A program made the translations under genes and the position numbers. 46,856 nucleotides of DNA, taken from sequence record PZ379178.1; one strand, given 5' to 3'. Of the stretch, positions 1 to 46,856 are shown one piece after another. The stretch is from a phage. Positions within the stretch are counted from its first letter, which is position 1. Every line of letters starts with the position of its first letter. The notes under the pieces were generated by a model. That model saw only the letters and a list, made by a program, of their open reading frames with translations, ran no database searches and was not told where the DNA came from.

Positions 1-390
1 CCGGCTGTTATCGCGATAGATGAGTGCTTAACTGGAGACACGATGATAACCACCGATTCAGGGATGATGAGGATTGATAGCGAAGACCTTATCAATCATA
101 AAATAAAATGCATAAACGAAAGCACTGGTGATTACTTCTATCATAAGCCAAAAAGAGTTTTTACTAATGGTGTAAGACATGTATCATCAATTAAATTAGA
201 AAGCGGAGAGGAAATAAAATGCACGAGTACACACAAACTTTATTCGAACGGCTGCTGGGTAGGAGCGGGAAAACTTCGTATTGGGATGAATCTGTCGCTA
301 GACGGCTCGCAGGACAAATTTACGAAAAAGCTCCTGCGTGCAAGTGTGGCTGTGGTGAAAAAGTTATGCCGCATTCAAGCAAGGGGTTAG
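1..390 (+). CDS. Helicase N-fragment (3-prime end, continues from window end) fused to split-intein N-half
   Basis: Frame-1 ORF open from nt 1 to stop 388-390; PAVIAIDE (helicase motif II) then Cys codon 25-27 starting intein block A CLTGDT and block B GEEIKCTSTH; joins in frame with ORF 46437..46856. Confidence 0.6.
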   Translation, partial: PAVIAIDECLTGDTMITTDSGMMRIDSEDLINHKIKCINESTGDYFYHKPKRVFTNGVRHVSSIKLESGEEIKCTSTHKLYSNGCWVGAGKLRIGMNLSLDGSQDKFTKKLLRASVAVVKKLCRIQARG

Positions 391-1073
391 GCGTACTTCT
401 TAAGAACCCTTTCGATTTCTATTTGGATTACAGAACGGGCCATCATAATTCAACCGTCAACCCATCAATGGAGGTTGATGACTTTTTACATCAAAACATT
501 CTTGCGGCAATGGCTGGTGATGGTTGCTTGATTAAAAATACAGAAAAAGGAACGCATAGGCTATCTTGGAATATGGGAAATAAGGAGCACGCACTAAGCA
601 AGGTTGAAAGGTTTGCAAAACTAAACCCTAGATACAGGGAGAAGAAAAACCCTGGATTTGGCGACAACTGGTTTTGCGTATCAACATCATGTACGAAAGT
701 TCTGGATTCATATGCTGATAAGTACGGAAATTCTAAGGATGGTTACGATATTGGAAAGATATGCAGAGAGCTTAATCCAGTTGGTTGGGCTGCTTACTTT
801 GGTGATGATGGTCATTGCACTGTAAGCTCAGGGAAGAGGGTTGTAGAAATCCACACCGAATCATTTAGCAGGCGTGAAGTTCAATCAGTAGTTGATGCGC
901 TAATAGCATTTATTGCTAATGACGGAGTTAAGGTTAGAAGCTATATTGGCGGCAAGAAAAAGAGAGAGCTTTACTCAGTATCAATAACAACGAGGTCGGC
1001 ACAAGATGAGTTTTTTAAGAGAATTAGTAAGCACATGGAAAATGGCGTGGAATACAAAATCAAGCAAAATTAA
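366..1073 (+). CDS. LAGLIDADG-family homing endonuclease, free-standing ORF between intein halves
   Basis: Frame-0 ORF 219..1073 with two LAGLIDADG-like motifs (LAAMAGDGCL and AAYFGDDGHC); start 366 is first ATG with GGTGA-like SD, 219 is an alternative; overlaps both intein-half ORFs in a different frame. Confidence 0.55.
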   Translation: MPHSSKGLGVLLKNPFDFYLDYRTGHHNSTVNPSMEVDDFLHQNILAAMAGDGCLIKNTEKGTHRLSWNMGNKEHALSKVERFAKLNPRYREKKNPGFGDNWFCVSTSCTKVLDSYADKYGNSKDGYDIGKICRELNPVGWAAYFGDDGHCTVSSGKRVVEIHTESFSRREVQSVVDALIAFIANDGVKVRSYIGGKKKRELYSVSITTRSAQDEFFKRISKHMENGVEYKIKQN

Positions 1074-2715
1074 AGACATCTCACCCATTGGCAAGGAACT
1101 TGTTTGGGATATAGAGATGCCTGAGCACCATAATTTCATTGCTGACGGGGTCGTGGCACATAATTGCCACATGGTGGACCATATGGATATCGTAGAAGCT
1201 GAAGAGAATGAGGAAACATTCGAGCAGATGAGCACGAAGAAGGGTGAGATGGTCTTTAAGGATGGTGTGAATACCGGGCTTCTTGGCACTGGTCGCGCGC
1301 AATACACGTTAATCATTACCGAAATGAAGCGTCGATGCAAGGAGAAGTACGGTCGCGAACTTCGTATCTTTGGGTTAACTGGTAGCCCGTACCGTAACAA
1401 CGACCACATTGTAGTTAGTAACCCAAATGTCCGTGGATTCTGGCGCAAAACTGTAATGCAAGTGCCAACCAGCTACCTTGTTGACTTGGGGTTTGTTGTT
1501 CCTACTGTCTACGGTGAAGTTGGTGATTTGGGCTACGACCTTAGTGAGTTCACTCCTGATGGAAGTGATGGGGTTAAGGACTTCAGCAAGAAAGAAATGG
1601 ATGCGATGGCTGCAAAGATTCACGAAAACCAAACGATGACACAAAAGATAATGGGATTTGCTGCTAAGTTTATGGAAACAAGGAATGCTGCATTGGTAAC
1701 TTGCGCTGGCAAACAGCATTGCGAGGAGGCGGCAGCCGCACTTCCAGAAGGTGTTACTTGGGCGATAGTTACCAACTCCACTGGTGAGAAGAAGCGTAGA
1801 GAGATACTTGAGAAGGCAGCCAACGGAGAATATAAGTTCATATTTCAGATTGGTTGCCTCACAACTGGCGTAAACTGCCCCCCGTGGGATACAAGCATTA
1901 TCCTGAGGAAGGTTGGTAGCATTACTCTACTCATTCAGTTGCTTGGTCGTGGTATGCGTATCCTTAAGAAGAAGCACAAAGAAGCTGGAATGGTAAAAGA
2001 TGACCATGTTGTTCTTGATTTTGCTGGAACGCTTGATGATATGGCTGAACTTTACTTCGACCCAATTATAGAAGAGGTACAAGACCAGAAATTTAGGTCA
2101 GCAAGAAAGCGTGGTGATGAGCCAAGAATCTGTCCGGTATGCTCTTATGGGAACTCTCCATTCGCCAGGCGCTGCAATAACGTAATTGACGGGAAGCGCT
2201 GTGAGCACTTCTTTCAGTTTAGACTGTGTGAAGATATAGCGGACCCACAGACCAAAGCTATCATCAAGAAAGGATGCGGTGAGAAGAATGATATTGCAGC
2301 TAAGAATTGCAGATGCTGTGGTGAGATGCTCATAGACCCGAATGCTAAGTTATCAGGAAAAATGTATCGTAAGGGGGACTGGTTGCGAGTTTATGACTTC
2401 AAGATTGGGTTAACAAAGAACCAGTCAGGGATTGTTGCTTCATATGAGGTAATGGCTCATAGTGGAGATAAGTTCCGAGCTTATGAAACATTCTTCCCGG
2501 AGTCAGACCATCGTGTTTGTTCTGTCAAATGGAAGGCGTTTTGCTCAACTCACATCGAGAACAGGACTGAGGCTTTTAGGATTGGCAGATTGCGTAATGC
2601 TAAAATGATTATGACAAATGCACATCTTTTCCGTGCGCCGCTAAGGATTACGCACCGCAAGAATCAGAAGTCGCAAGATATTATCGCCAACAAATCATTT
2701 ACGATGGAGGATTGA
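1006..2715 (+). CDS. Split-intein C-half fused to helicase C-terminal fragment (SF2 DExH helicase with Cys-rich tail)
   Basis: N-terminus KELVWDIEMPEHHNFIADGVVAHN then C-H (intein blocks F/G, HN ending at 1164, +1 Cys at 1165-1167); downstream QLLGRGMR (helicase motif VI) and CxxC clusters; alternative start ATG 1042. Confidence 0.6.
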   Translation: MSFLRELVSTWKMAWNTKSSKIKDISPIGKELVWDIEMPEHHNFIADGVVAHNCHMVDHMDIVEAEENEETFEQMSTKKGEMVFKDGVNTGLLGTGRAQYTLIITEMKRRCKEKYGRELRIFGLTGSPYRNNDHIVVSNPNVRGFWRKTVMQVPTSYLVDLGFVVPTVYGEVGDLGYDLSEFTPDGSDGVKDFSKKEMDAMAAKIHENQTMTQKIMGFAAKFMETRNAALVTCAGKQHCEEAAAALPEGVTWAIVTNSTGEKKRREILEKAANGEYKFIFQIGCLTTGVNCPPWDTSIILRKVGSITLLIQLLGRGMRILKKKHKEAGMVKDDHVVLDFAGTLDDMAELYFDPIIEEVQDQKFRSARKRGDEPRICPVCSYGNSPFARRCNNVIDGKRCEHFFQFRLCEDIADPQTKAIIKKGCGEKNDIAAKNCRCCGEMLIDPNAKLSGKMYRKGDWLRVYDFKIGLTKNQSGIVASYEVMAHSGDKFRAYETFFPESDHRVCSVKWKAFCSTHIENRTEAFRIGRLRNAKMIMTNAHLFRAPLRITHRKNQKSQDIIANKSFTMED

Positions 2716-2716
2716 T

Positions 2717-3136
2717 ATGAAAATCACAGACAAAGGTGATTACCTCGAGTTCTATGGCGGACCGGTGAAGTCATGCCCAAAGGAAGACGATGAACAAATC
2801 TTCTGCTCTGATTGGGTGAAATACAACTATCCGCAGATTGTTTACTGGCACACGATTAACGAAAATAAAAAGAGCATTGGTCAAGCAAGAAAAGACCAAG
2901 CCAAGGGGCTTCTCAAAGGTGTGTCAGACTGCTTATTTCTGATACCTGAGTCATTGCGTGGCGGTTATCCATTTGGCGCCATAGAGTTAAAGAGGGCTGG
3001 TAAAACGCAAGCAAGCCCAGTTAGCAATGAGCAAAAGTCATTCCTAAAAAGCGTAAGTGAATCAGGCGGTTTCGCAGCGGTGGCTTATGGAAGAGAGGGT
3101 TTTCTTGCGGCATTCGCAGAGATGATAAGAAAATAG
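2717..3136 (+). CDS. VRR-NUC-like PD-(D/E)XK nuclease
   Basis: 139 aa; GVSDCLFLIP ... FGAIELKRAGKTQ matches D...E-x-K nuclease core of VRR-NUC proteins; immediately follows helicase. Confidence 0.55.
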   Translation: MKITDKGDYLEFYGGPVKSCPKEDDEQIFCSDWVKYNYPQIVYWHTINENKKSIGQARKDQAKGLLKGVSDCLFLIPESLRGGYPFGAIELKRAGKTQASPVSNEQKSFLKSVSESGGFAAVAYGREGFLAAFAEMIRK

Positions 3137-3185
3137 CACGAATTGCTAAAGACGAATTGGTGAGTTGGTGTATTATCAACTCATC
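3134..3185 (+). promoter_or_regulatory. Box-hairpin-leader cassette (candidate phage promoter)
   Basis: Box TAGCACGAATTGCTAAA 3134-3150, hairpin GAGTTG/CAACTC, TATTAT 3171-3176, leader CATCGAAACG from 3182; ATG 3215. Confidence 0.5.
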
Positions 3186-3214
3186 GAAACGAAACACACA
3201 AAGAGAGAAAGAAA

Positions 3215-3409
3215 ATGGCTACTATCTATACTGGTAAATTCTACGAATCACGCAAGACTGGCTACATCTACGAGATGCAAGTAACTGAAGATGGTTATGT
3301 TTTGGTTGACATTGAAGACTGCACATATGCATTCGAAGTTAGCCCAACTTACAAATATGATCTGGAAACTGTTAAAAACGAATTCGGCGAAAAATTTGAT
3401 GAGGTATAA
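3215..3409 (+). CDS. Hypothetical small protein
   Basis: 64-aa ORF 81 nt downstream of promoter box 3134; AGAGAGAAAG purine run before ATG. Confidence 0.5.
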   Translation: MATIYTGKFYESRKTGYIYEMQVTEDGYVLVDIEDCTYAFEVSPTYKYDLETVKNEFGEKFDEV

Positions 3410-3414
3410 GAGTA

Positions 3415-3636
3415 ATGGCAATTTTAACATTTGACAAACAATGGGAACTATTTCAGGCAATGGTGGTTCAGGAATTACACAAGGCTGGATATAAAGGTGA
3501 TGTTTGGGATTTGGCCTGGTGCCTTGATTACAGTTTTGAGGAAGATTACTTGCGAACCGATATCGAAACGTGGCGCGACCGCATGGTTGCAGATATCGCA
3601 GATATGAAAAAAGATTGCCCGGAGGATTTTGAATAA
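3415..3636 (+). CDS. Hypothetical small protein
   Basis: 73-aa ORF, tightly packed after 3215..3409. Confidence 0.5.
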   Translation: MAILTFDKQWELFQAMVVQELHKAGYKGDVWDLAWCLDYSFEEDYLRTDIETWRDRMVADIADMKKDCPEDFE

Positions 3637-3761
3637 TGAAAATCGTAGATAAGGAGATGTTCGAGATTGCGCAAGTTTATGCGATTGATGCGGTTAAGAA
3701 TAAATCAGAGTGGTCATGGATGTGCGCTCGTGAATATCTGAAATTGGCATACGGCTTATGA
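3636..3761 (+). CDS. Hypothetical small protein (41 aa)
   Basis: ATG overlaps upstream stop (TAATG), ends in ATGA overlap with next ORF; below ORF-track size cutoff. Confidence 0.35.
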   Translation: MKIVDKEMFEIAQVYAIDAVKNKSEWSWMCAREYLKLAYGL

Positions 3762-4000
3762 TAGTTGAAACAGGACGGGCCGCAGTCTGGGCCCACTGCG
3801 CAGAGGCTGGCATTCAGGACGACATTAAGATGATATCTAAGTACTTCGATATAAAAGATATCAGTGTCATCTTCAACGGTAAGTTTACGTACATGGATGA
3901 AAGGCCGCGCAAGTATCTCAGGGTTAAACCTGGCGTCACGATAAACACGAATGAGTTCCTGAAAGAGAAGGGATTCAAATTTAAGATAACGAAGGGTTAA
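3758..4000 (+). CDS. Hypothetical protein
   Basis: 80-aa ORF translationally coupled to neighbours. Confidence 0.5.
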   Translation: MIVETGRAAVWAHCAEAGIQDDIKMISKYFDIKDISVIFNGKFTYMDERPRKYLRVKPGVTINTNEFLKEKGFKFKITKG

Positions 4001-4002
4001 TT

Positions 4003-4254
4003 ATGTTTGGATTAGATTTCCAGCCAAAGCATTATGATTTAGTGCATGGTAGTAGCGGAGCCAGGTTTAGAGCGATACCTATTGATGACTGGTTTCCACC
4101 TGACTATGTGGATGTTAACGCGAAGACGAAGGACGGTAAATGGGTACAGATTTACTACTCTCCAGCGTGCGGTAATCTGTGCATGACAGACATGGACCAA
4201 AAATTAGCAATTAGTGCTGATTTGTTGGATTTCTGGTTAAAAGAGGTTGAATGA
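4003..4254 (+). CDS. Hypothetical protein
   Basis: 83-aa ORF, 2 nt after previous stop. Confidence 0.5.
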   Translation: MFGLDFQPKHYDLVHGSSGARFRAIPIDDWFPPDYVDVNAKTKDGKWVQIYYSPACGNLCMTDMDQKLAISADLLDFWLKEVE

Positions 4255-4335
4255 GGTACGTAGCCCTAGTAGCATTAGCACCACTGGTTAGCTTTACTAT
4301 CTTATATTTTATCGTGATGAACTAAGGACTTAAAA

Positions 4336-5472
4336 ATGGCAGCAGCAAAGATTACCAACGAGCAATTAATCGAAGAACTGAAAAACGGCCTTACTAACAA
4401 GGCGATTGCAGAGAAGTATGGTATGAACATTCGTAACGTTGAGATTCGTCGCAGTAAGTTGGCTAAGAGTGGCTTGTTCGGGCATGGTAACGAAGGCATT
4501 AAGAAGCTAGTACCGGACGGATACTTGGTAAAAGGCACTTCGACCATGATTGATGCGGATGGGAATGAGAAGCTGCGTTGGGTTAAGACTTCAATTGATA
4601 ATGAGCGCCTTGAGATTCTGCTTGAGCAAGCACGAGAGGCATTTTGTTCTGACTTACCAAAGGCAGTTGCCAGTGAGTGCCCAGACATTGATTTTGATGA
4701 TGACACGATGGCTATGTATCCGGTTTTCGACCTTCACATTGGCGCAATGGCTCATAAGCATGAGTGCGGTGAAAACTACGACACTGCAACAGCAGAGAAG
4801 GTAATGAATAGCTTCTTTGATTATGCTGTAGATAAGGCTCCTAAATCAATAAATGCGACATTAGTTTTGGGGGGTGATTTTCTGCATTACGACTCTCTAG
4901 AGGCTAAAACACCAGCATCAGGACATATCTTAGACAGCGACAGTCGCTATGCTAAATTGGTTTACGTAGCAATCCGCTCAGTGCGTCGTGCGGTTTCAAG
5001 GATGCTTGAGAAGCACCAAATCATTGATATTAAAGTAATAAGTGGAAATCACGACGAAGCTGGGATGGTTTGGTTGCGTGCAGCATTGGCGGCATTCTAT
5101 GAAGACGAGGAGCGAATTACTGTCGACGTAAGCCCAGCAGCAATGCTGATGACAAGCTTCGGCTCAACATTGATTGGTTATACTCATGGTCACCAGATGC
5201 GAAAAGCTGAAACTCGACTTACAGTAATGGCTACAGACTTTCGTAAACTATTCGGTAACAGCGAATATGTCTATACACACTCGGGCCACTGGCATAGTCA
5301 GAAAATTACAGAAACAAACCTGGGTATCGATGAAGTTCATGGTCAGCTTGGCGCGCCAGATGCCTATTCAGCTAATGGAGGATGGCGCTCAATGCGTCAA
5401 GCAGCGGTAATCGTTTACCATAAGCGTTTTGGTGAGGTTGGTCGATTTATTTGTCGCCCTGAGATGTTCTAA
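4336..5472 (+). CDS. Calcineurin-like metallophosphoesterase with N-terminal HTH-like region
   Basis: Motifs DLHIG, GGDFLHYD, GNHDE, GHQM, GHWH in order typical of metallophosphoesterases; N-terminal LTNKAIAEKYGMNIRNVEIRR resembles a helix-turn-helix. Confidence 0.6.
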   Translation: MAAAKITNEQLIEELKNGLTNKAIAEKYGMNIRNVEIRRSKLAKSGLFGHGNEGIKKLVPDGYLVKGTSTMIDADGNEKLRWVKTSIDNERLEILLEQAREAFCSDLPKAVASECPDIDFDDDTMAMYPVFDLHIGAMAHKHECGENYDTATAEKVMNSFFDYAVDKAPKSINATLVLGGDFLHYDSLEAKTPASGHILDSDSRYAKLVYVAIRSVRRAVSRMLEKHQIIDIKVISGNHDEAGMVWLRAALAAFYEDEERITVDVSPAAMLMTSFGSTLIGYTHGHQMRKAETRLTVMATDFRKLFGNSEYVYTHSGHWHSQKITETNLGIDEVHGQLGAPDAYSANGGWRSMRQAAVIVYHKRFGEVGRFICRPEMF

Positions 5473-5473
5473 G

Positions 5474-5546
5474 TAGCACTTTTTGTTAATAAAGCCTCAA
5501 AGGATTGAGGCAAAATGAATAAACGATAACGAGATGAGGAGTTGTA
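5474..5546 (+). promoter_or_regulatory. Box-hairpin-leader cassette, variant box
   Basis: Box TAGCACTTTTTGTTAAT 5474-5490, hairpin GCCTCAA/TTGAGGC, leader AACGAGATGAGGAG; ATG 5547. Confidence 0.45.
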
Positions 5547-6020
5547 ATGATTTACGTGTTTGATATTGATGGAACTATTGCTAACAATGAACATAGAAGC
5601 CACCTCTTACCATCTAGTGACCTTCACTTGACTTCAAGTTGGAGTGATTACAATAGAGCCTGTTCTGGAGATTCACCGATAATTCCAATGATAAACATGA
5701 TGAATGCGTTAGCTGAGTTATCGCCAGTTTACATCATGACTTCAAGAAGTGACGAAGTCGAATGTATGACGCTTGAATGGCTTCAGTATAATAATATTAA
5801 TTATGATGGAATATATATGAGGAGTAGATTGGATAACAGAAATGACTATATCATTAAAGAGATGTGGCTAAATGATTTGTGTAATGGTGACAAAGCAAGT
5901 GTGATAATCTTTGAGGATAATCCTAATGTTATCAGTCACCTAAGGAATTGCGGATATACTGTAATGTCAGTTTGTGAATATAAAGAATTACCAAAAGACT
6001 GCGAATCTCACGGAGAATAA
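5547..6020 (+). CDS. HAD-superfamily phosphatase-like protein
   Basis: N-terminal FDIDGTIA (DxDGT HAD motif I); 73 nt downstream of promoter box 5474. Confidence 0.5.
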   Translation: MIYVFDIDGTIANNEHRSHLLPSSDLHLTSSWSDYNRACSGDSPIIPMINMMNALAELSPVYIMTSRSDEVECMTLEWLQYNNINYDGIYMRSRLDNRNDYIIKEMWLNDLCNGDKASVIIFEDNPNVISHLRNCGYTVMSVCEYKELPKDCESHGE

Positions 6021-6021
6021 A

Positions 6022-6576
6022 ATGAAAAAGTTAATCATCCTTAATGCACCCCCTGGTGCTGGAAAAGATACAGTTGCAGATATCATTGTTAATCTTGGAA
6101 TTTGCAAGGATAAGGTTTCATTCAAGTCACCAATGTTTAATGTTGCAAAAGGAATACTATCAAGCGATGAGTTTGATGAATTTATTAAGAATTACGATGA
6201 CCGAGAGTACAAAGAATCACCACATGAATTTCTTGGTGGAATGACGGTTCGTGAATTTATGATTTGGATTAGTGAGTCAGTTATGAAGCCAGTCTTTGGT
6301 GATGATGTTTTCGGTAAAAGGCTAGCGCAATCACTTGGTGATGGTTGCTATATCTGTGCTGATGGTGGCTTCGCTAGCGAGATTAATACTCTCATTGATT
6401 CAGGGGTTGAAGTTACTTTGATTAGACTTTTTAGGCCTGGCTATACTTTTGATGGAGATAGCCGCTCCTACATTCGCGGTGTCTGCGCAAGAGAAATTGA
6501 CGTTCATGTTGTAGATGGTGATATTGATGGAACCTCTGCTTTGGTAATGCACGTAATAAATAGCACGAATTGCTAA
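6022..6576 (+). CDS. P-loop kinase, dNMP-kinase-like
   Basis: N-terminal LNAPPGAGKDT P-loop and RPG motif as in phage deoxynucleoside-monophosphate kinases; start 6022 is ATG 1 nt after upstream stop (ORF track opens at 5974 in same frame); ends INSTNC* inside promoter box. Confidence 0.55.
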   Translation: MKKLIILNAPPGAGKDTVADIIVNLGICKDKVSFKSPMFNVAKGILSSDEFDEFIKNYDDREYKESPHEFLGGMTVREFMIWISESVMKPVFGDDVFGKRLAQSLGDGCYICADGGFASEINTLIDSGVEVTLIRLFRPGYTFDGDSRSYIRGVCAREIDVHVVDGDIDGTSALVMHVINSTNC

Positions 6577-6612
6577 ACAATCGCCGGAGTAATCCGGCAT
6601 AATTACTACATC
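6561..6612 (+). promoter_or_regulatory. Box-hairpin-leader cassette
   Basis: Box TAGCACGAATTGCTAAA 6561-6577, hairpin CCGGA/TCCGG, CATAAT 6598-6603 (22-nt gap from TTGCTA), leader CATCGAAAAC from 6609; ATG 6635. Confidence 0.5.
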
Positions 6613-6634
6613 GAAAACAACAGAGGATTCAAAA

Positions 6635-6808
6635 ATGACTAAATTATACTGCGTTAAAAACAACTCAAAGACACTGCCGTTCACCGAAAACCAGCCGTAC
6701 AGCGCAGAGTCTCTAGGTGACGGTTACTACAAAGTTTACGGTGACGATATGACTCACATCCTTGCGCCGATTGATGGCTCTTTGGTGGAATTTATTATCG
6801 CAGATTAA
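6635..6808 (+). CDS. Hypothetical small protein (57 aa)
   Basis: ATG 74 nt downstream of promoter box 6561 with AGAGGA SD; followed by terminator hairpin. Confidence 0.35.
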   Translation: MTKLYCVKNNSKTLPFTENQPYSAESLGDGYYKVYGDDMTHILAPIDGSLVEFIIAD

Positions 6809-6832
6809 CACATCAAAAACATAGATTTGCAT

Positions 6833-6862
6833 GCGGGGGGCCTTTTGGCTCCCCTTTTTTTT
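6833..6862 (+). terminator. Rho-independent terminator
   Basis: GC-rich hairpin GGGGGCC...GGCTCCCC followed by T8. Confidence 0.6.
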
Positions 6863-6936
6863 GCTTATAATTTGCCACCGCCTAATGTATGATATTTGCA
6901 CTATGTATTGACAAATTAGGATTTAAAGGTGATCAC

Positions 6937-7152
6937 ATGAGGGAAGTAATTAACGCCGCCACGGCATCAACCGGCGGAGCCGCTGTAACTGGTGCCGCAA
7001 CTGGTCAAATGACTATAGCAATAATCAGCCTTGTGGCTCTTGTTGTTTTCGGGCTGTGGGGAGCATATTGGAAGTTTAAGGACAGTCAGGCAATCAGGAA
7101 GGCTCTAGAGTCGGGTGATTTAAAGACAGCTATCAATATTAGGAGTAAGTAA
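6937..7152 (+). CDS. Holin (putative)
   Basis: 72 aa with one strongly hydrophobic segment IAIISLVALVVFGLWGAYW and charged C-terminus; directly precedes endolysin; AAAGGTGA SD before ATG 6937. Confidence 0.5.
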   Translation: MREVINAATASTGGAAVTGAATGQMTIAIISLVALVVFGLWGAYWKFKDSQAIRKALESGDLKTAINIRSK

Positions 7153-7637
7153 TGAAGCAGAAGCTGGTAATTAGTGCAGCGACGGCTGTGGCAATATACA
7201 TCGCAGCGCCGATTATTGAGCTAGTAGAAGGTGTGGAATACAAGCCTTACATGGACATTGCAGGCATTCCTACGGTTTGTTCAGGTATCACTGGTCCTGA
7301 TGTGGTGTGGGGTAAAAAGTACAGTGCAAGGGAGTGCAGGAACTTACTGGAGAAACACATCCAGATTCATGGAAAGTATGTGCAGGATGCAGTAACTTAC
7401 CCAATCTCTCCACAGACAAGGGCGGCGTTAATCAGCTTTAGCTACAACGTTGGTGGCGCTGCAATGAGGAAGTCAACGGCAGTAAGGCTGATTAATCAGG
7501 GCAAGATTGAAGAGGGTTGTAATGCTCTCGCCTCCTGGAATAAAGCTCGAGTAAATGGCAAGCTAAAAGTTGTTAAAGGCCTCGTTAACAGGCGCAACGA
7601 GGAGATTAAATTATGCTTAAGTGGGGTGGGTAAATGA
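7152..7637 (+). CDS. SAR endolysin (GH24 lysozyme-like)
   Basis: N-terminal hydrophobic SAR-like segment then E-x8-D-x5-T catalytic triad (ELVEGVEYKPYMDIAGIPT). Confidence 0.7.
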   Translation: MKQKLVISAATAVAIYIAAPIIELVEGVEYKPYMDIAGIPTVCSGITGPDVVWGKKYSARECRNLLEKHIQIHGKYVQDAVTYPISPQTRAALISFSYNVGGAAMRKSTAVRLINQGKIEEGCNALASWNKARVNGKLKVVKGLVNRRNEEIKLCLSGVGK

Positions 7638-8020
7638 AGGCTGCGTTAATTGCTGCGGTAATTATACTTTCTGGTTGCTCGGCAACATCTGCGCTGACCG
7701 GGTTGATTGGTAGTAAGCCAGAGATTAGCGCTCAAGCAGGTGCGGAGAATAACAAGGTTGGAGTAGGGCTAACTAATAAGGTTGATTCAAGTTCCAGCGC
7801 AAAGGCTGAAGTGAAGAACTCTAAGGTTGACACTCTTGATAGTTCAAGCGGTAAAAAGACTTCTGATAACTCAATCAAGGCATCAACAATCACGGCTGAG
7901 AAGATTGAAATCACCAACAATGATTCGTCTGCAATCCCGTGGATTGGGAGTGGAATCATGTTTTGCGTCATCATCATTCTGCTCTTAATGATATTCAGGA
8001 AAAACAAAAAAGCCCCGTAA
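7634..8020 (+). CDS. Unimolecular spanin (lipoprotein with C-terminal TMD)
   Basis: Lipobox LSGC after signal peptide, Ser/Thr-rich middle, C-terminal TMD IMFCVIIILLLMIF; position after endolysin as in T1-type lysis cassettes. Confidence 0.6.
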   Translation: MKAALIAAVIILSGCSATSALTGLIGSKPEISAQAGAENNKVGVGLTNKVDSSSSAKAEVKNSKVDTLDSSSGKKTSDNSIKASTITAEKIEITNNDSSAIPWIGSGIMFCVIIILLLMIFRKNKKAP

Positions 8021-8036
8021 TGGGGCTATTTTTATG
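8000..8036. terminator. Bidirectional terminator between convergent blocks
   Basis: Hairpin AGCCCC-GTAAT-GGGGCT flanked by A-run upstream and T-run downstream. Confidence 0.6.
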
Positions 8037-8367
8037 CAAACAATTCGTCATCACTCATGTTGGCTATGTTCATCATCTCACTGACGTAATCACTGGACCT
8101 ACCTTCAAGGCTCATGAATTCAAACTGAAATGGTCGCTTAATTGAACCCTTACACCAGTACACTCCATTAACTCCATCAAGATACCCAGCCGTAAGCATT
8201 CTCGCCATAAACTCCTTCGAGCAACTTGAGGCAAAATACCTTTCATCAACCCCGGCAGCCTTGGCCATCCTTGCGCAATCCTTGTGCTTATAGATGAATC
8301 TTGCCAGGTGCTGGCGGTTGAAGTTCTTGTATCCTTCGCAGAAATTATACAGGTCGAGCAGGTACAT
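8032..8367 (-). CDS. Hypothetical protein
   Basis: 111-aa ORF, last gene of minus-strand block, converges on bidirectional terminator at 8000-8036. Confidence 0.45.
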   Translation of the reverse strand: MYLLDLYNFCEGYKNFNRQHLARFIYKHKDCARMAKAAGVDERYFASSCSKEFMARMLTAGYLDGVNGVYWCKGSIKRPFQFEFMSLEGRSSDYVSEMMNIANMSDDELFA

Positions 8368-8370
8368 AAA

Positions 8371-9954
8371 TTACCCCAGCAATCGTGGATTAATGTAAAT
8401 TTTATCACCAATCAGGCATGTGTAGTTTTTCTCATCAAGCATAGGAATCAAGTGGTCCTTAATGCGAGTCATAATTCCAGCCTGAGCTTCAAAAGGTTTA
8501 ACCTTGCGTGCAGCCTCATACAACGAGCGAACACCAACAACACCTTTACCATTCTTGCCTTGCTTAATCAGGATATCAACCAGCTTGTTCATCTCGGCAT
8601 TGTCACCAGCATGACCAGCAGCACTAGCGGATGATAAATAAGTCTTGCTTAGTTCGTTGAAAATCATAACCGCTTCCTGCATTGTATCCAGTTCAATCTC
8701 TCTTGACTTTTGAGGGCTGGATCCGGCTGGTGAGAACCAGTTACGAATTACGTGCAGAACAGAAGCGATGCGGATTGCTTGCTTATCAAACTTACCAAGA
8801 GCACCGCGCAACATTGTGTGAGAATACTTGCCACCATCACCAAGATGAGGCTCCATCTCTTGACGAGCGCGGTTAAGGTAACGCATTGATGACGCGCTTA
8901 CAGTAAGTTTCGCTTCAACTTCATTCATAATCTCATGAACAAGACGGAAATAGTCTGCTTTCAGGCCGCCATCAATAGCCTCATAGGTTGAATCACCATT
9001 CTCATCAACAAATACGCGCTCACCAAGAAATGACTTCTCACGCACCAGAAGGAAGCGCTCAGATACACCGATACCACGCGCACCGGCATTCATAATGGCG
9101 TTAATTGTTTCATCCTGCGCAATTACAGAGATACAACCCATAGCCACGAAACTCATGTTGTTTTCTGCATTCGCGCGCGCAATAGATACATTACCCGCAT
9201 CCCACGCCTTAAGCACAAGTTCGCTGTTCGTTTTCTTCGAGCCATCACCGTAAGTCATGCCTAACAGTGAGTTGACGCTAGTAGCCTCATCAGAGATTAC
9301 CGCAAAATTACCCTGGCGATTGTTGATTCGCGCAAGACCTTCCGGTGTAGTATCGGAGACAGGGAATACTATATCGCATAGCTTCTCGAGCTTCTCCTCT
9401 AAATCCTCCTTCTCCTCAAAAAGTGAAGCCATTTCAGAAGGTGATTTCTCCTGCTTCATCTCTTTAGCCAGAGCGGACAGTTTAGCCATAATCTTTTTTC
9501 GATCACGTTTACGTACTTCATTCAACCGCTCAGTCTCAGCAATCATCGGCGCAATTGATAGCGAGTTAATGGCTGATTTACCAGTTGAAGGCGGCTGACT
9601 TGTTACCACGTACAAAGATGTTGGCTGTTGGGTTCCATGATACTCGACAGTAAAACGCCCAAGCATTGCAGCAGAAACACAACCAAGAAAGTGCATGTAA
9701 GCTGACGACTCAGGGAACTGAACCGAGCGAGCGATATTAGCCGATAGCTTACCAACAACATCAATATCATTACCGAGTGAGATTACTGGATACTTATCAT
9801 TACCTGTATCAATCTCGACAGGTGCTTTCCAGAACGATTGAGACTGTCGATAGCCATTGGCATTAATAGCCACGCGAAGCGGTGGTAGGTTGTCATTGGC
9901 AGCGATTGCCATAACCTGCTCAACAGATAGTTTATCTTCGTTGAAATCAAACAT
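8371..9954 (-). CDS. P-loop NTPase-like protein of unknown function
   Basis: 527 aa; Walker A-like PPSTGKS and Walker B-like FAVISDEA; promoter box cassette immediately upstream (10011-10026, minus orientation). Confidence 0.5.
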   Translation of the reverse strand: MFDFNEDKLSVEQVMAIAANDNLPPLRVAINANGYRQSQSFWKAPVEIDTGNDKYPVISLGNDIDVVGKLSANIARSVQFPESSAYMHFLGCVSAAMLGRFTVEYHGTQQPTSLYVVTSQPPSTGKSAINSLSIAPMIAETERLNEVRKRDRKKIMAKLSALAKEMKQEKSPSEMASLFEEKEDLEEKLEKLCDIVFPVSDTTPEGLARINNRQGNFAVISDEATSVNSLLGMTYGDGSKKTNSELVLKAWDAGNVSIARANAENNMSFVAMGCISVIAQDETINAIMNAGARGIGVSERFLLVREKSFLGERVFVDENGDSTYEAIDGGLKADYFRLVHEIMNEVEAKLTVSASSMRYLNRARQEMEPHLGDGGKYSHTMLRGALGKFDKQAIRIASVLHVIRNWFSPAGSSPQKSREIELDTMQEAVMIFNELSKTYLSSASAAGHAGDNAEMNKLVDILIKQGKNGKGVVGVRSLYEAARKVKPFEAQAGIMTRIKDHLIPMLDEKNYTCLIGDKIYINPRLLG

Positions 9955-10029
9955 TACTTCTCTCCGTGTTGTTCTGAGCGGCCATTATATCAATAGCCGC
10001 TTATAATGCATTATCAATTAGTGCTATTT
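9955..10029 (-). promoter_or_regulatory. Box-hairpin-leader cassette (minus orientation)
   Basis: Reverse-complement box TAGCACTAATTGATAA (plus coords 10011-10026), hairpin GCGGCT.../...GGCCGC, TATAAT, leader ACGGAGAGAAG; precedes ATG 9954. Confidence 0.5.
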
Positions 10030-10184
10030 AGTAAGATGCAATCTATCTTGTAGTAGTCAAAGTGATTTTCTGAAGATGTTTCTTTGTTATATTTAAACTC
10101 CTGTGCTTTGAATTCTTCATCGAAAGCGGCAATCACTTCGCTTCCATCATAGTGTGTGCAACCACTTACAATGTATAATTTCAT
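10014..10184 (-). CDS. Hypothetical small protein (56 aa)
   Basis: ATG overlaps upstream stop (ATGA); ORF ends NSTN* inside promoter box; below ORF-track cutoff. Confidence 0.3.
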   Translation of the reverse strand: MKLYIVSGCTHYDGSEVIAAFDEEFKAQEFKYNKETSSENHFDYYKIDCILLNSTN

Positions 10185-10570
10185 TTGTATTGAGCCTCAA
10201 AGTGGTAAGTTTCACACAACGTATAAAAGCCAACATCTTCGCTGCGATATAGCTGCCAGGCGTTGCCATCTTCATCGTAAATGTATCCAGCTGACTGACC
10301 AAGTCCGCTATGCATGTTGACCTGGTATCGCTTACCTTCTTTGAAGTCTTTCTTAACGCCAGACTTATGGTTAACCTTTGTGCAGTAAAGAGTTTTGGTT
10401 TTAATGTATTTTCCACGTTCTTCCAGGTTGATCCATTTGCCGTCTTTTTTGATTTGCTCAAATTCAACTTCCTCAGCGACACCGTTAACCCACTGGTGAA
10501 TCTTTTTAACGCGAGCTTTAAATAGCTTGTTGTCGTTGCTAATGAAATTTTTGGTTATCGTAGTAGTCAT
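10181..10570 (-). CDS. Hypothetical protein
   Basis: 129-aa ORF, Lys-rich. Confidence 0.5.
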   Translation of the reverse strand: MTTTITKNFISNDNKLFKARVKKIHQWVNGVAEEVEFEQIKKDGKWINLEERGKYIKTKTLYCTKVNHKSGVKKDFKEGKRYQVNMHSGLGQSAGYIYDEDGNAWQLYRSEDVGFYTLCETYHFEAQYK

Positions 10571-10731
10571 TATTTTAATCTCTTAGTTGTCCACATGAAT
10601 TTGTTTGGTACTGATTTGCGCACAATACGCACAACAATCTTATCAAACTTCTGAACTAAACCGTAAATCTTACCATCTAGCGACGCCCTGAGAACCGCCT
10701 CTTCCATCTCGTCATAAAAGTTGTCGAACAT
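10570..10731 (-). CDS. Hypothetical small protein (53 aa)
   Basis: ORF track extends through promoter box via TTG; ATG at 10731 lies after leader CATCGAAACGAAAGAGAG and is preferred. Confidence 0.4.
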   Translation of the reverse strand: MFDNFYDEMEEAVLRASLDGKIYGLVQKFDKIVVRIVRKSVPNKFMWTTKRLK

Positions 10732-10806
10732 GATCTCTTGCTCTCTTTCGTTTCGATGGAGTAAATATACGCCATCCGTGGCGGTGAGTTTTAGCAATTA
10801 GTGCTA
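10732..10806 (-). promoter_or_regulatory. Box-hairpin-leader cassette (minus orientation)
   Basis: Reverse-complement box TAGCACTAATTGCTAAA (10790-10806), hairpin CGCCACGGATGGCG, leader CATCGAAACGAAAGAGAG; precedes ATG 10731. Confidence 0.5.
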
Positions 10807-10955
10807 TTTTTTCTGGCCTTCTCAATTGCCTTCAACATAATCTCGTGAGACTCAAGCAGGTCCTCGTTAAACCAGTCCCCGCAAGGCCAACCCTTTCCGC
10901 TGTAAGCACTAATTATTTCCAGATCGAAATAGTTTATCTCAGATGGTAAAAGCAT
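10791..10955 (-). CDS. Hypothetical small protein (54 aa)
   Basis: Start overlaps upstream stop (TAATG); ends KNSTNC* inside promoter box 10790-10806. Confidence 0.3.
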   Translation of the reverse strand: MLLPSEINYFDLEIISAYSGKGWPCGDWFNEDLLESHEIMLKAIEKARKNSTNC

Positions 10956-11158
10956 TATTCAATCACCTTAAAAGTTGCGATGCCGTGGATGATTACGTAA
11001 TCAAGGCATTTAAGCGCCTGGAACGTGTCGTGATGCTTGTGTGGACGTTCGCCGGTAACAAGGCACACGTCATCTTTAAACTCGGTAGCGTTGTATTCAG
11101 AACCCTTATTGAAGGCATCGTTAAAGTCTTTAATTACGTTCGTGCAAATTAGCTTCAT
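10955..11158 (-). CDS. Hypothetical protein (67 aa)
   Basis: ATG 11158 with AAGGA SD; longer ORF-track start 11212 overlaps upstream gene. Confidence 0.45.
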   Translation of the reverse strand: MKLICTNVIKDFNDAFNKGSEYNATEFKDDVCLVTGERPHKHHDTFQALKCLDYVIIHGIATFKVIE

Positions 11159-11169
11159 TATCTCATTCC

Positions 11170-11355
11170 TTACCAGGGTAAACATTCGTCGCAGCCGAGG
11201 CCATCGCAGCACAGATATTCATCATCTGACTGGAATTGCTTAGCAAGGTCGATATCGATGCGTCCGCGTAAAACCATATCAGTATAGTCACTGTTCAATC
11301 CAATCAGCGCACATTCCTGCTTTAATTGCTCAAATGCTTCGTCTTTAAGTTTCAT
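11170..11355 (-). CDS. Hypothetical Cys-rich small protein
   Basis: 61 aa with CCDGLGCDEC cluster; first gene after promoter box 11411-11426 at edge of long intergenic region. Confidence 0.45.
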   Translation of the reverse strand: MKLKDEAFEQLKQECALIGLNSDYTDMVLRGRIDIDLAKQFQSDDEYLCCDGLGCDECLPW

Positions 11356-11426
11356 ATCTCTCTCCTCGTTGTTGATGGATTCATTATGGTATCGTCGCCA
11401 GTTTTTGTCATTAGCAAAAAGTGCTA
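11356..11426 (-). promoter_or_regulatory. Box-hairpin-leader cassette (minus orientation)
   Basis: Reverse-complement box TAGCACTTTTTGCTAA (11411-11426), CATAAT, leader CATCAACAACGAGGAGAGAG; precedes ATG 11355. Confidence 0.5.
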
Positions 11427-11440
11427 TTCGTTGGATTTAT

Positions 11441-11548
11441 CTATTGTTGCAGCTATTGCAATGATTATCATGATTATTGCACATATAGCAATATTGCATG
11501 GAATGCAATGATGTTTTTGATTGTTGCAGAATTTGCAATGATTGATGT
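11441..11548. repeat. Iteron-like TTGCA repeat array
   Basis: ATTGTTGCAG-N-TTGCAATGATT at 11443-11467 and 11519-11543, plus inverted repeats ATTGC...GCAAT (11476-11492) and TTGCAT-GGA-ATGCAA (11494-11508). Confidence 0.6.
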
Positions 11549-11705
11549 GGGGTGAATGAATGGTGGATGAACTACCATACAAGTTGATTTTGATTCTTGC
11601 TGAGCCAATTTGGATATACACGTTATCGAAGTTATGGTGTGTATATGAGGTGCGCTTCCGAAGAATCATACACGCCTACCACGCTAGATTACGCAATGGT
11701 TACAT

Positions 11706-11762
11706 AATAATATCTATATATATCAACCTTTTACTATATTATTATTATTATTATATATATGT
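11706..11762. repeat. AT-rich (TTA)n element, copy A
   Basis: TAATATCTATATATATCAACCTTTTACT-ATATTATTATTATTATTATATATAT; near-identical copy at 39501-39556. Confidence 0.8.
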
Positions 11763-12027
11763 ATGTATATGGTGTAGATTGGTCGTATGGATGGGTCGAT
11801 AGTTTTTCTATGAAAACTACTAATTTTATCTATATAGATACATATGCATATCCCCGGCGAATCCGCGTAAAATCTTACACAGGGTAATTACACCAGCTAT
11901 AGCTGGGCTGAGAGGTCAAAAAGCGTAACCAATGCAGATATAAACACAACATAACACTTGATAACGCGTATATTCATGATACCATGGTTTCATCTTAACG
12001 AAGAGCAACCAATCAGGAGTAACGAAT

Positions 12028-12549
12028 ATGTCAGAACATAAAGAAGCAGTAAGTTTGGGTGAAATCATTCGATACATGGCGAGTCAGGCGCTCAAGTCAG
12101 AAGACAAAGTGTGCACAGTCCCTGTGACCATGATTGCTCGTCAATACTTCGGCATGAGTCGTGAGACGTTCGTATCGCTAAGTGGTGAGGAGGTTCTACC
12201 TGGTGGTGAATACCACATGCCAAAACTAAAAGCGTCATACGTTTCAAACACCGTAAGCCGAATGCCTGAGATTAAGGCGGCTGACGTGCGCTCAAGGTTC
12301 TCACTTAGTTTTACCGACTTTGAGGGCGAGAGTGAGACATACTGCGCATCACTTAGCCTGGTTCCTGGCGCTGTAAAATCCGGCTCAAGAAGCAAAGCAG
12401 AGCAAGAGAAGGAGGCGGCTACCATTGAAAGGTTCAAGGCTCGATTGTTGAAACTATCACCAAGCGTCGCTGGTCTTGAAGGTGATGAACTTAAGGGTGC
12501 AGTATCAATGATTAACGCATACCAAGAAATGATTAAGGAGACTAAATAG
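12028..12549 (+). CDS. Hypothetical protein
   Basis: 173-aa ORF, first plus-strand gene after divergent intergenic region A; AGGAG SD. Confidence 0.55.
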   Translation: MSEHKEAVSLGEIIRYMASQALKSEDKVCTVPVTMIARQYFGMSRETFVSLSGEEVLPGGEYHMPKLKASYVSNTVSRMPEIKAADVRSRFSLSFTDFEGESETYCASLSLVPGAVKSGSRSKAEQEKEAATIERFKARLLKLSPSVAGLEGDELKGAVSMINAYQEMIKETK

Positions 12550-12657
12550 TGGGTATGGTAGTCTACTACCATACCATCCGCGGTACAGTGAGGATGAGGA
12601 TGAGGTTGAGGTGGCTATGGATTTATATCGGAAAGCTAAATTACTACTGAATGGAAA

Positions 12658-12737
12658 TAGCACTTTTTGCCTAACGCAATAATGCCATGGATGGCATAAT
12701 TATCTCATCGAAACGAGAGGCACAAAGGAAAACGAAA
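12658..12737 (+). promoter_or_regulatory. Box-hairpin-leader cassette, variant box
   Basis: Box TAGCACTTTTTGCCTAA 12658-12674, hairpin GCCAT/ATGGC, CATAAT 12695-12700, leader CATCGAAACGAGAGG from 12706. Confidence 0.5.
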
Positions 12738-12926
12738 ATGGCTAAGCGCATCACTAAAGAACTTAAAGTCCTGAATAAAGAAAACGTAATCACCATCCTG
12801 ACAATGTTCGGATACAACGAAGAGTCAGCGATTGCAAAGGTTGAGGCTGGTTACGATGTTGCAGTACGTAGTATGCCGGAAGCAACCTCAAAAGGTATCG
12901 CCGACTTCCTGGCTACCTGCTACTGA
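12738..12926 (+). CDS. Hypothetical small protein
   Basis: ATG 80 nt downstream of promoter box 12658, after leader CATCGAAACGAGAGG. Confidence 0.45.
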   Translation: MAKRITKELKVLNKENVITILTMFGYNEESAIAKVEAGYDVAVRSMPEATSKGIADFLATCY

Positions 12927-12981
12927 GTTATCTTACAAGGCATCTCGCGGGGTGCCTCAATAAGACAACTGGAGAAACAGC

Positions 12982-13167
12982 ATGAAAACTAAAATGGTAC
13001 ATAAGAGCGAAGTTAAGATTGGCGATACTGTTATCCATCGTGGCTATCTTAGAACTGTAAATGCCAACACTTTTAGTAAGGATGAGTTTATGGGACTACT
13101 TCTTTGGGGCGACTCCTACCGGCTTGGGCAGGAGATGGTTGAAGTCATAATTGATGTTAAGTTTTGA
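12982..13167 (+). CDS. Hypothetical small protein
   Basis: 61-aa ORF; stop immediately precedes promoter box 13169. Confidence 0.45.
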   Translation: MKTKMVHKSEVKIGDTVIHRGYLRTVNANTFSKDEFMGLLLWGDSYRLGQEMVEVIIDVKF

Positions 13168-13168
13168 A

Positions 13169-13243
13169 TAGCACGAATTGCTAAACCTTCCGCAAGGCCA
13201 TTTGATATAGTGGCCTTATTGAAGCAAAGCAAAAGAGGATGTG
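13169..13243 (+). promoter_or_regulatory. Box-hairpin cassette
   Basis: Box TAGCACGAATTGCTAAA 13169-13185, hairpin AAGGCCA.../...TGGCCTT, TATAGT; leader diverged (AAGAGGA SD). Confidence 0.45.
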
Positions 13244-13474
13244 ATGGAAAGGAGCAAATATGAAAGAGAGATTATCGGGCTTAATGGCGAGCGTGCTATT
13301 GTTGATGTGTATCGCACGCTATCAGCGTTCAACGTTACAGACCCGGCGTGTCAGCATGCAATTAAAAAGCTTCTATGCATGGGTTTGCGAGGCCACAAGG
13401 ACGTAATTACTGACCTTGATGACGCAATAGACTCACTGAACAAGATGAAAACTTACCTGGAACAAACGAAATGA
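13244..13474 (+). CDS. Hypothetical small protein
   Basis: ATG 13244 (GTG 13241 possible) with AAGAGGA SD; 75 nt downstream of box. Confidence 0.45.
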   Translation: MERSKYEREIIGLNGERAIVDVYRTLSAFNVTDPACQHAIKKLLCMGLRGHKDVITDLDDAIDSLNKMKTYLEQTK

Positions 13475-13704
13475 TTACAATTAACCTGTCAGAGAAAAAT
13501 GCAGCAATCCTTAAATCGATCATAATGAAGCCGATGCACTCTACGCTAACATTTGAGCAGATGCGTGTCGTGAAAGAGACTGGAGCACAAATCAACAATC
13601 AGCAGTTCGACGTATCAGACTTCGAGTCATCGCGCCAGTATGAGGCATTAAGCATTCAGAACGCTGGCTACCTAACTAACTGGGATAAGGCGACTAAGAA
13701 ATGA
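13471..13704 (+). CDS. Hypothetical small protein
   Basis: 77-aa ORF overlapping upstream stop (ATGA). Confidence 0.45.
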   Translation: MITINLSEKNAAILKSIIMKPMHSTLTFEQMRVVKETGAQINNQQFDVSDFESSRQYEALSIQNAGYLTNWDKATKK

Positions 13705-13851
13705 TTTTATATATCCATGAGTACTGGACTGGGAAGTTTAACACCGTTCGACATGTTAGAGTTTATGAAGATTATGTGAGTGCTTTCAATCAACAGAAGG
13801 TACTTGGTGGCACTGTCAAGGTTTGCGATGTTATAGATGAGATTTACTAAA

Positions 13852-13925
13852 TAGCATGAATTGCTAAACAATTGCCGGAGAAATCCGGCATAATTACCAC
13901 ATCGACAACGAGATGGAGTATAGAT
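13852..13925 (+). promoter_or_regulatory. Box-hairpin-leader cassette
   Basis: Box TAGCATGAATTGCTAAA 13852-13868, hairpin GCCGGA/TCCGGC, CATAAT, leader CATCGACAACGAGATGG from 13900; near-duplicate of cassette 6561. Confidence 0.5.
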
Positions 13926-14138
13926 ATGAAAATTAAAATTATCGACGTGAACTACATACCAGAAGAAGGCGTTCTGACACTTGAAGAATGCGGGTTTAAG
14001 GTTGGTGACGTATTAGAAGTAACCGGTCGGTTCGGGTGTGGTAGCTTATCAGCTCGAGCGATTCGTGATACTGAGTTAGTATCAATAGGACAGATGGTTA
14101 GTTTTGAAGAAGGCGAGTACAAGGTGGTCGAAGAATGA
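13926..14138 (+). CDS. Hypothetical small protein
   Basis: ATG 13926, 74 nt downstream of box 13852. Confidence 0.45.
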   Translation: MKIKIIDVNYIPEEGVLTLEECGFKVGDVLEVTGRFGCGSLSARAIRDTELVSIGQMVSFEEGEYKVVEE

Positions 14139-14314
14139 AATTCCAGCAAAGTAACCCTAAGCTCCAGGCTAACAACTTCGATGGTTACACAACATTTATC
14201 ATCGCCCAGGCTTTCGGTTTGCATGATGAACCTAAGGTTCATACTATCCACTTAAATGAAGAGCAAGCTCGAGAACTGGCTTTCGAGATTCTTGATCAAT
14301 TGAATAAAATTTAA
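14135..14314 (+). CDS. Hypothetical small protein (59 aa)
   Basis: ATGA overlap with upstream stop; below ORF-track cutoff. Confidence 0.35.
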   Translation: MKFQQSNPKLQANNFDGYTTFIIAQAFGLHDEPKVHTIHLNEEQARELAFEILDQLNKI

Positions 14315-14324
14315 GGTTTATAAA

Positions 14325-14747
14325 ATGAAATTAAGCAAATCTCAAAGGGAAGAGTTGAAGGGCAAGTTCGGTGGTCGCTGCGCTTATTGTGGGTGTGAAC
14401 TACCTGAGAAAGGCTGGCATGCTGACCATGTTGAACCGGTGCTACGTAAATCTGAGGTATGCATGAAGGCAGCGGAGAAAGGAACTTTCAAGCTGAAGGC
14501 GACAGGTGAGTTTAATCGACCACAAGCTGATCGAATGGAAAACCTTTACCCTGCATGTGCTCCATGCAACCTCATGAAAACTTGCTATTCCCTTGAAATG
14601 TTCAGGGAACAGGTGTCTCTTCAAGTCGCTCGCGGGCGTAAGAGCAGCATGAATTTTCGCACGGCAGAGCGGTTCGGCCTCATCTCCATAGTGGAGGATC
14701 CAGTTGTTTTCTGGTTTGAGAAGTTTGAGCAAATTAACAAAATCTGA
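14325..14747 (+). CDS. HNH endonuclease
   Basis: CAYCGC ... HADHVEP ... CAPCN motif arrangement typical of HNH nucleases. Confidence 0.6.
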   Translation: MKLSKSQREELKGKFGGRCAYCGCELPEKGWHADHVEPVLRKSEVCMKAAEKGTFKLKATGEFNRPQADRMENLYPACAPCNLMKTCYSLEMFREQVSLQVARGRKSSMNFRTAERFGLISIVEDPVVFWFEKFEQINKI

Positions 14748-14910
14748 GGATAGAGAAATGAATACTGGGTTAATGATGGATGAAGTTCTGGTTTAAGCAT
14801 TGCCATGGTTACTCTGGTTATTGGGCTTCATGATTATTTACATGATTTCAGCAGCCGTAGATGACGCTAAAAGCGATTCTAACGAACTATAATTTAAGTG
14901 AGGTGATTGC

Positions 14911-15072
14911 ATGATTAAGATCGTATATATTGGTGAGGATGATTATATGGCGCGCTTAAAGCATGGCGACGTATTCTATGCAGAGCCTAGCGAAGATGGC
15001 AATGGGTACTTCATTAAAAACAAGCACGATGAGGAGCTTTACATAGCAAACCACGAGGCTCTTGTTTACTAA
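14911..15072 (+). CDS. Hypothetical small protein (53 aa)
   Basis: ATG with GTGAGGTGA SD; below ORF-track cutoff. Confidence 0.35.
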   Translation: MIKIVYIGEDDYMARLKHGDVFYAEPSEDGNGYFIKNKHDEELYIANHEALVY

Positions 15073-15212
15073 TGGATAACTACGAAACACCAAGCCAGTG
15101 GGCTAAACGGATGATGGATGAGGCTAAGACTGGCGAGGTTGCCATGATGTACTTCGAGCTGATGAATCTATGGAAGGAGCGTGAAGATAAAATAAACAGC
15201 ACGAATAGCTAA
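15072..15212 (+). CDS. Hypothetical small protein (46 aa)
   Basis: TAATG overlap with upstream gene; ends INSTNS* inside promoter box 15197. Confidence 0.3.
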   Translation: MDNYETPSQWAKRMMDEAKTGEVAMMYFELMNLWKEREDKINSTNS

Positions 15213-15268
15213 ACACCAAAGGCATGGATGCCATATAATTTATATATCAAACAGCGAGAGGTTAGAAA
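15197..15268 (+). promoter_or_regulatory. Box-hairpin-leader cassette
   Basis: Box CAGCACGAATAGCTAAA 15197-15213, hairpin GGCAT/ATGCC, TATAAT, leader TCAAACAGCGAGAGG. Confidence 0.5.
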
Positions 15269-15505
15269 ATGTTCGGGTTAGACGACGCATACTTTAACGC
15301 AGTTAAGCGACAGGCTGACAAGCTGAATGACGAATACGGCAAATTGGGCGCAAAAAAGAAAGATGATAAGGTTGTTGCGGCGCTTATCACTCAGATATGG
15401 GGGCCGGTATCCACGATAATCGCACGTGATAAGTTTGTGTGGATAGCGGGCTATCGTCGAGGGCGTGTGGGTCATGATGAGAATGGGAATAGCCTTTATG
15501 AGTGA
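15269..15505 (+). CDS. Hypothetical protein
   Basis: 78-aa ORF 72 nt downstream of box 15197. Confidence 0.45.
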   Translation: MFGLDDAYFNAVKRQADKLNDEYGKLGAKKKDDKVVAALITQIWGPVSTIIARDKFVWIAGYRRGRVGHDENGNSLYE

Positions 15506-15689
15506 TAACGACAATAATCACAAACATCATTACATTTACGTGTTCACATCAATCATTAACGATTTTGACATTAAGGCGATAAGCTCTGCATACCACGAGT
15601 CAACAAAACCAAGTGTATCAATAGGTGAAACATGTGCGTTCTACGAGTGCAAAGATTGTGGCAAGATGCTTATAACTGAGGAGTTTTGA
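15498..15689 (+). CDS. Hypothetical small protein with CxxC pair
   Basis: ATG 15498 overlapping upstream end; C-terminal CAFYECKDCGKM. Confidence 0.4.
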   Translation: MSDNDNNHKHHYIYVFTSIINDFDIKAISSAYHESTKPSVSIGETCAFYECKDCGKMLITEEF

Positions 15690-15886
15690 TGAATAAAATT
15701 ATTAAGAAAGGCGATGCTATCAAGTGCACAAAGGCGGCATCGGATGACTTCATGGATGGATGCGATTACCAGGTCGAAAAGGTATCGAAGACTGGCCACG
15801 TATTCTGCTACAGCGATAATGGCGAATTGGTGAGCATTGACTACCCGTATGACCAGAATTATGGGAAATTCGAAAGAGTAAGTTGA
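15686..15886 (+). CDS. Hypothetical small protein
   Basis: 66-aa ORF with ATGA overlap. Confidence 0.45.
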   Translation: MMNKIIKKGDAIKCTKAASDDFMDGCDYQVEKVSKTGHVFCYSDNGELVSIDYPYDQNYGKFERVS

Positions 15887-16074
15887 CACATCTAACCCTG
15901 ACTGGTACATTAACAACTGTAGACAGACGAGGCCACCAAGTGGCAACGGCGCACGGAGCGCAACACAAAGTCCATAGCTCACTAAGCAGCGTATATGGCG
16001 AAATCGGTCGAGAAACTCGACGCTGGAAGCGTAACCAGCAATCCTTCAATAGCGCAATCGCTACTCAAGGATTT

Positions 16075-16150
16075 GTTCTGCTGGCGTAACAGGATAACGC
16101 AAAGACCTCCTAAGTCTTAGTTACTGGTTCGAGTCCAGTGCGGAACACCA
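16075..16150 (+). tRNA. tRNA-Arg (anticodon CCU)
   Basis: Hand-folded cloverleaf: 7-bp acceptor stem (one G-U), U8, 4-bp D stem, 5-bp anticodon stem with loop CTCCTAA (U33, CCT, A37), T arm ACTGG-TTCGAGT-CCAGT, discriminator A and encoded CCA. Confidence 0.8.
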
Positions 16151-16181
16151 AATTAAGAAACCAATAATCCTGGGGGATTAA

Positions 16182-16394
16182 ATGAAAAAAGTAACAATCA
16201 TCGTAAAAGATATTGAAAGCGGCACTTCCCAAAAATTCAACGCAACACTTGACCGTGAACATAAATGCTTAAAGGGTGTGATTGGCGGGGTTTCAGTTAG
16301 CGCGGATATTAAAGGTTATCTCGAGCTTGAAAGAGAAACTCAAAACTATAGCAATCAGAGCGGGAAGATAAAAAATGCAGCTTTGGGATGTTAA
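16182..16394 (+). CDS. Hypothetical small protein
   Basis: 70-aa ORF downstream of tRNA. Confidence 0.45.
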   Translation: MKKVTIIVKDIESGTSQKFNATLDREHKCLKGVIGGVSVSADIKGYLELERETQNYSNQSGKIKNAALGC

Positions 16395-16563
16395 GCTTTC
16401 AATCCGATTAATGGGTCGTAGTTGCAAAAGTTGCACTCAAGAATTTATCGCGTCGGTTACTGCTAAGTCCTCAGAGGAAGCAGTAGCGAAAGTTAAGGTA
16501 ATGTCTGGTGCCGACCCGGATTACCACAAATTCCTAGTAGCTTACGTTCGTGAGCGAAAGTAA
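16375..16563 (+). CDS. Hypothetical small protein
   Basis: 62-aa ORF with CKSC motif; followed by terminator 16617-16640. Confidence 0.4.
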   Translation: MQLWDVKLSIRLMGRSCKSCTQEFIASVTAKSSEEAVAKVKVMSGADPDYHKFLVAYVRERK

Positions 16564-16616
16564 AAGAAGTTCTACTCTCTGTTTGTTTCATATCTCTCGT
16601 TGTTGTTCGATACTTC

Positions 16617-16640
16617 GCCCTCTTCTTGAGGGCTTTTTTT
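16617..16640 (+). terminator. Rho-independent terminator (end of early block)
   Basis: GCCCTC-TTCTT-GAGGGC followed by T7. Confidence 0.65.
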
Positions 16641-16651
16641 CGTTTGCTATA

Positions 16652-16660
16652 TGATATAAT
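16652..16660 (+). promoter_or_regulatory. Extended -10 promoter candidate upstream of terminase small subunit
   Basis: TGATATAAT (TGn-TATAAT) directly after terminator 16617-16640; similar ATGATAT motif after terminators at 6875, 23108 and 24178. Confidence 0.3.
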
Positions 16661-16687
16661 GCATCTCTAAACAAAGGAGGTAACAAA

Positions 16688-17212
16688 ATGAAAGACGAAA
16701 ACTTCACCAGTCAGGCGCAAGAAAAGGTCCGCTCTGGCAACTTTAAAGCCATGTACAATAAAAAGTACTCAGACATTACAACGCTAGCCAAAAACCGAAG
16801 CATGACACCCGAACAGCTATTTGAATTCGCCGTGAAATACTTCTCATGGGCTGAGGACCAGGCAATCAAGGCAATCGAGACAGCCAGCTTCCAGGGTGTG
16901 GTAAAAGAGAGCCTGGTGCACAAACCACGAGTCTTCACGCTAACCGGATTCTGCCTTTACTGCGGTGTCACCCATAGCGCCATCGAGAAATGGAGGAAGT
17001 CGGCTGGTTATGATGAGGTGATTGCGTTCATTGATTCCGTGATTCGCGAGCAGAAATACCAGCTTGCAGCATCTGGCATTGTTAACCCTGGCATGATTTC
17101 CAAGGAGCTTGGAATCGACAAACCGCAGGAGATCACTATAAGCAATAACTCTTCTGCTAACGACGTCGAAACGATGAAGGAAGCTCTGGAGTCTGTGATT
17201 AGTAAGCTGTAA
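16688..17212 (+). CDS. Terminase small subunit (putative)
   Basis: 174 aa directly upstream of terminase large subunit, first gene of late block after terminator; AAAGGAGG SD. Confidence 0.5.
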   Translation: MKDENFTSQAQEKVRSGNFKAMYNKKYSDITTLAKNRSMTPEQLFEFAVKYFSWAEDQAIKAIETASFQGVVKESLVHKPRVFTLTGFCLYCGVTHSAIEKWRKSAGYDEVIAFIDSVIREQKYQLAASGIVNPGMISKELGIDKPQEITISNNSSANDVETMKEALESVISKL

Positions 17213-17281
17213 TAACATGGGGTAGATTGGCGTGATCAAATTAATGAAGGCGTTATTGGTGTATTACATGATGGCAGCTAC

Positions 17282-18901
17282 ATGCTTCACAACTGGATTC
17301 TTAATTGGCGTGATGGTTGGATTGGTGAAATTATGGCTAATTTAGTTTGGGAGGAAATGACGCCAGCAGAAAAGATGGCGGTTAAGGCGATATCCACTCA
17401 TAGCTTCGAGGGTTTCTTACGAGTGTGGTTCCAGCTTACCCAGGGAGAGCGATACATACCTAACTGGCACCATAGATACCTTTGCAGAATTATCGATGAG
17501 ATTATTGCTGGTGAGCGTAAGGACACAATCATTAACATCGCTCCTGGCAGTGGGAAGACAGAGATTGCCTCAATTCACTTCCCAGCCTACTCAATGGTTA
17601 AGTTGAGAAAGGTAAGGAACCTGAATATATCGTATGCTGACTCACTGGTTAAGCGTAACTCCAAGCGTGTGCGCGACTTAATTAAGTCTGTTGAGTTCCA
17701 GGAGTTGTTCCCATGTAAGTTTGGTACGTGTAAGGATGATGAGCTACAGGTCCTGGATGACTATGGCAAGGTCAGGTTTGAGTCAATCTCTAAAGCCACT
17801 GGCGGCCAAATTACAGGCGCGAGGGGTGGATATATAACCGATTCGTATAGTGGTGCGGTACTGTTAGATGATTTTGACAAACCAGCCGACATGCTTTCTG
17901 CTGTTTTTCGCGCTAACAATCACGTGATGCTAAAGAATACAATACGCTCTCGTAGGGCGAGCTCCGTAAAAGGAAAGGCGACGCCGATTATCTCTATCCA
18001 ACAGCGCCTTCATGTGAACGATAGTACGTGGTTCATGATGAATGGCGGTATGGGTATTAGCTTCGACTTGATTAAAATACCGGCGCTCGTAACTGAGGAT
18101 TACGTCGACACGCTTCCTGACTGGATTAAGCAGCAATTCATTGATGACGTTCTATCAAGCGAATATATTGAGCGTGATGGTGTTAGGTACTATAGCTATT
18201 TCCCTGGCAAGGAATCTGTTCACGACCTAGTTGCAATGTGGGATTCTGATAGCTATACATTCCTTAGCCAGTATCAGCAAGAACCAGTAGCACTTGGCGG
18301 CAACCTGATTAACGTAGACTGGCTTCAACGCATTAGCGACACTCTGCGACCGCCAGCTAAGTACGATTACAGGTTTATGGTCCTTGATACTGCGATGACA
18401 ACCAAAAGTTACAGCGACTTTAGCGTCATGCAGCTATGGGGTTATAAGGATGGGAAGATTTATCTGCTTGACCAGCGGCGCGGTAAATTTGAAGCTCCTG
18501 AGCTCGAGGCTGAGTTATTGGATTTCGAGAAGATGGCTAGGGCATCCAATCAGATAGATGGCATCCTTCGTAAAATCATCATCGAGAAGAAAGCCTCTGG
18601 TATTGGCCTGATTCAATCAGCCGGAAGGGTTATGCGAACGCCTATCGAGCCGTACGTTCCGGATAACGATAAGCTGACTCGCGTAATGAGTGCATTGCCG
18701 CAGATTAAAGCTGGTAACGTAATCCTTCCGGAGTCTGCTACTTGGCTTAATGGCTTGCTAACGGAGATTGCGGCATTCACGGCAGATGATTCACATGTTC
18801 ACGATGACCAGATAGACTGTTTGACAATGGCTGTCAACCTGGTACTGAACATTGCAGAAGACCCTAAATCGAGGATGATGCGCCTCGCTGGCATCAAATA
18901 G
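17282..18901 (+). CDS. Terminase large subunit
   Basis: 539 aa; Walker A NIAPGSGKTE near N-terminus, acidic nuclease-type C-terminal half; position before portal; alternative start ATG 17336. Confidence 0.8.
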   Translation: MLHNWILNWRDGWIGEIMANLVWEEMTPAEKMAVKAISTHSFEGFLRVWFQLTQGERYIPNWHHRYLCRIIDEIIAGERKDTIINIAPGSGKTEIASIHFPAYSMVKLRKVRNLNISYADSLVKRNSKRVRDLIKSVEFQELFPCKFGTCKDDELQVLDDYGKVRFESISKATGGQITGARGGYITDSYSGAVLLDDFDKPADMLSAVFRANNHVMLKNTIRSRRASSVKGKATPIISIQQRLHVNDSTWFMMNGGMGISFDLIKIPALVTEDYVDTLPDWIKQQFIDDVLSSEYIERDGVRYYSYFPGKESVHDLVAMWDSDSYTFLSQYQQEPVALGGNLINVDWLQRISDTLRPPAKYDYRFMVLDTAMTTKSYSDFSVMQLWGYKDGKIYLLDQRRGKFEAPELEAELLDFEKMARASNQIDGILRKIIIEKKASGIGLIQSAGRVMRTPIEPYVPDNDKLTRVMSALPQIKAGNVILPESATWLNGLLTEIAAFTADDSHVHDDQIDCLTMAVNLVLNIAEDPKSRMMRLAGIK

Positions 18902-18970
18902 CACGTTTTGCTAAAGACGCGCCGCCAAGGATGGCTTATAGTTACTTCACGCAAACGAGAGGAGTAAAAA
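18899..18970 (+). promoter_or_regulatory. Box-hairpin-leader cassette
   Basis: Box TAGCACGTTTTGCTAAA 18899-18915, hairpin GCCA/TGGC, TTATAG, leader CACGCAAACGAGAGGAG; drives moron 18971. Confidence 0.5.
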
Positions 18971-19324
18971 ATGAAAGCAGTATTTAAAGGGTATAAAAAA
19001 GCTGGTTATTTTGATTTTACCGTTGGTAAGATTTATGACTTATCAAGAACGCCTGGAAGTAATAATGAATACGTCAAAGTTAAGGATGATAAAGGCTATT
19101 TGGGCGTAATTAATCTTAGTGTTTATGATTTCGAAGTTATAGAGCCTACCGATTTTGTCGTTAAAGGTGATAATTTTAAAGTTGAAAAGGCTGGGATTAA
19201 ATACTTCATCAACAAAGACATAGTAACTAAAGAGGCATTTTATGAAGTCAGAAGGGAGGTTCGCCAGTTAACACTTAATGGAGTGAAAACATCATCAATC
19301 AAGTTCGAAGTAAAATTCGAGTAA
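18971..19324 (+). CDS. Hypothetical Lys-rich protein (moron-like insert between terminase and portal)
   Basis: 117-aa ORF with own promoter box (18899) and own terminator (19347-19368); AT-rich codon usage. Confidence 0.5.
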   Translation: MKAVFKGYKKAGYFDFTVGKIYDLSRTPGSNNEYVKVKDDKGYLGVINLSVYDFEVIEPTDFVVKGDNFKVEKAGIKYFINKDIVTKEAFYEVRREVRQLTLNGVKTSSIKFEVKFE

Positions 19325-19346
19325 CCATAAAAGCTATGCTAAACTA

Positions 19347-19368
19347 AGCCCCTAAATGGGGCTTTTTA
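19347..19368 (+). terminator. Rho-independent terminator
   Basis: AGCCCC-TAAAT-GGGGCT followed by T5. Confidence 0.6.
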
Positions 19369-19382
19369 TTGGAGCAAATAAA

Positions 19383-20660
19383 ATGGTAAAAGCAGATTCA
19401 TACGCCACGCAATTTCTTGGTGGCCCCAGTGATGGTAGCGAGATTTACGGGCACTTTGGCAACACGTATCTTACACCTCCTTTCGCTGATTCACTGTACG
19501 CATCAAACTCAATTGTACGCCGCATCGTCGACACCATACCGGAGACAGCAATCGCCGCAGGTTTCCATATCGATGGTATTGATGACGAAGGTGAATTCTG
19601 GTCCAGGTGGGATTACCTGAAGGTTAACGAGTCAATCTCTGACGCATGGTCATGGGCGAGGTTATTTGGCGGCTCTGCAATTGTGGCTATCGTTAAGGAC
19701 AATCGTGCGCTAACTAGCCCGGTACGTGAAGGCGCGGAACTTGAATCACTTCGCGTTTATGAGCGTAGCCAGGTAAGAGTTCAGACTAAGGAGGAAAACC
19801 CTCGCAATGTGCGATTCGGTAAGCCATTAACGTACCGCATCACGCCAGAAGGTGGCGCCATGTTTTATGATGTGCACTACTCGCGAGTTCACATTATGGA
19901 TGGCGAGAAGATTCCTAGTTCATTGCGTCGCGGTAATGACGGGTGGGGTGCTAGCGTTCTGGTTCCTGACCTGCTTGAATCAATCAAGGATTATCAGACG
20001 TGTGAGAAACTGGCAACTCAGTTATTGCGCCGCAAGCAGCAGGCGGTGTGGAAGGCTAAAGGCCTTGCTGAACTGTGTGACGACGCGGAAGGTTTTGGTG
20101 CGGCCAGGTTGAGGCTTGCTCAGGTTGATGATAACTCTGGCGTTGGTCGCGCGATTGGTATCGACGCTGAAGCTGAAGAGTACAGCGTTCTTAACTCGGA
20201 TATTGGTGGGATTGATGGATTCCTCGATAAGAAGTTCGACAGAATTGTTGCTCTGAGCGGTATCCATGAAATCATTCTCAAAGGTCGTAACGTTGGCGGG
20301 TTATCATCTAGCCAAAACACAGCGCTAGAGACATTCCATAAGTTGATTGACCGCAAGCGTAACGAAGAGCTACTTCCAGTTCTTGGGTTCTTAATCCCGT
20401 TCATCACAACCGAGCAAGAATGGTCAGTTGAGTTTAACCCTCTAGCTCAGGAATCGAAGAAAGACCGCGCTGAAATACTGAAGAATAACGTTGATTCAAT
20501 TACTGCTCTTATCACTAACGGCGTGATGGATGCAGACGAAGCACGAGATACCTTGCGCGCATTAGCCCCTGAGGTTAAGATTGGTGAAGGTTCAATTGAG
20601 ACAGAGGTAACAATCAATGAAACCAGTGAAGACCCGCTGGAAGTACCCGCAGACAATTGA
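19383..20660 (+). CDS. Portal protein (putative)
   Basis: About 426 aa, immediately downstream of terminase region and upstream of head-morphogenesis gene; start 19383 chosen because 19356 overlaps terminator. Confidence 0.7.
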   Translation: MVKADSYATQFLGGPSDGSEIYGHFGNTYLTPPFADSLYASNSIVRRIVDTIPETAIAAGFHIDGIDDEGEFWSRWDYLKVNESISDAWSWARLFGGSAIVAIVKDNRALTSPVREGAELESLRVYERSQVRVQTKEENPRNVRFGKPLTYRITPEGGAMFYDVHYSRVHIMDGEKIPSSLRRGNDGWGASVLVPDLLESIKDYQTCEKLATQLLRRKQQAVWKAKGLAELCDDAEGFGAARLRLAQVDDNSGVGRAIGIDAEAEEYSVLNSDIGGIDGFLDKKFDRIVALSGIHEIILKGRNVGGLSSSQNTALETFHKLIDRKRNEELLPVLGFLIPFITTEQEWSVEFNPLAQESKKDRAEILKNNVDSITALITNGVMDADEARDTLRALAPEVKIGEGSIETEVTINETSEDPLEVPADN

Positions 20661-21345
20661 GAATCAGGTAAACCGCAACCTTAGCGTTGCGGTAACTGAG
20701 CTAATATCTGCAATGAAAGAATCAGCTACGCGGCTTAAGATTGACACTGCCGAGGAGCTAGAGCAGGAAGATAATTATCTCGACGCAATCATAGCAGCGC
20801 TTATAGCTTCTGTTGTAGCTACACTTCCGGCAATTGGAGCGTCAATATACAGGTATAATTCATCGCAGTTTCTTGTGCTGGCAATCAAGACTGGTGGCGG
20901 CTCGGTTCAGTCAGTTATGGACTTGAGACTTAACGGTATAAATGGAGATGAAGATTGGTATCAGCCGGATTTAAACCAGTGGCTTTACACATCAAATAAG
21001 TCCGTTGAAAAGTTACTCAACAATATCAAGGACGACTTTATTCAGTCTGCATCAATCATACAGAGTGGTGACTACCTTAAGATTAACGAAAGGTACAAGA
21101 TTTACCGCAAGAGAACTGCTAATATAGCCTCAGGCATCACGTCCAGTATTAACTCTACGTTCATGCGCAGGAGGCTAGAGGATGCTGGTGTTACCCATTA
21201 CATTTGGCACGGCATGCTTGATGAAAGGGAGCGAATGACCCATTTCAAGAAAGAGGGCCTAAGCTTCAGGTTGAGCGGTAACGATCTCTTCCCTGGTCAG
21301 GAATACGGCTGTCGTTGTTGGGCTGTGCCGGATTGGGAGTCATAA
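20617..21345 (+). CDS. Head morphogenesis / minor capsid protein (putative)
   Basis: 242 aa overlapping portal 3-prime end; C-terminal YIWHGMLDERERMTHF resembles conserved core of phage head-morphogenesis proteins. Confidence 0.5.
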   Translation: MKPVKTRWKYPQTIENQVNRNLSVAVTELISAMKESATRLKIDTAEELEQEDNYLDAIIAALIASVVATLPAIGASIYRYNSSQFLVLAIKTGGGSVQSVMDLRLNGINGDEDWYQPDLNQWLYTSNKSVEKLLNNIKDDFIQSASIIQSGDYLKINERYKIYRKRTANIASGITSSINSTFMRRRLEDAGVTHYIWHGMLDERERMTHFKKEGLSFRLSGNDLFPGQEYGCRCWAVPDWES

Positions 21346-21393
21346 CATGAGGATGAAAGATGAATTCGATGGATTTTAGTGAGGAGAATTGGG

Positions 21394-22500
21394 ATGTATA
21401 AGAATCGCTTTGATACAGCAACATTCAAAGCCACCATTGACGAGAATGGTTTTCTCGTCGATACGCCAGTAGTAGCAAGGGTTGGTGTGCAGGTTTATTT
21501 CACAGAGGACGGTTCGACTGTTCGAGAGTTCAGGCCAGCAGAAGAAGTCTTCAAAGAGGAGTCGCTAGCCAGTTACCAGGGTAAGCCAATGACTCTTGAC
21601 CACGTCTTTGTAAACTCCGATAACGCTAAAGACGTAGTGGTCGGCTCGGTAACTGGTAAAGCTGAGGCTCTAGGAAGTACGGTAATTGCGCCAATTGTCG
21701 TATACTCTCAAGAAGCTATTGACGAGGCTCGCTCAGGTAACGCTAAGGAATTATCTGTAGGTTACTCGGCAGTTCTTGATGAAACTCCAGGTTGGGGCGA
21801 CCCGGCAACTGGTAAGTACATTCTTAGGACTGACAACACGCAGGGTTTGGATATACCCCCTGACTGGCAAGAGTTCGACGCAATCCAGAGAGACATTAAG
21901 GTAAACCATTTAGCTATGGTCTTCAGGGGTAGGGCTGGAATTGCTAAGCTAAATATGGACGGGCAGCAAGAAAACCCGTATACTGACAACGTTGATTTAA
22001 ATACTAAGGAAAACAAAATGACAGTTAAGATTAAGATTGACTCTGTTGAAGTTGAGGTGTCTAAAGAGGTTGCAGACCACATCTCCAAAATTAACTCCGC
22101 TGTTGAAGCACAGGAAGCTAAGGTTGATTCCATCGAAGCTGAGCGTGACGCACTGAAAGCCAAAGTAGACGCAATGCCCGCTGAAATCGAGAAAGCAGTC
22201 AAAGCTGCCAAAGCTGACGCTGAAGCACTTGCCGCTCTGGTTACTGTAGCCACTGAAGCTGGTGTTAAGACTGATGGCCTGGATGCTAAAGGCATTAAGG
22301 TATTATACGTTAAAGAAGTTTCCGGCCTTGATGTTTCCGAGAAGTCCGACGCATACATCGATGCAGCGTTCGACATTGCCAAAGATTCTGATAAAATGGC
22401 TGAAGTTCGCAAGGCAACCGCAGCTTCCGACAAATCTGATGCTGCCGACGCACCTAAGAAATTAGACCCGCGCACTCGTTTAGCAAAAATTAAAAAGTAA
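21394..22500 (+). CDS. Capsid scaffolding protein (putative)
   Basis: C-terminal half is Ala/Lys/Glu-rich predicted coiled coil typical of scaffolds; located before capsid genes; ATG 21394 follows GAGGAG SD. Confidence 0.5.
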   Translation: MYKNRFDTATFKATIDENGFLVDTPVVARVGVQVYFTEDGSTVREFRPAEEVFKEESLASYQGKPMTLDHVFVNSDNAKDVVVGSVTGKAEALGSTVIAPIVVYSQEAIDEARSGNAKELSVGYSAVLDETPGWGDPATGKYILRTDNTQGLDIPPDWQEFDAIQRDIKVNHLAMVFRGRAGIAKLNMDGQQENPYTDNVDLNTKENKMTVKIKIDSVEVEVSKEVADHISKINSAVEAQEAKVDSIEAERDALKAKVDAMPAEIEKAVKAAKADAEALAALVTVATEAGVKTDGLDAKGIKVLYVKEVSGLDVSEKSDAYIDAAFDIAKDSDKMAEVRKATAASDKSDAADAPKKLDPRTRLAKIKK

Positions 22501-22511
22501 GGAGATAGATA

Positions 22512-23042
22512 ATGGCAATTCGTTCTGTAGCACTGGCAGGTATGGTGGCTGATACTTCCCTGTACAATATCGATGGCGCTTGTGTAGTTGGCGGTACTGC
22601 CGCCACACGTATCCCTGTTGGCACATTCGTGGGTGTTAGCACCGCTCAGCCTGTAGATGGTCACAAGGTTGTCGCCCTTCCAGCCGTATCAGGGACTGCA
22701 ATTAAACCTTACGGTGTTGTTGTTCGTTCTCACTACGAGACTCCGGATGGTCAGGCTCGCGGCCTTGAAGCAGTTAACGTCATGACCTCTGGCCGTATTT
22801 GGGTTCGCACCACTCTGTCTGCGGCTCCGGCATTTGGCGATAAAGTTTACGTAAATGCTTCTGGTGTTGTGACAGCTAAAGCAGCTACTACAACTTGGGA
22901 AACTGGTTACAGGTTCGCTGGTGGTTTCCTTTCTGGTTACGTTCCCGGAAGCGACCATATCAAGCAAGGTGAGAGCTACGACGGCGCTCTGGTTGAAGTT
23001 CAATTGATTCAATCCGCAGATTCGGTATTAGCTACTGCTTAA
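22512..23042 (+). CDS. Capsid-associated protein (decoration-like, putative)
   Basis: 176-aa Gly/Ala/Val-rich ORF between scaffold and major capsid gene. Confidence 0.4.
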   Translation: MAIRSVALAGMVADTSLYNIDGACVVGGTAATRIPVGTFVGVSTAQPVDGHKVVALPAVSGTAIKPYGVVVRSHYETPDGQARGLEAVNVMTSGRIWVRTTLSAAPAFGDKVYVNASGVVTAKAATTTWETGYRFAGGFLSGYVPGSDHIKQGESYDGALVEVQLIQSADSVLATA

Positions 23043-23063
23043 CAATATTTGAATGCACGAATA

Positions 23064-23086
23064 AGCCTCCTTCGGGAGGTTTTTTG
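23064..23086 (+). terminator. Rho-independent terminator
   Basis: CCTCC-TTCG-GGAGG followed by T6. Confidence 0.65.
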
Positions 23087-23127
23087 TGTCTTTTGCCATC
23101 CAGATTTAAGCCTCATGTATGATGCTA

Positions 23128-23155
23128 TTGTAACAACCACAAAGTCGTGTATAAT
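23128..23155 (+). promoter_or_regulatory. Sigma70-like promoter candidate upstream of major capsid gene
   Basis: TTGTAA (23128-23133), 16-nt spacer, TATAAT (23150-23155); follows terminator 23064-23086. Confidence 0.4.
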
Positions 23156-23193
23156 TGACTCGTACATACCTAACTGAAAAGGAATAAACAAGA

Positions 23194-24135
23194 ATGGCCA
23201 TTAAATTTGATGCAGAACAAGCAAAAATCACCGCTCACCTTGAGCAAATGGGTGTAGATAAAGCTGATGCTGCTGGTATCTGGACCGTCAAGCAGTTGAC
23301 CGCCAACCTGGCGCGTGCGTACGAAGCAGAATATCCGGAAAACTCCGTAGTTAATATCTTCCCAGTAACTAACGAAATCCCGGCCCATGCAAAGTATTTT
23401 GAGTACCCTGAGTTTGACGGAACGGCAATCGCACAGATTATCGCTGATTACTCTGATGACCTTCCGCTGGTTGATGCGTTCATGACCGAGAAGCAAGGCA
23501 AAGTTTTCCGTTTTGGTAACGCGTTCCTGATTTCCACCGACGAAATCAAAGCTGGCGCAGCAACTAGTCAGTCACTGTCAGCTCGTAAACAGGCTTTGGC
23601 TTTTGAAGCTCATGACAACCTGCTCGATAAACTGGTATGGTCTGGCTCTGCACCGCACGGCATTCCTGGCGTATTCAATGCGCCGAACGTTAACCAGGTT
23701 GTTGCTGGTACTTGGAACTCCGCGGCTGCTGCTATGACTGATATCACAGCGCTTATCGATGCTATCGAAACAGCTACCAATGGTGCTCACACCGCGACTG
23801 ATATCCTGCTGCCTGCTTCCGCTCGCCGCCTGATGCAAGAACTGGTGCCGAACACCTCTATCAGCTACGCGCAGTTGTTTGCAACCAATAACTCCGGCAT
23901 CACTCTGCGTTATCTGCAATTCCTGGATAACTACGACGGTGCTGGTGGCAAAGCTGCACTGGCATTTGAAAAAAATCCGCTCAACCTGAGTATTGAGATT
24001 CCGGAAGTGACGAACGTGCTACCTGGCCAGCCGAAGGATTTGCATTTCAAGTACCCGGTAACCTCTAAAGCGACGGGCTTGATCATCTATAGGCCGCTAA
24101 CTGTATCAGTACTGAAGGGCATTACCTACGCCTAA
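23194..24135 (+). CDS. Major capsid protein (putative)
   Basis: 313 aa, strong AGGAATAAACAAG SD, own sigma70-like promoter and flanking terminators, position in head module. Confidence 0.65.
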   Translation: MAIKFDAEQAKITAHLEQMGVDKADAAGIWTVKQLTANLARAYEAEYPENSVVNIFPVTNEIPAHAKYFEYPEFDGTAIAQIIADYSDDLPLVDAFMTEKQGKVFRFGNAFLISTDEIKAGAATSQSLSARKQALAFEAHDNLLDKLVWSGSAPHGIPGVFNAPNVNQVVAGTWNSAAAAMTDITALIDAIETATNGAHTATDILLPASARRLMQELVPNTSISYAQLFATNNSGITLRYLQFLDNYDGAGGKAALAFEKNPLNLSIEIPEVTNVLPGQPKDLHFKYPVTSKATGLIIYRPLTVSVLKGITYA

Positions 24136-24141
24136 TAAATC

Positions 24142-24167
24142 GCCCTCTACGGAGGGCTTTTTTTCGC
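24142..24167 (+). terminator. Rho-independent terminator after capsid gene
   Basis: GCCCTC-TACG-GAGGGC followed by T7. Confidence 0.65.
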
Positions 24168-24228
24168 CTGTACCAAAATGATATGATGGGTTATAATCAA
24201 CCATCAATTAATAAAAGGAGAGCAATAA

Positions 24229-24474
24229 ATGATTCGTTTAGAACACACTGGCGCGTGCATGATTACCTTTCGTGGAGTGAATTACATGCCAGGTGAATTC
24301 ATTGAGGTTGAGGAAATCAACGCTGGACTTAAAAGCCTCATTGCAGAAGGTCGCTTGCAGGTTGATGGAGACGCGAAGGCAACCAAAGAGATTATCGCAG
24401 AGGTTAAATCAAAATCTAAGCGCAAAGAACCGAAGACCATTGACGAAGCTCAGACTGGTCAGGAATATAAATAA
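24229..24474 (+). CDS. Hypothetical protein
   Basis: 81-aa ORF between terminators after capsid gene; AAAGGAGAG SD. Confidence 0.4.
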   Translation: MIRLEHTGACMITFRGVNYMPGEFIEVEEINAGLKSLIAEGRLQVDGDAKATKEIIAEVKSKSKRKEPKTIDEAQTGQEYK

Positions 24475-24515
24475 CCAAATGGGCGCTTAGGCGTCCGTTT
24501 TTGTATGGAGGTTTT

Positions 24516-24911
24516 ATGAACGAACAAGCATTAGCCTTTATGAAGTCGCTGGTTCCTGCTCTTAAGAATATTCCAGATGAAACGCTGGACGTATGGCTTG
24601 AGTTAGCTAAGCTATACATCTGCACCAGTAAGTTTGGTGATGATGCTTATAAAGCGCTGTCGCTATACACTCTGCACATTGCCTTTCTTGATGGCGCGCT
24701 TAAGCAGAATGAGTCGCTGGATGATTATGGCAAGAAGGTGGCAAGTTACTCCCTGAGCGGTGAATTTTCTATCAGCTATGAATCCACCTCGCAAACTCAA
24801 TCATCATTGACAGCTACGCCGTGGGGCCGACTTTACTGGAATCTCCTGCGCAAGAAAGGCGGCGGATTTGGCTTGATTACGTCCGCTGGGCGTGAGTGCG
24901 GTTGCCAATGA
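24516..24911 (+). CDS. Head-tail connector/adaptor protein (putative)
   Basis: About 131 aa, first of four consecutive small head-tail joining ORFs; ATG 24516 follows GGAGG. Confidence 0.45.
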   Translation: MNEQALAFMKSLVPALKNIPDETLDVWLELAKLYICTSKFGDDAYKALSLYTLHIAFLDGALKQNESLDDYGKKVASYSLSGEFSISYESTSQTQSSLTATPWGRLYWNLLRKKGGGFGLITSAGRECGCQ

Positions 24912-25279
24912 ATTACTCCCAAGTAGAATCATTAATGCGCACGGGCATCAATATCTTTAGTGATGGCGATGGTACATTCACGATGAATACTGGTAAAGGT
25001 GGTGTCGAAATTGTTGACGGCGTTGAGGTTCCTGTAGCTGGCGGCACTGCATTAATCAATGGGCTGGTGAGGGAGATTAAAACCAGAGATATTGATGGCG
25101 AATATATCCAGTTTGGTGACAAGCGTGGAATTTTCACTTCTGAAGTCCCAATCTTGCAGGGCTACAGGATTATAGTTGACGATGAAACTTACACTGTAGT
25201 CGACCCGAGGCCAGTCAAACCAACAGGAACTATAGTGGCTTACAGACCAATTCTAAGGAGGGTTGCTACCTATGGCTAG
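24896..25279 (+). CDS. Head-tail joining protein (putative)
   Basis: 127-aa ORF in connector region, overlapping neighbours. Confidence 0.4.
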   Translation: MRLPMNYSQVESLMRTGINIFSDGDGTFTMNTGKGGVEIVDGVEVPVAGGTALINGLVREIKTRDIDGEYIQFGDKRGIFTSEVPILQGYRIIVDDETYTVVDPRPVKPTGTIVAYRPILRRVATYG

Positions 25280-25709
25280 AAATATTGGTGGGTTGGCTAC
25301 ATTTACGAATAGTATTGCTGATTGGATTGATAGAGCTGATGATAACTTCTCTGATATTGTTTCTGGCACTGTAATTAAGGCTGCTAACGCCATCGTTGAT
25401 TTATCGCCTGTTGATACTGGTAGGTTTAAGGCTAACTGGCAGATTACAGCGAACTCCCCAGCCGCTCAGTCTCTGAATGATTACGACAAAACAGGTGGAG
25501 ATACAAAAAGGTATCTGGCAAGGCAAGCTCGAGCTGTGGCTAATTCACCAGCGACAAAGGTTATCTACATAACTAACAGGCTTGATTACGCCTCTGACCT
25601 TGAGTATGGATCGTCACAACAAGCGCCAGCAGGTGTACTTGGTGTAGTCAATATCCGGCTTGGGCGTTACTTCGAAGAAGCCGTAGCTGAAGCAAGGAGT
25701 AAACGATAA
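25263..25709 (+). CDS. Neck/tail completion protein (putative)
   Basis: 148-aa ORF in connector region. Confidence 0.4.
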   Translation: MLPMARNIGGLATFTNSIADWIDRADDNFSDIVSGTVIKAANAIVDLSPVDTGRFKANWQITANSPAAQSLNDYDKTGGDTKRYLARQARAVANSPATKVIYITNRLDYASDLEYGSSQQAPAGVLGVVNIRLGRYFEEAVAEARSKR

Positions 25710-26107
25710 TGCAGTATGAATTATCTTTGGCGGCAAGGAGGTTTGTGACTGATTTGGTTAAAACGTTTCCAGTCAGGTATCCAATCTCCTATGAAAACGT
25801 AGCCTTTTCCCCTCCAAGAAATGGCGGCATGTGGCTGAAGTACGATTATACCGAGGCTGACACAGTAACCTATAGCTTGAGTCGCAAGTGTAAGTATTAT
25901 GTTGGCATGGTTCAGGTATCTGTCTTTTTCTCACCAGGTGATGGTGTTGATAGTGCGAGGAGAATTGCTAATCAATTGGCAGAATCAATGCTTGATGGTA
26001 CAATGCTTGACACAGGCTACATTTATGAGGGCGGAGTAGTTCACCCGGTAGTGAAGTCAAAATCTGGCTGGTTTATTCCAGTTCGTTTCTATGTTCGTCT
26101 TGACTAA
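25709..26107 (+). CDS. Tail terminator-like protein (putative)
   Basis: 132-aa ORF preceding major tail gene. Confidence 0.4.
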   Translation: MQYELSLAARRFVTDLVKTFPVRYPISYENVAFSPPRNGGMWLKYDYTEADTVTYSLSRKCKYYVGMVQVSVFFSPGDGVDSARRIANQLAESMLDGTMLDTGYIYEGGVVHPVVKSKSGWFIPVRFYVRLD

Positions 26108-26117
26108 AAGGTTGCAA

Positions 26118-26603
26118 ATGAAAGAGTTCTTAAATTCTCTTTACGATTATCGCGATGGTCAAATCTTTCATAAAGGAGGTTCAAAGCCATGTGGGTATGG
26201 AAAGCCTAACGGATACATTCAAACTTACGTCTCAAAGACTGGTAAGAAGTATGTTCACAGGATTATTTGGACAATGCATAATGGAGACATCCCAGAAGGC
26301 ATGCAAATTGACCATTTAAATGGCAATAGGAGCGACAACCGCATTGAGAATTTAAGGTGCGCATCAGTAACTGAAAATAGAAGAAATTCAGGAACGAAAT
26401 ATAGGTATCGTAGATTCCCTGGTGTTAATGGTGTAAACTACAATAAGCGCGATAATCTTTGGCATGCAATGATTTCTGATAATGGCGTAGCTAAGAGCCT
26501 TGGTCATTACAAGTCATTTGTTAGTGCATGTGAAGCTAGAATTATCGCAGAAGTAAATCTTGGATACCACGTAAATCACGCGATGCGTGATAGCGTATAT
26601 TAA
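26118..26603 (+). CDS. HNH homing endonuclease (HNH_3-like)
   Basis: MQIDHLNGNRSDNRIENLR motif typical of phage HNH endonucleases; inserted between tail terminator and major tail genes; start 26118 preferred over 26091. Confidence 0.55.
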   Translation: MKEFLNSLYDYRDGQIFHKGGSKPCGYGKPNGYIQTYVSKTGKKYVHRIIWTMHNGDIPEGMQIDHLNGNRSDNRIENLRCASVTENRRNSGTKYRYRRFPGVNGVNYNKRDNLWHAMISDNGVAKSLGHYKSFVSACEARIIAEVNLGYHVNHAMRDSVY

Positions 26604-26612
26604 CTTAACTCT

Positions 26613-27290
26613 TTGAATTGGAGGTGTATTATTGCCCATCTCAGCAATGGCACTCAGGTCTTCGTAGAAGGCACTAGGGGAGCTGCTATCGACGTAACCG
26701 CAATTTCCAACGCGGTTAATCCTGTTTTAACTTTGTCCAGCGTTGCAGATATTGCACGCGGTGACTACCTGTTGTTTACCAGCTCCGCTTCAACTCTGCT
26801 GGCTGATAAGCAAGTTCGCGTTACCGCAGTGTCTGGTTCAACCGTAACTGTTGAAGGTATTGACACCTCCAGCACCACCAAGTTCCCGGCCGGTTTAACT
26901 GGTGAAGTGGTTAAGATTCTTAGCTGGTTTGAGGTTCCTTGCGTTCAGGACGTATCCACTGACGGCGGCGAACAGCAGTTCGTTAACTTCCAGTGTTTAT
27001 CCGATGACCGTGAGCAACAGATTCCAACTTATAAATCTGCGGTAACTAATACCTACACTTTCGCGCACGAATACACCAACCCGATATATCCGATTCTGCG
27101 TAACTATGACGAAGCTGGTACTGTTGTTGCTATCCGTCTGTTCGTACCTCGCGCTAGTGAGATGCGTCTTCAGTCTGGCACTATCGCTTTCAACGACACG
27201 CCGAGCATTGGTGTTAACGAAATCGAAACGGTATCCATTGCGGTATCTATTCGCGGCAGGCTGAGTTCTGTAGCTTCTGAACTGGCATAA
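26613..27290 (+). CDS. Major tail protein (putative)
   Basis: 225 aa, position between connector genes and tail chaperones, followed by strong terminator; start may be ATG 26646. Confidence 0.55.
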   Translation: MNWRCIIAHLSNGTQVFVEGTRGAAIDVTAISNAVNPVLTLSSVADIARGDYLLFTSSASTLLADKQVRVTAVSGSTVTVEGIDTSSTTKFPAGLTGEVVKILSWFEVPCVQDVSTDGGEQQFVNFQCLSDDREQQIPTYKSAVTNTYTFAHEYTNPIYPILRNYDEAGTVVAIRLFVPRASEMRLQSGTIAFNDTPSIGVNEIETVSIAVSIRGRLSSVASELA

Positions 27291-27297
27291 AAATTAA

Positions 27298-27317
27298 CCC
27301 TCTTCGGAGGGTTTTTT
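27298..27317 (+). terminator. Rho-independent terminator after major tail gene
   Basis: CCCTC-TTCG-GAGGG followed by T6. Confidence 0.65.
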
Positions 27318-27322
27318 ATTGA

Positions 27323-27398
27323 TAGCACTTTTTGTTAAAGGCTAAGTCGCGGATTGCTGTATAGTTCATTCATCGAAAAGAAATGAGAGATTAATGAA
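27323..27398 (+). promoter_or_regulatory. Box-hairpin-leader cassette, variant box
   Basis: Box TAGCACTTTTTGTTAAA 27323-27339, TATAGT, leader CATCGAAAAGAAATGAGAG from 27371; drives moron 27399. Confidence 0.5.
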
Positions 27399-27647
27399 AT
27401 GAACAACGTTAAAAATATCATCAAACTTGCTGCTGCTCTTGGTGCTTTCTACCTGGCAATTCAGATTGTCAACCCAACTGGTGGCGCAACCGCTAACTCT
27501 GATGCAATAAAGTATGAACATGAATTTAATAGTGCATATTCTCATTGTGAAAAAGTAGCTGGCGATAAGACAAATCAGATTCTGCATTATGGTCGCGAGG
27601 TGTGCACCGAAGTTGCTCACAACATTGTAAAAAACGAATCAAAGTAA
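27399..27647 (+). CDS. Small protein with N-terminal signal/TM segment (moron-like)
   Basis: 82 aa; N-terminal IIKLAAALGAFYLAIQIV; own promoter box 27323; sits between major tail and chaperone genes. Confidence 0.45.
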   Translation: MNNVKNIIKLAAALGAFYLAIQIVNPTGGATANSDAIKYEHEFNSAYSHCEKVAGDKTNQILHYGREVCTEVAHNIVKNESK

Positions 27648-27682
27648 TATAATCATTCAACACAAACAAAGGAGATAACGAG

Positions 27683-27997
27683 ATGGCAAAATTTAAACTT
27701 TCACTTAAGGCGCTGCCTGACTTTAAACTTCCGGTTAAGTTTCAGTTAGCGAATGGTGAAGATGCAGAGGTGGTACTAACAGTTAAGCACAAGAAATCAT
27801 CTGAACTTCAGGAGATTCTTAATCGTGAAAACTTCAGCACTAAAGAATTGATTAACGAAATCTGCTCTGACTGGGATTTAGAAGAACCATTTAACGATGA
27901 GAACGTCGATGAGTTTGCAAACCTATTCCCAGGTGCAGTTCCATCATTGATGGATAGCTACATGAAAGCGCTGGCTGGGCAGCGAGTAAAAAACTAA
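27683..27997 (+). CDS. Tail assembly chaperone (gpG-like)
   Basis: 104-aa acidic ORF immediately upstream of tape measure region; slippery heptamer at its 3-prime end. Confidence 0.55.
   Translation: MAKFKLSLKALPDFKLPVKFQLANGEDAEVVLTVKHKKSSELQEILNRENFSTKELINEICSDWDLEEPFNDENVDEFANLFPGAVPSLMDSYMKALAGQRVKN
27988..27994 (+). other. -1 programmed ribosomal frameshift slippery site A_AAA_AAC
   Basis: Heptamer in phase with gpG-like frame 3 codons before its stop; -1 frame open from 27958 to 28311. Confidence 0.5.
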
Positions 27998-28311
27998 AAC
28001 GCGCAGTATACTTACAATACCAGTCACCACCAACGGATGCCGAACTCGAAGCTATCGGAATGAAACGTTCCGATTATGAAGGTGATGAGCCTGAAGAGTT
28101 ATACTTCGATGAAACAATGATGCAAAGCTGGGATGTGTACTGTGCCATGTCAACTCAATGGCGAGTAGGGGCTTGCGGTGCCACAGGCCTTGATTATAAT
28201 TGCCTTCCATTCTTGTTCAAAGTCTATAAAATAGATGATGACGAAATGGTACTTAACGACATCAGAATACTTGAGGCTAAAGCCTTAGATATGATGAACG
28301 CCAAGAAATAG
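27988..28311 (+). CDS. Tail assembly chaperone frameshift extension (gpGT-like, via -1 frameshift)
   Basis: -1 frame opens only 10 codons before slippery A_AAA_AAC (27988-27994) and runs to 28311, ending just before tape measure gene. Confidence 0.45.
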   Translation, partial: KKLKRAVYLQYQSPPTDAELEAIGMKRSDYEGDEPEELYFDETMMQSWDVYCAMSTQWRVGACGATGLDYNCLPFLFKVYKIDDDEMVLNDIRILEAKALDMMNAKK

Positions 28312-28335
28312 CCATCCTTCGGGGTGGCTTTTTTA
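28311..28335 (+). terminator. Terminator/attenuator hairpin before tape measure gene
   Basis: GCCATCC-TTC-GGGGTGGC (imperfect) followed by T6. Confidence 0.45.
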
Positions 28336-28348
28336 TTATGGAGACAAC

Positions 28349-31330
28349 ATGGCAACTAACGAAATTGCTGGTATCACGCTAGCCGTCGACGTAGCTCAGG
28401 TCGATAAGGGTACGCAATCCTTACAGAAATTCAGGCAAGCAAACGAGCAAGCTGCAACAGGCATTAATAGCTTCGTCAACGCCGAACTTGTAGCCAAGAC
28501 TCAAGCAAGGGACACTGCAAGGCAGCTTGAGGAGCAGCGCAAATCTTTCGCATCACTTCAGCAAGCCATAGACCCAACCGCTGCTAAATTCCTGAAGTTG
28601 CAGAAAGCAGCAACAGATTTGGACAAAGCATTTGAATCCGGGATAGTTCCTGATGATGAATTCTTCAGGCTTGGCTCTGTTATTGAAACTCAAATCAATA
28701 AGCTAAACAGGTCTAAAGCCGCTCTTAGCGAAGAAGGCAGGGCTGCACTACAGGCATCAATAGATAAAGAGAAAGCAACAACAGCAGCACAAAAGTTCAT
28801 TCAATCTCTTGAGAACGAGGCGAATGCAGCAAGCCTGACAAGGACTGAACTTCTTCAGCTTAAGGCTGCTCAGCTAGGAGTTAGTGACCAGGCTGCACCG
28901 ATTATCGACAGGATTGGAAAGGCTGCCGAGGCATCTGCGGTACAATTGCAGAAGCAAAGCTCCGCTTTTGTTAAGTCTGGGCTTAGTGCCGGTCAATACA
29001 AGCAAGCAATTCGACAGCTTCCAGCGCAGATTACAGATATCGGAACCTCTCTAGCTGGTGGTATCCCAATCTGGCTAATTGCAATTCAGCAGGGTGGGCA
29101 GATTAAGGATAGCTTTGGTGGTATTGCTAACACCGCAAGGTTCGCACTGGCAGCCATTAACCCATTAACGGCAGTTGTTGGGACTTTGGGCTTGGCCCTC
29201 GGCGCTCTTGGTGTTGCTGCTTATCAGGCTGACAAGAACACTCGCGGACTAGCATCAACGATAACATTGGTTGGCAACTCAACTATCACGTCGACAGCGC
29301 AGATAAATCAGGTTGTTGATGGAATTGAGAGTTCAACACTAGCCACGCGCGGACTTATCCAGGAGATAGCTAACAGCCTGGTAGCAAACGGTAATCTGAC
29401 TCTTACGCAGATAGATAAGATAACCAAGGCGACAGCACAATGGGCAACTGTAACATCAACAGACTCGAAAACTATTCTTGGATACTTTGATCAGATTACA
29501 AAGGACCCAATTCAAGGTCTGATTGCACTCGATAAGCAGTTCAACTTCCTTCAGTCTGGGCAATTGAAATACATTGAGAATATCAGGAAGACGGCTGGAG
29601 AAACAGAGGCTGTAACCGCAGCTACTGAGCTATTCGCTAACGTTATGGAAAACAGGCTAGCAGACGTAGCACTAAGCCTTAACCCTCTTGAGAGCGCATG
29701 GAATAGCTTCAGGAAGTTTGTAAGTGAGATTTGGGATGATATAAGCAAAAGGACGCTTGGGGCGCTTAACTTAATAACTGACGTTGTTGCTGGGACTATT
29801 GAGCAGATAAGGTCGTTAATAAACTCCGGTGATATCCTATTGGGCGAGTTTGCAATAGCAGCAACCAAGACACTTCAGTCAATACCTGGACTTGGCGATT
29901 TAGGCAATGAAGCAATCGCTGAGCAGCAAAAGATTGTTGATGCAGCTAAGAAGCAAAATGAGGAGTTAGCAAAAAGCATAGCTGAGCGAGATGCGAGAAT
30001 CAGGAAGGGTGAGCTTGGTTATGTCGAGAACAACAATAACACCAACCTTAGCGGAAATAATGCATCAACCGATAAGGAGTTTGCAGCAAGGAAGAAGGCT
30101 CTTGCCGATGAGTATGATGCGATAAAGAAAGCAGGGAGTGAGAGGAAAAAGGCTGTAAAAGAAGAAAGGGATTTAACTTTATCTTATGAATCTGGCGTTC
30201 TTGCACTTCAGGCTCAGTTAAAGGTCTTACAAGAGCACAGAACGATAAATGATGTAATAAGCAATGAAAGAAAGCAGTTATTCCAGGAAGAAGCGAAGTT
30301 TGCAATACTTGAACAAAGACAAGCGGATGGTACGCTTACAAAATCACAGGCTAAGCTACTTGCGCAGAAGAATATCATTCTTGAACAGGCTAAACAGAAG
30401 GCTGAACTTGGTGACCAGATTGTGCTTCAGGAGAGGTCAAACAAGTTACTTGATGACAACCTTAAGAAGACAATACAGATTACCAATGAGGCGAAGAATG
30501 TTTCACTTGCTGCGGGTCTATCAGAAAGGGAGCGGCAAAGGGCAGGAGAACTTCAGGCGCTAGAGTCCAATCAGGTAAACAAGGGTGGCTCTGTAGATGA
30601 TGTTGATTTCCAAAATCTGCTGGAAGCAAGAAAAGAATACTACAGGCAGGAAGATAACCTAAGGTCAGACTGGCAAGCTGGTGTAACTTCAACGCTTGCT
30701 GACTTAACTGAGAAGTACACTGACTTCAACCAAATTGCTAAGGATTTGACTGTCGCAGCTTTTGATGGAATTACCGACCAGATTACAAACCTTGTAACCA
30801 CTGGAGAGACTAATTTCAGGGAGTTCACGGCAAACATACTGAAAATGATTGCGAAAATTGCAACTCAGCTACTTTTGGTAAAGGCTATTGAATCTACAAT
30901 TAAGAGCTTTGGTGGTGACACTGGAGCAGGTAGTGCCTTTGAGTCAATAAAGTCAGCAATTGGCTTTGCTGGCGGCGGTTATACTGGTGATGGTGGGAAG
31001 TATCAACCTGCCGGAACTGTGCACCGCGGTGAGTTTGTATTCACAAAAGAAGCAACAAGCAGAATTGGCGTTAAGAATCTGTATAAGCTAATGCGAGGTT
31101 ATGCAAATGGCGGTGCTGTTGGTGGGCCTTCTGGATATGCTAATGGTGGAGTTGTTGGCGGTACTAATGTCAGTGTTGGTGGTGTGACGGTTAACGTAAG
31201 CTCTGGATTTAGTAGCGGTAATGATGCTAAGGCGATAGAATCTGGAGTCAAGGTTATCGTTGCTGAGGAAATCAGCAAGTCATTCCAGCAGGGCGGAAGA
31301 GCCTTTGCTTATCTGAGGGGTTACAACTAA
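28349..31330 (+). CDS. Tail tape measure protein
   Basis: 993 aa, largely alpha-helical/coiled-coil composition, Gly-rich C-terminus, follows G/GT chaperone pair. Confidence 0.85.
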   Translation: MATNEIAGITLAVDVAQVDKGTQSLQKFRQANEQAATGINSFVNAELVAKTQARDTARQLEEQRKSFASLQQAIDPTAAKFLKLQKAATDLDKAFESGIVPDDEFFRLGSVIETQINKLNRSKAALSEEGRAALQASIDKEKATTAAQKFIQSLENEANAASLTRTELLQLKAAQLGVSDQAAPIIDRIGKAAEASAVQLQKQSSAFVKSGLSAGQYKQAIRQLPAQITDIGTSLAGGIPIWLIAIQQGGQIKDSFGGIANTARFALAAINPLTAVVGTLGLALGALGVAAYQADKNTRGLASTITLVGNSTITSTAQINQVVDGIESSTLATRGLIQEIANSLVANGNLTLTQIDKITKATAQWATVTSTDSKTILGYFDQITKDPIQGLIALDKQFNFLQSGQLKYIENIRKTAGETEAVTAATELFANVMENRLADVALSLNPLESAWNSFRKFVSEIWDDISKRTLGALNLITDVVAGTIEQIRSLINSGDILLGEFAIAATKTLQSIPGLGDLGNEAIAEQQKIVDAAKKQNEELAKSIAERDARIRKGELGYVENNNNTNLSGNNASTDKEFAARKKALADEYDAIKKAGSERKKAVKEERDLTLSYESGVLALQAQLKVLQEHRTINDVISNERKQLFQEEAKFAILEQRQADGTLTKSQAKLLAQKNIILEQAKQKAELGDQIVLQERSNKLLDDNLKKTIQITNEAKNVSLAAGLSERERQRAGELQALESNQVNKGGSVDDVDFQNLLEARKEYYRQEDNLRSDWQAGVTSTLADLTEKYTDFNQIAKDLTVAAFDGITDQITNLVTTGETNFREFTANILKMIAKIATQLLLVKAIESTIKSFGGDTGAGSAFESIKSAIGFAGGGYTGDGGKYQPAGTVHRGEFVFTKEATSRIGVKNLYKLMRGYANGGAVGGPSGYANGGVVGGTNVSVGGVTVNVSSGFSSGNDAKAIESGVKVIVAEEISKSFQQGGRAFAYLRGYN

Positions 31331-31361
31331 TTAACGGGGCTTCGGCCCCTAAGGATTTTAA

Positions 31362-31712
31362 ATGGCATTGCAAACATTTAACTGGTGCTTGAACGTTCTC
31401 AACGGTGGATCATTATTTAGTAACAAGAACAACGTTAGAATTGTATCCTTTGGCAACGGCTTTGAACAAAGGGGTACTGGAGGATACAGGACAAACAAAA
31501 GGACGTATACGGTTAGCTACGTTGGTCGTGAGTGGGAGGCAGTAATGAACTTCTGCTTTGATCACATTGTAAAACCTTTCGCATGGACTACGCCACAGGG
31601 TGAATTAAAGCTGTTTGTTATTCAGCAGGATAGTATCAGCGTCACTCCTAGCACAAAAGAAGTCCAGACTGTTAGCATGCAATTTACTGAAGTTTTTACT
31701 TCAATGAGTTAA
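31362..31712 (+). CDS. Minor tail protein (gpM-like)
   Basis: 116 aa directly after tape measure, as in lambda-like tail tip order. Confidence 0.5.
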   Translation: MALQTFNWCLNVLNGGSLFSNKNNVRIVSFGNGFEQRGTGGYRTNKRTYTVSYVGREWEAVMNFCFDHIVKPFAWTTPQGELKLFVIQQDSISVTPSTKEVQTVSMQFTEVFTSMS

Positions 31713-31715
31713 ACT

Positions 31716-31739
31716 AAGGCCCATAGAGGGCCTTTTTTA
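31716..31739 (+). terminator. Rho-independent terminator
   Basis: GGCCC-ATAGA-GGGCC followed by T6. Confidence 0.5.
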
Positions 31740-31750
31740 TTGGAGAGAAT

Positions 31751-32506
31751 ATGGCAAGTTTAAAGTTTGAAAACCATCTTCAATCACTTTTTCCTGGTGA
31801 AGTGGTTACGCTTATTGAGGTTGACGGAAGTAAATTCGGGGCAAGGGTTTACAGGTTTCATGGGGAGAACATCTCATACACGCCTGAAGAAATCATGCAA
31901 GCCCAAGCGTCCGGCCAGCCACTACCATCCAAGACAATCACTTTCCGTGGAGAAGAGTATGGAGCCAGGCCTTTCGGTATTAGCGGCATTAATCTTACTT
32001 CTGACGGCAAAGCAAACAAGCTCACGCTAATTTTATCAAACGTAGACCAGGCTGTTTCCGCGCTAATACGTCAGTATAATGGCATGGTTCAGGCTAAGGT
32101 GACAATTTGGGTTACTATCAGGGATAATATCAATGAGGACGGCAGCATTGCAGATGGTGATTATCGTAAGATGGTTTACTTTATTGAGCGTCCAAAGCAG
32201 GTTGACTACAAAACTGCCTCTTTTGAGTTATCTAGCCCAATTGATATGGATGGCATTTATATTCCAGCGAGGTTAGTCCAGTCAGTATGCTACTTCGCTT
32301 CCCGTGGCTGGTATCGTAGTGGTAACGGTTGTGATTATGCCGGGAATCGATACTTTGATAAAGACAATAATCCGGTTGATGACCCTGGCCTGGATTTCTG
32401 CGCCGGAACTGTTGATGCATGTAAGTTAAGGTTTGGTGAAAACAACCAGCTATCATTTGGAGGTTGTGCCTCTGCTAGCTTGCAAGCCAAGAATAACCAG
32501 AACTAA
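31751..32506 (+). CDS. Minor tail protein (gpL-like)
   Basis: 251 aa with C-terminal Cys cluster (CDYAGN...CAGTVDACKL...GGCASA) as in gpL Fe-S proteins; position after M-like gene. Confidence 0.6.
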   Translation: MASLKFENHLQSLFPGEVVTLIEVDGSKFGARVYRFHGENISYTPEEIMQAQASGQPLPSKTITFRGEEYGARPFGISGINLTSDGKANKLTLILSNVDQAVSALIRQYNGMVQAKVTIWVTIRDNINEDGSIADGDYRKMVYFIERPKQVDYKTASFELSSPIDMDGIYIPARLVQSVCYFASRGWYRSGNGCDYAGNRYFDKDNNPVDDPGLDFCAGTVDACKLRFGENNQLSFGGCASASLQAKNNQN

Positions 32507-32516
32507 GGAGTCTAAA

Positions 32517-33275
32517 ATGCTTACACCAAAAGTTAAACTAGAAATCATGCGCCACGCAAAAGAGGATTACCCAAACGAGTGCTGCGGCGTAGTCACCCAA
32601 AAAGGCATGGCACAAAAATACCATAGAATCACCAACGCATCGAAAGACCCTGAAAATGAGTTCATTCTTGACGCCAGTGAGTACATGAATATTGTCTTTA
32701 ATCTTGGCTACAGCGAGTCAATTGTTTACGTAGCTCACTCACACACTGGAGATGGTGCAACTACAAGGCCTAGCCCGGCAGACATATGCAGTTGCAATGA
32801 GTGCGAGATTCCATATGTCATCGTTAGTTACCCGGAAGGAGATCTGCGAATCCTTGAACCAGTTGATATGCCGCTAGCAGGAAGACCGTGGGGTTTGGGT
32901 AGCTTCGATTGCTGGGGATTGATAATGTCATTCCACGCAAAGCACGGCGTCAAACTGGCTGACTACCGCGTTAATTACCCATGGTGGAACAAGGAGTATG
33001 GAGAAAATATCTATGATGACAACTGGATTAAGGAAGGATTTGAGCTAGTCGAAACTGATGATATTCCAGTTGGCTCCATGATTATGATGCAGATTCAAAG
33101 TGAGGCCACAAACCACGCAGGAATCTACATTGGAGACAATAAGTTCTTGCACCATCTTTACGGCAAGATGAGTAAAGTGGATACCTATAGTGATTACTGG
33201 CGTGAGCGTACCGTTCGAATCGTTCGCCACAAAGATTTACCAGAAGGAGCAAATTACAATGCAGAGACTGATTAA
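32517..33275 (+). CDS. Tail assembly protein (gpK-like, JAB/MPN plus NlpC/P60)
   Basis: JAMM-like HSHTGDGATTRPSPAD motif, then Cys/His (CWGLI ... HAGIY) peptidase-like region; ATG 32517 with AGGAG SD. Confidence 0.6.
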   Translation: MLTPKVKLEIMRHAKEDYPNECCGVVTQKGMAQKYHRITNASKDPENEFILDASEYMNIVFNLGYSESIVYVAHSHTGDGATTRPSPADICSCNECEIPYVIVSYPEGDLRILEPVDMPLAGRPWGLGSFDCWGLIMSFHAKHGVKLADYRVNYPWWNKEYGENIYDDNWIKEGFELVETDDIPVGSMIMMQIQSEATNHAGIYIGDNKFLHHLYGKMSKVDTYSDYWRERTVRIVRHKDLPEGANYNAETD

Positions 33276-33834
33276 GGTTAAGCTGGGCTTGTCACTTGGC
33301 AGAAGGTACGGGAAAGTCCATGAGTTGTGCGTGGAGTCTGTACCGGAAGCACTTCGAGCATTATCGGTAAACATTCCAGCATTTAAAGAGTTCATGCAAA
33401 GCCATGCTGGACAAAGGACTAGGTTCGCAATATTTGCTGACGGGAAGAACCTTAATGAACATCGTATCAAGGATTTTAAGGCAGTTGGTGAGATTCGTAT
33501 TATGCCAATACCTCAAGGAAGAAAAAGCGGAGGGTTATTCCAGACAGTACTAGGTGCGGCGCTCATTGGTGCTAGCTTCTTCCTTACTGGTGGTATTGCA
33601 ACCGCTGTTCTTGGTGCTGGTATCTCACTAGCTGCTGGCGGTGTAGCTCAGTTACTTTCCCCACAAGCAACTGGATTAAAGACGCAGGAGTCTGCGCAAA
33701 ACAGGGCTTCATACGCATTCGGGTCGGCTGTTAACACTGTAGCTGCTGGATACCCAATATGTTTGCCATACGGTTATCGAAGTGTTGGCGGCTCTGTATT
33801 TAGTGCTGGGAGTTACTCAGAAGATATCGCTTAA
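33259..33834 (+). CDS. Tail assembly protein (gpI-like)
   Basis: C-terminal Gly/Ala-rich hydrophobic stretch typical of gpI; overlaps K-like gene end. Confidence 0.5.
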   Translation: MQRLIKVKLGLSLGRRYGKVHELCVESVPEALRALSVNIPAFKEFMQSHAGQRTRFAIFADGKNLNEHRIKDFKAVGEIRIMPIPQGRKSGGLFQTVLGAALIGASFFLTGGIATAVLGAGISLAAGGVAQLLSPQATGLKTQESAQNRASYAFGSAVNTVAAGYPICLPYGYRSVGGSVFSAGSYSEDIA

Positions 33835-33840
33835 ATTAAG

Positions 33841-33863
33841 ACCCGCCTAGTGCGGGTTTTTTA
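33841..33863 (+). terminator. Rho-independent terminator before J-like gene
   Basis: ACCCGC-CTAGT-GCGGGT followed by T6. Confidence 0.6.
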
Positions 33864-33874
33864 TTTAGTGTAGA

Positions 33875-36800
33875 ATGGCACAAATGGTCAAAACAAATGC
33901 GGAGCTATGTGATATGGCGGAAGAAATTAAGATTTATGGAAGTAAGGGCGGACAGCCAAAGCAGCACCAACCTGTAGAGCAGCCTGATAACCTGATATCC
34001 GTAAACAAGGTTAAGGTTTTGCTAGCTGTTTCTGATGGTGAGGTTGATAGCTCATTCTCCCTAAAGGACCTTTACCTTGCTGACGTTCCTGTACAGAACC
34101 AGAATGGCACATACAACTACGAGGGTGTAACGGCAGAGTTTCGCCCTGGCACACAGAGTCAGGATTACATTGCCGGGCTAGAGGGTGCTAACTCGGAAGT
34201 GCAAGTGAACAGGGAGATTAAAAACTCAACTCCTTACATCATTGCTGTTAATAACACCCAGCTATCAGCGATTAGGGTTAAGCTGTTTTGGCCTCGTCTG
34301 ATTAATCAGGAAAGTAACGGAGATCTTAACGGTACCACTTGCGAGTATGCGATTGACCTGTCCGTTGATGGCGCTACATACACTGAGTACACGCGCGGAG
34401 TAGCTAATGGCAAGACAACTAGCGGGTACGACAGAAGTATCAGGGTTAACCTTCCTGCTGAGTTCTCGAGTGCGTTGGTGAGGGTTCGTAAGATCACGGC
34501 AGATTCAGAAAGTTCGACGCTGGTTAACGACATGCAAATTACGACCTATCAGGAAGTAATTGATGCTAAATTCCGCTACCCACTTACAGCGCTGGTTTAC
34601 GTTGAGTTCAGTTCTGACCTCTTCCCTAACGGAATCCCGACGATTTCAATCAAGAAGAAGTGGAAGTTGATTCGCGTTCCGACTAACTACAACCCAGAGA
34701 CAAGGACTTACAGCGGAACCTGGAACGGCACCTTTAAGATGGCGTATTCCAATAACCCGGCGTGGGTTCTTTACGACTTGGTGACGAATCAGCGTTACGG
34801 ACTTGACCAGCGAGAGCTTGGCATTACTATTGATAAGTGGGGTCTGTATGAGGCGGCGCAATTCTGTGACCAGATGGTTCCAGATGGTAAGGGTGGAGTT
34901 GAGCCGCGCTACCTGTGTGATGTTGTCATTCAGCAGAAAGTTGAAGCATATCAGGTAATCCGTGATATTTGCTCTATCTTCCGTGGGCTGACATTCTATG
35001 ACGGCGAGCAGATAGGGATTGTTGTCGATAAGCCGCGTCAACCATCGTACGTATTCACCAATGACAACGTTGTTGATGGATTGTTCAACCGTACATTTGG
35101 TAGCGATAAGTCACTTTACACGGTTGCCAACGTTCAGTTTGATGACGTTGAAAACTCATACCAACAGGATGTTGAGCCAGTATTCGAGTTAGAGGCAACA
35201 AGGCGTTTTGGTTACAACCCGGTCGACCTTACAGCTATTGGATGTACTCGCAGGAGTGAGGCAAACCGCCGCGGGCGCTGGTTATTAAAGACGAACATTC
35301 GCAGCGAGACTATTAGTTTCACTACTGGTCTGGAAGGTATGATTCCAATGATTGGTGAGGTTATTGCAGTTAATGACCAGGCATGGTCTAGCAACTACAC
35401 CCTTAACCTTTCTGGTCGTATCGAGTCAGTAAGTGGGTTGCAAGTTTTTGTGCCATTTAAGATTGATGCTACTGCTGGCGACAGGATTCTAATAAACAAG
35501 CCTGATGGAATGCCAGAGTACAGGACCATTGCATCTGTATCTGAAGATGGTATGACGCTGCAACTTAATACAGCGTTTAGCTTTACTCCTCAGCCTGACA
35601 CAGTATTTGCGATTGATAAGGAAAATCTTGCTCTTCAGCAATATGTTGTGACCGGTATTCAAAAAGCAGACAGCGATGGAGATGATGCGTTTGGTTACAC
35701 GATTACCGCAGTTGAGTACGACCCGAACAAATACGACGAGATTGATTACGGCGTAAACATTCAGGACAGGCCAACTTCAATCGTGGAGCCAGATACATTA
35801 CTGGCACCCGAGAATGTTCAGGTTAGCAGTTACAGTAAGGTTGTTCAGGGTTTATCAGTTGAGACAATGGTAATCACGTGGGACAAGGTTCAGTACGCGA
35901 AAACCTACACGGTCCAGTGGCGCAAGGAGAACGGAAACTGGATTAACGTGCCGCGCACAGCAAGCACAGAGGTTGATATTGAAGGTATCTATGCCGGAAT
36001 TTACCAGGTTCGCGTAAGGGCCGTTTCTGATACTGAAAACGTATCCGCATGGTCTGACATTGTTTCAGTAAGCCTCACAGGCAAGATTGGGACCCCTTCT
36101 TCACCTACAGTAATCACCGCTTCAGATGATGAAATATTCGGCATTAGGGTTAAGTGGGGATTTCCTGAAAACTCAGCCGATACGTCATACACTGAATTGC
36201 AGCAAGTAGCCGACAATGGTGATGGTACTTATACACCAGAGAATGCTAGCCTTCTGACTCTGGTGCCTTACCCGAGTTACGAGTACTGGCATACTACACT
36301 TCCTGCTGGAAAGGTCATCTGGTACAGGGCGCGACTGATTGACAAGATTGGTAACGTCTCACCATGGACTGATTTTGTAAGGGGTATGGCAAGCGATGAT
36401 GTGTCGTCAATCATTGGTGATATTAAGGTTGATATAGAAAACTCAGATGGGTTCAAGTATCTCCAACAGAATGCCATTGAGTCAAACGGAGCTATTCAGG
36501 CGCAAGCGGAATCAATAATTGAGAACGCCCTGGCTAATGATGGTGACGTGCGTAGAATGACGAAGGAAAACGGCAAGAGGAAGGCCGAATTTGTTCAGGC
36601 TGTGAATCTTATCGCCGATGAAGAAAGGGCTCGCGTAGAGGCTCTGACGCAGCTTAAGGCGCAGATTGATGATGAGATTGTAGCTTCATTGACAAGGATT
36701 GATACGGCGCTAGCGGAAGAGACGCAAGCAAGGACCACTGCGGACACTGCTTTATCTGCAAGGCTAGGTGATAATGAGGCTGCGTTAAATGAGAAGTTGG

Positions 36801-37300
36801 ACACTTACGTTACTGCCGATTCAATTGGTGCTCAGTACGGGATTAAACTTGGCCTCAAATACAATGGCGTTGAGTACAGTTCTGGCATGAGTATGGAGCT
36901 AACTGGTTCTGATGGCAATGTTCGTAGTCAGGTCATCTTTGATGCTAACAGGTTAGCAATCAGTAACGGCATTAGCTCTGGATCCGGTCAGTGGTCATTG
37001 CCTTTCGTAGTTGAAGGTAATCAGGTATTCATTCAAAGCGCAGTGATTCAGGATGGTTCAATCACTAACGCGAAGATTGGTAACCGGATTCAATCTAATA
37101 ACTACGTGGCTGGTTCTCAGGGTTGGGCCATTGATAAGTCAGGCAGTGCGGAACTTAACAATGCAACTGTAAGGGGTAGTCTGTACGCAAGTAACGGCAA
37201 CTTTGCGTTTAACGGAACCAACAACACTGTTCAGATTAACAATAATGGAATTACAGTTAATTTACCGAATGGTGGAAGGGTTGTAGTTGGAGTGTGGTAA
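33875..37300 (+). CDS. Host specificity / central tail fiber protein (gpJ-like)
   Basis: 1141 aa, last and largest gene of tail-tip cluster after I-like gene. Confidence 0.75.
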   Translation: MAQMVKTNAELCDMAEEIKIYGSKGGQPKQHQPVEQPDNLISVNKVKVLLAVSDGEVDSSFSLKDLYLADVPVQNQNGTYNYEGVTAEFRPGTQSQDYIAGLEGANSEVQVNREIKNSTPYIIAVNNTQLSAIRVKLFWPRLINQESNGDLNGTTCEYAIDLSVDGATYTEYTRGVANGKTTSGYDRSIRVNLPAEFSSALVRVRKITADSESSTLVNDMQITTYQEVIDAKFRYPLTALVYVEFSSDLFPNGIPTISIKKKWKLIRVPTNYNPETRTYSGTWNGTFKMAYSNNPAWVLYDLVTNQRYGLDQRELGITIDKWGLYEAAQFCDQMVPDGKGGVEPRYLCDVVIQQKVEAYQVIRDICSIFRGLTFYDGEQIGIVVDKPRQPSYVFTNDNVVDGLFNRTFGSDKSLYTVANVQFDDVENSYQQDVEPVFELEATRRFGYNPVDLTAIGCTRRSEANRRGRWLLKTNIRSETISFTTGLEGMIPMIGEVIAVNDQAWSSNYTLNLSGRIESVSGLQVFVPFKIDATAGDRILINKPDGMPEYRTIASVSEDGMTLQLNTAFSFTPQPDTVFAIDKENLALQQYVVTGIQKADSDGDDAFGYTITAVEYDPNKYDEIDYGVNIQDRPTSIVEPDTLLAPENVQVSSYSKVVQGLSVETMVITWDKVQYAKTYTVQWRKENGNWINVPRTASTEVDIEGIYAGIYQVRVRAVSDTENVSAWSDIVSVSLTGKIGTPSSPTVITASDDEIFGIRVKWGFPENSADTSYTELQQVADNGDGTYTPENASLLTLVPYPSYEYWHTTLPAGKVIWYRARLIDKIGNVSPWTDFVRGMASDDVSSIIGDIKVDIENSDGFKYLQQNAIESNGAIQAQAESIIENALANDGDVRRMTKENGKRKAEFVQAVNLIADEERARVEALTQLKAQIDDEIVASLTRIDTALAEETQARTTADTALSARLGDNEAALNEKLDTYVTADSIGAQYGIKLGLKYNGVEYSSGMSMELTGSDGNVRSQVIFDANRLAISNGISSGSGQWSLPFVVEGNQVFIQSAVIQDGSITNAKIGNRIQSNNYVAGSQGWAIDKSGSAELNNATVRGSLYASNGNFAFNGTNNTVQINNNGITVNLPNGGRVVVGVW

Positions 37301-37306
37301 ATGATT

Positions 37307-37330
37307 AGGCCCCTTTCGGGGCCTTTTCTT
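37307..37330. terminator. Bidirectional terminator between J-like gene and minus-strand operon
   Basis: AGGCCCC-TTTC-GGGGCCT followed by TTTTCTTTT; convergent genes end at 37300 and 37331. Confidence 0.65.
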
Positions 37331-38302
37331 TTAGTAGAAGTTTGGTATGAATGGTAGAGCCATTGATATGTTTGTGTCGAATGGGAATTGGGCTCCCGTC
37401 TGCGTTGAGTAGTTCCCTATCACAGTGCCTGGAACTGCCCTTACGGCACCACCAGACATGCATATTCCCTTGTACCTTAAGTTGTTATACCCTCCAGTAA
37501 CTCTTGTTGTAGCGCCGCACCTGAGCAGTGGGAAGAACCCTCCATTTATTGACTGGAAACCATTGGTTATTTGTATAAAGCCACCAAGCACGAACGGTCG
37601 CCTGACGCTTGAAAAAACAATCTGTCCAGAACTATTAGACATTGTGAGTCCTGGGCCAGCTACTGGAGGGTCATTCCTGAATATCACTAACTGTACGTAA
37701 GTACTTGCTGCAACGTCATCTATGCCGCTGTAGTTTATGTTGCGGCACCAAATTGTATTACCGTCGCTCTCCAGAGAAACGTTTGGGTTATCCCATTTAC
37801 CAAATGGAATCCCACTGACTGGTAGTGAGGCGGCGCCGTTAACCTGTATTCCACCAACCCATGCCGCAGACATTAACCGCGAATTGCTTGAAATTGCCAA
37901 AAAGTCAGTTGAGTTCTCAACCAGTATTCCTGGGCTTGATGAAGACGAGGCTGGGAGTATTTCAAAGCAATTTCCAGCAAAGTCAATTATACGACCTCTT
38001 GCGCCATTGAAGTCACTAAGCGTTATCCTGCCAGTTCCGTCATTTACCTTCTGGAACCCGTTCATATAATAAACTTCAGGTACAACATCATAAGCGTCAA
38101 CGTGCACAGCCTTTGTTGGAAGGCAGAATGCTGTTGAGCCTGTGGACATGGTTAAACCAAAATCCCATGATGATGCTGGCGTCGAAAGTCCATTGGTATT
38201 TATTGAGCCAGTCACAGCGGGCGCTCTTAATCCTGCCGTTATTTCCATAGGTGGCCTTCCGTCGTTGAGGTCTATCAATATACCCTGTGGCATTATTTCC
38301 AC
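37331..38302 (-). CDS. Hypothetical Gly/Ser/Asn-rich protein, cotranscribed with lipoprotein gene
   Basis: 323-aa ORF overlapping 3-prime end of 38293..38538 by 10 nt; convergent with J-like gene at bidirectional terminator. Confidence 0.5.
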
Positions 38303-38538
38303 TCCTTAGACCCGTGATCTGCAACTGAACCGCCATAACCTCCACCAGCCTTGCTCTCAATACCAGCGTAGCGCACATCAACTTCACCAGCCGGTACAAT
38401 CACACCATCTTTCCATTTAGCCACGCACACGCCGTTTGCTTGCGTTGCACACCAACCGTCTGGTCGCGGACTAGAAGAGCAACCTACCATCATGATTGCT
38501 GCTGCGGCGATGATTGAAAGTTTGATTAAGTTAGTCAT
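38293..38538 (-). CDS. Small lipoprotein, Cor/Llp-like superinfection-exclusion candidate
   Basis: 81 aa; signal peptide with lipobox MVGC, short mature domain; own promoter box (38606-38622); located next to tail fiber locus. Confidence 0.4.
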
Positions 38539-38622
38539 TTTAGTATTCCCTAGAATGTGTGTTTCGTTTCAATGGAGTAATGATATCTCATCATTGAGAT
38601 TTGTCTTTAGCTATTCGTGCTA
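38539..38622 (-). promoter_or_regulatory. Box-hairpin-leader cassette (minus orientation)
   Basis: Reverse-complement box TAGCACGAATAGCTAAA (38606-38622), hairpin, leader CATTGAAACGAAACACAC; precedes lipoprotein gene ATG 38538. Confidence 0.5.
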
Positions 38623-39291
38623 TTTACTTTCCAGTAACAGCTTAATGTCGATACCAAGTTTATTCTCGATCAATCCGGTCAGTGCGTCCGTCTTTTCTTT
38701 AAGAGCAAAGCATTGCGTTTCATACTTAAACCTTGCTTCCATTTCATCGGAACGTGATGCCCAAGACTGCCGAGCCTCGCAAGCAAGCATATCTAGTTTT
38801 TCATCTGTATTCTTATCCATGAGAAGGATTTCATTGATTCGCTGCTCAGCAACGATTCGCTGACTAAGGTGAGCGTTCTGCGCATTAGCCACACCAAGCA
38901 TCATGCGTGCCTCTTTTAGCTCATCAATACTAACCATCTTGCTGATTACTTCCTGTTGAGTGTTAATGGTTTGCTGCATCTCTTTTAGCTTGTTTAGAAC
39001 CGAACGACGAACAGACTTTGACTCACGCATTCCGACAAGAAGCATTTGCTCCATATTAAGCACTGGTGAGTTGATCGACTTTCTATAACCACCTCTTCCC
39101 TCACTTTTGATTACGAAACTTTCGTAGTCAAACTCAAACCCCTCAATCTCATCCTCTATCCTCTCAACAAAGTCATTGTGTCGAACATCAGATTCACCAG
39201 CAACTAACCTCGCTGGGTTGATAACTTCATTCAAAAACTGATAACTGTTCATTTTCACATCTTCATTTAGTAGAGCTAGGTTCATTTTCAT
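38620..39291 (-). CDS. Rha-like phage regulatory protein (putative)
   Basis: N-terminal SYQFLNEVINPARLVAGESDVRHNDFVERI resembles Rha-family N-domain, coiled-coil C-terminus; start 39291 after AGAGAG SD. Confidence 0.4.
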   Translation of the reverse strand: MKMNLALLNEDVKMNSYQFLNEVINPARLVAGESDVRHNDFVERIEDEIEGFEFDYESFVIKSEGRGGYRKSINSPVLNMEQMLLVGMRESKSVRRSVLNKLKEMQQTINTQQEVISKMVSIDELKEARMMLGVANAQNAHLSQRIVAEQRINEILLMDKNTDEKLDMLACEARQSWASRSDEMEARFKYETQCFALKEKTDALTGLIENKLGIDIKLLLESK

Positions 39292-39380
39292 CTCTCTTTT
39301 TTTATTCTGGCTAAGCACCATTGCCGCCATGCGCACAAATATACCCAAATACTGCATCTTGTCTTTAGCAAATCGTGCTA
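39292..39380 (-). promoter_or_regulatory. Box cassette (minus orientation)
   Basis: Reverse-complement box TAGCACGATTTGCTAAA (39364-39380), TATATT, AAAAAAAGAGAG SD; precedes Rha-like gene. Confidence 0.45.
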
Positions 39381-39500
39381 TTTATCGCAAATTTACCCAT
39401 AAATCATGGTTACGCGTAATCGATGTAACTCGATGTATACCATATGCATCCGCGGGAAATCGTATACGCCTAGTTACGCCAGTTTACGCCATAGTTACAC

Positions 39501-39556
39501 TATAATATCTATATATATCAACCTTTTACTCTTATTATTATTATTATATATATTAC
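39501..39556. repeat. AT-rich (TTA)n element, copy B
   Basis: TAATATCTATATATATCAACCTTTTACT-CTTATTATTATTATTATATATAT; 28-nt core identical to 11708-11735. Confidence 0.8.
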
Positions 39557-39871
39557 TGTGTATATCATGTAACTACTGTTCTGGAGTGTTCCGGTTATAA
39601 TTTTTATATCATGTGATTTTATACAGTATTGCGCAGCACCTATACCTATGCACCCTCCGCTAAAATCGGTATACACGGTATACTCACTATTTACATTGAG
39701 CTATAGCTTGGCTTAAGTGGCGAAAAACGTAACTCATGCCAATGTCTACACGTAGTTACAAAATTATACGCGTATACTTGATTAATTAATAGGTGATACC
39801 AATTGGACTATGCGTTGTGCGTACGGCATCATTAACTCATCGAAAGCACGCAACAATAGAGAGATAGAGAA

Positions 39872-40066
39872 ATGCCATACTTCATTATTAAAGAGAAAAA
39901 CAACGCACTGTTCGGCGATTGCTACTTTGGTGGCCCCGCTGGATATACAGTTCACAAATCTGAAGCGGACCGATTCGATAGCAAGGAAGAGGCAAAATCT
40001 ATTCTGACAGGATATTTCACTGAGGAAGATTTGAAAGCTGTTAAGATTGTTAAAATTAAGGATTGA
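39872..40066 (+). CDS. Hypothetical small protein
   Basis: 64-aa ORF, first plus-strand gene after divergent region B, preceded by leader CATCGAAAGCACG...AGAGAG. Confidence 0.45.
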   Translation: MPYFIIKEKNNALFGDCYFGGPAGYTVHKSEADRFDSKEEAKSILTGYFTEEDLKAVKIVKIKD

Positions 40067-40069
40067 GCC

Positions 40070-41041
40070 ATGACATTTAAAGTTTATACGAACGACGAGC
40101 TAACCAATGAAGCCTATCACGAAGAGAAAGACCATATCTCTGGCTCTTCGCTGGCTGAGATTCTTGCTACTTCTCCAGCAAAATGGAAATTTAAGCAGCG
40201 CAGCAACTCAAGTGCAGCACTAAAGTTTGGCACTTTGAGCCATACGATGATGCTAGAACGTGAAGTGTTCGATTCCACTTACATGCGAGCTACTGACTTT
40301 GACGAAGTGGAAGGATTGATTACTAGCCAAACAGCTTTATCGGCAGCGCTTAAAAAAGTTGGCGTTTCCGGCACGTCAGGGAAGGGTTATAACGAGCTTG
40401 TGGAGATGATGTATAAGTCTGGCGAGGATTGGCCGGTTAAATGGTTAATTGAGCAGCAGGAGAGCGCTGAGGCGTTAATTAGTGGCAAGGAGCTGGTTAG
40501 TGCTAAAGATTACGACAAGGTAATCGCAATGCGAGAAGTTCTGACCAATATTCCGGCTTACGATGCGGTAATTAATTCACCAACAGCACAGAAAGAGCTG
40601 TCAATCTTTGGTGAGATTCTCGGCTGCGGCGTTAAGGTTCGGCTTGACCACGTGGATGTTGTTAATGGAGTGGTTTACATTACTGACTATAAAACAACAG
40701 CAGACGCAAGCCCGAGAGGATTTGGTAAGTCAGCTTATGACCATGGTTACCTGTGTAAGATGGCACTTCAGCGCGATTTGTTTGTTAAAGCATTCAACGA
40801 AAAGCGTAAGGTTGTGGTTCGACTTCTGGCTCAGGAGAAAACAGAGCCCTACTTACCTATGTGCTACACACTTACAGATGAGCAGCTTCGCATTGGGCGC
40901 TTACAATATTTAGAGGCTCTGGCTGTTTACAAGCAGTGCAAGGAACTTGATGATTGGCCTGGATACAGTAATGGGATTACAGAGCAAGATTTGATGATTC
41001 CTGAGTGGGTAAATAAGCAGTATCAAGAATTACTAAAATAG
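40070..41041 (+). CDS. PD-(D/E)XK-type exonuclease (putative recombination exonuclease)
   Basis: VRLDHVDV ... VYITDYKTT matches D...D/E-x-K nuclease core; directly upstream of annealase and SSB. Confidence 0.5.
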   Translation: MTFKVYTNDELTNEAYHEEKDHISGSSLAEILATSPAKWKFKQRSNSSAALKFGTLSHTMMLEREVFDSTYMRATDFDEVEGLITSQTALSAALKKVGVSGTSGKGYNELVEMMYKSGEDWPVKWLIEQQESAEALISGKELVSAKDYDKVIAMREVLTNIPAYDAVINSPTAQKELSIFGEILGCGVKVRLDHVDVVNGVVYITDYKTTADASPRGFGKSAYDHGYLCKMALQRDLFVKAFNEKRKVVVRLLAQEKTEPYLPMCYTLTDEQLRIGRLQYLEALAVYKQCKELDDWPGYSNGITEQDLMIPEWVNKQYQELLK

Positions 41042-41111
41042 CACGAATTGCTAAAGACAAAATTAACTGGTGGGGTATCATTACCCCATCGAAACGAAAG
41101 AGAGATGTGGA
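41039..41111 (+). promoter_or_regulatory. Box-hairpin-leader cassette
   Basis: Box TAGCACGAATTGCTAAA 41039-41055, hairpin GGGGTA/TACCCC, leader CATCGAAACGAAAGAGAG from 41087. Confidence 0.5.
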
Positions 41112-41762
41112 ATGAAAACTTCTGAGCAAAACAAGCAAGTATTGAAGGCGTTATTCGAGGCTAAATCAAAGTTTGCTAAGGCTGAAAAGTCTAAGCAGAA
41201 CTCACACCTCAAGAATAAGTACGCTACTTTAGATGATGTTTTAGCAGCTGTAGAGCCAGGATTGGCTGATAGCGGACTGGTGATGTTTCAGTCGATGATT
41301 GATGATGATGTAAGCACTCGTATTAAGGTTGAAACAACAGTTTACCATGCAGAATCTGGAGAGTGGGTTAGTTTCCTGACCATAGTCCCAATCAGTAAGC
41401 AAGATGCTCAAGGTTATGGGTCATCACTTACATACGCTCGCCGTTACGCAATCACAGCGGCGTTAGGTTTAAGCCAGGCAGATGATGATGGTCAGTTAGC
41501 AGTTAAAGGCATCAACTCATTCAAGAAAGACTTGGCTAAGTGCAGTACTCTTGATGACCTCCGTGATGTTTACAAAGAGGCGAAGCAGTCACTTGATTCA
41601 GCCGGCTGGTTAGTGCTTGAGCCTCACATTATCGAGCGCAAGGTAGAGATTCAGGCCAATGCAACTAGCGGCTTTAACCCAGCAAAACCTAAGCAGGTTG
41701 CACAAAAGCCTGTTCAAGAAGAAAAAGTTGAAGTACAATCTCAAGAAATCGATACATTCTAA
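41112..41762 (+). CDS. Single-strand annealing protein, Erf-family-like
   Basis: KNKYATLDDVLAAV ... SSLTYARRYAITAALGL resembles conserved ERF core; ATG 41112 is 73 nt downstream of promoter box 41039. Confidence 0.55.
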   Translation: MKTSEQNKQVLKALFEAKSKFAKAEKSKQNSHLKNKYATLDDVLAAVEPGLADSGLVMFQSMIDDDVSTRIKVETTVYHAESGEWVSFLTIVPISKQDAQGYGSSLTYARRYAITAALGLSQADDDGQLAVKGINSFKKDLAKCSTLDDLRDVYKEAKQSLDSAGWLVLEPHIIERKVEIQANATSGFNPAKPKQVAQKPVQEEKVEVQSQEIDTF

Positions 41763-41802
41763 TTTAACGGGGCTTCGGCCACAGCATTAAGAGAGAAATA
41801 AA

Positions 41803-42219
<417 letters not shown>

Positions 42220-42229
42220 TAAAAGATAA

Positions 42230-42252
42230 AGCCCCTTTCGGGGCTTTTTTTA
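42230..42252. terminator. Bidirectional terminator between SSB and tail fiber genes
   Basis: AGCCCC-TTTC-GGGGCT followed by T7; convergent gene ends 42219 and 42250. Confidence 0.65.
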
Positions 42253-44778
42253 TTGAAGCGCCATCCTTGAGTTGGTAAATATTAAAGCGTCTCTTTGGTT
42301 ATCGAACTCTACAACGAAGTAATCAGCAAGACTTAATACCATACCAGGTAGCCCATTAAGGTTGATATGCAGGTTTGCAGTGCCAGAGACTGAAGCCTGA
42401 GCAACTCCAAATGTGTGAACCCACTTACCGCCCTCAGTGAATACCTTCCCTAAAGATGCACTACCAAAAATACTGATAACACCATCAGCACCACCTTGAA
42501 TTCTGTTTGCAGAGATACCCCAAACATACCATTTGCCAGCGGTTATATTAAAGACACCATTTATCAATTCGTACTGAGCCGCACCACCCAATTCGTAGTA
42601 TCCAGATGATTGCGAGTGTATACCCCTTGTATCAGAACCTTCACTTGCCGACCCTGTTCCACCAAAGTTGTTCCCACCAGTACCAAAAGGCTTCCTGACT
42701 AAAACAGTTCCGGAATCAGGGTTAAAAACTCGACCTTTAGTAACATATCCTCTAACAGATAAGTCAGATGTACCCGTTATCTTGGCTGTCTGTGATACCA
42801 GTGACTCAACTATAACGTTTGATGTTGAAGAGCCATTCAGGTATGCATCCTTAGCAAAAATAATACTGTTTGAATCAAGAGAGAAACTTTGATGCCCGTC
42901 AGCGTTATCAAACCTGCAACCGTAAGTAATAAGGTTTGAGTTCGACAACTCAATGTTATTAATGTAGGAATGCTCAGCAAAGAAAACAGACGTATCGATG
43001 AGCTTCAAAACCCTTGGGAGTTCAGCTCCCTCACCTACGTTAATTGCCCCACCAGTTGCTATCGCTTCAAACCATACGTTAGACAATCCGCAAGGTGATG
43101 TTGGGCAATCTCCAGGTTTATTCTTTAACCTTATACCGCCGCCAGCAGAGGCCTCCATTATTGAATCCCTAATCCACCACCCACCAATTCCTCCAGCGCC
43201 AGGGTTCGTTGCGCTACTTGTGCTTGTCGCATCTAGCATTACTGAATATTGAGAGATTGTATCTGAGTGGTATCCGTATAAAGTGTCCGCTCCTATATGC
43301 ATTTCGTCATGAGCTTTTGCTCGATACCCGTAATTCGCATTTCTAATACTTACGTTTCTGTAGGTATTTCCAATGTTGCCAGCATTTTTCCTTATACCAA
43401 CATCCAGGTCATTGAAGTAAAGCCTATCCAATACAACCCTTCCAGCATAAGGGCCATCCGGGAATTGAAAGCCGTTATTACCTTGTATTGCAGTACCTGT
43501 AAACTGCAAATCCGATAAATGCTTTTGCCTCCAGTGCGGAACCGATAGCGTTGAGGTGAGTCCGGTTTCAAAAGGTTTAACACTTATTACGGTATTATAT
43601 CCAGAGCCTGATATGTTCCTGCCAGCAAAGGAGTAGTTATTACTCTCATAAGTTCCCGGGCTTATAACTACCGACCCGCCATCGCCAGCGGCTTCTATTG
43701 CTGAAGATATTGAGCCGCTATAGCTTGATGTGCTTTTTGAATCTGTATTTAAAATTGATGATAATTCGCTCTTTGAGTAAACATCAAGGTTGGTTCTTGC
43801 TTCTGCTTTATCTGCAACATCAGATAAATTCAATGATTTTTGAAAAGTCTCATTTTTTGAGTAAACATCAAGCAAGCCTCTTACTCGCTGGGCGCTAGCG
43901 CCGCCAACCTTACTTCCTGATGCGACATAAAGAGCCTCTCTTGAATAGTAAGTTTTGTTTGGTGCCGTGCCAGTCTGAGTTAAATCAATCAACCTGTACG
44001 TATTATCGGATCCGGTTGATGCTGACACTTGTATGTTCTTAACACCAGTAATCCCCCTTGATGACTTAACCTCAATCGCACAAAGCGTGCTATCGGAGTA
44101 GGTTATATTTATCACCTCTGGAGCGTTGATCATTGCTGACTTTTGGCATAGGTATCTAGCTCCTGATTTGAAATCAAACGTATTCCAGTCAAGTTCTGTC
44201 AACTGAGGTGTAAACGAGCCACCGATACCCATATTGGCAAGAGTTACCATTGTGCCAGCATCACCAGCACTATTAATTGCCTCAATAGTAGCATCTCTCG
44301 CTGATGTGGTTGTATCCCTTGCGCTAACGGCAGTAGCGGCGCTCTCTGCGGCAGCAATCTGGCTAGCTAAAGACTCGGCAGCCCCTGTTACTGATTGGTT
44401 TGCTAATTGCTCGAAGCGAGGCCAATCGAAATTATCTTGCCCGATAAATTGCAGCAAACTTTCAATAGAAGTCTCCTTTGACTGATAGTAACGCAGAGTC
44501 TCAGCAACATCCTGAGCTAAACCCTGAACGGTAATGCCATCGTGAGCAAGAATCGCGTAACCAGTTCCGGCAGGAACAGTTTCAGAATTAGGGTTGTAAA
44601 CATTAATCTGAGTGTCGCTGATGATTTCAGAGATGGTATAAATTTTAAGTGGACTGGTTTTAAAAATAATGGTTGCACCTACACGAATAAGTGTAAGTGG
44701 TGCTTTCCATGTTGTCCGGACGCCAGTAACCTCGCCATTTGCGGCTAGCGACGCTGTTCCTAAGTCATAAATTGCCAT
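42250..44778 (-). CDS. Tail fiber / tailspike-like protein
   Basis: About 842 aa; central region with repetitive Asn/Gly/Ser-rich beta-helix-like segments; start ATG 44778 preferred over GTG 44808. Confidence 0.6.
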   Translation of the reverse strand: MAIYDLGTASLAANGEVTGVRTTWKAPLTLIRVGATIIFKTSPLKIYTISEIISDTQINVYNPNSETVPAGTGYAILAHDGITVQGLAQDVAETLRYYQSKETSIESLLQFIGQDNFDWPRFEQLANQSVTGAAESLASQIAAAESAATAVSARDTTTSARDATIEAINSAGDAGTMVTLANMGIGGSFTPQLTELDWNTFDFKSGARYLCQKSAMINAPEVINITYSDSTLCAIEVKSSRGITGVKNIQVSASTGSDNTYRLIDLTQTGTAPNKTYYSREALYVASGSKVGGASAQRVRGLLDVYSKNETFQKSLNLSDVADKAEARTNLDVYSKSELSSILNTDSKSTSSYSGSISSAIEAAGDGGSVVISPGTYESNNYSFAGRNISGSGYNTVISVKPFETGLTSTLSVPHWRQKHLSDLQFTGTAIQGNNGFQFPDGPYAGRVVLDRLYFNDLDVGIRKNAGNIGNTYRNVSIRNANYGYRAKAHDEMHIGADTLYGYHSDTISQYSVMLDATSTSSATNPGAGGIGGWWIRDSIMEASAGGGIRLKNKPGDCPTSPCGLSNVWFEAIATGGAINVGEGAELPRVLKLIDTSVFFAEHSYINNIELSNSNLITYGCRFDNADGHQSFSLDSNSIIFAKDAYLNGSSTSNVIVESLVSQTAKITGTSDLSVRGYVTKGRVFNPDSGTVLVRKPFGTGGNNFGGTGSASEGSDTRGIHSQSSGYYELGGAAQYELINGVFNITAGKWYVWGISANRIQGGADGVISIFGSASLGKVFTEGGKWVHTFGVAQASVSGTANLHINLNGLPGMVLSLADYFVVEFDNQRDALIFTNSRMALQ

Positions 44779-44802
44779 TGTGTAAAGTCTCCATTTGTAA
44801 AG

Positions 44803-44819
44803 TAGCACTAATTGCTAAA
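44803..44819. promoter_or_regulatory. Isolated box copy TAGCACTAATTGCTAAA with ambiguous orientation
   Basis: Box overlaps tail fiber 5-prime region (start 44778, minus) and lies beside primase terminator hairpin 44853-44866; no downstream leader on plus strand. Confidence 0.35.
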
Positions 44820-44843
44820 GTGGATTGTATCATCTTTCAGGTA

Positions 44844-44866
44844 TAAAAAAACCTCCCGAAGGAGGT
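44844..44866 (-). terminator. Rho-independent terminator after primase gene (minus strand)
   Basis: CCTCC-CGAA-GGAGG with A7 on plus strand (T-run on minus). Confidence 0.55.
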
Positions 44867-45792
44867 TAGTCTAGTAATTCGTTTGCCTTGTATATTCTCT
44901 TTCTTATGCCTGACTTGAAAAAATTACCATCATTTGGAATTACAATATCAAGATTGCGATCGTCAGCAACGGCAAGTAAATCAAAAGAGTTGCGAGTACA
45001 AGCGACGCGTAACTTGTAGTTCCTAAGCGCATAAGCAACCATTTCCATGTTGTAGCTGGAGTGGCAAACAAGCACGCAGCGATTTCCAGTAGCAAGATGA
45101 ACGCGAACACCATCAATCCAATTATCGACCAGATAAGCGTACTCATCATCTTTAAAGGTGCCAATAATAGAAACAGACTGGCGAGTATAATCTTTTGCAG
45201 CATAGCTAACATCTCCATCTTCATTGATAAACATTACATTGCACATATCATCTGATATGCCGTCACTATAAGCCATAAAGCACGGTACTGCGTGTATTAG
45301 TTCGCCTGATTTCGTCCTGCCAACATCAAAACCAAATTCGCTATAGATACCCTCGTATGTACTTAGCGGAGTTAATTCTACTCTTTCCGTCCTTTCCATT
45401 ATCTCTAAGCATCTTTCGTGATCAATCTTGGCGCCCATTTTGTATGGTGATGTACGAGATGCTCTTTTGTTTGCTTTTGATATAACCTCTACTGGAACGA
45501 GATTCAGCCAATCACCAAGCGTATCTATTGTTTCGCTATAACTCATTCCCGAGCATTTCATAACCCAGCCAACACCAGAATCATTTCCGCACTGGTTGCA
45601 TATTGCTGCGCCATTTCCCTTTTCCTGACCTAACTCATCAGTGAAGCGAAACCTATCCCTGCCAAAGCAGTAAGGGCACGGACCATGTTTCTTGCTGAGA
45701 TTCTCCTTTGTCCATCCAAGGTTCGATGAGTAGAATTCGCCCCACATTCCCTTCATTTTTGCTATCACTTCGCTCTTATCATGGTGACTCAT
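44866..45792 (-). CDS. DNA primase-like protein (zinc-binding domain)
   Basis: N-terminal CPYC-x17-CNQC zinc-ribbon; start 45792 with GGAGG SD; promoter box upstream (45844-45860). Confidence 0.5.
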   Translation of the reverse strand: MSHHDKSEVIAKMKGMWGEFYSSNLGWTKENLSKKHGPCPYCFGRDRFRFTDELGQEKGNGAAICNQCGNDSGVGWVMKCSGMSYSETIDTLGDWLNLVPVEVISKANKRASRTSPYKMGAKIDHERCLEIMERTERVELTPLSTYEGIYSEFGFDVGRTKSGELIHAVPCFMAYSDGISDDMCNVMFINEDGDVSYAAKDYTRQSVSIIGTFKDDEYAYLVDNWIDGVRVHLATGNRCVLVCHSSYNMEMVAYALRNYKLRVACTRNSFDLLAVADDRNLDIVIPNDGNFFKSGIRKRIYKANELLD

Positions 45793-45860
45793 AGTTACCT
45801 CCATAAACAATAAAGGCACTATACACAATGTATAGCGCCACTGTTTATCAATTCGTGCTA
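45793..45860 (-). promoter_or_regulatory. Box-hairpin-leader cassette (minus orientation)
   Basis: Reverse-complement box TAGCACGAATTGATAAA (45844-45860), palindrome CTATACATTGTGTATAG, GGAGG SD; precedes primase ATG 45792. Confidence 0.5.
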
Positions 45861-46340
45861 TTTCCCTTGCTCTTTATCTTTTCGTGCTGCTTCGTTAGCG
45901 GCCTTAATCTTGCGCCATGAGCGACACTCTGGTTTAGTTGCTAGCTCAGCCTCAGTAACAACACGCAGCATATGACGCTTCTTGCAACGTAGAGTTAGCG
46001 GTTTCCCGTTACCGTCGAATTGCAGATCTGGTCGGCAGAATGTAGCGCGAAAACCTTCTCCATTTCGCTTATAGTAGTTGTGCGACAACTGAGCGCCACG
46101 CGCAGAAATCATCCCGCGATCAAACCATTGCTCTACAGTCTGGTGAGATACATTTAACTGCTTGGCGATATTGGCCTTCGTGCCGTAGAAATCAAGAACC
46201 ATCTCCAGACGAGCTCGTAGCCCAGCCTTTACTTCATCTTTCAATACGTAGTAGCCTGACGGTCGTTTGCGCTGTTTCTTGTCTTGCGTGCGGATGGTTC
46301 CGTTATTGCCGTTGATAGTTCGCTTGTCAATTTCACACAT
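45858..46340 (-). CDS. HTH-type DNA-binding protein (putative regulator)
   Basis: 160 aa, basic; TKANIAKQLNVSHQTVEQW resembles helix-turn-helix. Confidence 0.45.
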   Translation of the reverse strand: MCEIDKRTINGNNGTIRTQDKKQRKRPSGYYVLKDEVKAGLRARLEMVLDFYGTKANIAKQLNVSHQTVEQWFDRGMISARGAQLSHNYYKRNGEGFRATFCRPDLQFDGNGKPLTLRCKKRHMLRVVTEAELATKPECRSWRKIKAANEAARKDKEQGK

Positions 46341-46363
46341 CTCATTACCTCAATAGCACTTTT

Positions 46364-46436
46364 TGTTAAACAATAGGTTCGATAATTGCTATTATACAGC
46401 AATGCAACGAACTAACAAACTGTAAGGGTATTTAAA
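46364..46436 (+). promoter_or_regulatory. Box cassette, variant box
   Basis: Box TAGCACTTTTTGTTAAA 46364-46380, TATTAT, leader CAATGCAACGAAC; precedes helicase ATG 46437. Confidence 0.45.
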
Positions 46437-46856
46437 ATGCTTCCAGTAGAGCGCTTAGTGGCGAACTTTGATAAAGAGAAAATTAAACAGATTCAGAAAG
46501 ATTACCAGTTTGGAGACATAACGCCTTACGAATTCCAGTGCGTGACATTTGACGCAATCGGTAAGGCTATTGGCAAGTACGAAGCGCCATTCATCGCAGA
46601 CCTGTCGGTGTCTGCTGGTAAGACAATTATACTCGCCATGATTGGGAAACGAATGGAACAGCTTGGCCTTCCTTACATGGTCCTATCTCGCCAGTCAGAG
46701 ATTATCAGCCAGAACGCAGAGGAACTTCGTAATTTCGGCATCCGTAATAGCGTCTATTGCGCTGGCCTTAACGTTAAATCAGTTTACTACCCAACCATAG
46801 TGGCTAGCGAGGGTACGGCTGCCAACGGCTTATTTAAGGGGCTTGGTGACTATGTT
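46437..46856 (+). CDS. Helicase N-fragment, 5-prime part (runs off window end, continues at nt 1)
   Basis: ATG 46437 is 73 nt downstream of promoter box 46364; Walker A SVSAGKT; 140 complete codons to window end, in frame with nt 1 ORF. Confidence 0.6.
   Translation, partial: MLPVERLVANFDKEKIKQIQKDYQFGDITPYEFQCVTFDAIGKAIGKYEAPFIADLSVSAGKTIILAMIGKRMEQLGLPYMVLSRQSEIISQNAEELRNFGIRNSVYCAGLNVKSVYYPTIVASEGTAANGLFKGLGDYV

Follow-up and report, generated by a model that had tools for sequence, protein, structure and literature searches.

A probable LptD-type receptor-binding protein gene coupled to a predicted superinfection-exclusion lipoprotein gene in a Braunvirinae genome

The 46,856-nucleotide stretch of DNA analyzed here (PZ379178.1, referred to below as the window) represents an essentially complete genome of the Braunvirinae (Drexlerviridae), and its closest record was phage ES (with AN_ECEAS), at 91 to 94% identity across 60 to 88% of the query. 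In the list of open reading frames (ORFs), the minus strand carried an 81-aa frame at 38293..38538 and a 323-aa frame at 37331..38302, both converging on a lambda-J-type gene on the plus strand (33875..37300). The 1,141-aa product of the J gene is a gpJ-like central tail fiber or tail tip protein, recognized through Pfam FNIII-A_GpJ, Phage-tail_3, and Phage_Tail_Tip (PF24801, PF13550, and PF09327) and PHROG 31 ("central tail fiber J"). The stop codons of J and of the 323-aa frame lie 30 nt apart, confirming the convergent operon of the original prediction, and the gap is filled by a GC-rich 7-bp hairpin (37307..37324, AGGCCCC-TTTC-GGGGCCT) found by both a terminator scan and RNA folding. Folded as the minus strand, this hairpin gave −17.1 kcal/mol (z = −4.9). 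Its T-tail is good on the plus strand (TTTTCTTTT), as in an intrinsic terminator, and weak on the minus strand (UAAUCAUUU); phage CEB_EC3a has a terminator annotated at the equivalent place. No Rfam family matched at the gathering threshold between 37200 and 39900. Upstream of the 81-aa ORF lies an ANT-like gene with its own promoter-like box, and three plus-strand ORFs (37425..37700, 37737..38069, and 38492..38863), which sit opposite conserved coding sequence, were taken as shadows.

The 81-aa ORF encodes the precursor of a predicted superinfection-exclusion lipoprotein orthologous to Rtp45 of phage Rtp. A signal peptide occupies residues 1 to 19, with Lys in the n-region and a 13-residue Kyte-Doolittle maximum of 2.41, and the MVGC lipobox described earlier was found as M-V-G followed by Cys20, the predicted lipidated residue. 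The residues after the Cys are SSS, and sorting to the outer membrane is expected from the absence of Asp at +2. Over all 80 positions of the model (1 to 80), the protein matched the Pfam "Phage lipoprotein family" (PF24052) at 136.9 bits (E = 2.2e-40; cutoff, 27 bits). It also matched phrog_4281 (PHROG, E = 6.9e-37) and the structure of Rtp45 itself (9RPS chain D, listed as 9rps_D; E = 5.5e-38). By BLASTP, identity was 80% to Rtp45 and 86% to OzMSK_039, and the start and lipobox were the same as in Rtp45 except for one residue after the Cys. Three cysteines (Cys20, Cys30, and Cys38) were invariant in six phages, and residues 30 to 35 read CATQAN where Rtp45 has CATQAS, a five-of-six identity that describes sequence conservation only.

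Downstream, the start codon of the partner gene needed correction. The GTG at 38302, which yields the listed 323-aa product and a 10-nt overlap with the lipoprotein gene, is itself the final base of an AAGGAG Shine-Dalgarno sequence read within the 3′ end of the lipoprotein gene (38302..38307, minus strand). The AAGGAG precedes the ATG at 38293 by 8 nt, and this ATG shares a TAATG (38291 to 38295) with the lipoprotein stop codon. In phage OzMSK, a ribosome binding site is annotated at the position equivalent to AAGGAG, and in Rtp, OzMSK, ES, CEB_EC3a, and HK578 a 1-nt overlap is annotated and the partner proteins begin with MPQG or MAQG. Because of the Shine-Dalgarno spacing, the TAATG, and the starts of the relatives, the GTG start was rejected, and the partner is most likely a 320-aa protein translated from ATG 38293 (37331..38293, minus strand) with a 1-nt overlap. 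The overlap of the two genes thus stands as originally described, with the 10-nt length applying to the ORF list. Translational coupling of the two genes, as first proposed, holds with the corrected start, as judged from the TAATG and the internal AAGGAG.

The 320-aa product is best read as an LptD-type receptor-binding protein (RBP), orthologous to OzMSK_038 and homologous to both Rtp44 and the RBP of Oekolampad. It had been described as rich in Gly, Ser, and Asn and free of transmembrane segments, and both features were recovered: Gly, Ser, and Asn make up 11.9%, 10.0%, and 7.5% of residues, and hydropathy in 19-residue windows peaked at 1.11, indicating no transmembrane segment. It had also been said to carry no recognizable motif, which did not survive comparison with Pfam, where PF20051 (DUF6453) matched at 457.6 bits (E = 2.3e-137; cutoff, 25 bits). 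Residues 2 to 320 aligned with residues 2 to 321 of PDB entry 9rpt_C, labeled "tail fiber protein," which is the Oekolampad RBP of structures 9RPT, 9RPW, and 9RQI (E = 5.1e-67). Full-length identities by BLASTP were 93% to OzMSK_038, 40% to Rtp44, and 99.4% to the phage ES homologue, so that the protein exceeds 30% identity at about full coverage to RBPs of LptD-dependent phages. Homologues were present in 425 phage records, of which 408 covered at least 80% of the query. The earlier suggestion of a receptor-binding or exclusion component can therefore be narrowed to receptor binding, as expected for a homologue of a tail-tip RBP. A single-sequence AlphaFold2 model of the 320-aa protein (pLDDT 30.6, pTM 0.19) was unusable for fold, and an architecture of two lectin-like beta-sandwiches, with loops at the tip and the N terminus at the base, is predicted through the full-length match to chain C of 9RPT. 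Taken together, these matches predict a tail-tip receptor binder for LptD.

Expression of the gene pair appears to depend on a repeated sequence that is characteristic of the genome. The box ATAGCACGAATTGCTAAA occurred in 13 copies at three or fewer mismatches in the window, against 0.07 expected, and in about 20 copies when four mismatches were allowed. Behind almost every copy come a spacer of about 20 nt, a hexamer resembling TATAAT, the conserved leader TACTCCATCGAAACGA, a Shine-Dalgarno sequence, and an ATG, which lies 80 to 88 nt from where the box begins. In front of the lipoprotein gene, the box ATAGCACGAATAGCTAAA (38623..38606, minus strand) overlaps the TAG stop codon of the upstream gene and lies 68 nt from the ATG. 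It leads into a −35-like AAGACA (38607..38602), a 16-nt spacer, a −10 hexamer TATCAT (38585..38580), a conserved leader (TACTCCATTGAAACGAAAC), and a weak Shine-Dalgarno sequence, which together form the putative promoter module of a bicistronic operon (38539..38623, minus strand). When the whole 31-nt promoter stretch was considered as a repeat, it proved unique in the window; the 18-nt box and short leader alone recur. The box was described previously as a 21-nt repeat (aaATAGCACnnnTTGnTAAAA) of TLS, T1, Rtp, and Rogue1, where it precedes start codons by about 76 nt (PMC11447400). The box assigned to the lipoprotein in the original prediction was thus found in place, and its role as a promoter is inferred from its setting.

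Rtp, OzMSK, and ES carry the same promoter module ahead of their lipoprotein genes despite different upstream neighbors, these being a DNA methylase gene in OzMSK and nothing in Rtp or ES. Since the module is kept when the neighbors change, the gene pair appears to be a self-contained transcription unit. The box is palindromic (TAGCA-N5-TGCTA) and heads about 15 to 20 other units besides this operon. We consider it unlikely, though conceivable, that it serves as the operator of a phage helix-turn-helix regulator. A 160-aa protein encoded at 45858..46340 could be the candidate box-binding regulator, which would then control when the coupled genes for the exclusion factor and the RBP are expressed.

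The comparisons also bear on how the RBP might be joined to the tail. The last ~44 residues of J (37166 to 37297) were 75% identical to the J protein of the Dhillonvirus HK578, compared to 41% for the preceding ~100 residues. The pattern was reversed against T1, which has an FhuA-type locus, with 28% identity in the C-terminal 44 residues and 57% in the upstream part. On the RBP side, the N-terminal 25 residues were 68 to 76% identical in phages where the remainder of the RBP was only 17 to 43% identical, and for the J C-terminal 44 residues and the RBP N-terminal 25 residues taken together the range in such phages was 68 to 81%. These patterns support, but do not prove, docking of the RBP N terminus on the J tip. 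They likewise support, without proving, co-inheritance of the J tip with LptD-type RBPs, in which case J tip, RBP, and lipoprotein would move as one cassette.

The order of lipoprotein gene, 1-nt overlap, RBP gene, and convergent J was kept in Rtp, OzMSK, ES, CEB_EC3a, and HK578, and the sequence comparisons place the window pair in the Rtp44/Rtp45 families, closest to the OzMSK/Rogue1 subgroup. Phage Rtp, also in the Braunvirinae, shares the J gene, the hairpin, the opposite-strand RBP, the overlapping lipoprotein gene, and the box promoter. Its lipoprotein has the same MMVGC lipobox and Cys30/Cys38 pair as the window protein. Rtp differs in the low identity and shorter length of Rtp44 (311 aa versus 320 aa), in the absence of the ANT-like gene with its own box that is inserted upstream in the window, and in the lipoprotein C terminus, where Rtp45 reads K-----GSSG and the window protein has a 5-residue Gly-rich insertion. 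OzMSK (vB_ecoS_OzMSK, also called Msk or 7WV) is closer, with RBP and lipoprotein of the same lengths as in the window (320 and 81 aa), although the methylase takes the place of the ANT-like gene and the remaining genome sequence at this locus shows only about 81% identity. Oekolampad (Bas18, Dhillonvirus) belongs to another genus, and its RBP shares the family, full-length homology, and N-terminal motif with the window RBP while the loops have substantially diverged. The Oekolampad superinfection-exclusion lipoprotein is 35% identical to Rtp45 (PMC12685063).

Published work from 2021 to 2025 already covers the module, the receptor, and the way both proteins act at the structural level. Maffei et al. 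(2021) used resistant lptD mutants to tie this allele downstream of gpJ to LptD, and predicted LptD to be the receptor of Rtp as well (PMC8594841). OzMSK cannot infect two lptD (loop) deletion mutants, a dependence shown for the phage rather than the isolated protein, and an engineered deletion of extracellular loop 11 (EL11) also protected BL21(DE3) (PMC13035648). According to Dunbar et al. (2025), the Oekolampad RBP inserts deep into the extracellular side of open-state LptDE, contacting EL3-5 and EL11 of LptD over an interface of ~1,700 Å2, and its Gln299 hydrogen-bonds Ser350 of LptD (PMC12685063). Gln298 of the window RBP aligns with this residue. The window RBP is about 40% identical to the Oekolampad protein; with loops diverged to this degree, RBPs of the OzMSK/Rogue1 type could conceivably meet LptD in another state or binding pose, though this seems unlikely. 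The LptD point mutations D352Y and Y671N each abolished both binding and infection (PMC12685063). From the opposite side, cryo-electron microscopy of Rtp45 (9RPS) placed the lipoprotein on the periplasmic face of LptDE, sandwiched by LptE and LptM, with a strand at residues 30 to 35 pairing with LptD residues 318 to 323 and a disulfide between Cys30 and Cys38. The Rtp45 hairpin extends up the LptD lumen and displaces EL4 by up to 20 Å, an arrangement incompatible with RBP binding (PMC12685063).

Gene anatomy, family membership, and near-identity to characterized proteins are direct observations in the window, and the published mechanism can be carried over to the window proteins because they are 80 to 93% identical to characterized homologues. 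By this homology, the gene pair is very probably the module with which small T1-like siphophages recognize their hosts through LptD and exclude superinfecting phages. Binding to LptDE, the way exclusion works, and the dependence of infection on LptD are predicted from published work on homologues. Under this model, a two-gene minus-strand operon would be read from the family-typical box promoter and end at the hairpin shared with J. The lipoprotein would be cut by signal peptidase II at Cys20, tethered to the outer-membrane inner leaflet, and bound to the periplasmic side of the LptDE lipopolysaccharide translocon, where its hairpin would pass through the LptD lumen and displace EL4. With EL4 displaced, docking of the phage RBP would be blocked, shielding the infected cell from superinfection and sparing progeny from wasteful adsorption to debris. 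The RBP itself would be made by translational coupling via the TAATG and internal AAGGAG, its conserved N terminus would probably dock noncovalently on the C-terminal tip of the J-like fiber, and its distal loops would enter LptD from outside (EL3-5 and EL11), triggering irreversible adsorption.

This model has consequences for annotation and for host range. The phage is expected to use LptD, a conserved and essential protein of the outer membrane, as its terminal receptor and to show cross-exclusion with other phages that use LptD. Host resistance is predicted to arise through changes in LptD loops EL4, EL5, and EL11. The labels "membrane protein," "Cor," and "hypothetical protein" carried by many relatives are also corrected.

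A very unlikely alternative is that the families are as assigned but that RBPs of the OzMSK/Rogue1 type use another or a second receptor, which the lipoprotein would block instead. DUF6453 homologues at about 30% identity (Klebsiella Webervirus) and about 25% identity (podophages of the genus Kuravirus) come from phages without an established receptor, and Bas01 needs NupG in addition to LptD, acting through a J domain (2026 preprint). The RBP loops are also poorly conserved between subgroups, and three groups of loop sequences have been proposed perhaps to bind LptD slightly differently (PMC13035648). Against another receptor, the closest characterized RBP, at 93% identity, belongs to a phage blocked by two independent lptD deletions, and the lipoprotein is 80% identical to one solved on LptDE. 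RBP families at this locus (>30% identity, >99% coverage) track the receptor (2026 preprint), with no exception so far.

Less probable still is a lipoprotein of the Cor type, inactivating FhuA in the manner of the T1, phi80, and N15 proteins and accompanied by a nonvirion accessory exclusion or membrane protein. In T1, the cor gene lies at the matching place in the genome and likewise converges on the J region; the partner is labeled "membrane protein / moron" in RefSeq and PHROG; and T1 Cor gave a subthreshold score on the PF24052 model (17.7 bits; cutoff, 27 bits). Similarity to Cor was limited to the signal peptide, however. The phrog_1119 match (E = 0.019) spanned residues 6 to 34, which correspond to the signal peptide, and BLASTP against T1 Cor aligned 20 residues of signal peptide and lipobox. 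The partner lacks the hydrophobic segment of a membrane protein, and Wietzorrek et al. are said to have found in 2006 that Rtp infects independently of FhuA and TonB. In family scans alone, Pfam (E ≤ 1) and PHROG (E ≤ 0.1) returned PF24052, phrog_4281, and the weak Cor match, with no hit to an Llp family. The "Cor-like" label given earlier is therefore apt for the kind of protein, a receptor-blocking exclusion lipoprotein, and not for the Cor or Llp family or for FhuA as the receptor. In the T5 pb5/Llp system and in the Cor phages, as in the LptD-directed pair, an RBP at the tip of the central fiber is combined with an outer-membrane lipoprotein that blocks the receptor from the periplasm. The receptor there is FhuA rather than LptD, and the searches above gave no family link at the sequence level. 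Long-range allostery in a TonB-dependent transporter is the mode of action of Llp; Rtp45 instead pushes EL4 of LptD physically aside. The llp and pb5 genes of T5 are separate transcription units, unlike the coupled genes found here.

That the two ORFs are chance frames or a decayed, functionless remnant is scarcely credible: the ORF list is mechanical, but both frames match families over their full length (E of 1e-40 to 1e-137), RBP homologues are as widespread as described above, and the Shine-Dalgarno sequence, overlap, and promoter module are conserved.

The two proteins of the LptD-directed pair differ in how well they are conserved. Across six phages the lipoprotein was 72 to 95% identical, compared to RBP identities as low as 41%, and a steadier lipoprotein is in line with less variation on the periplasmic surface of LptD than in its extracellular loops. 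A Gly-rich insertion of 4 to 5 residues in the lipoprotein was present in the four compared phages with an OzMSK-type RBP and absent in Rtp and HK578, both of which have an Rtp44-type RBP.

The C-terminal ~44 amino acids of J, the gpJ-like central tail fiber (37166 to 37297), and the N-terminal ~25 amino acids of the LptD-type receptor-binding protein (RBP) (38219 to 38293) were conserved together across phages, while the remaining J tip and RBP sequences had diverged in the phages that kept these two segments. This pattern of sequence conservation suggests that the two ends form the docking interface. In Citrobacter phage HCF1, the DUF6453-type RBP was reduced to its first 39 codons (64% identical; L004, 3001 to 3117), flanked by a lipoprotein-sized ORF and a long J gene (1,238 amino acids), and this remnant looks like a vestige from a shift of receptor recognition to a J extension. 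More distant RBP homologs were found in Kuravirus ES17 (about 25% identity; L005, 3947 to 4978), where the gene lies in the tail fiber cluster of these 75-kb podophages, and in Klebsiella Webervirus FZ10 (about 30% identity; L007, 1501 to 2457), where the gene directly follows J on the same strand and has no annotated lipoprotein with it.

The position just upstream of the operon encoding the lipoprotein and RBP is a variable accessory-gene (moron) slot, since the ANT-like gene found there (38620 to 39357, minus strand; phrog_8235, "anti-repressor") is missing from phages ES and Rtp, and OzMSK has a DNA methylase in its place. This ANT-like gene has its own copy of the repeated promoter-like box (39364 to 39381, minus strand). 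Because only 7 nt separate this box from the start in the ORF list (39357), the true start is probably Met23 or Met25 (39291 or 39285), after AGAGAG.

Within the box, ATAGCACGAATTGCTAAA, lies a perfect palindrome, TAGCA-N5-TGCTA; phages TLS, T1, and Rtp are already known to carry this repeat (PMC11447400). Examples of copies throughout the window lie at 3133, 6560, 13168, 13851, 15196, 18898, and 41038 and, on the minus strand, at 10790, 38606, 39364, and 45844. The box, a −10 hexamer, and the leader TACTCCATCGAAACGA jointly make up a ~70-nt putative promoter module ahead of most transcription units. One plus-strand copy (44802 to 44819) is directed toward genes on the minus strand, with the hairpin AAAAAACCTCCCGAAGGAGGTT after it; this copy may be a promoter module of an antisense or orphan type, or else a piece of a bidirectional element at the end of an 852-amino-acid ORF (42250 to 44808).

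Inverted repeats of the box type were reportedly proposed in the Rtp genome paper as sites for the regulator Rtp52. In the window, a candidate box-binding protein is a 160-amino-acid helix-turn-helix (HTH) protein (45858 to 46340, minus strand; phrog_2856, "transcriptional regulator," E = 1e-83) with a subthreshold Pfam match to a Cro-like HTH. Its gene adjoins an ORF standing where T1 has its primase gene, and T1 carries the "transcriptional regulator" ST23 at the corresponding place beside the primase position.

Two related AT-rich noncoding stretches (39476 to 39751 and 11681 to 11947; 76% identity over 96 nt and 72% over 53 nt) both have GTTAC motifs that recur, as well as (ATT)n/(TA)n runs. 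The copy at 39.5 kb, which could be an origin or a regulatory region, lies within a divergent intergenic region of ~490 nt and was also found in Rtp and ES.

Follow-up and report, generated by a model that had tools for sequence, protein, structure and literature searches.

Region B, the non-coding interval upstream of the recombination genes, holds a conserved module in which short repeats point inward at an AT-rich core from both sides, and this module is most likely an origin or an early control region, previously undescribed for T1-like phages. The window analyzed is the complete genome of a T1-like E. coli phage (Drexlerviridae, Braunvirinae; 46,856 bp), which carries the module a second time in region A. 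Judged by its sequence, region B is a cis-acting DNA module, neither gene nor structured RNA. The earlier note had called it an origin-like or regulatory hub containing GTATAC palindromes; the constrained, non-coding hub and its origin-like anatomy stand, whereas GTATAC as the functional unit is not supported.

T1 belongs to the seven classical T phages; T1-like phages, besides being candidates for therapy, commonly contaminate laboratories and fermentations. A literature search found no mapped T1 origin and no transcriptome of a T1-like phage. In the TLS paper (PMC11447400), lambda-type iterons were looked for with none reported and the origin was not located; the SU57 paper found no oriC-like origin. 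Here we define the exact position of a module that is conserved and duplicated, occurs family-wide, resembles an origin in its anatomy and switches its repeats between lineages, which makes the question of where T1 replication or early transcription starts directly testable.

The interval and its right-hand border are defined by the following features.

39292-39871, unstranded: full non-coding interval, from the anti-repressor-like gene (minus strand) to the 64-aa ORF, based on the ORF list
39858-39874, plus strand: ribosome-binding region AGAGAGATAGAG and ATG (39872) of the 64-aa ORF, conserved in Braunvirinae
39872-40066, plus strand: 64-aa ORF preceding exonuclease VIII, with a full-length match to PHROG 5247 and codon periodicity

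Anti-repressor and lipoprotein genes lie to the left of region B and recombination genes to its right, and in every lineage examined module B is found upstream of the exonuclease VIII/Erf/SSB operon; this placement is the single observation bearing on the earlier note's expectation that replication may be recombination-linked. The left gene (minus strand) matches the PHROG "anti-repressor" family and has nothing above threshold in Pfam, and the "Rha-like" label that it had been given is dropped in favor of this match. Its annotated start at 39357 is probably wrong, since a promoter-like 21-nt repeat sits 4 nt upstream of that position and the PHROG profile matches the gene only from residue 13 (in the version translated from 39291); the true start would be ATG 39291 or further downstream. 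Consequently, the non-coding region reaches left at least to 39292. The non-coding status previously assigned to 39358-39871 is retained, with a left limit that moves to 39292 or beyond.

Identity across region B is 80-90% in 88 near-full-length phage records, including cases with a non-homologous left gene, and across 135 phage records the conservation of the region at least equals that of the neighboring genes. The variable columns of 39400-39871 have no codon periodicity (chi2 p = 0.76-0.93), compared with p = 4e-5 for the 64-aa ORF and p = 1.5e-17 for the exonuclease as controls, and the open frames within the region vary from phage to phage. A protein-coding gene here (rtp46, EC3a gp44, TR2 135-aa ORF) was rejected on account of inconsistent frames and missing periodicity, which corrects over-extended ORF annotations in many deposited genomes.

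The same conservation could reflect a function as RNA, either as an extended, structured 5' leader or as a small RNA, in two paralogous copies; the conserved flanks would be transcribed if the candidate core promoters described below fire, and relatives retain in part a 7-bp hairpin at 39790-39810 around CCAATTGG (z about -3.6). We consider this very improbable. A permissive Rfam search of 39000-40200 (E <= 1) gave no credible match, the lone hit being a eukaryotic snoRNA model (E = 0.13; 20.8 bits vs a gathering score of 100). Folding the alignment in windows of 120 nt, against column-shuffled controls, gave weak consensus structures on either strand (-3 to -13 kcal/mol per 120 nt), and the sole candidate terminator, a weak 5-bp stem, loses its pairing in relatives. 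The conserved units are instead short repeats in both orientations, fitting DNA sites and not helices.

These units were delimited on an alignment of 14 sequences (13 relatives), for which counts are given over 10 Braunvirinae and three Rogunavirinae.

39409-39440, unstranded: left outer repeat cluster, GTTACGCG (39409-39416), TGTAAC (39424-39429) and TGTATAC (39434-39440)
39447-39460, unstranded: conserved block CATCCGCGGGAAAT, nearly invariant among the 14 aligned sequences
39463-39500, plus strand: left inner array, TATACGC, GTTACGC, TTTACGC and GTTACAC, direct repeats aimed at the AT core
39495-39556, unstranded: AT-rich core, (TA)n-ATCAACCTTTTAC-(TTA)5-(TA)n
39559-39573, minus strand: right inner array, TGTATAT (39559-39565) and TGTAAC (39568-39573), inverted and also aimed at the AT core
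39669-39698, plus strand: right middle cluster, GGTATACACG, GTATACTCAC and TTTACAT
39699-39708, unstranded: palindrome AGCTATAGCT, common to region A (within 11885-11900)
39728-39777, unstranded: right outer cluster, CGTAAC (39728-39733), CTACACG (39746-39752), GTTAC (39755-39759) and TATACGCGTATAC (39765-39777)

The repeats of module B belong to one motif family, T[A/T]TAC[G/A]C with its complement TGTAAC/TGTATAC. After GTTACGCG at 39409, the left inner array runs through TATACGC (39463), GTTACGC (39473), TTTACGC (39483) and GTTACAC (39494) at spacings of 10, 10 and 11 bp and is thus in helical phase, with its TAC triplet at 39465, 39475, 39485 and 39496. Variation in this array is confined to the spacer bases, the repeat cores being invariant, and Rogunavirinae keep the TACGC cores too; TATAC at 39463 is found in 10/10 Braunvirinae and 3/3 Rogunavirinae. 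On the other side of the core, TGTATAT (39559) and TGTAAC (39568) are each identical in all 10 Braunvirinae and all three Rogunavirinae. The outer clusters lie ~100-250 bp from the AT tract on either side. In the left one, GTTACGCG reads TATAC(G/A)CG in most relatives, and TGTAAC and TGTATAC form a 10-bp tandem (TCGATGTAAC/TCGATGTATAC) in which GTAAC at 39425 is identical in 10/10 Braunvirinae and 3/3 Rogunavirinae and GTATAC at 39435 in 9/10 and 3/3. In the right one, CGTAAC is kept in 10/10 Braunvirinae and TATACGCGTATAC contains an ACGCGT palindrome, ACGCGTA being found in region A too. The palindrome AGCTATAGCT is kept only in part in relatives (TATGGCT, TATATCT). The repeated TTACGC-type units reported earlier are present far above chance: TACGC occurs eight times in region B vs 0.74 expected, T[AT]TAC[GA]C six times vs 0.23, and TATAC 14 times vs 0.79.

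GTATAC itself occurs 10 times in the 46,856 bp, five of them inside 39358-39871 (39435, 39462, 39669, 39678 and 39772); all five copies claimed earlier were found, at positions no more than 1 bp off. The expectation for this stretch is 0.06 copies from the rate in the rest of the genome (Poisson P = 4e-9), 0.17 from local mononucleotide composition and 0.59 under a first-order Markov model of the local sequence. A genome-wide frequency check found the hexamer ordinary overall, neither avoided nor enriched (10 observed vs 8.0 +/- 3.0 in shuffles), and clustered in region B. Comparison with relatives indicates that the palindrome is not the conserved unit, since these keep TATAC or GTTAC followed by (G/A)C. 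Only the copy at 39435 is kept as a hexamer; three others persist only as TATAC, and the one at 39772, specific to this phage and TR2, is kept in 1/10 Braunvirinae. For instance, the two sites of the right middle cluster keep TATAC in 8/10 and 10/10 Braunvirinae, and the hexamer in 4/10 and 0/10. The presence of 5/10 genomic copies within 514 bp could point to palindromes that are functional themselves, say as restriction-modification or palindrome-binding targets. We regard this as the most improbable of the explanations weighed here: four of the five copies are kept only as TATAC or lost in relatives, none occurs in region A, the genome-wide frequency is as expected, and other lineages have unrelated, non-palindromic repeats.

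The module has a paralog in the same genome.

11600-12027, plus strand: paralogous module in region A, in the same orientation as module B, with an AT core (11704-11763) and the DUF7174 gene (12028-12549) following downstream

Segment 39458-39563 matches 11664-11770 at 84%, with a near-identical core of ~54 bp, which bears out the AT-rich element that the earlier note had described as shared between the two regions. The paralogy extends over ~400 bp, beyond the AT tract alone. The motif set peaks only at 39401-39800 (19 matches) and 11601-12000 (nine matches), against a genome mean of 0.88 per 400 bp, and in this genome, as in Rtp and T1, no cluster of the repeat motifs lies outside modules A and B.

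T1 and TLS have their physical genome end (pac) in region A, so the modules could alternatively serve packaging, as small-terminase binding arrays or accessory sites for pac recognition. The T1 record begins inside the region A equivalent (terminal repeat 1-2800), with the AT core following ~230-250 bp to the right; the offset between record start and AT core is similar in TLS, and the records of several relatives start or end in region A. ATATA repeats have also been suggested as the T1 pac (cited in PMC8421802). We nonetheless judge a packaging role improbable, as the pac-proximal TTGCA/TGCAAT repeats of region A (11440-11560) are without counterpart in region B, module B is tied to the exonuclease operon and not to terminase genes, and the small terminase is neither more nor less diverged than other candidate binders. 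T1 is described as packaging from one pac site only, and a second pac ~18-28 kb away would yield a second series of permuted ends. Region B as the pac site proper was rejected, the physical end of the T1 record mapping to region A and the TTGCA-repeat segment being unmatched in B.

The layout is family-wide. T1 and TLS share it, as do most of a further 75 scanned loci linked to the exonuclease gene, each with an AT core flanked by repeat arrays, and in most loci this core lies ~320 bp upstream of the exonuclease gene. Three other lineages have the same arrangement of inward-pointing repeats on both sides of the AT core. The repeats themselves differ by lineage: GTTACA, GTTCAC (TLS), GAAACA, GTAAGA and GGGACAA, with array copy numbers of 10-11 for GTAAGA, 12 for GGACAA (longer unit GGGACAAA) and 6-7 for GAAACA; AGAACA was found as well. 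In several lineages the same lineage repeat recurs in module A. An exact 18-mer search with the core in viral contigs returned 11 true T1-like loci and six chance matches in unrelated coding DNA, and no match to the module came from E. coli genomes and plasmids, which were searched because satellites or plasmids might borrow it. We note that TLS module B lies between two same-strand genes; the module is therefore not simply a by-product of divergent promoters.

T1 and Rtp carry different repeats from TLS although all share E. coli as host. Such a switch within one host species, as in iteron-initiator pairs, argues for repeats that are read by a phage-encoded, co-evolving binder. For the same reason, host-factor sites were set aside by eye, namely the DnaA box (best 7/9), LexA, TyrR, ArcA and H-NS TCGAT, together with OmpR/CpxR-type GTTAC/GTAAA direct repeats. 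Covariation with repeat type was sought for the helicase C-terminus, the helix of the HTH regulator, the small terminase and DUF7174, and none could be assigned as binder because all candidate proteins diverge together. The recognition helix of the HTH regulator does not cleanly track repeat type. In its helicase C-terminus, TLS is closer to this phage than T1 is, though T1 shares the GTTACA-type repeat, a comparison that speaks weakly against the helicase winged helix as the specificity determinant. A PDB sequence search with the helicase gave nothing useful.

Predicted gene-proximal, outward-facing promoters bracket module B, the left one being the known 21-nt repeat.

39364-39381, minus strand: copy of the T1-family 21-nt dispersed repeat, minus-strand sense ATAGCACGATTTGCTAAA, with the palindrome TAGCA-N5-TGCTA
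39338-39343, minus strand: -10-like hexamer TATATT, 20 nt after the 21-nt repeat, with a leftward start inferred near 39331
39799-39848, plus strand: predicted rightward gene-proximal promoter and leader, from a position-weight-matrix scan on the alignment, with a start expected near 39839

The repeat copy has 0 mismatches to ATAGCACNNNTTGNTAAA, is intergenic and upstream of the anti-repressor-like gene, and is kept in 13/13 aligned relatives, even with a non-homologous left gene. Similar elements are described in the TLS paper as T1-family intergenic direct repeats, their function listed as unknown (PMC11447400); our copy fits the published consensus aaATAGCACnnnTTGnTAAAA and is oriented with its downstream gene as published. 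It is a separate element from the GTTAC/TATAC arrays and forms only the left edge of region B. The 20-nt spacing from repeat to -10-like hexamer recurs at ~12/16 good copies in the genome (counted by eye). The repeat thus looks like the upstream element of an activator-type, leftward gene-proximal promoter, a concrete reading for these unexplained repeats. The candidate at the right edge combines a palindrome CCAATTGG (39799-39806), a -35-like TGGACT (39804-39809) and a -10-like CATCAT (39827-39832) that reads TATAGT in relatives, and it occupies the same position in nine of the 14 aligned sequences. Its leader CTCATCGAAAGCA (39836-39848) recurs behind 21-nt-repeat promoters at other places in the genome. 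The TLS authors predicted a sigma-70 promoter, P51, at the corresponding right edge (TLS paper, PMC11447400).

Core B is the second least stable 60-bp duplex window of the genome by nearest-neighbor stability (z = 5.2) and core A (z = 5.7) the least stable one; in Rtp, T1 and TLS, too, the two cores are the two lowest-GC windows. Zero variable columns were found at 39520-39559 among five phages. The invariance of the AT core across genera goes beyond an unwinding element's need and fits specific recognition, for example by RNA polymerase or IHF, for which the core contains predicted sites.

39516-39528: predicted IHF site, perfect match TATCAACCTTTTA to the consensus WATCAANNNNTTR with an AT-rich flank, from a pattern search
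39525-39530 and 39549-39554, plus strand: rightward candidate sigma-70 promoter, TTTACT and TATATT
39543-39548 and 39568-39573, minus strand: leftward candidate sigma-70 promoter, TATAAT and GTTACA (both as reverse complements)

The IHF match TATCAACCTTTTA recurs in region A (11721-11733) and is lost from module B of Rogunavirinae; genome-wide, matches to the consensus are not above chance (four vs 3.35 expected). The two candidate promoters overlap each other. The rightward one keeps its position in 14/14 sequences (as TTTAGA-N17-TATATT in Rogunavirinae) and the leftward one in 12/14; the former also overlaps an annotated promoter of CEB_EC3a. A simple promoter scan of region B was not above chance (five vs 3.2 +/- 1.9 in shuffles), and none of the genome's top 30 promoter scores falls there.

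Positional conservation of this kind fits an early-transcription control hub, the main rival to an origin, which we think possible but rather unlikely. Here, back-to-back sigma-70 core promoters (candidates TTTACT-N18-TATATT rightward, starting near 39561, and GTTACA-N19-TATAAT leftward, starting near 39536) would be flanked by arrays acting as operators of a regulator, e.g., the Cro-like HTH protein (45858-46340) or the adjacent anti-repressor-like protein. This regulator would toggle the recombination operon rightward and the anti-repressor/lipoprotein genes leftward, and from region A other early blocks. The invariant core nucleotides and nearly fixed distance from core to exonuclease gene agree with such a role, as do the outer repeat clusters just upstream of the gene-proximal promoters and the position of both modules at the head of operons. 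Region A's equivalent of the leftward candidate, TCTACA-N17-TATAAT, scores 10.2. In region B, by contrast, scores are modest (8.8 and 7.9), in a setting where AT-rich DNA always gives such matches, and separate gene-proximal promoters already exist at both edges. Furthermore, conserved RNA structure is missing from the 310-nt leader that would follow the rightward promoter, the HTH recognition helix does not cleanly track repeat type, and 10-12 sites over ~500 bp, symmetric about a melting-prone tract, exceed typical operator needs. Control-hub and origin functions are compatible, and both could coexist.

The reading that we favor is that region B may be an iteron-plus-unwinding-element replication origin, one of two per genome, an assignment that we make tentatively and place slightly short of an even chance. 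By extension, T1-like phages could replicate from paired paralogous origins or from an origin with a cis enhancer like P4 ori/crr, which we hold to be slightly less probable still. If true, the origin of a classical T phage that the TLS and SU57 papers did not find would be located, and the lineages would provide a natural series of orthogonal iteron/initiator pairs. An origin is not usually present twice per genome, P4 ori/crr and multi-origin phages notwithstanding. We also count against an origin the fixed core-exonuclease distance, which suits an upstream regulatory region, the positionally conserved -35/-10 pair inside the core, and the distance of both modules from the helicase gene, unlike PICI origins.

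In the proposed course of origin activity, a phage-encoded, sequence-specific protein would bind the repeats flanking the AT tract, with IHF possibly bending the core. The bound repeats would cause the AT tract to open, and the phage's MCM-like DUF3987 helicase and DnaG/P4-alpha-type primase would then load; the outward edge promoters and candidate core promoters could help via transcriptional activation. Initiator candidates are the DUF3987 helicase, the Cro-like regulator and the rapidly diverging DUF7174 protein beside module A. The distance of the helicase gene (8371-9954) is ~1.8 kb to core A and, measured on the circular map, ~15 kb to core B; the DUF3987 family is SF6/MCM-like and bears a winged helix at its C-terminus, according to PMC4889955. 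The primase is encoded at 44866-45828, and that of T1 is annotated as similar to P4-type alpha primases. GC skew along the genome tracks gene orientation only.

Among known systems, PICI/SaPI origins likewise place two sets of short, element-specific iterons around an AT-rich proposed melting site (Fillol-Salom et al. 2018, PMC6092414), as do 39463-39500 and 39559-39573 around 39495-39556. In both cases the repeat sequence differs among related elements; PICI/SaPI replication depends on an element-encoded primase and helicase-initiator, and the phage encodes a helicase and a primase. In contrast, the PICI origin is single and directly 3' of the rep gene, whereas here two copies of the putative origin exist, neither next to the helicase gene and each set between outward-facing candidate promoters. 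In P4, two separated cis regions (ori and crr) share one short iteron, similar to modules A and B, and the TLS repeat (T/C)GTTCAC(G/A) presumably resembles the P4 type I iteron, which we take to be TGTTCACC. However, P4 fuses primase, SF3 helicase and winged-helix origin-binding domain, while the primase and SF6-type DUF3987 helicase are separate here and the helicase C-terminus does not track repeat type.

Lambdoid ori/O systems also have iterons beside an AT-rich tract, an initiator that co-evolves with them and activation coupled to nearby transcription, all features with a likeness in the origin reading of region B. Lambda iterons are 19-bp units inside the initiator gene, whereas those here are 6-8 bp long, intergenic, on both sides of the tract and duplicated. 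For the regulatory alternative, the best analog is the early/late control region of phi29, where p4/p6 sites lie between divergent promoters and four p4 sites overlap promoters. It is similarly an AT-rich, multi-site region between divergent promoters of a lytic phage; region B differs in its paralogous duplication and in its >10 short sites, which surround a central tract prone to melting.

The 46,856-bp window spans the entire genome of a T1-like siphophage of E. coli (Drexlerviridae, Braunvirinae). Among the database records, TR2 (Christensenvirus) and IME253/Rtp (Rtpvirus) come closest. Region B, the interval 39358-39871, separates a minus-strand block (a DUF6453 protein, a Cor-type phage lipoprotein and an anti-repressor-like protein matching PHROG 8235, with nothing above threshold in Pfam) from a plus-strand recombination block (a 64-aa ORF, exonuclease VIII, Erf and SSB). 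We find that this region is non-coding, free of structured RNA and under constraint. Its 514 bp match 135 phage records, 88 of which cover at least 80% of it; full-length matches are mostly ~80-90% identical, and the sub-core 39411-39577 is kept in Rogunavirinae too. No match was found in E. coli chromosomes or plasmids. In a five-phage alignment, 20-36% of columns vary in the module versus 40% in the exonuclease gene, and none between 39520 and 39559. Variable columns show no codon periodicity in the module (p = 0.76-0.93); periodicity is present in the 64-aa ORF (p = 4e-5) and the exonuclease (p = 1.5e-17). An Rfam search of the region returned nothing credible, consensus RNA folds are weak on either strand (-3 to -13 kcal/mol in 120-nt windows), and conservation holds even where the left-hand gene is not homologous.

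Open frames across the module are inconsistent between phages and, because they also lack codon periodicity, the genes called there in relatives (rtp46, EC3a gp44 and a 135-aa ORF in TR2) are rejected as over-extensions. In deposited annotations the small ORF 5' of exonuclease VIII is stretched ~200-240 nt into the module (28260-28658 in Rtp, L025; 1774-2205 in CEB_EC3a, L003; 4100-4507 in TR2, L001). PHROG 35664 (143 aa), which matches the real ORF over its last 64 positions only, appears to be built on such calls. Neighbouring genes are rearranged among relatives while module B keeps its place: in the Rogunavirinae AHP42, phiEB49 and Opt-79 (L021, L022, L023) an anti-repressor/regulatory gene lies to its right on the plus strand, not to its left on the minus strand, and TR2 has remnants on the left and a regulatory gene on the right.

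The module is organized as follows.

39364-39381, minus strand: copy of the 21-nt repeat, a known T1-family element; 20 nt beyond it stands the -10 hexamer TATATT
39409-39440: outer left cluster with GTTACGCG, TGTAAC and TGTATAC
Between the outer left cluster and the direct repeats: conserved block CATCCGCGGGAAAT
39463-39500: inner left array of four direct repeats, TATACGC, GTTACGC, TTTACGC and GTTACAC
39495-39556: 60-bp AT core; it holds a full match to the IHF consensus and a pair of overlapping sigma-70 promoter candidates
39559-39573: inner right array, TGTATAT and TGTAAC, the motif family of the left array, inverted
39669-39698 and 39728-39777: further right-hand clusters
Right part of the module: palindrome AGCTATAGCT
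Before ATG 39872, plus strand: rightward proximal promoter TGGACT-N17-CATCAT (TATAGT in relatives), leader CTCATCGAAAGCA and ribosome-binding site

The left direct repeats are spaced 10, 10 and 11 bp, in helical phase, and since the right inner repeats are inverted, the inner arrays face each other over the core.

The clustering of GTATAC described in the earlier note is real: five of the ten genome copies lie here (39435, 39462, 39669, 39678, 39772), against 0.06 expected from the rest-of-genome rate (P = 4e-9) and 0.17-0.59 from local composition. Genome-wide the hexamer is neither over- nor under-represented (10 observed, 8.0 +/- 3.0 expected). The TTACGC-type units are also real; TATAC, TACGC and T[AT]TAC[GA]C are each 10- to 25-fold enriched. 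The emphasis on palindromes is not supported: the conserved unit is not GTATAC. As a full hexamer it is preserved at 39435 alone (9/10 Braunvirinae, 3/3 Rogunavirinae). At 39462, 39669 and 39678, TATAC is kept in 10, 8 and 10 of ten relatives but the full hexamer in only 4, 4 and 0, and the copy at 39772 is kept in one of ten.

The AT-rich element noted in both divergent regions was likewise recovered (39458-39563 versus 11664-11770, 84% identity). In fact, the entire module B has a paralogue in identical orientation in region A, the second divergent intergenic region (11600-12027); the two have in common a left TATAC(A/G)CGT unit, phased TACGC units, a virtually identical core and, further, TGTATA repeats on the right, AGCTATAGCT, CGTAAC and ACGCGTA. 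Per 400 bp, this motif set reaches 19 hits in B and 9 in A (genome mean 0.88) with no other peak, and it likewise peaks only at A and B in Rtp and T1. No other 60-bp windows of the genome have a less stable duplex than these two cores (z = 5.7 for A, 5.2 for B), and in Rtp, T1 and TLS the corresponding cores are the two windows poorest in GC. A packaging role would fit the physical end of the T1 record in region A, where the records of TLS and several relatives also start; it is less likely, as B lacks any counterpart of the pac-proximal TTGCA-repeat segment. That segment (11440-11560, left part of region A), with dense TTGCA/TGCAAT-type repeats conserved separately from the module, corresponds to the surroundings of position 1 in the T1 record, the pac end with its terminal repeat at 1-2800. 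The records of several relatives also begin or finish in this segment, which is a likely pac region.

In T1 (Tunavirinae) and TLS (Tempevirinae) both map positions are likewise occupied by modules, but the repeats differ: (C/T)GTGTAACA in T1 and (T/C)GTTCAC(G/A) in TLS. Of 80 loci retrieved from viral contigs in the surroundings of exonuclease VIII homologues, we scanned 75. In most, arrays of a lineage-specific hexamer flank an AT core with 10-20% GC; the hexamers include GTTACA/TATAC, GAAACA, AGAACA, GTAAGA (10-11 copies) and GGACAA (12 copies, longer unit GGGACAAA). The core lies ~320 bp upstream of the exonuclease gene in most loci, and a few of the 75 show no clear motif. Base-by-base inspection of three of these loci (L073, L071 and L041) revealed repeats in both orientations either side of the core and more clusters 150-250 bp out, inward-pointing inner pairs being clearest in L071. 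In several lineages the lineage's own repeat is found again in module A. That phages of one host species carry different repeats suggests a binder that is most likely phage-encoded and co-evolving. Among four candidates (helicase C-terminus, Cro-like HTH regulator, small terminase and DUF7174), divergence follows phylogeny in all. The TLS helicase C-terminus is closer than that of T1 to this phage, yet it is T1 that shares the GTTACA-type repeat, which argues weakly against the helicase as specificity determinant.

Region B is an element of known type, an iteron/AT-rich cis module, and recalls P4 ori/crr, two separated cis sites with a common iteron. The reading that we favour, at somewhat less than even odds, is that each genome has two replication origins and that region B is one of them. 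The main rival, a control hub for early transcription, is less likely. In its favour, the AT core is nucleotide-invariant, the positions of TTTACT-N18-TATATT and GTTACA-N19-TATAAT are kept in 14/14 and 12/14 sequences, the core-to-exonuclease distance is nearly constant and the outer clusters adjoin proximal promoters. In TLS, module B is flanked by two same-strand genes, and the module is therefore more than a divergent-promoter pair. Origin and control hub are compatible rather than exclusive; many origins are transcription-activated. The 'origin-like or regulatory hub' reading of the earlier note finds partial support. With regard to the proposed origin, the phage genes include a primase and a DUF3987 helicase, of a family that is SF6/MCM-like with a C-terminal winged helix (PMC4889955). 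No iterons were reported in the TLS genome (PMC11447400), the SU57 paper found no oriC-like origin, and neither of these two published accounts locates one. The module appears undescribed for Drexlerviridae in the literature searched, and now that its coordinates are defined, a long-open question on a classical phage can be tested directly.

At the left boundary, the called ATG 39357 of the anti-repressor-like ORF (minus strand, 39252-39357) is 4 nt away from the 21-nt repeat and precedes that repeat's -10 hexamer. When the ORF is translated from 39291, its alignment with the PHROG 8235 profile begins only at residue 13, so that translation probably initiates at ATG 39291, which has the ribosome-binding site GAGAGA, or at the following ATG; together with the position of the repeat, this extends the non-coding interval to at least 39292-39871. 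The repeat at 39364-39381 with its TATATT is a predicted leftward gene-proximal promoter. The 21-nt repeat, ATAGCACnnnTTGCTAAA with palindrome TAGCA-N5-TGCTA, occurs in ~20 copies in the window (for example at 3133, 6560, 13168, 18898, 27322, 41038 and 46353 on the plus strand and 45861, 39381, 38623, 10807 and 10027 on the minus strand). A good -10 hexamer stands at a constant 20 nt behind it, and next come the leader CATCGAAACGAAAGAGAGA, which is conserved, and the start codon; the palindrome is centred ~ -41.5 from the inferred start. No canonical -35 is present at 17 bp, and the geometry is that of class II promoters dependent on an activator. In the TLS paper the function of the repeat is listed as unknown (PMC11447400).

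The third divergent junction, HTH regulator (minus)/helicase (plus), is short (46341-46437, ~100 bp) and has neither GTTAC/TATAC repeats nor an AT core; it carries one 21-nt repeat and a promoter-like TTGTTA-N16-TATAAT for the regulator gene. The ATP-dependent helicase gene crosses the window ends (46438-46856 on into 1-2715), is ~1.1 kb longer than its 664-aa Rtp homologue and is split into several ORFs (43-390, 219-1073 and 1006-2715), the last with a sub-threshold Pfam Intein_splicing match (23.9 bits, cut-off 35.8). The extra length may be an intein or homing-endonuclease insertion. Finally, the protein at the SSB position (138 aa, 41803-42219, plus strand) has an uninterrupted tract of more than 20 glutamines, which a CAG/CAA repeat encodes, directly before its acidic C-terminal tail (...GGKQQQQ...QQFNDDIPF).

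Follow-up and report, generated by a model that had tools for sequence, protein, structure and literature searches.

A probable lateral tail fibre gene with a mosaic structure and a predicted beta-helix tip, located between the recombination and primase genes of a T1-like phage

The minus-strand gene at 42250..44778 of the window (the whole stretch of 46,856 nucleotides of phage DNA analysed, record PZ379178.1) very probably codes for the lateral, or side, tail fibre of a T1-like siphovirus belonging to the Drexlerviridae, Braunvirinae. Its product joins a family-wide N-terminal anchor to a tailspike-type tip with a predicted right-handed parallel beta-helix, and the gene is a mosaic. The gene layout, the locus, the equivalence to T1 and a 96% identical allele are all already known or public; the only mildly fresh point at the locus is an inverted repeat box downstream of a conserved extended -10 element.

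Results

Identity and position of the gene

A preliminary description of this DNA had noted an ORF of about 840 amino acids on the opposite strand, and we found there a CDS of 842 amino acids. The ORF list gives it as 42250..44808 (minus strand, 852 aa) with a GTG start. This start at 44808 was ruled out, and the ATG at 44778 is taken as the real one, because the homologues start there, opening with MAIY or MALY, and the RBS suits the ATG. An ORF of 842 codons with homologues at E = 0 far exceeds chance. Two tail fibre PHROGs matched the protein (PHROG 24092 with E 5e-161, and a second with E 8e-136), the annotated tail fibre of phage AN_ECEAS is 86% identical to it in amino acid sequence, and the public protein P0003 is 96% identical. 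An exact-sequence look-up of the protein in a 15-billion collection found no entry. The Pfam search with the whole protein and with the tip gave no match apart from a weak hit to Glyco_hydro_49N (E 0.07).

The gene calls agree with the earlier placement away from the late block, between recombination and primase genes. The fibre gene is preceded on the map by the plus-strand Erf and SSB genes and followed by the minus-strand primase gene (Table 1), about 5 kb past the terminase-to-gpJ block, which is entirely on the plus strand (terminase 17282, portal 19356, capsid 23194, tape measure 28349, gpJ 33875-37300). The two flanking terminators that had been described were likewise found. The bidirectional hairpin was calculated at -13.9 kcal/mol on the plus strand and -15.0 kcal/mol on the minus strand, and T1 has an equivalent site annotated on both strands. 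With the primase terminator, the fibre gene is insulated from the operon that precedes it; this terminator is kept in AN_ECEAS, ACG-M12, G8 and T1, and almost all of the 69 related upstream regions have it. As for the T1 fibre ST26, the gene comes directly after the primase gene on its strand and converges with the SSB and recombination genes. The gene order is the same in T1, ACG-M12, G8 and AN_ECEAS, and also in 51 of 75 IMG/VR loci. Because the separate location is thus a fixed Drexlerviridae trait, it does not by itself indicate mobility; of the earlier view that such a location is typical of an exchangeable module, the exchangeability holds but the argument from location does not.

Table 1. 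Features of the fibre locus, in map order (aa, amino acids of the fibre protein)
Feature	Position	Strand	Remarks
RecE-like exonuclease	40070-41041	+	
Erf	41070-41762	+	PF04404
SSB	41803-42219	+	phrog_44
Bidirectional intrinsic terminator	42228-42247	both	Hairpin AAAGCCCCTTTCGGGGCTTT; common to the convergent SSB and fibre genes
Lateral tail fibre / tailspike CDS (probable)	42250..44778	-	842 aa + stop
C-terminal beta-sandwich, CBM-like jelly roll (predicted)	42253..42708	-	aa ~691-842; pLDDT 90-98
Right-handed parallel beta-helix (predicted)	42742..43674	-	aa ~369-679
Conserved linker	43807..43881	-	GLLDVYSKNETFQKSLNLSDVADK; aa 300-324, 75 nt; holds the recombination crossover
Small beta-sandwich domain (predicted)	43924..44211	-	aa 190-285; pLDDT 85-94
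Ala/Ser-rich helical stalk (predicted)	44233..44448	-	aa 111-182; AF2 monomer helices aa 84-182, low confidence
N-terminal virion anchor	44449..44778	-	aa 1-110; beta domain aa 1-78 and invariant motif GLAQDVAETLRYYQS
RBS	44789..44792	-	GGAG, 10 nt before ATG; read from the sequence; kept in aligned relatives
Isolated box	44803-44819	+	TAGCACTAATTGCTAAA; between -10 and RBS, inverted relative to the fibre gene
Candidate extended -10 promoter	44824..44832	-	TGATACAAT; TGnTA(C/A)AAT in 5/5 aligned phages including T1
Primase terminator	44850-44867	-	Followed by U7; -12.3 kcal/mol
Primase	44866-45792	-	PF08273/phrog_510
HTH regulator	45858-46340	-	

Architecture of the fibre protein

The conserved N-terminal anchor of about 100 amino acids that characterizes ST26-type fibres, including AQDVAETLRYYQS, is present in the protein. 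In an alignment of 108 homologues there are 29 invariant columns, every one of them inside aa 1-99. The anchor is homologous to those of the solved Webervirus depolymerases DpK2 and Depo32 (E 4e-33). The N-terminal model was of low confidence overall (pLDDT 69), with pLDDT of 85-92 over aa 11-70, and the Foldseek search with it gave no structural match (best E 0.09). The stalk that follows is presumed to be a trimeric coiled coil. The small beta-sandwich behind it shows 93-99% nucleotide identity to G8 and ACG-M12 and about 50% to AN_ECEAS.

Beta-helix-like repetitive segments had been suspected in the preliminary description, with structure prediction proposed as a check, and the AF2 monomer model (pLDDT 88.4, pTM 0.85) indeed contains a right-handed parallel beta-helix, the body of pectin-lyase-fold tailspikes. 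The outcome named there as refuting, a prediction showing neither a fibre nor a beta-helix fold, did not occur. On this model, the beta-helix would be the glycan-binding body and probably also the catalytic one. The predicted C-terminal domain gave local Foldseek matches to CBM22 and CBM16 modules (TM, target, 0.53-0.57). The fibre gave no Pfam match to the C-terminal intramolecular chaperone PF13884 of Peptidase_S74-terminated fibres, which are frequent among Drexlerviridae, and its C-terminus is this beta-sandwich. In the PDB profile search with the tip alignment, every significant match fell on the foreign N-terminal anchors carried by other aligned sequences, P22 head-binding among them. 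By itself, the helix retrieved pectinesterase alone (E 0.11-0.24), over its N-terminal cap only; therefore, the tip belongs to a family without a solved relative.

Mosaicism and exchange of the tip

Comparison with relatives, which had also been proposed, gave homologues of the anchor, the locus and the tip, and showed the gene to be mosaic. The 5' 900 nt correspond to phage G8 at 97-100%, while the rest corresponds to ES10 and AN_ECEAS at 91-100%; the tip is 96.6% identical to that of AN_ECEAS in amino acid sequence. In a three-way alignment the linker is common to the window, G8 and AN_ECEAS, and the window follows G8 on its 5' side and AN_ECEAS on its 3' side, so that a sharp breakpoint was mapped to 43807-43881.

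Elsewhere, the same anchor carries C-terminal domains of at least six other types (PF13884, PF25670, PF21882, PF12708, PF03009 and PF03372), and the same tip rides on the P22 Head_binding (E 5e-65), T7 tail-fibre N-terminal and Tail_spike_N or TSP1/gp66-type anchors. With varied Pfam domains on one anchor and a breakpoint inside the gene, the C-terminal part is hypervariable and modular, as in the ST26 type. The many tips of the anchor, the many anchors of the tip and the intragenic breakpoint show directly that the receptor-binding module is exchangeable, as proposed earlier, and the tip is a cassette swapped by recombination at the linker. The composition of the tip gave no signal of foreign origin (GC 0.442 vs 0.431, GC3 0.364 vs 0.362). 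The fibre is one more case of the documented exchange of tailspike cassettes among siphoviruses, podoviruses and prophages, and the linker marks a natural splice point for host-range engineering.

Upstream region

The conserved extended -10 element is a candidate promoter of the fibre gene, and the TGnTAnnnT motif was found in most of the 69 distinct upstream regions. With this promoter and the two terminators, the gene would form an insulated single-gene transcription unit. Copies resembling AAGATGATACAAT elsewhere in the window numbered 30 against 20 expected, so it is not a recurring motif.

The isolated box mentioned in the preliminary description is real, and is a copy of a known 21-nt Drexlerviridae repeat. 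The repeat was described in phage TLS, where its function was given as an open question (PMC11447400). The box perfectly matches a motif with 18 copies in the window against 1.6 expected, and an inverted copy stands at the equivalent place in 31 of 69 related loci. That the box folds into a hairpin in the 5' UTR RNA was unsupported (-5.2 kcal/mol, z -0.73). Nor was it accepted as a plus-strand (antisense) promoter, whose supposed -10 (TATAAA) deviates by 2 nt from normal spacing; T1 does not conserve this hexamer, although it does keep the minus-strand TGnTAnAAT.

About a dozen other promoters in the window have the same element, with the palindrome centre ~41 bp upstream of the predicted start site, which is the geometry of a class II activator site. 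It is conceivable, though doubtful, that the inverted copy is an operator at the fibre promoter, and that one phage factor activates the other promoters while holding that of the fibre off; the HTH regulator of 160 aa encoded two genes upstream would then be the candidate factor. If true, this would explain the timing of a virion gene embedded in the replication region and would give a function to the 21-nt repeat.

Discussion

We propose that the conserved N-terminal ~110 amino acids attach the fibre, which is presumably homotrimeric, to the tail, and that the helical stalk and the small beta-sandwich hold outwards a tailspike-type module consisting of the beta-helix and the C-terminal beta-sandwich. 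This module would bind a host surface polysaccharide and probably also cleave or modify it; the polysaccharide is most likely an O-antigen belonging to an extra-intestinal type of E. coli. Glycan binding may then provide a reversible primary adsorption, from which the tail tip reaches an outer-membrane protein receptor. In Drexlerviridae, the lateral fibre presumably recognizes a surface glycan that serves as the primary, reversible receptor, and the BASEL paper covers the lateral fibre locus and its proposed O-antigen role; according to its authors, a direct demonstration of O-antigen binding by these fibres has never been made (PMC8594841).

It is possible, but in our judgement unlikely, that the beta-helix is a glycan-binding lectin without enzymatic activity. 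Such a reading fits with the Pfam and PDB searches, which gave no sequence match to a catalytic family (the best was the pectinesterase at E 0.11), and with the homologue from ES17, for which only binding was detected (PMC7885116). Against it, the beta-helix tailspikes matching the fold are mostly hydrolases, lyases or esterases, and five acidic residues of the helix (D498, D538, E571, D624 and D635) do not vary among 58 sequences that reach down to 32% identity; this invariance is consistent with an active site.

The target might instead be a capsule (K-antigen) or another exopolysaccharide, with the fibre acting as a depolymerase not specific for O-antigen, which we regard as improbable. Many of the fold matches are capsule depolymerases, the ES17 homologue was modelled on K5 lyase by its authors (PMC7885116), and the anchor is common to the Klebsiella capsule depolymerases DpK2 and Depo32. 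However, these enzymes share the anchor only, with 9% identity in the catalytic body. The tip also occurs in some P22-type prophage tailspikes at 44-47% identity, and P22-type tailspikes are classically O-antigen enzymes. In addition, LM33_P1, which has the nearest tip among characterised phages, is linked to the O25b O-antigen clone by the title of its published description. The tip of about 470-500 amino acids is 46-49% identical to those of LM33_P1, ES17 and the fibres of Kagunavirus siphophages (93% coverage; E 1e-113 to 1e-121 for LM33_P1 and ES17), and at this identity its specificity need not match that of the O25b-associated phages. As for the closest phages, the O-type of the host is absent from the ES10 paper and none was found for AN_ECEAS.

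The fibre is the largest receptor-binding-type protein besides gpJ, which might suggest an essential terminal receptor-binding protein triggering DNA ejection. This is very unlikely: the terminal protein receptor of Drexlerviridae is assigned to a separate locus adjoining gpJ, and T1-type phages are described as able to do without their lateral fibres on rough K-12 hosts (PMC8594841). The window has its own such locus at 37331-38302, convergent with gpJ. The preliminary description had named the gene a likely host-range determinant; as the terminal receptor is assigned to the separate gpJ-adjacent locus, the fibre is one determinant among others rather than the sole one.

That the product is a non-virion soluble polysaccharide-degrading enzyme or a moron lying by chance in the replication region, as might be suggested by the early and middle genes around it and by its having a promoter and terminators of its own, is hardly credible, given the family-wide fibre anchor with its 29 invariant residues and the reports of T1-like fibre homologues as virion structural proteins (TLS Gp55, 78 kDa; PMC11447400).

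A lateral fibre with a glycan-recognizing tip is our preferred reading. It assigns the window to a Braunvirinae (T1-like) coliphage with its glycan-recognition gene labelled, and makes the tip a candidate for deciding which E. coli strains, smooth or encapsulated, adsorb the phage.

Comparison with known systems

The T1 tail fibre ST26 (YP_003919) agrees with the fibre of the window in the N-terminal anchor, position and strand. T1 also has the same order of an exoVIII-Erf-SSB-like gene set, bidirectional terminator, fibre, primase and regulator, and the same upstream arrangement of terminator, TGnTAnAAT, inverted box and RBS. The T1 fibre differs in having 728 amino acids, with an unrelated C-terminal two thirds, and is annotated by similarity to HK97/HK022 fibres. 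In the Braunvirinae phages AN_ECEAS (XES82184.1) and ES10 (OR466728), the fibre lies at the same locus with the 86% overall identity given above, but aa ~150-300 are unrelated (~50% nt), where the window has the beta-sandwich of the G8/ACG-M12 type.

LM33_P1 Gp17 (Kayfunavirus, O25b/ST131-specific) and the ES17 tail fibre protein are homologous over the whole tip. They are podovirus fibres, however, with a T7-type or G7C-type N-terminal adaptor, and they may differ in specificity; the reported ligand of ES17-TFP is heparan sulfate, not a demonstrated bacterial glycan (PMC7885116).

The Klebsiella Webervirus proteins DpK2 (7LZJ) and Depo32 (7VYV/7VZ3), which degrade K2 capsule, are homologous over the first 181 amino acids and have the same general layout (anchor, stalk, beta-helix, C-terminal domain). 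Sequence homology ends at aa 181, and past the anchor there is fold-level similarity alone, with 9-11% identity in structural alignments; the chains as modelled are shorter than those deposited (716 of 907 residues for 7LZJ, and 720-754 of 907-928 for 7VYV/7VZ3). The tailspikes of the P22 gp9, Sf6, HK620 and CBA120 TSP type likewise have a right-handed parallel beta-helix as the receptor-binding body, but use a head-binding or TSP N-terminus for attachment to podovirus or myovirus baseplates, not to a siphovirus tail.

Position and boundaries of the fibre gene

On the - strand, a single long reading frame extends over 42250..44808. The ATG at 44778 has GGAG 10 nt upstream, and the homologues, which include solved depolymerases of Klebsiella phages, begin with the equivalent Met-Ala. 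The product of this lateral tail fibre (tailspike) gene is therefore 842 aa, close to the 840 aa or so of the preliminary description. The same description placed the gene outside the late block on the opposite strand, and indeed it lies about 5 kb away, while the morphogenesis genes, i.e., large terminase (17282), portal, major capsid, tape measure and the gpJ-like tip protein (33875-37300), are all on the + strand. The flanking bidirectional terminator, primase terminator and isolated box were also located. The bidirectional terminator, a perfect 8-bp, GC-rich hairpin bordered by a T-run on each strand, serves both convergent genes, SSB and fibre; its folding energies are -13.9 and -15.0 kcal/mol, values reached by 3 and 0 of 200 shuffled sequences. 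At the end of the primase gene stands a 7-bp hairpin with U7 after it (-12.3 kcal/mol), and the RBS also lies between this terminator and the fibre ATG.

Features in and around the fibre gene
Feature	Position	Orientation	Remarks
RecE/exoVIII-like PDDEXK nuclease	40070-41041	convergent	downstream of fibre gene
Erf	41070-41762	convergent	downstream of fibre gene; PF04404
SSB	41803-42219	convergent	downstream of fibre gene; phrog_44
Bidirectional terminator	42228-42247	both	
Fibre gene	42250-44778	-	
Beta domain	aa 1-78		confident; part of conserved anchor
Long helices	aa 84-182		low confidence as monomer
Beta-sandwich	aa 190-285		confident
Linker	aa ~294-345		poorly predicted
Right-handed parallel beta-helix	aa ~369-679		
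C-terminal beta-sandwich	aa ~691-842		
Crossover segment	43807-43881		aa 300-324; GLLDVYSKNETFQKSLNLSDVADK
Box TAGCACTAATTGCTAAA	44803-44819	+ strand reading	between primase terminator and fibre ATG
TGATACAAT	44824-44832		between primase terminator and fibre ATG
Primase terminator	44850-44867		
Primase	44866-45792	as fibre gene	upstream; PF08273, phrog_510
HTH regulator	45858-46340	as fibre gene	upstream
Promoter-like TAGCACnnnTTGCTAAA box copies, e.g.	3134, 6561, 13169, 13852, 18899, 27323, 41039, 46354	+	
Promoter-like TAGCACnnnTTGCTAAA box copies, e.g.	45860, 39380, 38622, 11426, 10806, 10026	-	

The SSB-like protein has a run of 22 glutamines (CAA/CAG repeat, 42133-42200) directly before its acidic C-terminal tip FNDDIPF. 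A second GGCCCCTTTCGGGGCC hairpin (37295-37332), which shares 82% identity with the terminator region of fibre and SSB over 38 nt, divides gpJ from a convergent 323-aa gene at 37331-38302 (-), assigned to phrog_1265 'membrane protein'. By its position, this gene is the gpJ-proximal receptor-binding/superinfection-exclusion locus of Drexlerviridae. Its counterpart in AN_ECEAS is preceded by a small lipoprotein gene.

Domains and fold of the fibre protein

The Pfam search of the protein gave no match; in PHROGs, aa 1-371 and aa 239-841 matched two tail-fibre families (E 5e-161 and 8e-136). The conserved N-terminal part (anchor) is homologous over aa 1-181 to the Webervirus capsule depolymerases DpK2 (7LZJ) and Depo32 (7VYV/7VZ3; E 4e-33). 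Across 108 aligned anchor homologues, 29 positions were invariant, and all of them fell within aa 1-99. The N-terminal model as a whole had a pLDDT of 69, and a structural search with it returned no significant match. The model of aa 335-842, built from an alignment of 58 homologues, was almost entirely beta (pLDDT 88.4, pTM 0.85). The tailspikes Kp7 gp52, K2-2 TSP, CBA120 TSP2, Sf6, P22 and HK620 headed its Foldseek list, and the last ~150 residues matched CBM22/CBM16 jelly rolls. The beta-helix suspected earlier is thus what structure prediction gives, with a tailspike fold. Within the helix, five acidic residues (D498, D538, E571, D624 and D635) were invariant down to 32% identity among the 58 homologues, which is compatible with an active site, short of proof.

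Exchange of modules and proposed function

The separated location of the gene had been called typical of exchangeable receptor-binding modules, and comparison with relatives shows such exchange. The tip, i.e., the C-terminal beta-helix and beta-sandwich, has relatives at 44-48% identity that bear three other anchor types: the P22 Head_binding domain (E 5e-65), the TSP1/gp66 Tail_spike_N domain and the T7 tail-fibre N-terminal domain. In the phage collection, the same tip recurred, with 46-49% identity across 93% of its length, in LM33_P1 and other Kayfunavirus phages, in ES17 and myPSH phages (genomes about 69-76 kb), and in Kagunavirus-type siphophages, e.g., Golestan, phiEc3/4 and fFiEco03. 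LM33_P1 is restricted to O25b:H4 ST131 hosts. Heparan sulfate binding was reported for the ES17 protein (PMC7885116). Conversely, the anchor is fused elsewhere to Peptidase_S74, PF25670, PF21882, Pectate_lyase_3, GDPD and Exo_endo_phos modules, and the tip described here was found in 0 of 80 IMG/VR anchor loci. A further match, H105 (MZ417522.1, Mycolicibacterium phage J1, 24,953 bp; 15845-16831), is a 47.6% identical copy of 65% of this enterobacterial tip; the record bears a mycobacteriophage label, which points to mislabelling or contamination rather than to genuine transfer between phyla.

The gene itself is a clear mosaic of G8 and AN_ECEAS in nucleotide identity. From 44780 to ~43880, identity to G8 was 97-100%, and that to AN_ECEAS was 79-87% over 44780-44331 and ~50% over 44330-43881. 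From ~43730 to ~42380, G8 fell to background and AN_ECEAS rose to 91-100%. Three-way alignment placed the crossover inside a 75-nt segment common to all three. Base composition did not differ between the two parts. A look-up in a 15-billion collection found no record of the exact protein sequence; the same mosaic is already in public data as the protein P0003 (NCBI/ENA/Logan contigs of ~46 kb), 96% identical over the full length.

The product would be a trimeric side fibre held by its N-terminus. Its tailspike-like tip would bind surface polysaccharide, giving reversible primary adsorption, and probably process it; irreversible binding would fall to the gpJ-proximal receptor-binding locus. This overall reading, standard for Drexlerviridae lateral fibres, is most likely, and enzymatic activity of the fibre is moderately probable. 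Fold, homology, synteny and mosaicism were shown, and oligomeric state, site of attachment, identity of the glycan and catalysis are inferred.

The repeat upstream of the fibre gene

The box motif is not specific to the fibre gene. Allowing at most one mismatch, TAGCA-N5-TGCTA had 18 copies in the window vs 1.6 expected (maximum of 6 in 200 shuffles). The oriented form TAGCACnnnTTGnTAAA had 21, nearly all intergenic and pointing the same way as the downstream genes. In most copies, a TATAAT-like hexamer stands 22 nt after TGCTA and a conserved CATCGAAACGAAAG leader comes next, so that the architecture across the window looks promoter-like. At such copies the 22-nt spacing places the palindrome centre ~41 bp upstream of the predicted start and excludes TTGCTA as a normal -35, and no sigma-70 -35 at a usable spacing was found at these sites. 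This element is the 21-nt repeat aaATAGCACnnnTTGnTAAAA described in phage TLS and also seen in T1, Rtp and Rogue1; the TLS paper expressly counts its function among the open questions (PMC11447400).

The copy at the fibre gene is unusual: it runs opposite to the gene, comes after TGnTA(C/A)AAT and stops 24 nt short of the ATG, and it lacks a -10 at the right spacing. AN_ECEAS, ACG-M12, G8 and T1 share this layout. Among 69 distinct upstream regions from IMG/VR, 31 had the inverted box and most had the terminator and a TGnTAnnnT element. The box was supported neither as an RNA hairpin nor as a + strand promoter; a putative operator is a reasonable guess. Only the regulatory meaning of this inverted repeat at the fibre promoter merits the attention of a specialist.

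Two AT-rich intergenic stretches of ~270 nt (11681-11947 and 39476-39751) are copies of each other (72-76% identical), both with TATATATATCAACCTTTTACT and ATT repeats. The spacing of ~27.8 kb recurs in the repeat families D6 and D12.

Comparison with T1-like phages

The DNA of the fibre region is ~90% identical to Escherichia phages ES10 (OR466728) and AN_ECEAS (PP944860; Drexlerviridae, Braunvirinae), and many vB_EcoS phages match it at 81%. Room upstream of the anchor was available in 75 IMG/VR loci; in 51 of them, the primase is the next gene upstream, on the same strand. In most of the remainder, that place is taken by an SSB gene, likewise on the same strand, so that the locus is a rearranged version. 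In these (L021, L022, L029, L036, L037, L045, L048 and others), the primase is ~3 kb further up, and the upstream region has TGCTATTAT without the box; this distinct sequence suggests that the group is probably, for the most part, Klebsiella Webervirus-like.

In Drexlerviridae, as the BASEL paper describes, the fibre locus has conserved recombination and primase/helicase genes on either side, conservation of the fibre gene across the family is limited to its 5' end, and O-antigen binding was proposed as its role, by the authors' statement without direct demonstration (PMC8594841). The finding is real and its earlier interpretation correct, and what it shows is textbook knowledge for T1-like phages. 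Gene order is alike in AN_ECEAS, ACG-M12, G8 and T1; in T1, a terminator annotated for both strands comes after exoVIII, Erf and ST27, and the opposite strand then carries tail fibre ST26, primase ST24, a terminator and regulator ST23.

Follow-up and report, generated by a model that had tools for sequence, protein, structure and literature searches.

What is a lone copy of a phage-wide repeat doing in front of a tail-fibre gene, without the leader and the gene that follow its other copies? The question is raised by a 46,856-nucleotide stretch of phage DNA (sequence record PZ379178.1, referred to as the window), in which the 17-mer TAGCACTAATTGCTAAA is found, exactly, at 44803-44819 on the plus strand, between the terminator of a minus-strand primase gene and the ATG (44778) of a minus-strand tail-fibre gene. 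A preliminary description of this DNA had presented it as an isolated box with neither leader nor plus-strand gene, and this holds, since the nearest CATCGAAACG-like match is at 42991, with none within ~1.8 kb on either side, and the downstream plus strand has only a 43-aa ORF that starts with TTG and runs antisense to primase. The same description offered three readings of the box, that is, a half cassette or trivially degraded copy, an operator acting on tail-fibre expression and a remnant of module exchange at the tail-fibre locus. The operator reading fits best, and the other two found no support. Two features had been overlooked, namely that the box matches the marbox of enterobacteria and that a putative tail-fibre promoter lies between the terminator and the box.

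The phage and the locus

Around the box, the window is ~91% identical to the Escherichia phages vB_Ec-G8, ES and AN_ECEAS, the last of which is classified in the Drexlerviridae (subfamily Braunvirinae), and mapping of the vB_Ec-G8 proteins onto the window recovers a complete T1-like gene set. As judged by these comparisons, the window is a T1-like coliphage of the Drexlerviridae. In the region of interest, the minus strand carries, in this order, a helix-turn-helix regulator gene (phrog_2856; 46340-45858), the adjoining DNA primase gene (44866-45792; likely ATG at 45792 with a GGAGG ribosome-binding site; Zn_Ribbon_Prim, E 7.9e-12), an intrinsic terminator, the box and the lateral tail-fibre gene (42250-44778).

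The terminator, which the preliminary description had placed beside the box, was also found by an independent search. It extends over 44843-44867 on the minus strand and consists of a stem-loop at 44867-44850 (7 pairs, loop of 4; stem AACCTCCTTCGGGAGGTT, tail TTTTTATACC, minus strand) followed by a T-tract, that is, the G+C-rich stem-loop and the T run on the transcribed strand by which intrinsic terminators are recognised, and the primase stop codon lies inside the stem. On the other side of the box, the tail-fibre gene starts at ATG 44778 behind a GGAG ribosome-binding site (44789-44792, minus strand) that is conserved in the Rtp-like group, the GTG at 44808 being merely the mechanical ORF start of this frame. 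The box is hence 25-41 nt upstream of the gene, in its promoter/5'-UTR and outside the coding sequence that it had been thought to overlap.

The N-terminal ~340 aa of the tail fibre are conserved and the distal part is exchanged among relatives, as illustrated by the vB_Ec-G8 tail fibre, which is 93.9% identical over 343 aa only. Module exchange at the junction is not supported, since the break in similarity to relatives falls ~1 kb into the gene, near 43750-43807; the junction, together with the first ~340 codons, belongs to the conserved part.

The box family and its cassettes

With up to three mismatches allowed, the window contains 18 copies of the box when 0.22 are expected, and none of 100 shuffled sequences reaches this number. 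A broader pattern scan identified a single architecture in 18 canonical copies, aaaTAGCAC[G/T][A/T][A/T]TTG[C/t/a]TAA[A/t], with all copies in register. In these canonical cassettes, a -10-like hexamer (TATAAT, CATAAT, TATAGT, TATCAT and similar) lies 20-22 nt, mostly 21, past the 15-bp core and is followed by CATCGAAACG-like sequence at the expected transcription start, then by a ribosome-binding site and a start codon. Cassettes are found on both strands, ahead of early, replication and lysis genes and of some structural ones, and all 18 canonical copies face their own gene. When the window is pooled with phage G8 and 51 related loci, giving 160 distinct copies, every good -10 hexamer lies at offset 20 (21 cases), 21 (53 cases) or 22 (9 cases). 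The spacing recurs in the 18 cassettes of Klebsiella phage KP36, which belongs to another genus, and eight of the nine perfect consensus matches in the KP36 genome are in cassettes.

There is no usable -35 in these cassettes, the TTGCTA within the box being rejected as an ordinary -35 by the 22-bp spacer that would separate it from the -10, and cassettes are therefore best described as promoters in which the -35 region has been replaced by the box. Other familiar elements were considered and set aside, i.e. (i) a sigma-54 (-24/-12) reading of TAGCAC...TTGC, in which the GG-to-GC distance is 2 bp short and which sits ill with a sigma-70 -10 in every cassette, (ii) an UP element, which would be an A/T-rich alpha-CTD site at about -40 to -60 lacking a conserved G/C core, the box having invariant GCAC and TG (the AAA just upstream could be an UP-like subsite) and (iii) a middle promoter of the T4 MotA-box type, the position of which would be wrong.

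The repeats themselves have been seen before. The 2024 re-annotation of phage TLS lists a 21-nt direct repeat, aaATAGCACnnnTTGnTAAAA, in 21 copies that point with transcription ~76 nt before start codons, mentions similar repeats in T1, Rtp and Rogue1, identifies just three sigma-70-like promoters and leaves the function of the repeat open between stoperator, enhancer and UP element (PMC11447400). The isolated box agrees with this T1-like 21-nt repeat consensus aaATAGCACnnnTTGnTAAAA and departs from the TLS layout, since it is reversed relative to the sole adjacent gene and 25 nt from its ATG.

Resemblance to the marbox

MarA, SoxS and Rob are monomeric AraC-family activators of enterobacteria, whose site is asymmetric and roughly 20 bp long. 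The marbox consensus has been published as GCAHWWWWTGYYAAA (PMC6900184) and also as gcannwwntgnnaaa (PMC12052159), and the soxbox as an A site GCAC and a B site CAAA (PMC9638938). The core of the isolated box, GCACTAATTGCTAAA (44805-44819, plus strand), matches GCAHWWWWTGYYAAA at 15 of 15 positions and is one of four perfect matches in the window, where a search with at most one mismatch returns 17 matches when 1.44 are expected (0 of 100 shuffles reach 17). The full 20-bp site, gTAGCACTAATTGCTAAAgt, occupies 44802-44821 on the plus strand; a 20-mer form of the marbox, AYnGCACnnWnnRYYAAAYn, is reportedly due to Martin et al. in 1999, and the isolated copy has two mismatches to it. The resemblance is a property of the whole family. 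In the 18-copy profile, the G, C and A of GCAC are present in 18/18 copies and the final C in 16/18, the 3' half shows marbox-like degeneracy (TG[C/T/A]TAA[A/T]) and the conserved flanks are not dyad-related, i.e. the profile combines the GCAC element and the YAAA element of an asymmetric site. Position by position, the phage consensus agrees with the E. coli marbox.

The geometry of the cassettes is equally familiar. [quoted passage not shown] In E. coli K-12, micF has the core GCACTGAATGTCAAA with its -10, TAGAAT, at offset 21 and the annotated start of the RNA at offset 34, nfo has its -10 TATCAT at offset 21 and fumC has its -10 at offset ~20. From marbox to -10, the phage cassettes and the micF and nfo promoters agree to the base. 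With start sites predicted from the -10 positions, the canonical copies are forward, overlap the -35 and are centred within the -36 to -55 range of class II sites; among them is the primase gene's own canonical marbox cassette (45844-45860, minus strand).

These properties also orient the isolated copy, which had been considered near-palindromic and of ambiguous orientation. Its conserved positions are asymmetric, with GCAC on one side and YYAAA on the other, and the marbox match, the -10 spacing and the asymmetry of the family profile together make the orientation unambiguous. By these marks, it is forward on the plus strand and backward for the tail-fibre gene. In the literature searched, we found no link between these repeats, or T1-like phages, and marboxes or MarA/SoxS/Rob. 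The repeat family itself and marbox biology are already known; what appears new, relative to that literature, is to read the phage repeats as class II marboxes and this copy as a backward marbox on the tail-fibre start site.

A reversed box across the predicted tail-fibre start

Between the terminator and the box, the minus strand has TGATACAAT (44824-44832), that is, TGn followed by TACAAT, a predicted extended -10 sigma-70 element that is conserved across lineages in its TG, TA and final AT (the n varies). The corresponding -35 region (44852-44847, GTTTTT) is part of the terminator T-tract and is poor. A two-hexamer promoter scan of 44700-44950 called no promoter, because extended -10 promoters are outside its model. 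Standard sigma-70 geometry predicts transcription to start 7-8 nt past the -10, at 44816-44817 on the minus strand, and the reversed 20-bp marbox would then cover about -5 to +15 of the tail-fibre promoter. Marboxes lying over core promoters repress pbpG, purA and hdeA (PMC12052159). Repressing marboxes overlap the core promoter between about -35 and +25, in either orientation, and by its predicted position the isolated copy would fall within this range. It lies directly downstream of a conserved promoter and across its predicted start, which is why an operator acting on tail-fibre expression is the best fit of the three earlier readings.

How general this arrangement is can be seen from 51 loci, which were fetched via the conserved tail-fibre N-terminus and whose junctions were read in the tail-fibre direction. 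In the window, the order is terminator, TGATACAAT, 5 variable nt, reversed box, ~24 nt with GGAG, and ATG. Of 52 sequences, 26 (the window and 25 of the 51 loci), from several lineages with diverged flanks, have the reversed box at an unchanged distance from the -10, and a complete cassette is present at this junction in none of the 51 loci, which lends no support to a half cassette or trivially degraded copy. The shared pattern (TGnTAnAAT, 5-6 nt, then TTAGCAATT(C/A)GTGCTA) is found in the Rtp-like group, in ESCO41, L011, phiEB49, NBD2 and L023, and in the whole T1 group, T1 having a full tail-fibre promoter (TTGCAA-17-TAAAAT with TG in front). Sequences between and around promoter and box differ freely among lineages, to the point that flanks are unalignable. 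The box itself varies mainly at degenerate marbox positions (e.g. TAGCAC-TAA/GAA/AAT/GAT/TAT-TTGCTAA), and the variant of locus L004, TGATAA, is also used by canonical cassettes.

Other lineages have the promoter alone. No box accompanies TGATACAAT in Rogue1-like phages and L049/50, TTGCAT-17-CATAAT at the tail-fibre junction of TLS-like phages or TGCTATTAT in another group, so the reversed box is dispensable. This comparison of junctions leads us to conclude that nearly every lineage probably provides the tail fibre with a host-type promoter of its own, to which the reversed marbox would be an added element at a fixed distance. Within lineages, variable columns in the T1-like group amount to 1/16 in the box vs 19/66 in other non-coding positions (p = 0.05), and the same conservation test in the Rtp-like group is not significant, both having little power.

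At the sequence level, what is firm is the match to the marbox, the geometry and the conserved pairing of promoter and box. The tail-fibre start at 44816/17, the binding of Rob/MarA/SoxS and the repression are the three points that we infer.

A model for opposite regulation

The full model, to which we give about an even chance, is that the boxes are marboxes read by the host, which would activate the cassettes and, at the reversed copy, repress the tail-fibre promoter. The ~18 forward marboxes, sitting at the class II position, overlapping the -35 and centred near -41 with the -10 21 nt past the core, would most likely make their promoters activator-dependent. The tail-fibre promoter, with its extended -10 TGATACAAT just past the primase terminator, would be activator-independent. 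A protein on its reversed marbox would block the binding or escape of RNA polymerase, as well as polymerases reading through the primase terminator 30 bp upstream, and regulation of the tail fibre would hence run counter to that of the other phage promoters. The reader would most likely be a host protein, with Rob as prime candidate because it is constitutive and abundant in the host.

That an activator of all other phage promoters should repress a structural gene needs an extra assumption, e.g. titration or dosage control. One speculative possibility is that the factor is titrated late in infection, as phage DNA with ~20 consensus sites per genome replicates, which might release tail-fibre expression. 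In the literature searched, we found no binding, start-site or expression data for any T1-like phage.

A parallel case lies 1.5 kb away. The regulator gene has a predicted sigma-70 promoter on the minus strand (TTGTTA at 46418-46413, 16-bp spacer, TATAAT at 46396-46391), which overlaps back-to-back with a predicted marbox-dependent helicase promoter, and a reversed marbox at 46356-46370 covers about +15 to +31 of its predicted transcript. The same pairing, P57 with DR11, can be found in the published TLS table (PMC11447400).

What reads the box?

The same operator logic could in principle be run by the phage itself. Its Cro-like regulator (45858-46340) would read the box as a dimer through TAGCA-N5-TGCTA, activating the canonical promoters from about -42 and repressing the tail-fibre promoter, and the marbox resemblance would be convergence or coincidence. 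We consider this rather unlikely; it is nevertheless a serious alternative because the regulator is a conserved core gene with its own sigma-70 promoter and because the box has a dyad. In all T1-like loci examined, the gene neighbours that for primase and is the better conserved of the two (e.g. 89% vs 46% identity in L008), and 831 phage records contain it. Searches of Pfam and of PDB sequences return only weak Cro-type helix-turn-helix matches, and the AlphaFold model (pLDDT 88) matches Xfaso1 and N15 Cro (TM 0.72) and has no second helix-turn-helix; a MarA-like identity is rejected by its Cro-like character in Pfam, PDB and the predicted fold. Its promoter, TTGTTA-16-TATAAT, would be activator-independent, as an immediate-early activator would need, and a dyad with 5+5 bp, readable by a dimer, is located near -42, the classical site for dimeric class II activators.

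What speaks against this reading is the fine structure of the box. The 5-bp arms TAGCA/TGCTA are present, but flanks and inner positions are asymmetric and the dyad is broken at conserved positions, with C after TAGCA vs T before TGCTA and AAA on both flanks. The halves are also unequal in tolerance, since the right one accepts changes never seen in the left one, and 18/18 cassettes keep one orientation. The marbox consensus accounts for every conserved position, when a random 15-mer would match it with a probability of ~2e-7 (our own calculation from the degeneracy of the consensus), and the distance to the -10 is that of micF/nfo to the base. A phage-encoded reader also implies that the tail fibre is made first and then shut off, which would be odd for a virion part. 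Host factors are judged likelier because the marbox consensus explains all conserved positions, including the dyad-breaking ones, because all cassettes keep one orientation and because the spacing equals that of chromosomal class II promoters. The reader of the box is thus probably host Rob/MarA/SoxS.

Host range does not discriminate between a host and a phage factor because all known hosts are Enterobacterales, which carry MarA/SoxS/Rob-type regulators. This applies to the recorded hosts, among which we suspect Campylobacter-labelled records of being mislabelled. A profile search of the window for an encoded MarA/SoxS-like protein found none (best E 0.055), a weak negative. As for the Sigma70_r4_2 label on KP36_062, it was set aside, the window homologue (4336-5472) having no such Pfam match.

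It is improbable that the isolated box is a working forward cassette, from which a plus-strand transcript would start at ~44853, antisense to the 3' end of primase, or (in a variant) that it merely holds polymerase and so interferes with the overlapping tail-fibre promoter. Its orientation and flanks (aaaTAGCAC...TAAAg in relatives) are canonical, and TATAAA or CATAAA lies 23 nt past the core in the Rtp-like group, the window having TATAAA at 44842-44847 on the plus strand as a -10-like candidate under this antisense reading only. However, canonical offsets are all 20-22, none being 23, and a 1-bp shift of a marbox can abolish activation, as found at a class I promoter (PMC6900184). As TATAAA is the terminator T-tract read in reverse, its conservation is already explained. 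In the T1 lineage, the sequence at this offset is variable and unlike a promoter, and neither leader, ribosome-binding site nor plausible ORF follows downstream.

We give an equally small chance to a non-functional relic, left by an old cassette or by recombination at the tail-fibre locus. The absence of the box in several lineages and the statistically unclear constraint within lineages (the test being of low power) would be in line with it, but a relic would hardly retain its consensus, perfectly or nearly so, and its fixed spacing to the -10 in lineages with unalignable flanks, and the tail-fibre recombination boundary is ~1 kb away. Least probable of all is an action in RNA, as a UAGCA/UGCUA 5' hairpin in the first 16 nt of the tail-fibre mRNA that would stabilise the message or tune translation, for which the predicted start at least puts the box at the extreme mRNA 5' end with a 5-bp stem predicted in the window and T1, but the folding energy is no better than shuffled (z = +0.29 and -0.31), the stem is broken without compensation in natural variants (TTATCA in L004 and TTACCA in L023), the L004 variant (TGATAA) also occurs in canonical, untranscribed boxes and canonical boxes lie upstream of the -10, untranscribed from that promoter.

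Implications

Extended to the family, the host-read marbox model would mean that nearly all promoters in Drexlerviridae are class II marbox promoters read by host MarA/SoxS/Rob (RamA in Klebsiella), with tail-fibre and regulator promoters behaving in the opposite manner via backward marboxes, a proposal that we deem as likely to be right as wrong. If correct, it would explain at once the promoter set of a whole family and the 21-nt repeats left unexplained in 2024, and it would wire phage development to the host regulon for antibiotic, oxidative and bile stress. The rob/marA/soxS status of the host would then be expected to alter susceptibility to T1-like phages, and so would salicylate, paraquat, bile salts and dipyridyl. 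Phage expression would also be tied to a regulon that is often mutated in resistant clinical isolates (marR, soxR, ramR). T1-like phages often contaminate laboratories and fermentations and are regularly considered for phage therapy. More generally, these phages control transcription without a polymerase or sigma factor of their own, and the reversed tail-fibre copy would represent a simple route to opposite regulation of one virion gene.

Comparison with known systems

Mycobacteriophage L5 stoperators resemble the phage boxes in being many short asymmetric sites spread over a genome, and the tail-fibre copy is, like them, in a (predicted) transcribed leader. A phage repressor binds stoperators, which are located within transcribed regions and share one orientation relative to transcription, whereas 18 phage-box copies precede a -10 by a constant distance, as expected of a promoter architecture. 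Mu Mor/C middle/late promoters and lambda cI at PRM are class II activator-dependent systems that use phage-encoded dimers and dyad sites. Like the cassettes, they lack a usable -35 and pair a good -10 with an activator site centred near -42 and overlapping the -35 region; unlike their sites, the phage box is asymmetric and matches the consensus of a host factor.

The TLS/T1-like 21-nt repeats (PMC11447400) are the same element as the isolated box, from which they differ by their layout, the isolated copy pointing against its gene at 25 nt before the ATG (vs ~76), and TLS has no box copy at its tail-fibre junction.

The closest system is the E. coli mar-sox-rob marbox/soxbox, read by MarA, SoxS and Rob (RamA in other enterobacteria). 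It differs in that the phage sites are found in a virulent genome, at ~18-20 per 47 kb, and are much nearer the consensus than chromosomal sites; moreover, we know of no chromosomal marbox that covers -5 to +15 in an extended -10 promoter. The likeness is nonetheless extensive: the phage site is asymmetric and matches at 15/15 positions, the canonical copies share the class II orientation and the micF/nfo -10 spacing, and a copy placed on a predicted core promoter would correspond to the repression layout known from pbpG, purA and hdeA.

Cassettes across the phage genome

The 18 canonical cassettes, each made of a marbox (the MarA/SoxS/Rob site consensus of E. coli, where protein binding is predicted) facing its gene and followed by a -10, a leader and an RBS, show class II geometry: all of them have the consensus marbox in forward orientation with the -10 at an offset of 20-22 nt from the 15-bp core. 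These cores start at 906, 3136, 5476, 6563, 12660, 13171, 13854, 15199, 18901, 27325, 41041 and 46356 on the plus strand, and at 10010, 10790, 11410, 38606, 39364 and 45844 on the minus strand; the copies at 5476 and 12660 had been overlooked by the 17-mer pattern of the preliminary description. A scan of the 36-nt stretch following every canonical marbox (e.g. 6578-6613, 3151-3186, 41056-41091 and 45808-45843) found a perfect 5-7 bp inverted repeat in 13 of the 18, located ahead of the predicted start site, against 2.7-2.9 expected and a maximum of 7-9 in 500 controls. Arm sequences are not the same from cassette to cassette, and there are two layouts, in which the -10 either lies at the end of the stem-loop or is flanked by the arms. 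These repeats are candidates for (i) a DNA cruciform, (ii) a hairpin in read-through RNA or (iii) a processing site.

The helicase, regulator and primase promoters

Within 46354-46439, the promoters of the helicase gene and of the Cro-like regulator gene overlap back-to-back. The former, predicted to be marbox-dependent, has its -10 (TATTAT) at 46390-46395 on the plus strand, while the latter is a minus-strand sigma-70 promoter (TTGTTA at 46418-46413, TATAAT at 46396-46391). This layout, together with the position of the marbox early in the regulator transcript (at about +15 to +31, 13 nt upstream of the ATG at 46340), suggests that use of the two promoters is mutually exclusive.

At the adjoining primase gene, a palindrome with 11-bp arms (GGCACTATACA / TGTATAGCGCC, 91% complementary) at 45815-45839 spans the promoter -10 and could be an operator for the neighbouring Cro-like regulator. 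Mechanical ORF calling starts primase at TTG 45828, but ATG 45792, with GGAGG just upstream, agrees better with the cassette layout and with the protein length in the related Escherichia phage vB_Ec-G8 (G8).

Box copies outside cassettes, exchange and a probable insertion

A 17-mer search allowing up to three mismatches found only two copies of the box family without a cassette: the reversed box upstream of the tail-fibre gene (44803-44819) and CAGCACTAATTGCTAAT at 4203-4219 (minus strand), which has no -10 or leader. The latter is antisense within a small plus-strand gene (4003-4251) and lies ~120 nt upstream of a gene at 4336-5472 (plus strand), whose 378-aa product carries motifs of metallophosphoesterase type (GDFLH, GNHD, GH) after a helix-turn-helix-like segment at its N-terminus. 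The homologue in Klebsiella phage KP36 is annotated with a Sigma70_r4_2 match, which is absent in a current Pfam search of the window protein; this product is possibly a further DNA-binding protein.

As for the tail fibre, identity to the closest relatives is about 94% over the first ~340 codons, whereas the distal two thirds of the gene (42250-43800) have no near match in them. Its receptor-binding module was swapped, the boundary lying near 43750-43807.

An HNH-endonuclease-like ORF (26142-26552, plus strand), 38% identical to the HNH gene of G8, is flanked by the tail terminator gene on one side and the major tail gene on the other; it is probably a mobile insertion, since its position differs from that in G8. 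Because helicase begins at 46437, near the end of the window (46437-46856), and similarity to the G8 gene is picked up again at 1132, after 1-1131, the window is a circular permutation with ~1.1 kb of additional sequence within or beside this gene, which contains the weaker marbox cassette at 906.

Comparison with known systems

Escherichia phage AN_ECEAS has an additional ORF at the position matching this extra helicase-region sequence, and KP36 shares the layout of 18 cassettes. In the T1-like phage TLS, the pairing of P57 with DR11 is the same arrangement as that of the regulator and helicase promoters. Beyond phages, the forward marbox and -10 spacing of the cassettes are a geometry common to E. 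coli micF and nfo.

Follow-up and report, generated by a model that had tools for sequence, protein, structure and literature searches.

The ends of a 46,856-nt phage DNA sequence (record PZ379178.1; this whole stretch is hereafter called the window) both lie within a helicase gene. The locus raises the question of whether the ends join to close a complete genome and, if so, why the helicase frame stops shortly after crossing the join. The answer that we consider quite likely is a circular T1-like genome in which the helicase gene has been fractured by a split intein with its own homing endonuclease.

Closure of the genome

As stated in the preliminary description, the frame opened by the ATG at 46437 runs for exactly 140 codons up to the final base of the window (ending GLGDYV), and frame 1 from nucleotide 1 carries the helicase frame onward (PAVIAIDE). 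A 2,258-nt query running from end to start gave a single ungapped match with 98.1% identity in the Escherichia phages ES and AN_ECEAS, where the join is uninterrupted, and a whole-genome blastn comparison placed window positions 46856 and 1 on the adjoining ES bases 30791 and 30792. When compared to four relatives, no base was missing or extra at the join, and the alignments to phiA2-1 and TR2 showed no gap there. The end-to-start evidence is well beyond the 1-in-3 chance of frame agreement.

The window is colinear with ES throughout, positions 1 to 46856 corresponding to ES 30792 to 48005 followed by 1 to 30791. It is a plain rotation of that genome, and the proposed arbitrary placement of the assembly start inside the helicase gene was thereby borne out. 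The ends of the ES record in turn map inside the window (16404/16406), as does the origin of the circular phiA2-1 record (20057/20058). Modules for TerS, TerL, portal, protease, major capsid, tape measure, central and side tail fibres, primase and endolysin were found once each, also as previously claimed, and no direct terminal repeat of 10–400 nt was found at the contig ends. The phage was placed among the T1-like coliphages (Drexlerviridae/Braunvirinae), with which it agrees in the taxonomy of its nearest relatives, genome size, gene order and assembly closure. T1-like genomes are reported to be circularly permuted and packaged by a headful mechanism (PMC7718038), and the window shows no notable difference from these. 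The data support the window being one full unit length of a T1-like Braunvirinae genome, opened arbitrarily in the replication helicase gene. By analogy, the DNA in the virion is most likely a linear molecule with terminal redundancy and circular permutation, as results from headful packaging. For curators, the contig is complete and would be better opened near the small terminase gene (around window position 16,405), as in ES. The circular join itself is routine; the element found at the join matters more.

A putative mobile insert in the helicase DEAH box

The preliminary description had further read a helicase across the join. Its Walker A motif and motif II are both present, but the frame from nucleotide 1 enters an intein (CLTGDT...) after eight codons and ends at the stop codon 388–390, while the remainder of the helicase is encoded by a separate ORF (Table 1). 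The N-extein gave partial matches to Pfam ResIII and to an NCBIfam RadD-like model. The insertion point lies between positions 24 and 25: the phiA2-1 and TR2 helicases read IDE/AHMVDH (the slash marking this point), and the alignment gap covers exactly the insert, which has no counterpart in these two phages or in most of the 91 matching phage records. Ten frame-1 stops were found in the insert between 388 and 987. Together, the N-extein and C-extein make up a conceptual ligated helicase of 664 aa (~75 kDa), which aligns without gaps to phiA2-1 GP36 (544/664) and the TR2 helicase (556/664), and relatives without the insert encode a single 664-aa helicase ORF. The +1 Cys makes DECH out of DEAH, and this change of the DEAH Ala to a Cys nucleophile was found only in insert-bearing alleles. 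As the Cys following DE is intein residue 1, the gene is not a plain helicase split by assembly. Judged from its reading frames, the helicase gene is fractured into three overlapping same-strand ORFs by a putative mobile element.

The insert-free junction in the TR2 and phiA2-1 helicases reads ...ATAGATGAG followed directly by GCGCACATGGTGGAC.... A promoter and terminator scan of the locus gave no excess over shuffled sequences (8 vs 6.4±2.7 and 4 vs 2.7±1.7, respectively), and no control elements are therefore claimed.

Table 1 Features of the fractured helicase locus, in window coordinates. Functional names denote predictions.
Feature	Position	Strand	Basis
Helicase N-extein, codons 1–140	46437..46856	+	Translation; contiguous with nt 1 in ES and AN_ECEAS
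Walker A motif (SAGKT)	46611..46625	+	
ORF encoding N-extein and IntN (269 aa), across the join	46437..390	+	
N-extein, last 8 codons (PAVIAIDE, ending in motif II DE)	1..24	+	Translation; insert-free alignment
Motif II DE	19..24	+	
Mobile insert (split intein and homing endonuclease gene), 1,140 bp = 380 codons	25..1164	+	Alignment
IntN, 121 aa, and stop codon TAG (388..390)	25..390	+	TIGR01445; conserved in 11 lineages
IntN Cys1	25..27	+	
Shine-Dalgarno-like GGAGAGG, 7 nt before the endonuclease ATG, within IntN codons (SGEE)	205..211	+	Context
LAGLIDADG homing endonuclease gene, 284 aa, −1 frame relative to the intein halves	219..1073	+	PF03161, fold
IntN block B TxxH (TSTH)	223..234	+	
G AAA AAG (A5 run 325..329) in the IntN frame, possible but unsupported −1 slip site	324..330	+	Sequence
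Endonuclease C.CGCG motif	339..356	+	
Endonuclease motif 1, GDG	516..524	+	
Endonuclease motif 2, GDDG	801..812	+	
GAGG upstream of the IntC start	992..995	+	
ORF encoding IntC and C-extein (569 aa)	1006..2715	+	
IntC, 53 aa	1006..1164	+	TIGR01443
IntC terminal AHN (His-Asn at 1159..1164)	1156..1164	+	
C-extein +1 Cys	1165..1167	+	
Helicase C-extein, 516 aa and stop codon	1165..2715	+	Pfam Helicase_C

The intein halves

The N-terminal half, IntN, scored 32.9 bits against NCBIfam TIGR01445 (cut-off 24.5) and matched the Spl DnaX mini-intein 7cfv (E = 1.2e-9) as well as Ssp DnaB 1mi8. Its residues 2–93 correspond to the HINT fold and the last ~25 residues to a variable tail. The C-terminal half, IntC (MSFLRELVSTWKMAWNTK...VWDIEMPEHHNFIADGVVAHN), scored 27.0 bits against TIGR01443 (cut-off 15.6), carries an N-terminal extension of ~12 residues and contains the block F/G motif of class-1 inteins (VWDIEMPEHHNF; VWDIEM..HHNF). 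Matches to Pfam PF14890 were partial and below the gathering score, as expected of half domains. A search with IntN of an index of 5.8 billion proteins yielded one candidate and no match; the query is short and probably ill-suited to a word index, and homologous loci were traced from the endonuclease and its genomic contexts. For IntC, the start at 1006 was chosen because the upstream Met is kept in 11 of 11 lineages and the inner one is not. The start at 1042, annotated in AN_ECEAS, was rejected, its Met being missing in L016, L018 and L019.

As in a class-1 intein, removal of the in-frame insertion of 380 codons in the DEAH box restores the host protein. The element does not, however, read as one polypeptide in a single frame, as a canonical contiguous LAGLIDADG intein would, and the same holds in all lineages. 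The splicing residues (Cys1, block-B Thr and His, block-F Asp, the penultimate His, the terminal Asn and the +1 Cys) are invariant in all 11 lineages, which are kin and not independent trials, across up to ~50% amino-acid divergence. In IntN, the endonuclease and IntC, pN was far below pS (for IntC, 0.10–0.27 vs at least 0.86). An AlphaFold model of IntN and IntC fused in cis, computed without an alignment, reached a pLDDT of 43, so the predicted complementation of the two halves is argued from motif conservation only. The best reading of these features is that the helicase is rejoined by protein trans-splicing of a split intein.

Alternatively, the halves may no longer splice, the element being tolerated because the helicase is dispensable or works as two non-covalent fragments held together by IntN and IntC. 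Fragmented phage enzymes that assemble unligated are documented: the NrdA fragments of phage Aeh1, split by a homing endonuclease gene, are reported to assemble without ligation (PMC3045599). A large insertion might, moreover, be tolerated around motif II of an SF2 helicase. However, the residues kept invariant across the 11 lineages serve chemistry and not binding, and the Ala to Cys change accompanies the insert alone. If a HINT domain of ~170 residues stayed unspliced in the catalytic DEAH box, ATP hydrolysis should be disrupted, and the carrier phages are plaque-forming isolates. We regard a loss of splicing as unlikely, and trans-splicing is preferred.

An endonuclease gene overlapping both halves

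The endonuclease gene shares 172 nt with IntN and 68 nt with IntC. Its product scored 31.1 bits against Pfam PF03161 (LAGLIDADG_2; cut-off 25), and the GDG (residues 100–102) and GDDG (195–198) motifs were invariant in 19 sequences. All 20 close endonuclease clusters consist of stand-alone proteins (163–304 aa). In the AF2 model the core reached a pLDDT of about 90, with low confidence for the N-terminal ~85 residues, and the best Foldseek matches were I-WcaI (2.8e-9) and I-SceI (1.5e-8). Comparison of the sequence to PDB chains gave no meaningful match. By motif and model, the predicted protein is a monomeric, double-motif, I-SceI-like LAGLIDADG endonuclease.

By both family (PF03161) and fold, the enzyme is thus nearest to intron-encoded endonucleases such as I-SceI and I-WcaI, and the insert could on these grounds be taken for a group I intron with an I-SceI-type LAGLIDADG ORF. 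Yet the contiguous ES copy gave no Rfam match, group I and II introns included, at E ≤ 1. Both ends of the insert encode in-frame HINT splicing motifs that pass curated intein models, and both are under purifying selection at the protein level. An intron has a vanishingly small probability when set against the intein.

The putative endonuclease start and its ribosome-binding site are located within conserved IntN codons. The ATGCAC at 219 is invariant in 11 of 11 lineages, and G(G)NGAGG is found at the place of the Shine-Dalgarno-like sequence in 8 of the 11, the remaining three having the weaker GGGGGA or GGTGA. Across the IntN overlap, a stop-creating wobble T occurred at none of 104 positions compared to 183 of 510 (p = 1.7e-18). 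Upstream of the earliest point at which a frameshift could occur, ~45 codons of the −1 frame are free of stops. This pattern indicates that the −1 frame across the overlap is kept open by selection. In the first part of the overlap, wobble identity showed only a slight rise (0.617 vs 0.571), so the early overlap may need openness alone and not a defined sequence. Start 219 is preferred over 366 because the frame is selectively open back to 219 and some homologs have no inner ATG. The start at 366, which is the one annotated in ES, was rejected: its ATG is absent in the homologs P0008–P0011 and P0017, and the C.CGCG motif lies upstream of it.

A single precursor could also be made by programmed frameshifting, −1 at 324–330 and +1 near the endonuclease stop, which would yield a canonical bifunctional intein. 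A AAG is a shift-prone site for E. coli tRNA-Lys, and the IntN frame contains G AAA AAG at two places (324–330 and 357–363). One added A at the first of these would fuse IntN in frame with the endonuclease, and the fusion is colinear with P0061, in which the two are naturally in frame. Against such shifting, only 5 of the 11 lineages have the heptamer at 324–330, and Glu-Lys-Ala as encoded by the endonuclease frame accounts for it. The 3' junction shows no recognisable +1 shift motif, and the endonuclease and IntC each have a conserved Shine-Dalgarno sequence and start codon. Openness of the −1 frame well upstream of the putative slip site is likewise at odds with it. We find programmed frameshifting very improbable, and independent translation of the endonuclease is the preferred reading.

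Distribution and possible signature of homing

Only 7 of 50,697 phage records carry the insert, and of the 91 relatives with a match to the junction, just 2 have it. The three-ORF layout is common to 11 diverged, mutually related lineages. The same frame structure is seen in the coliphages ES and AN_ECEAS as well as the window, all three sequenced independently, and in five Pectobacterium phages, and the same arrangement in nine metagenomic loci (L007, L009, L010, L012 and L015–L019). All seven public carrier records mis-annotate pieces of the element, with labels such as 'minor tail protein' or 'ssDNA binding protein'; the arrangement is rare and stands unannotated in every public phage record that carries it. 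A 2024 paper describes E. coli and its phages as lacking any reported intein (PMC11162368).

This recurrence bears on whether homopolymer indels, introduced in sequencing or assembly, have produced the frame changes in what is really a single-ORF, one-piece LAGLIDADG intein. Both frame switches are near A-runs (325–329 and around 1054–1069), the insert length is divisible by three, and a one-piece intein with a related endonuclease domain is known from the same helicase site (P0102). Nevertheless, the three coliphage sequences show no indels over the insert, and the −1/0 frame relation, the stops and the internal starts recur in the Pectobacterium phages at no more than 69% nucleotide identity and in the nine metagenomic loci. 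The ~45 open codons above any frameshift point would be unexpected in a one-piece gene. An indel artefact is extremely improbable and has effectively been refuted already.

ES and AN_ECEAS have the insert of the window at 99.7% identity. Divergence of the window from ES amounts to 7.4% in the N-extein, 0.26% in the insert and 0.48% in the next 842 nt, with a mosaic breakpoint no more than 21 nt from the insertion site (p = 7e-16). Comparisons between lineages show lower divergence for the intein parts than for the exteins. The divergence pattern against ES suggests recent homing, for which co-conversion on the 3' side only is predicted. The mosaic boundary at the insertion site could alternatively be an ordinary recombination breakpoint, as mosaicism is also found elsewhere in these phages (e.g. 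2007–2406).

Proposed mechanism and origin

Architecture, conservation, selection on the parts and the mosaic signature belong to the sequence level, while splicing, cleavage and homing are what we infer from it. The two helicase fragments would be translated separately, after which IntN and IntC would associate as a HINT domain and ligate the exteins in trans to a 664-aa DECH helicase. The endonuclease would be made independently, from the Shine-Dalgarno sequence and ATG within the IntN block-B codons, and translation of IntC and the C-extein would start inside the 3' end of the endonuclease gene. The endonuclease may then cut intein-less DEAH alleles of co-infecting relatives. Such a predicted cut would lead to the entire element being copied in by repair, i.e. 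homing.

LAGLIDADG enzymes are the commonest endonucleases of inteins. Canonical one-piece LAGLIDADG inteins such as PI-SceI resemble the window element in their class-1 HINT motifs and in having the endonuclease between blocks B and F. They are, however, single ORFs, whereas the window has 10 in-frame stops and the endonuclease in another frame. P0102, a ResIII/DEAD helicase with a one-piece intein, has the same motif II site (ADE/C...AHN/CH) and a related endonuclease domain (E = 4e-10). Between the two stands the metagenomic L020/P0061, a two-piece split intein in which the endonuclease is fused in frame to IntN. It shares the host gene type and the DE/C insertion site with the window and is homologous in the endonuclease including CKCGCG (8e-17), IntN (2e-6) and IntC (6e-10). 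In L020 the entire intein is in one frame and a single TAA between endonuclease and IntC gives two ORFs, compared to three in the window. By homology, the LAGLIDADG version is thus found at one helicase site in three states: one-piece, two-piece and as three overlapping ORFs.

A tentative reading, to which we assign somewhat less than even probability, is that the family represents a canonical LAGLIDADG intein that has come apart, its pieces still working and mobile. A one-piece intein at the DExH site, similar to that of P0102, would first have become the two-piece L020 form through a stop arising behind the endonuclease, and frame shifts would next have detached the endonuclease. The detached gene would have gained a new start and an N-terminal extension of ~40 residues overprinting the IntN block-B codons, leaving a trans-splicing split-intein pair and an autonomous endonuclease that home as one unit. 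The reverse direction, in which the forms are stepwise fusion intermediates toward bifunctional inteins, is equally open. The three states at one site could allow the links between free-standing endonucleases, split inteins and bifunctional inteins to be tested in a culturable coliphage. If true in either direction, a tractable E. coli phage system would hold long-postulated intermediates of intein evolution.

The 172-nt dual-coding overlap, in which conserved block-B codons supply a Shine-Dalgarno sequence and an ATG, offers a clear case of jointly constrained overlapping genes. Split inteins from fractured phage genes (gp41-1, NrdJ-1) are now widely used protein-ligation tools, and the predicted IntN/IntC pair (121 + 53 aa, Cys1/Cys+1) is a new candidate split intein for protein engineering.

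Comparison with known systems

The endonuclease model was compared to I-SceI and I-WcaI (PDB 1r7m and 6x1j), with which it shares the predicted fold over residues ~85–284 (TM 0.66–0.70 on the target), two LAGLIDADG motifs with acidic residues and membership in PF03161. Sequence identity is only 16%, and the known enzymes are encoded in mitochondrial group I introns, whereas the window enzyme is encoded between intein halves. It additionally has the ~85-residue N-terminal region with a C.CGCG...GHH motif.

Actinobacteriophage inteins with out-of-frame or antisense endonuclease ORFs have been described by Gosselin, Arsenault & Gogarten (bioRxiv 10.1101/2025.01.02.630785). As described there, they are similar to the window element in that the endonuclease frame differs from that of the splicing domain, overlapping ORFs escape annotation pipelines and there is evidence of continuing transfer. 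The preprint reports frame-3 EndoVII-like and antisense LAGLIDADG or Vsr-like endonucleases, compared to a sense-strand LAGLIDADG enzyme in the −1 frame here. The intein frame stays open across the endonuclease region in the actinobacteriophage cases as described there and is closed in the window, which makes the window intein truly split. The hosts of the window element are, furthermore, Enterobacterales phages.

The precedent for this locus is the fractured-gene arrangement, in which split inteins flank a free-standing homing endonuclease gene and from which the gp41-1, NrdJ-1 and IMPDH-1 split inteins derive (Dassa et al. 2009, PMC2677866). In the window, too, IntN and IntC are on separate same-strand ORFs at one locus with a free-standing endonuclease gene between them, giving the same three coding regions (N-extein with IntN, endonuclease, and IntC with C-extein). 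In both cases the host is a phage DNA-metabolism enzyme, the published loci being mostly in phages, and the endonuclease 3' end extends over the IntC start (6–69 bp in PMC2677866, 68 bp in the window). The published loci come from marine and freshwater metagenomes and include a gp41/DnaB-type helicase, while the window element is found in cultured E. coli and Pectobacterium phages and in an SF2 DEAH helicase. Their endonucleases are GIY-YIG or Vsr-like, LAGLIDADG being unmentioned in that paper, as opposed to the I-SceI-like LAGLIDADG type here. In place of their non-coding spacer of 27–51 nt after IntN, the window family has an IntN/endonuclease overlap of 157–214 nt in the −1 frame. These departures in spacer and endonuclease type are ones of variant, not of kind.

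Joining of the sequence ends

The preliminary description had proposed that the window ends join in frame within a helicase gene and that the genome is complete and circular or circularly permuted. Translation bore out the frame: the ORF from ATG 46437 runs for exactly 140 codons to the last base (...GLGDYV), frame 1 continues from nucleotide 1 as PAVIAIDE, and Walker A (SAGKT) and the DE of motif II are placed as described. A junction query of 2,258 nt (46399 through the window end to nt 1-1800), searched against 50,697 phage records, matched the Escherichia phages ES (OR466728) and AN_ECEAS (PP944860) in a single piece over 100% of its length, with 98.1% identity, and a MAFFT alignment of the window, ES, AN_ECEAS and two further relatives, phiA2-1 and TR2, contained no gap at the join. 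In whole-genome blastn comparisons the window was a plain rotation of ES: window 45863-46856 pairs with ES 29798-30791 and window 1-3217 with ES 30792-34008, and as these spans are consecutive, the two window ends are adjacent bases in ES. The ends of the ES record (48005/1) in turn fall at window 16404/16406, and the origin of phiA2-1, which was deposited as circular, at 20057/20058. No direct terminal repeat of 10-400 nt was found at the contig ends. PHROG searches returned one each of small terminase, large terminase, portal, protease, major capsid, tape measure, central fibre, side fibre, primase and endolysin, in line with the single-copy modules noted previously. The nearest relatives belong to Drexlerviridae, Braunvirinae, and T1-like genomes are described as circularly permuted and headful-packaged (PMC7718038). 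The unbroken join in relatives, the rotation relative to ES, the single modules and the T1-like kinship together support the proposed circularity; joined ends of this kind are an ordinary, routine property of assemblies of such phages.

A putative split intein in the DEAH box

While the in-frame continuation stood, the preliminary description missed a putative intein after the DE, as PAVIAIDE is directly followed by CLTGDTMITT... About 1.1 kb further on, frame 1 reads ...HHNFIADGVVAHN/CHMVDH (slashes mark insertion boundaries); phiA2-1 and TR2 encode a single 664-aa helicase ORF with ...AIDE/AHMVDH... The alignment defines a clean insertion within the DEAH box, with the Ala codon following the site changed to Cys in the window. 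The insertion carries the signature expected of a class-1 intein, comprising Cys1, block B TSTH, block F/G VWDIEM..HHNF..AHN and a +1 Cys. Two NCBI curated models exceeded their cut-offs, TIGR01445 (N-terminal splicing region; 32.9 bits, cut-off 24.5) in the upstream product and TIGR01443 (C-terminal splicing region; 27.0 bits, cut-off 15.6) in the downstream product, and residues 2-93 of the N-terminal intein half (IntN) are homologous to the solved mini-inteins of Spl DnaX (7cfv, E=1.2e-9) and Ssp DnaB (1mi8). When joined, the exteins give a product of 148+516 = 664 aa that aligns without gaps to the helicases of phiA2-1 (544/664 identical) and TR2 (556/664). The possibility that the insertion is an RNA intron was judged very unlikely, as the contiguous ES copy gave no Rfam match at E<=1.

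Three overlapping reading frames

Frame 1 is closed by a stop codon within the insertion, followed by nine more before position 1005, and the region is instead covered by three overlapping ORFs on the same strand.

Features of the window discussed in the text
Feature	Position	Strand	Remarks
Walker A (SAGKT)	46611-46625		
Motif II DE	19-24		
N-extein + IntN	46437..390	+	269 aa
Insertion	25-1164		1,140 bp (380 codons)
First frame-1 stop	388-390		
Endonuclease	219..1073	+	284 aa, -1 frame
C.CGCG...GHH region	219-470		endonuclease residues 1-85
G AAA AAG heptamers	324-330, 357-363	+	IntN frame
A5 run	325-329		
IntC + C-extein	1006..2715	+	569 aa; frame 1 reopens at Met 1006
Diverged helicase patch	2007-2406	+	400 nt, C-extein
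Mu F-like ORF	20617-21345	+	242 aa; in segment 20599-21378
HNH_3 ORF	26091-26603	+	170 aa; tail-gene module; in segment 26112-26629
ORF with no Pfam match	38620-39357	-	245 aa; in segment 38625-39406

The same layout was found in five Pectobacterium phages (Abuela, Amona, Ymer, Koroua and Sabo), although their copies share at most 69% nucleotide identity with the window (IntN 56%, endonuclease about 43%). A collection of 5.8 billion proteins contained 21 endonuclease homologs, all of 167-286 aa, and the nine genomic contexts retrieved (L007, L009, L010, L012, L015-L019) each held a ResIII N-piece, a -1-frame endonuclease and a Helicase_C C-piece, always with DE/C...HN/C. The insert was 1,140 or 1,143 bp in the four lineages for which its length was computed (window, L005, L007, L009). 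A sequencing error as the source of the split frames was rejected, since no indel separates the window, ES and AN_ECEAS over the insert and the layout recurs in diverged phages and loci. At the level of sequence, the three-ORF architecture is near-certain.

In all public records carrying the element, the pieces are annotated separately (loci L001 from ES and L002 from AN_ECEAS, 3039-6173; L005/L006, 2963-6074) and an intein is mentioned in none, with some of the pieces misnamed ('minor tail protein', 'putative single-stranded DNA binding protein', 'hypothetical protein').

An inner Met (1042) was rejected as the start of the C-terminal intein half (IntC), being missing in L016, L018 and L019. 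The upstream Met, preceded in the window by GAGG at 10 nt, is present in 11/11 lineages (diverged copies of the three-ORF element), which makes IntC 53 aa in the window and 53-58 aa elsewhere.

Identity and predicted start of the endonuclease

The -1-frame ORF between the intein halves carries LAAMAGDG and YFGDDG motifs and matched Pfam LAGLIDADG_2 with 31.1 bits (threshold 25); GDG and GDDG are invariant among 19 endonuclease sequences. An alignment-based AlphaFold model had a pLDDT of about 90 in the core (residues ~85-284), and its closest solved structures were I-WcaI (E=2.8e-9) and I-SceI (1.5e-8), ahead of the intein-embedded domains of PI-SceI, TliVMA and PI-PfuI. The preceding residues (pLDDT about 50-60) contain a conserved C.CGCG...GHH pattern resembling a small zinc-binding motif, and they possibly provide additional DNA binding.

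The start at 366 used in public annotations was rejected because five homologs (P0008-P0011, P0017) lack an ATG there; all five keep the C.CGCG motif upstream of that position, and P0008-P0011 start with an MH... methionine. All 11 lineages have an invariant ATGCAC from which the -1 frame runs without a stop; it arises from the block-B Cys codon together with the wobble base of the preceding codon. G(G)NGAGG lies upstream of it in 8/11 lineages, and the remaining three have a weaker purine-rich sequence there. Wobble positions at which T would create a -1-frame stop held T in 0/104 cases in the overlap compared to 183/510 in single-coding stretches of these ORFs (Fisher p=1.7e-18); the random chance of the frame staying open is 0.3-7% per lineage. 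Wobble identity was 0.758 over the C.CGCG segment and 0.571 in non-overlapping IntN. The homologs lacking the 366 ATG, the invariant ATGCAC, the stop avoidance and the wobble identity all point to a start at 219, giving a predicted overlap with IntN of 172 nt (157-214 nt across lineages).

Selection and probable function

Between lineages, pN was far below pS in every non-overlapping partition (IntN 0.14-0.36 against 0.48-0.75; endonuclease 0.17-0.42 against 0.69-0.84; IntC 0.10-0.27 against at least 0.86). All splicing-chemistry residues are invariant, and plaque-forming isolates are among the carriers. On the most economical reading, protein trans-splicing would restore the helicase and the endonuclease would be active. 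Programmed frameshifting to yield a one-piece intein is an unlikely alternative, suggested as two codon-aligned G AAA AAG heptamers lie just before the endonuclease C.CGCG. However, a heptamer occupies the corresponding first position in only 5/11 lineages, where the Glu-Lys-Ala codons in the endonuclease frame account for it, and both the endonuclease and IntC begin at a conserved start of their own. The helicase fragments may also associate without splicing, as described for Aeh1 NrdA (PMC3045599), but this possibility leaves both the invariant catalytic residues and the Ala to Cys change at +1 unexplained. We infer trans-splicing and homing, and regard the combination of a circular genome and a fractured helicase gene as quite likely.

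Signs of mobility and mosaicism

The element was present in only 7/50,697 phage records, and in only 2/91 of those matching the junction query. From lineage to lineage, the exteins have diverged more than the intein parts; between the window and L012, for example, pN was 0.142 in IntN and 0.337 in the N-extein, with IntN pS likewise lower. Divergence between the window and ES is strongly uneven, amounting to 11.0% upstream, 7.4% (33/444) in the N-extein, 0.26% (3/1140) in the insert and 0.48% in the next 842 nt of the C-extein, and of the upstream mismatches the one nearest to the insertion point, at window nt 3, is 21 nt away from it (Fisher p=7e-16). Such a pattern would be expected after homing with one-sided co-conversion, and it agrees with the reported tendency of phage nuclease genes to sit at exchange boundaries (PMC10448857). 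An ordinary recombination breakpoint is also possible, the helicase having another patch that is 16.5% diverged from ES; with less than 1% divergence on both sides, this patch forms a mosaic block within one gene.

Elsewhere in the genome, the HNH_3 ORF (Pfam E=1.7e-23) lies in a segment that has no counterpart in ES and is probably a second, free-standing homing-endonuclease-type insertion. ES also lacks the segments that hold the 245-aa and 242-aa ORFs; these accessory or replaced genes set the window phage apart from its nearest relative.

One-, two- and three-piece states

An exhaustive profile search with the endonuclease alignment against 1.84 billion representatives found 20 close clusters, all stand-alone (163-304 aa), and, beyond a score gap, more remote LAGLIDADG_2 proteins that include long ones. 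One of these, P0102 (858 aa), has the domain order ResIII/DEAD...Helicase_C, and its one-piece intein, at ADE/C...AHN/CH, contains a related endonuclease domain. Another protein, P0061 (547 aa, 14 contigs), combines N-extein, IntN, CKCGCG and LAGLIDADG in a single frame, followed by a single TAA, a 12-nt gap and then IntC and C-extein in the same frame. This two-piece version is located at L020 3001-5538 (JGI metagenome 3300048653); a gene resembling IS605 OrfB/TnpB lies some 2.4 kb upstream of it. All three of its parts are homologous to those of the window (8e-17, 2e-6, 6e-10), and one extra A in the A5 run would fuse the window IntN in frame to the endonuclease, giving a product colinear with P0061. 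Related elements therefore exist in one-piece (P0102), two-piece (P0061/L020) and three-ORF (window) form at the same helicase motif. The form with three ORFs looks derived, since an N-terminal extension and start codon over conserved block-B codons could only arise in place; for the series as a whole, the direction may have been either fission or stepwise fusion.

Relation to known systems

A split intein with a free-standing endonuclease gene between its halves makes this one of the 'fractured genes' of Dassa et al. 2009 (PMC2677866); there too, the endonuclease 3' end overlaps the IntC start. In contrast to those cases, where the endonuclease is GIY-YIG or Vsr-like, LAGLIDADG being absent from that paper, and where a 27-51 nt spacer is present, the window has a LAGLIDADG endonuclease and a long dual-coding IntN overlap, and the host gene and source also differ. 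A 2025 preprint describes actinophage inteins with nested out-of-frame EndoVII-like, antisense LAGLIDADG or Vsr-like ORFs and argues that overlapping intein/endonuclease architectures are overlooked; its list of architectures does not include a LAGLIDADG gene on the sense strand, in the -1 frame, between truly split halves (10.1101/2025.01.02.630785). A 2024 paper states that no intein had been reported in E. coli or coliphages (PMC11162368). The literature compared here consists of open-access papers, in which the lack of a report is no proof. Found in culturable coliphages, the element is of practical interest as a split-intein tool and of evolutionary interest. The view that the element at 'DE-C' is an unannotated variant of a known but rare arrangement is well supported.
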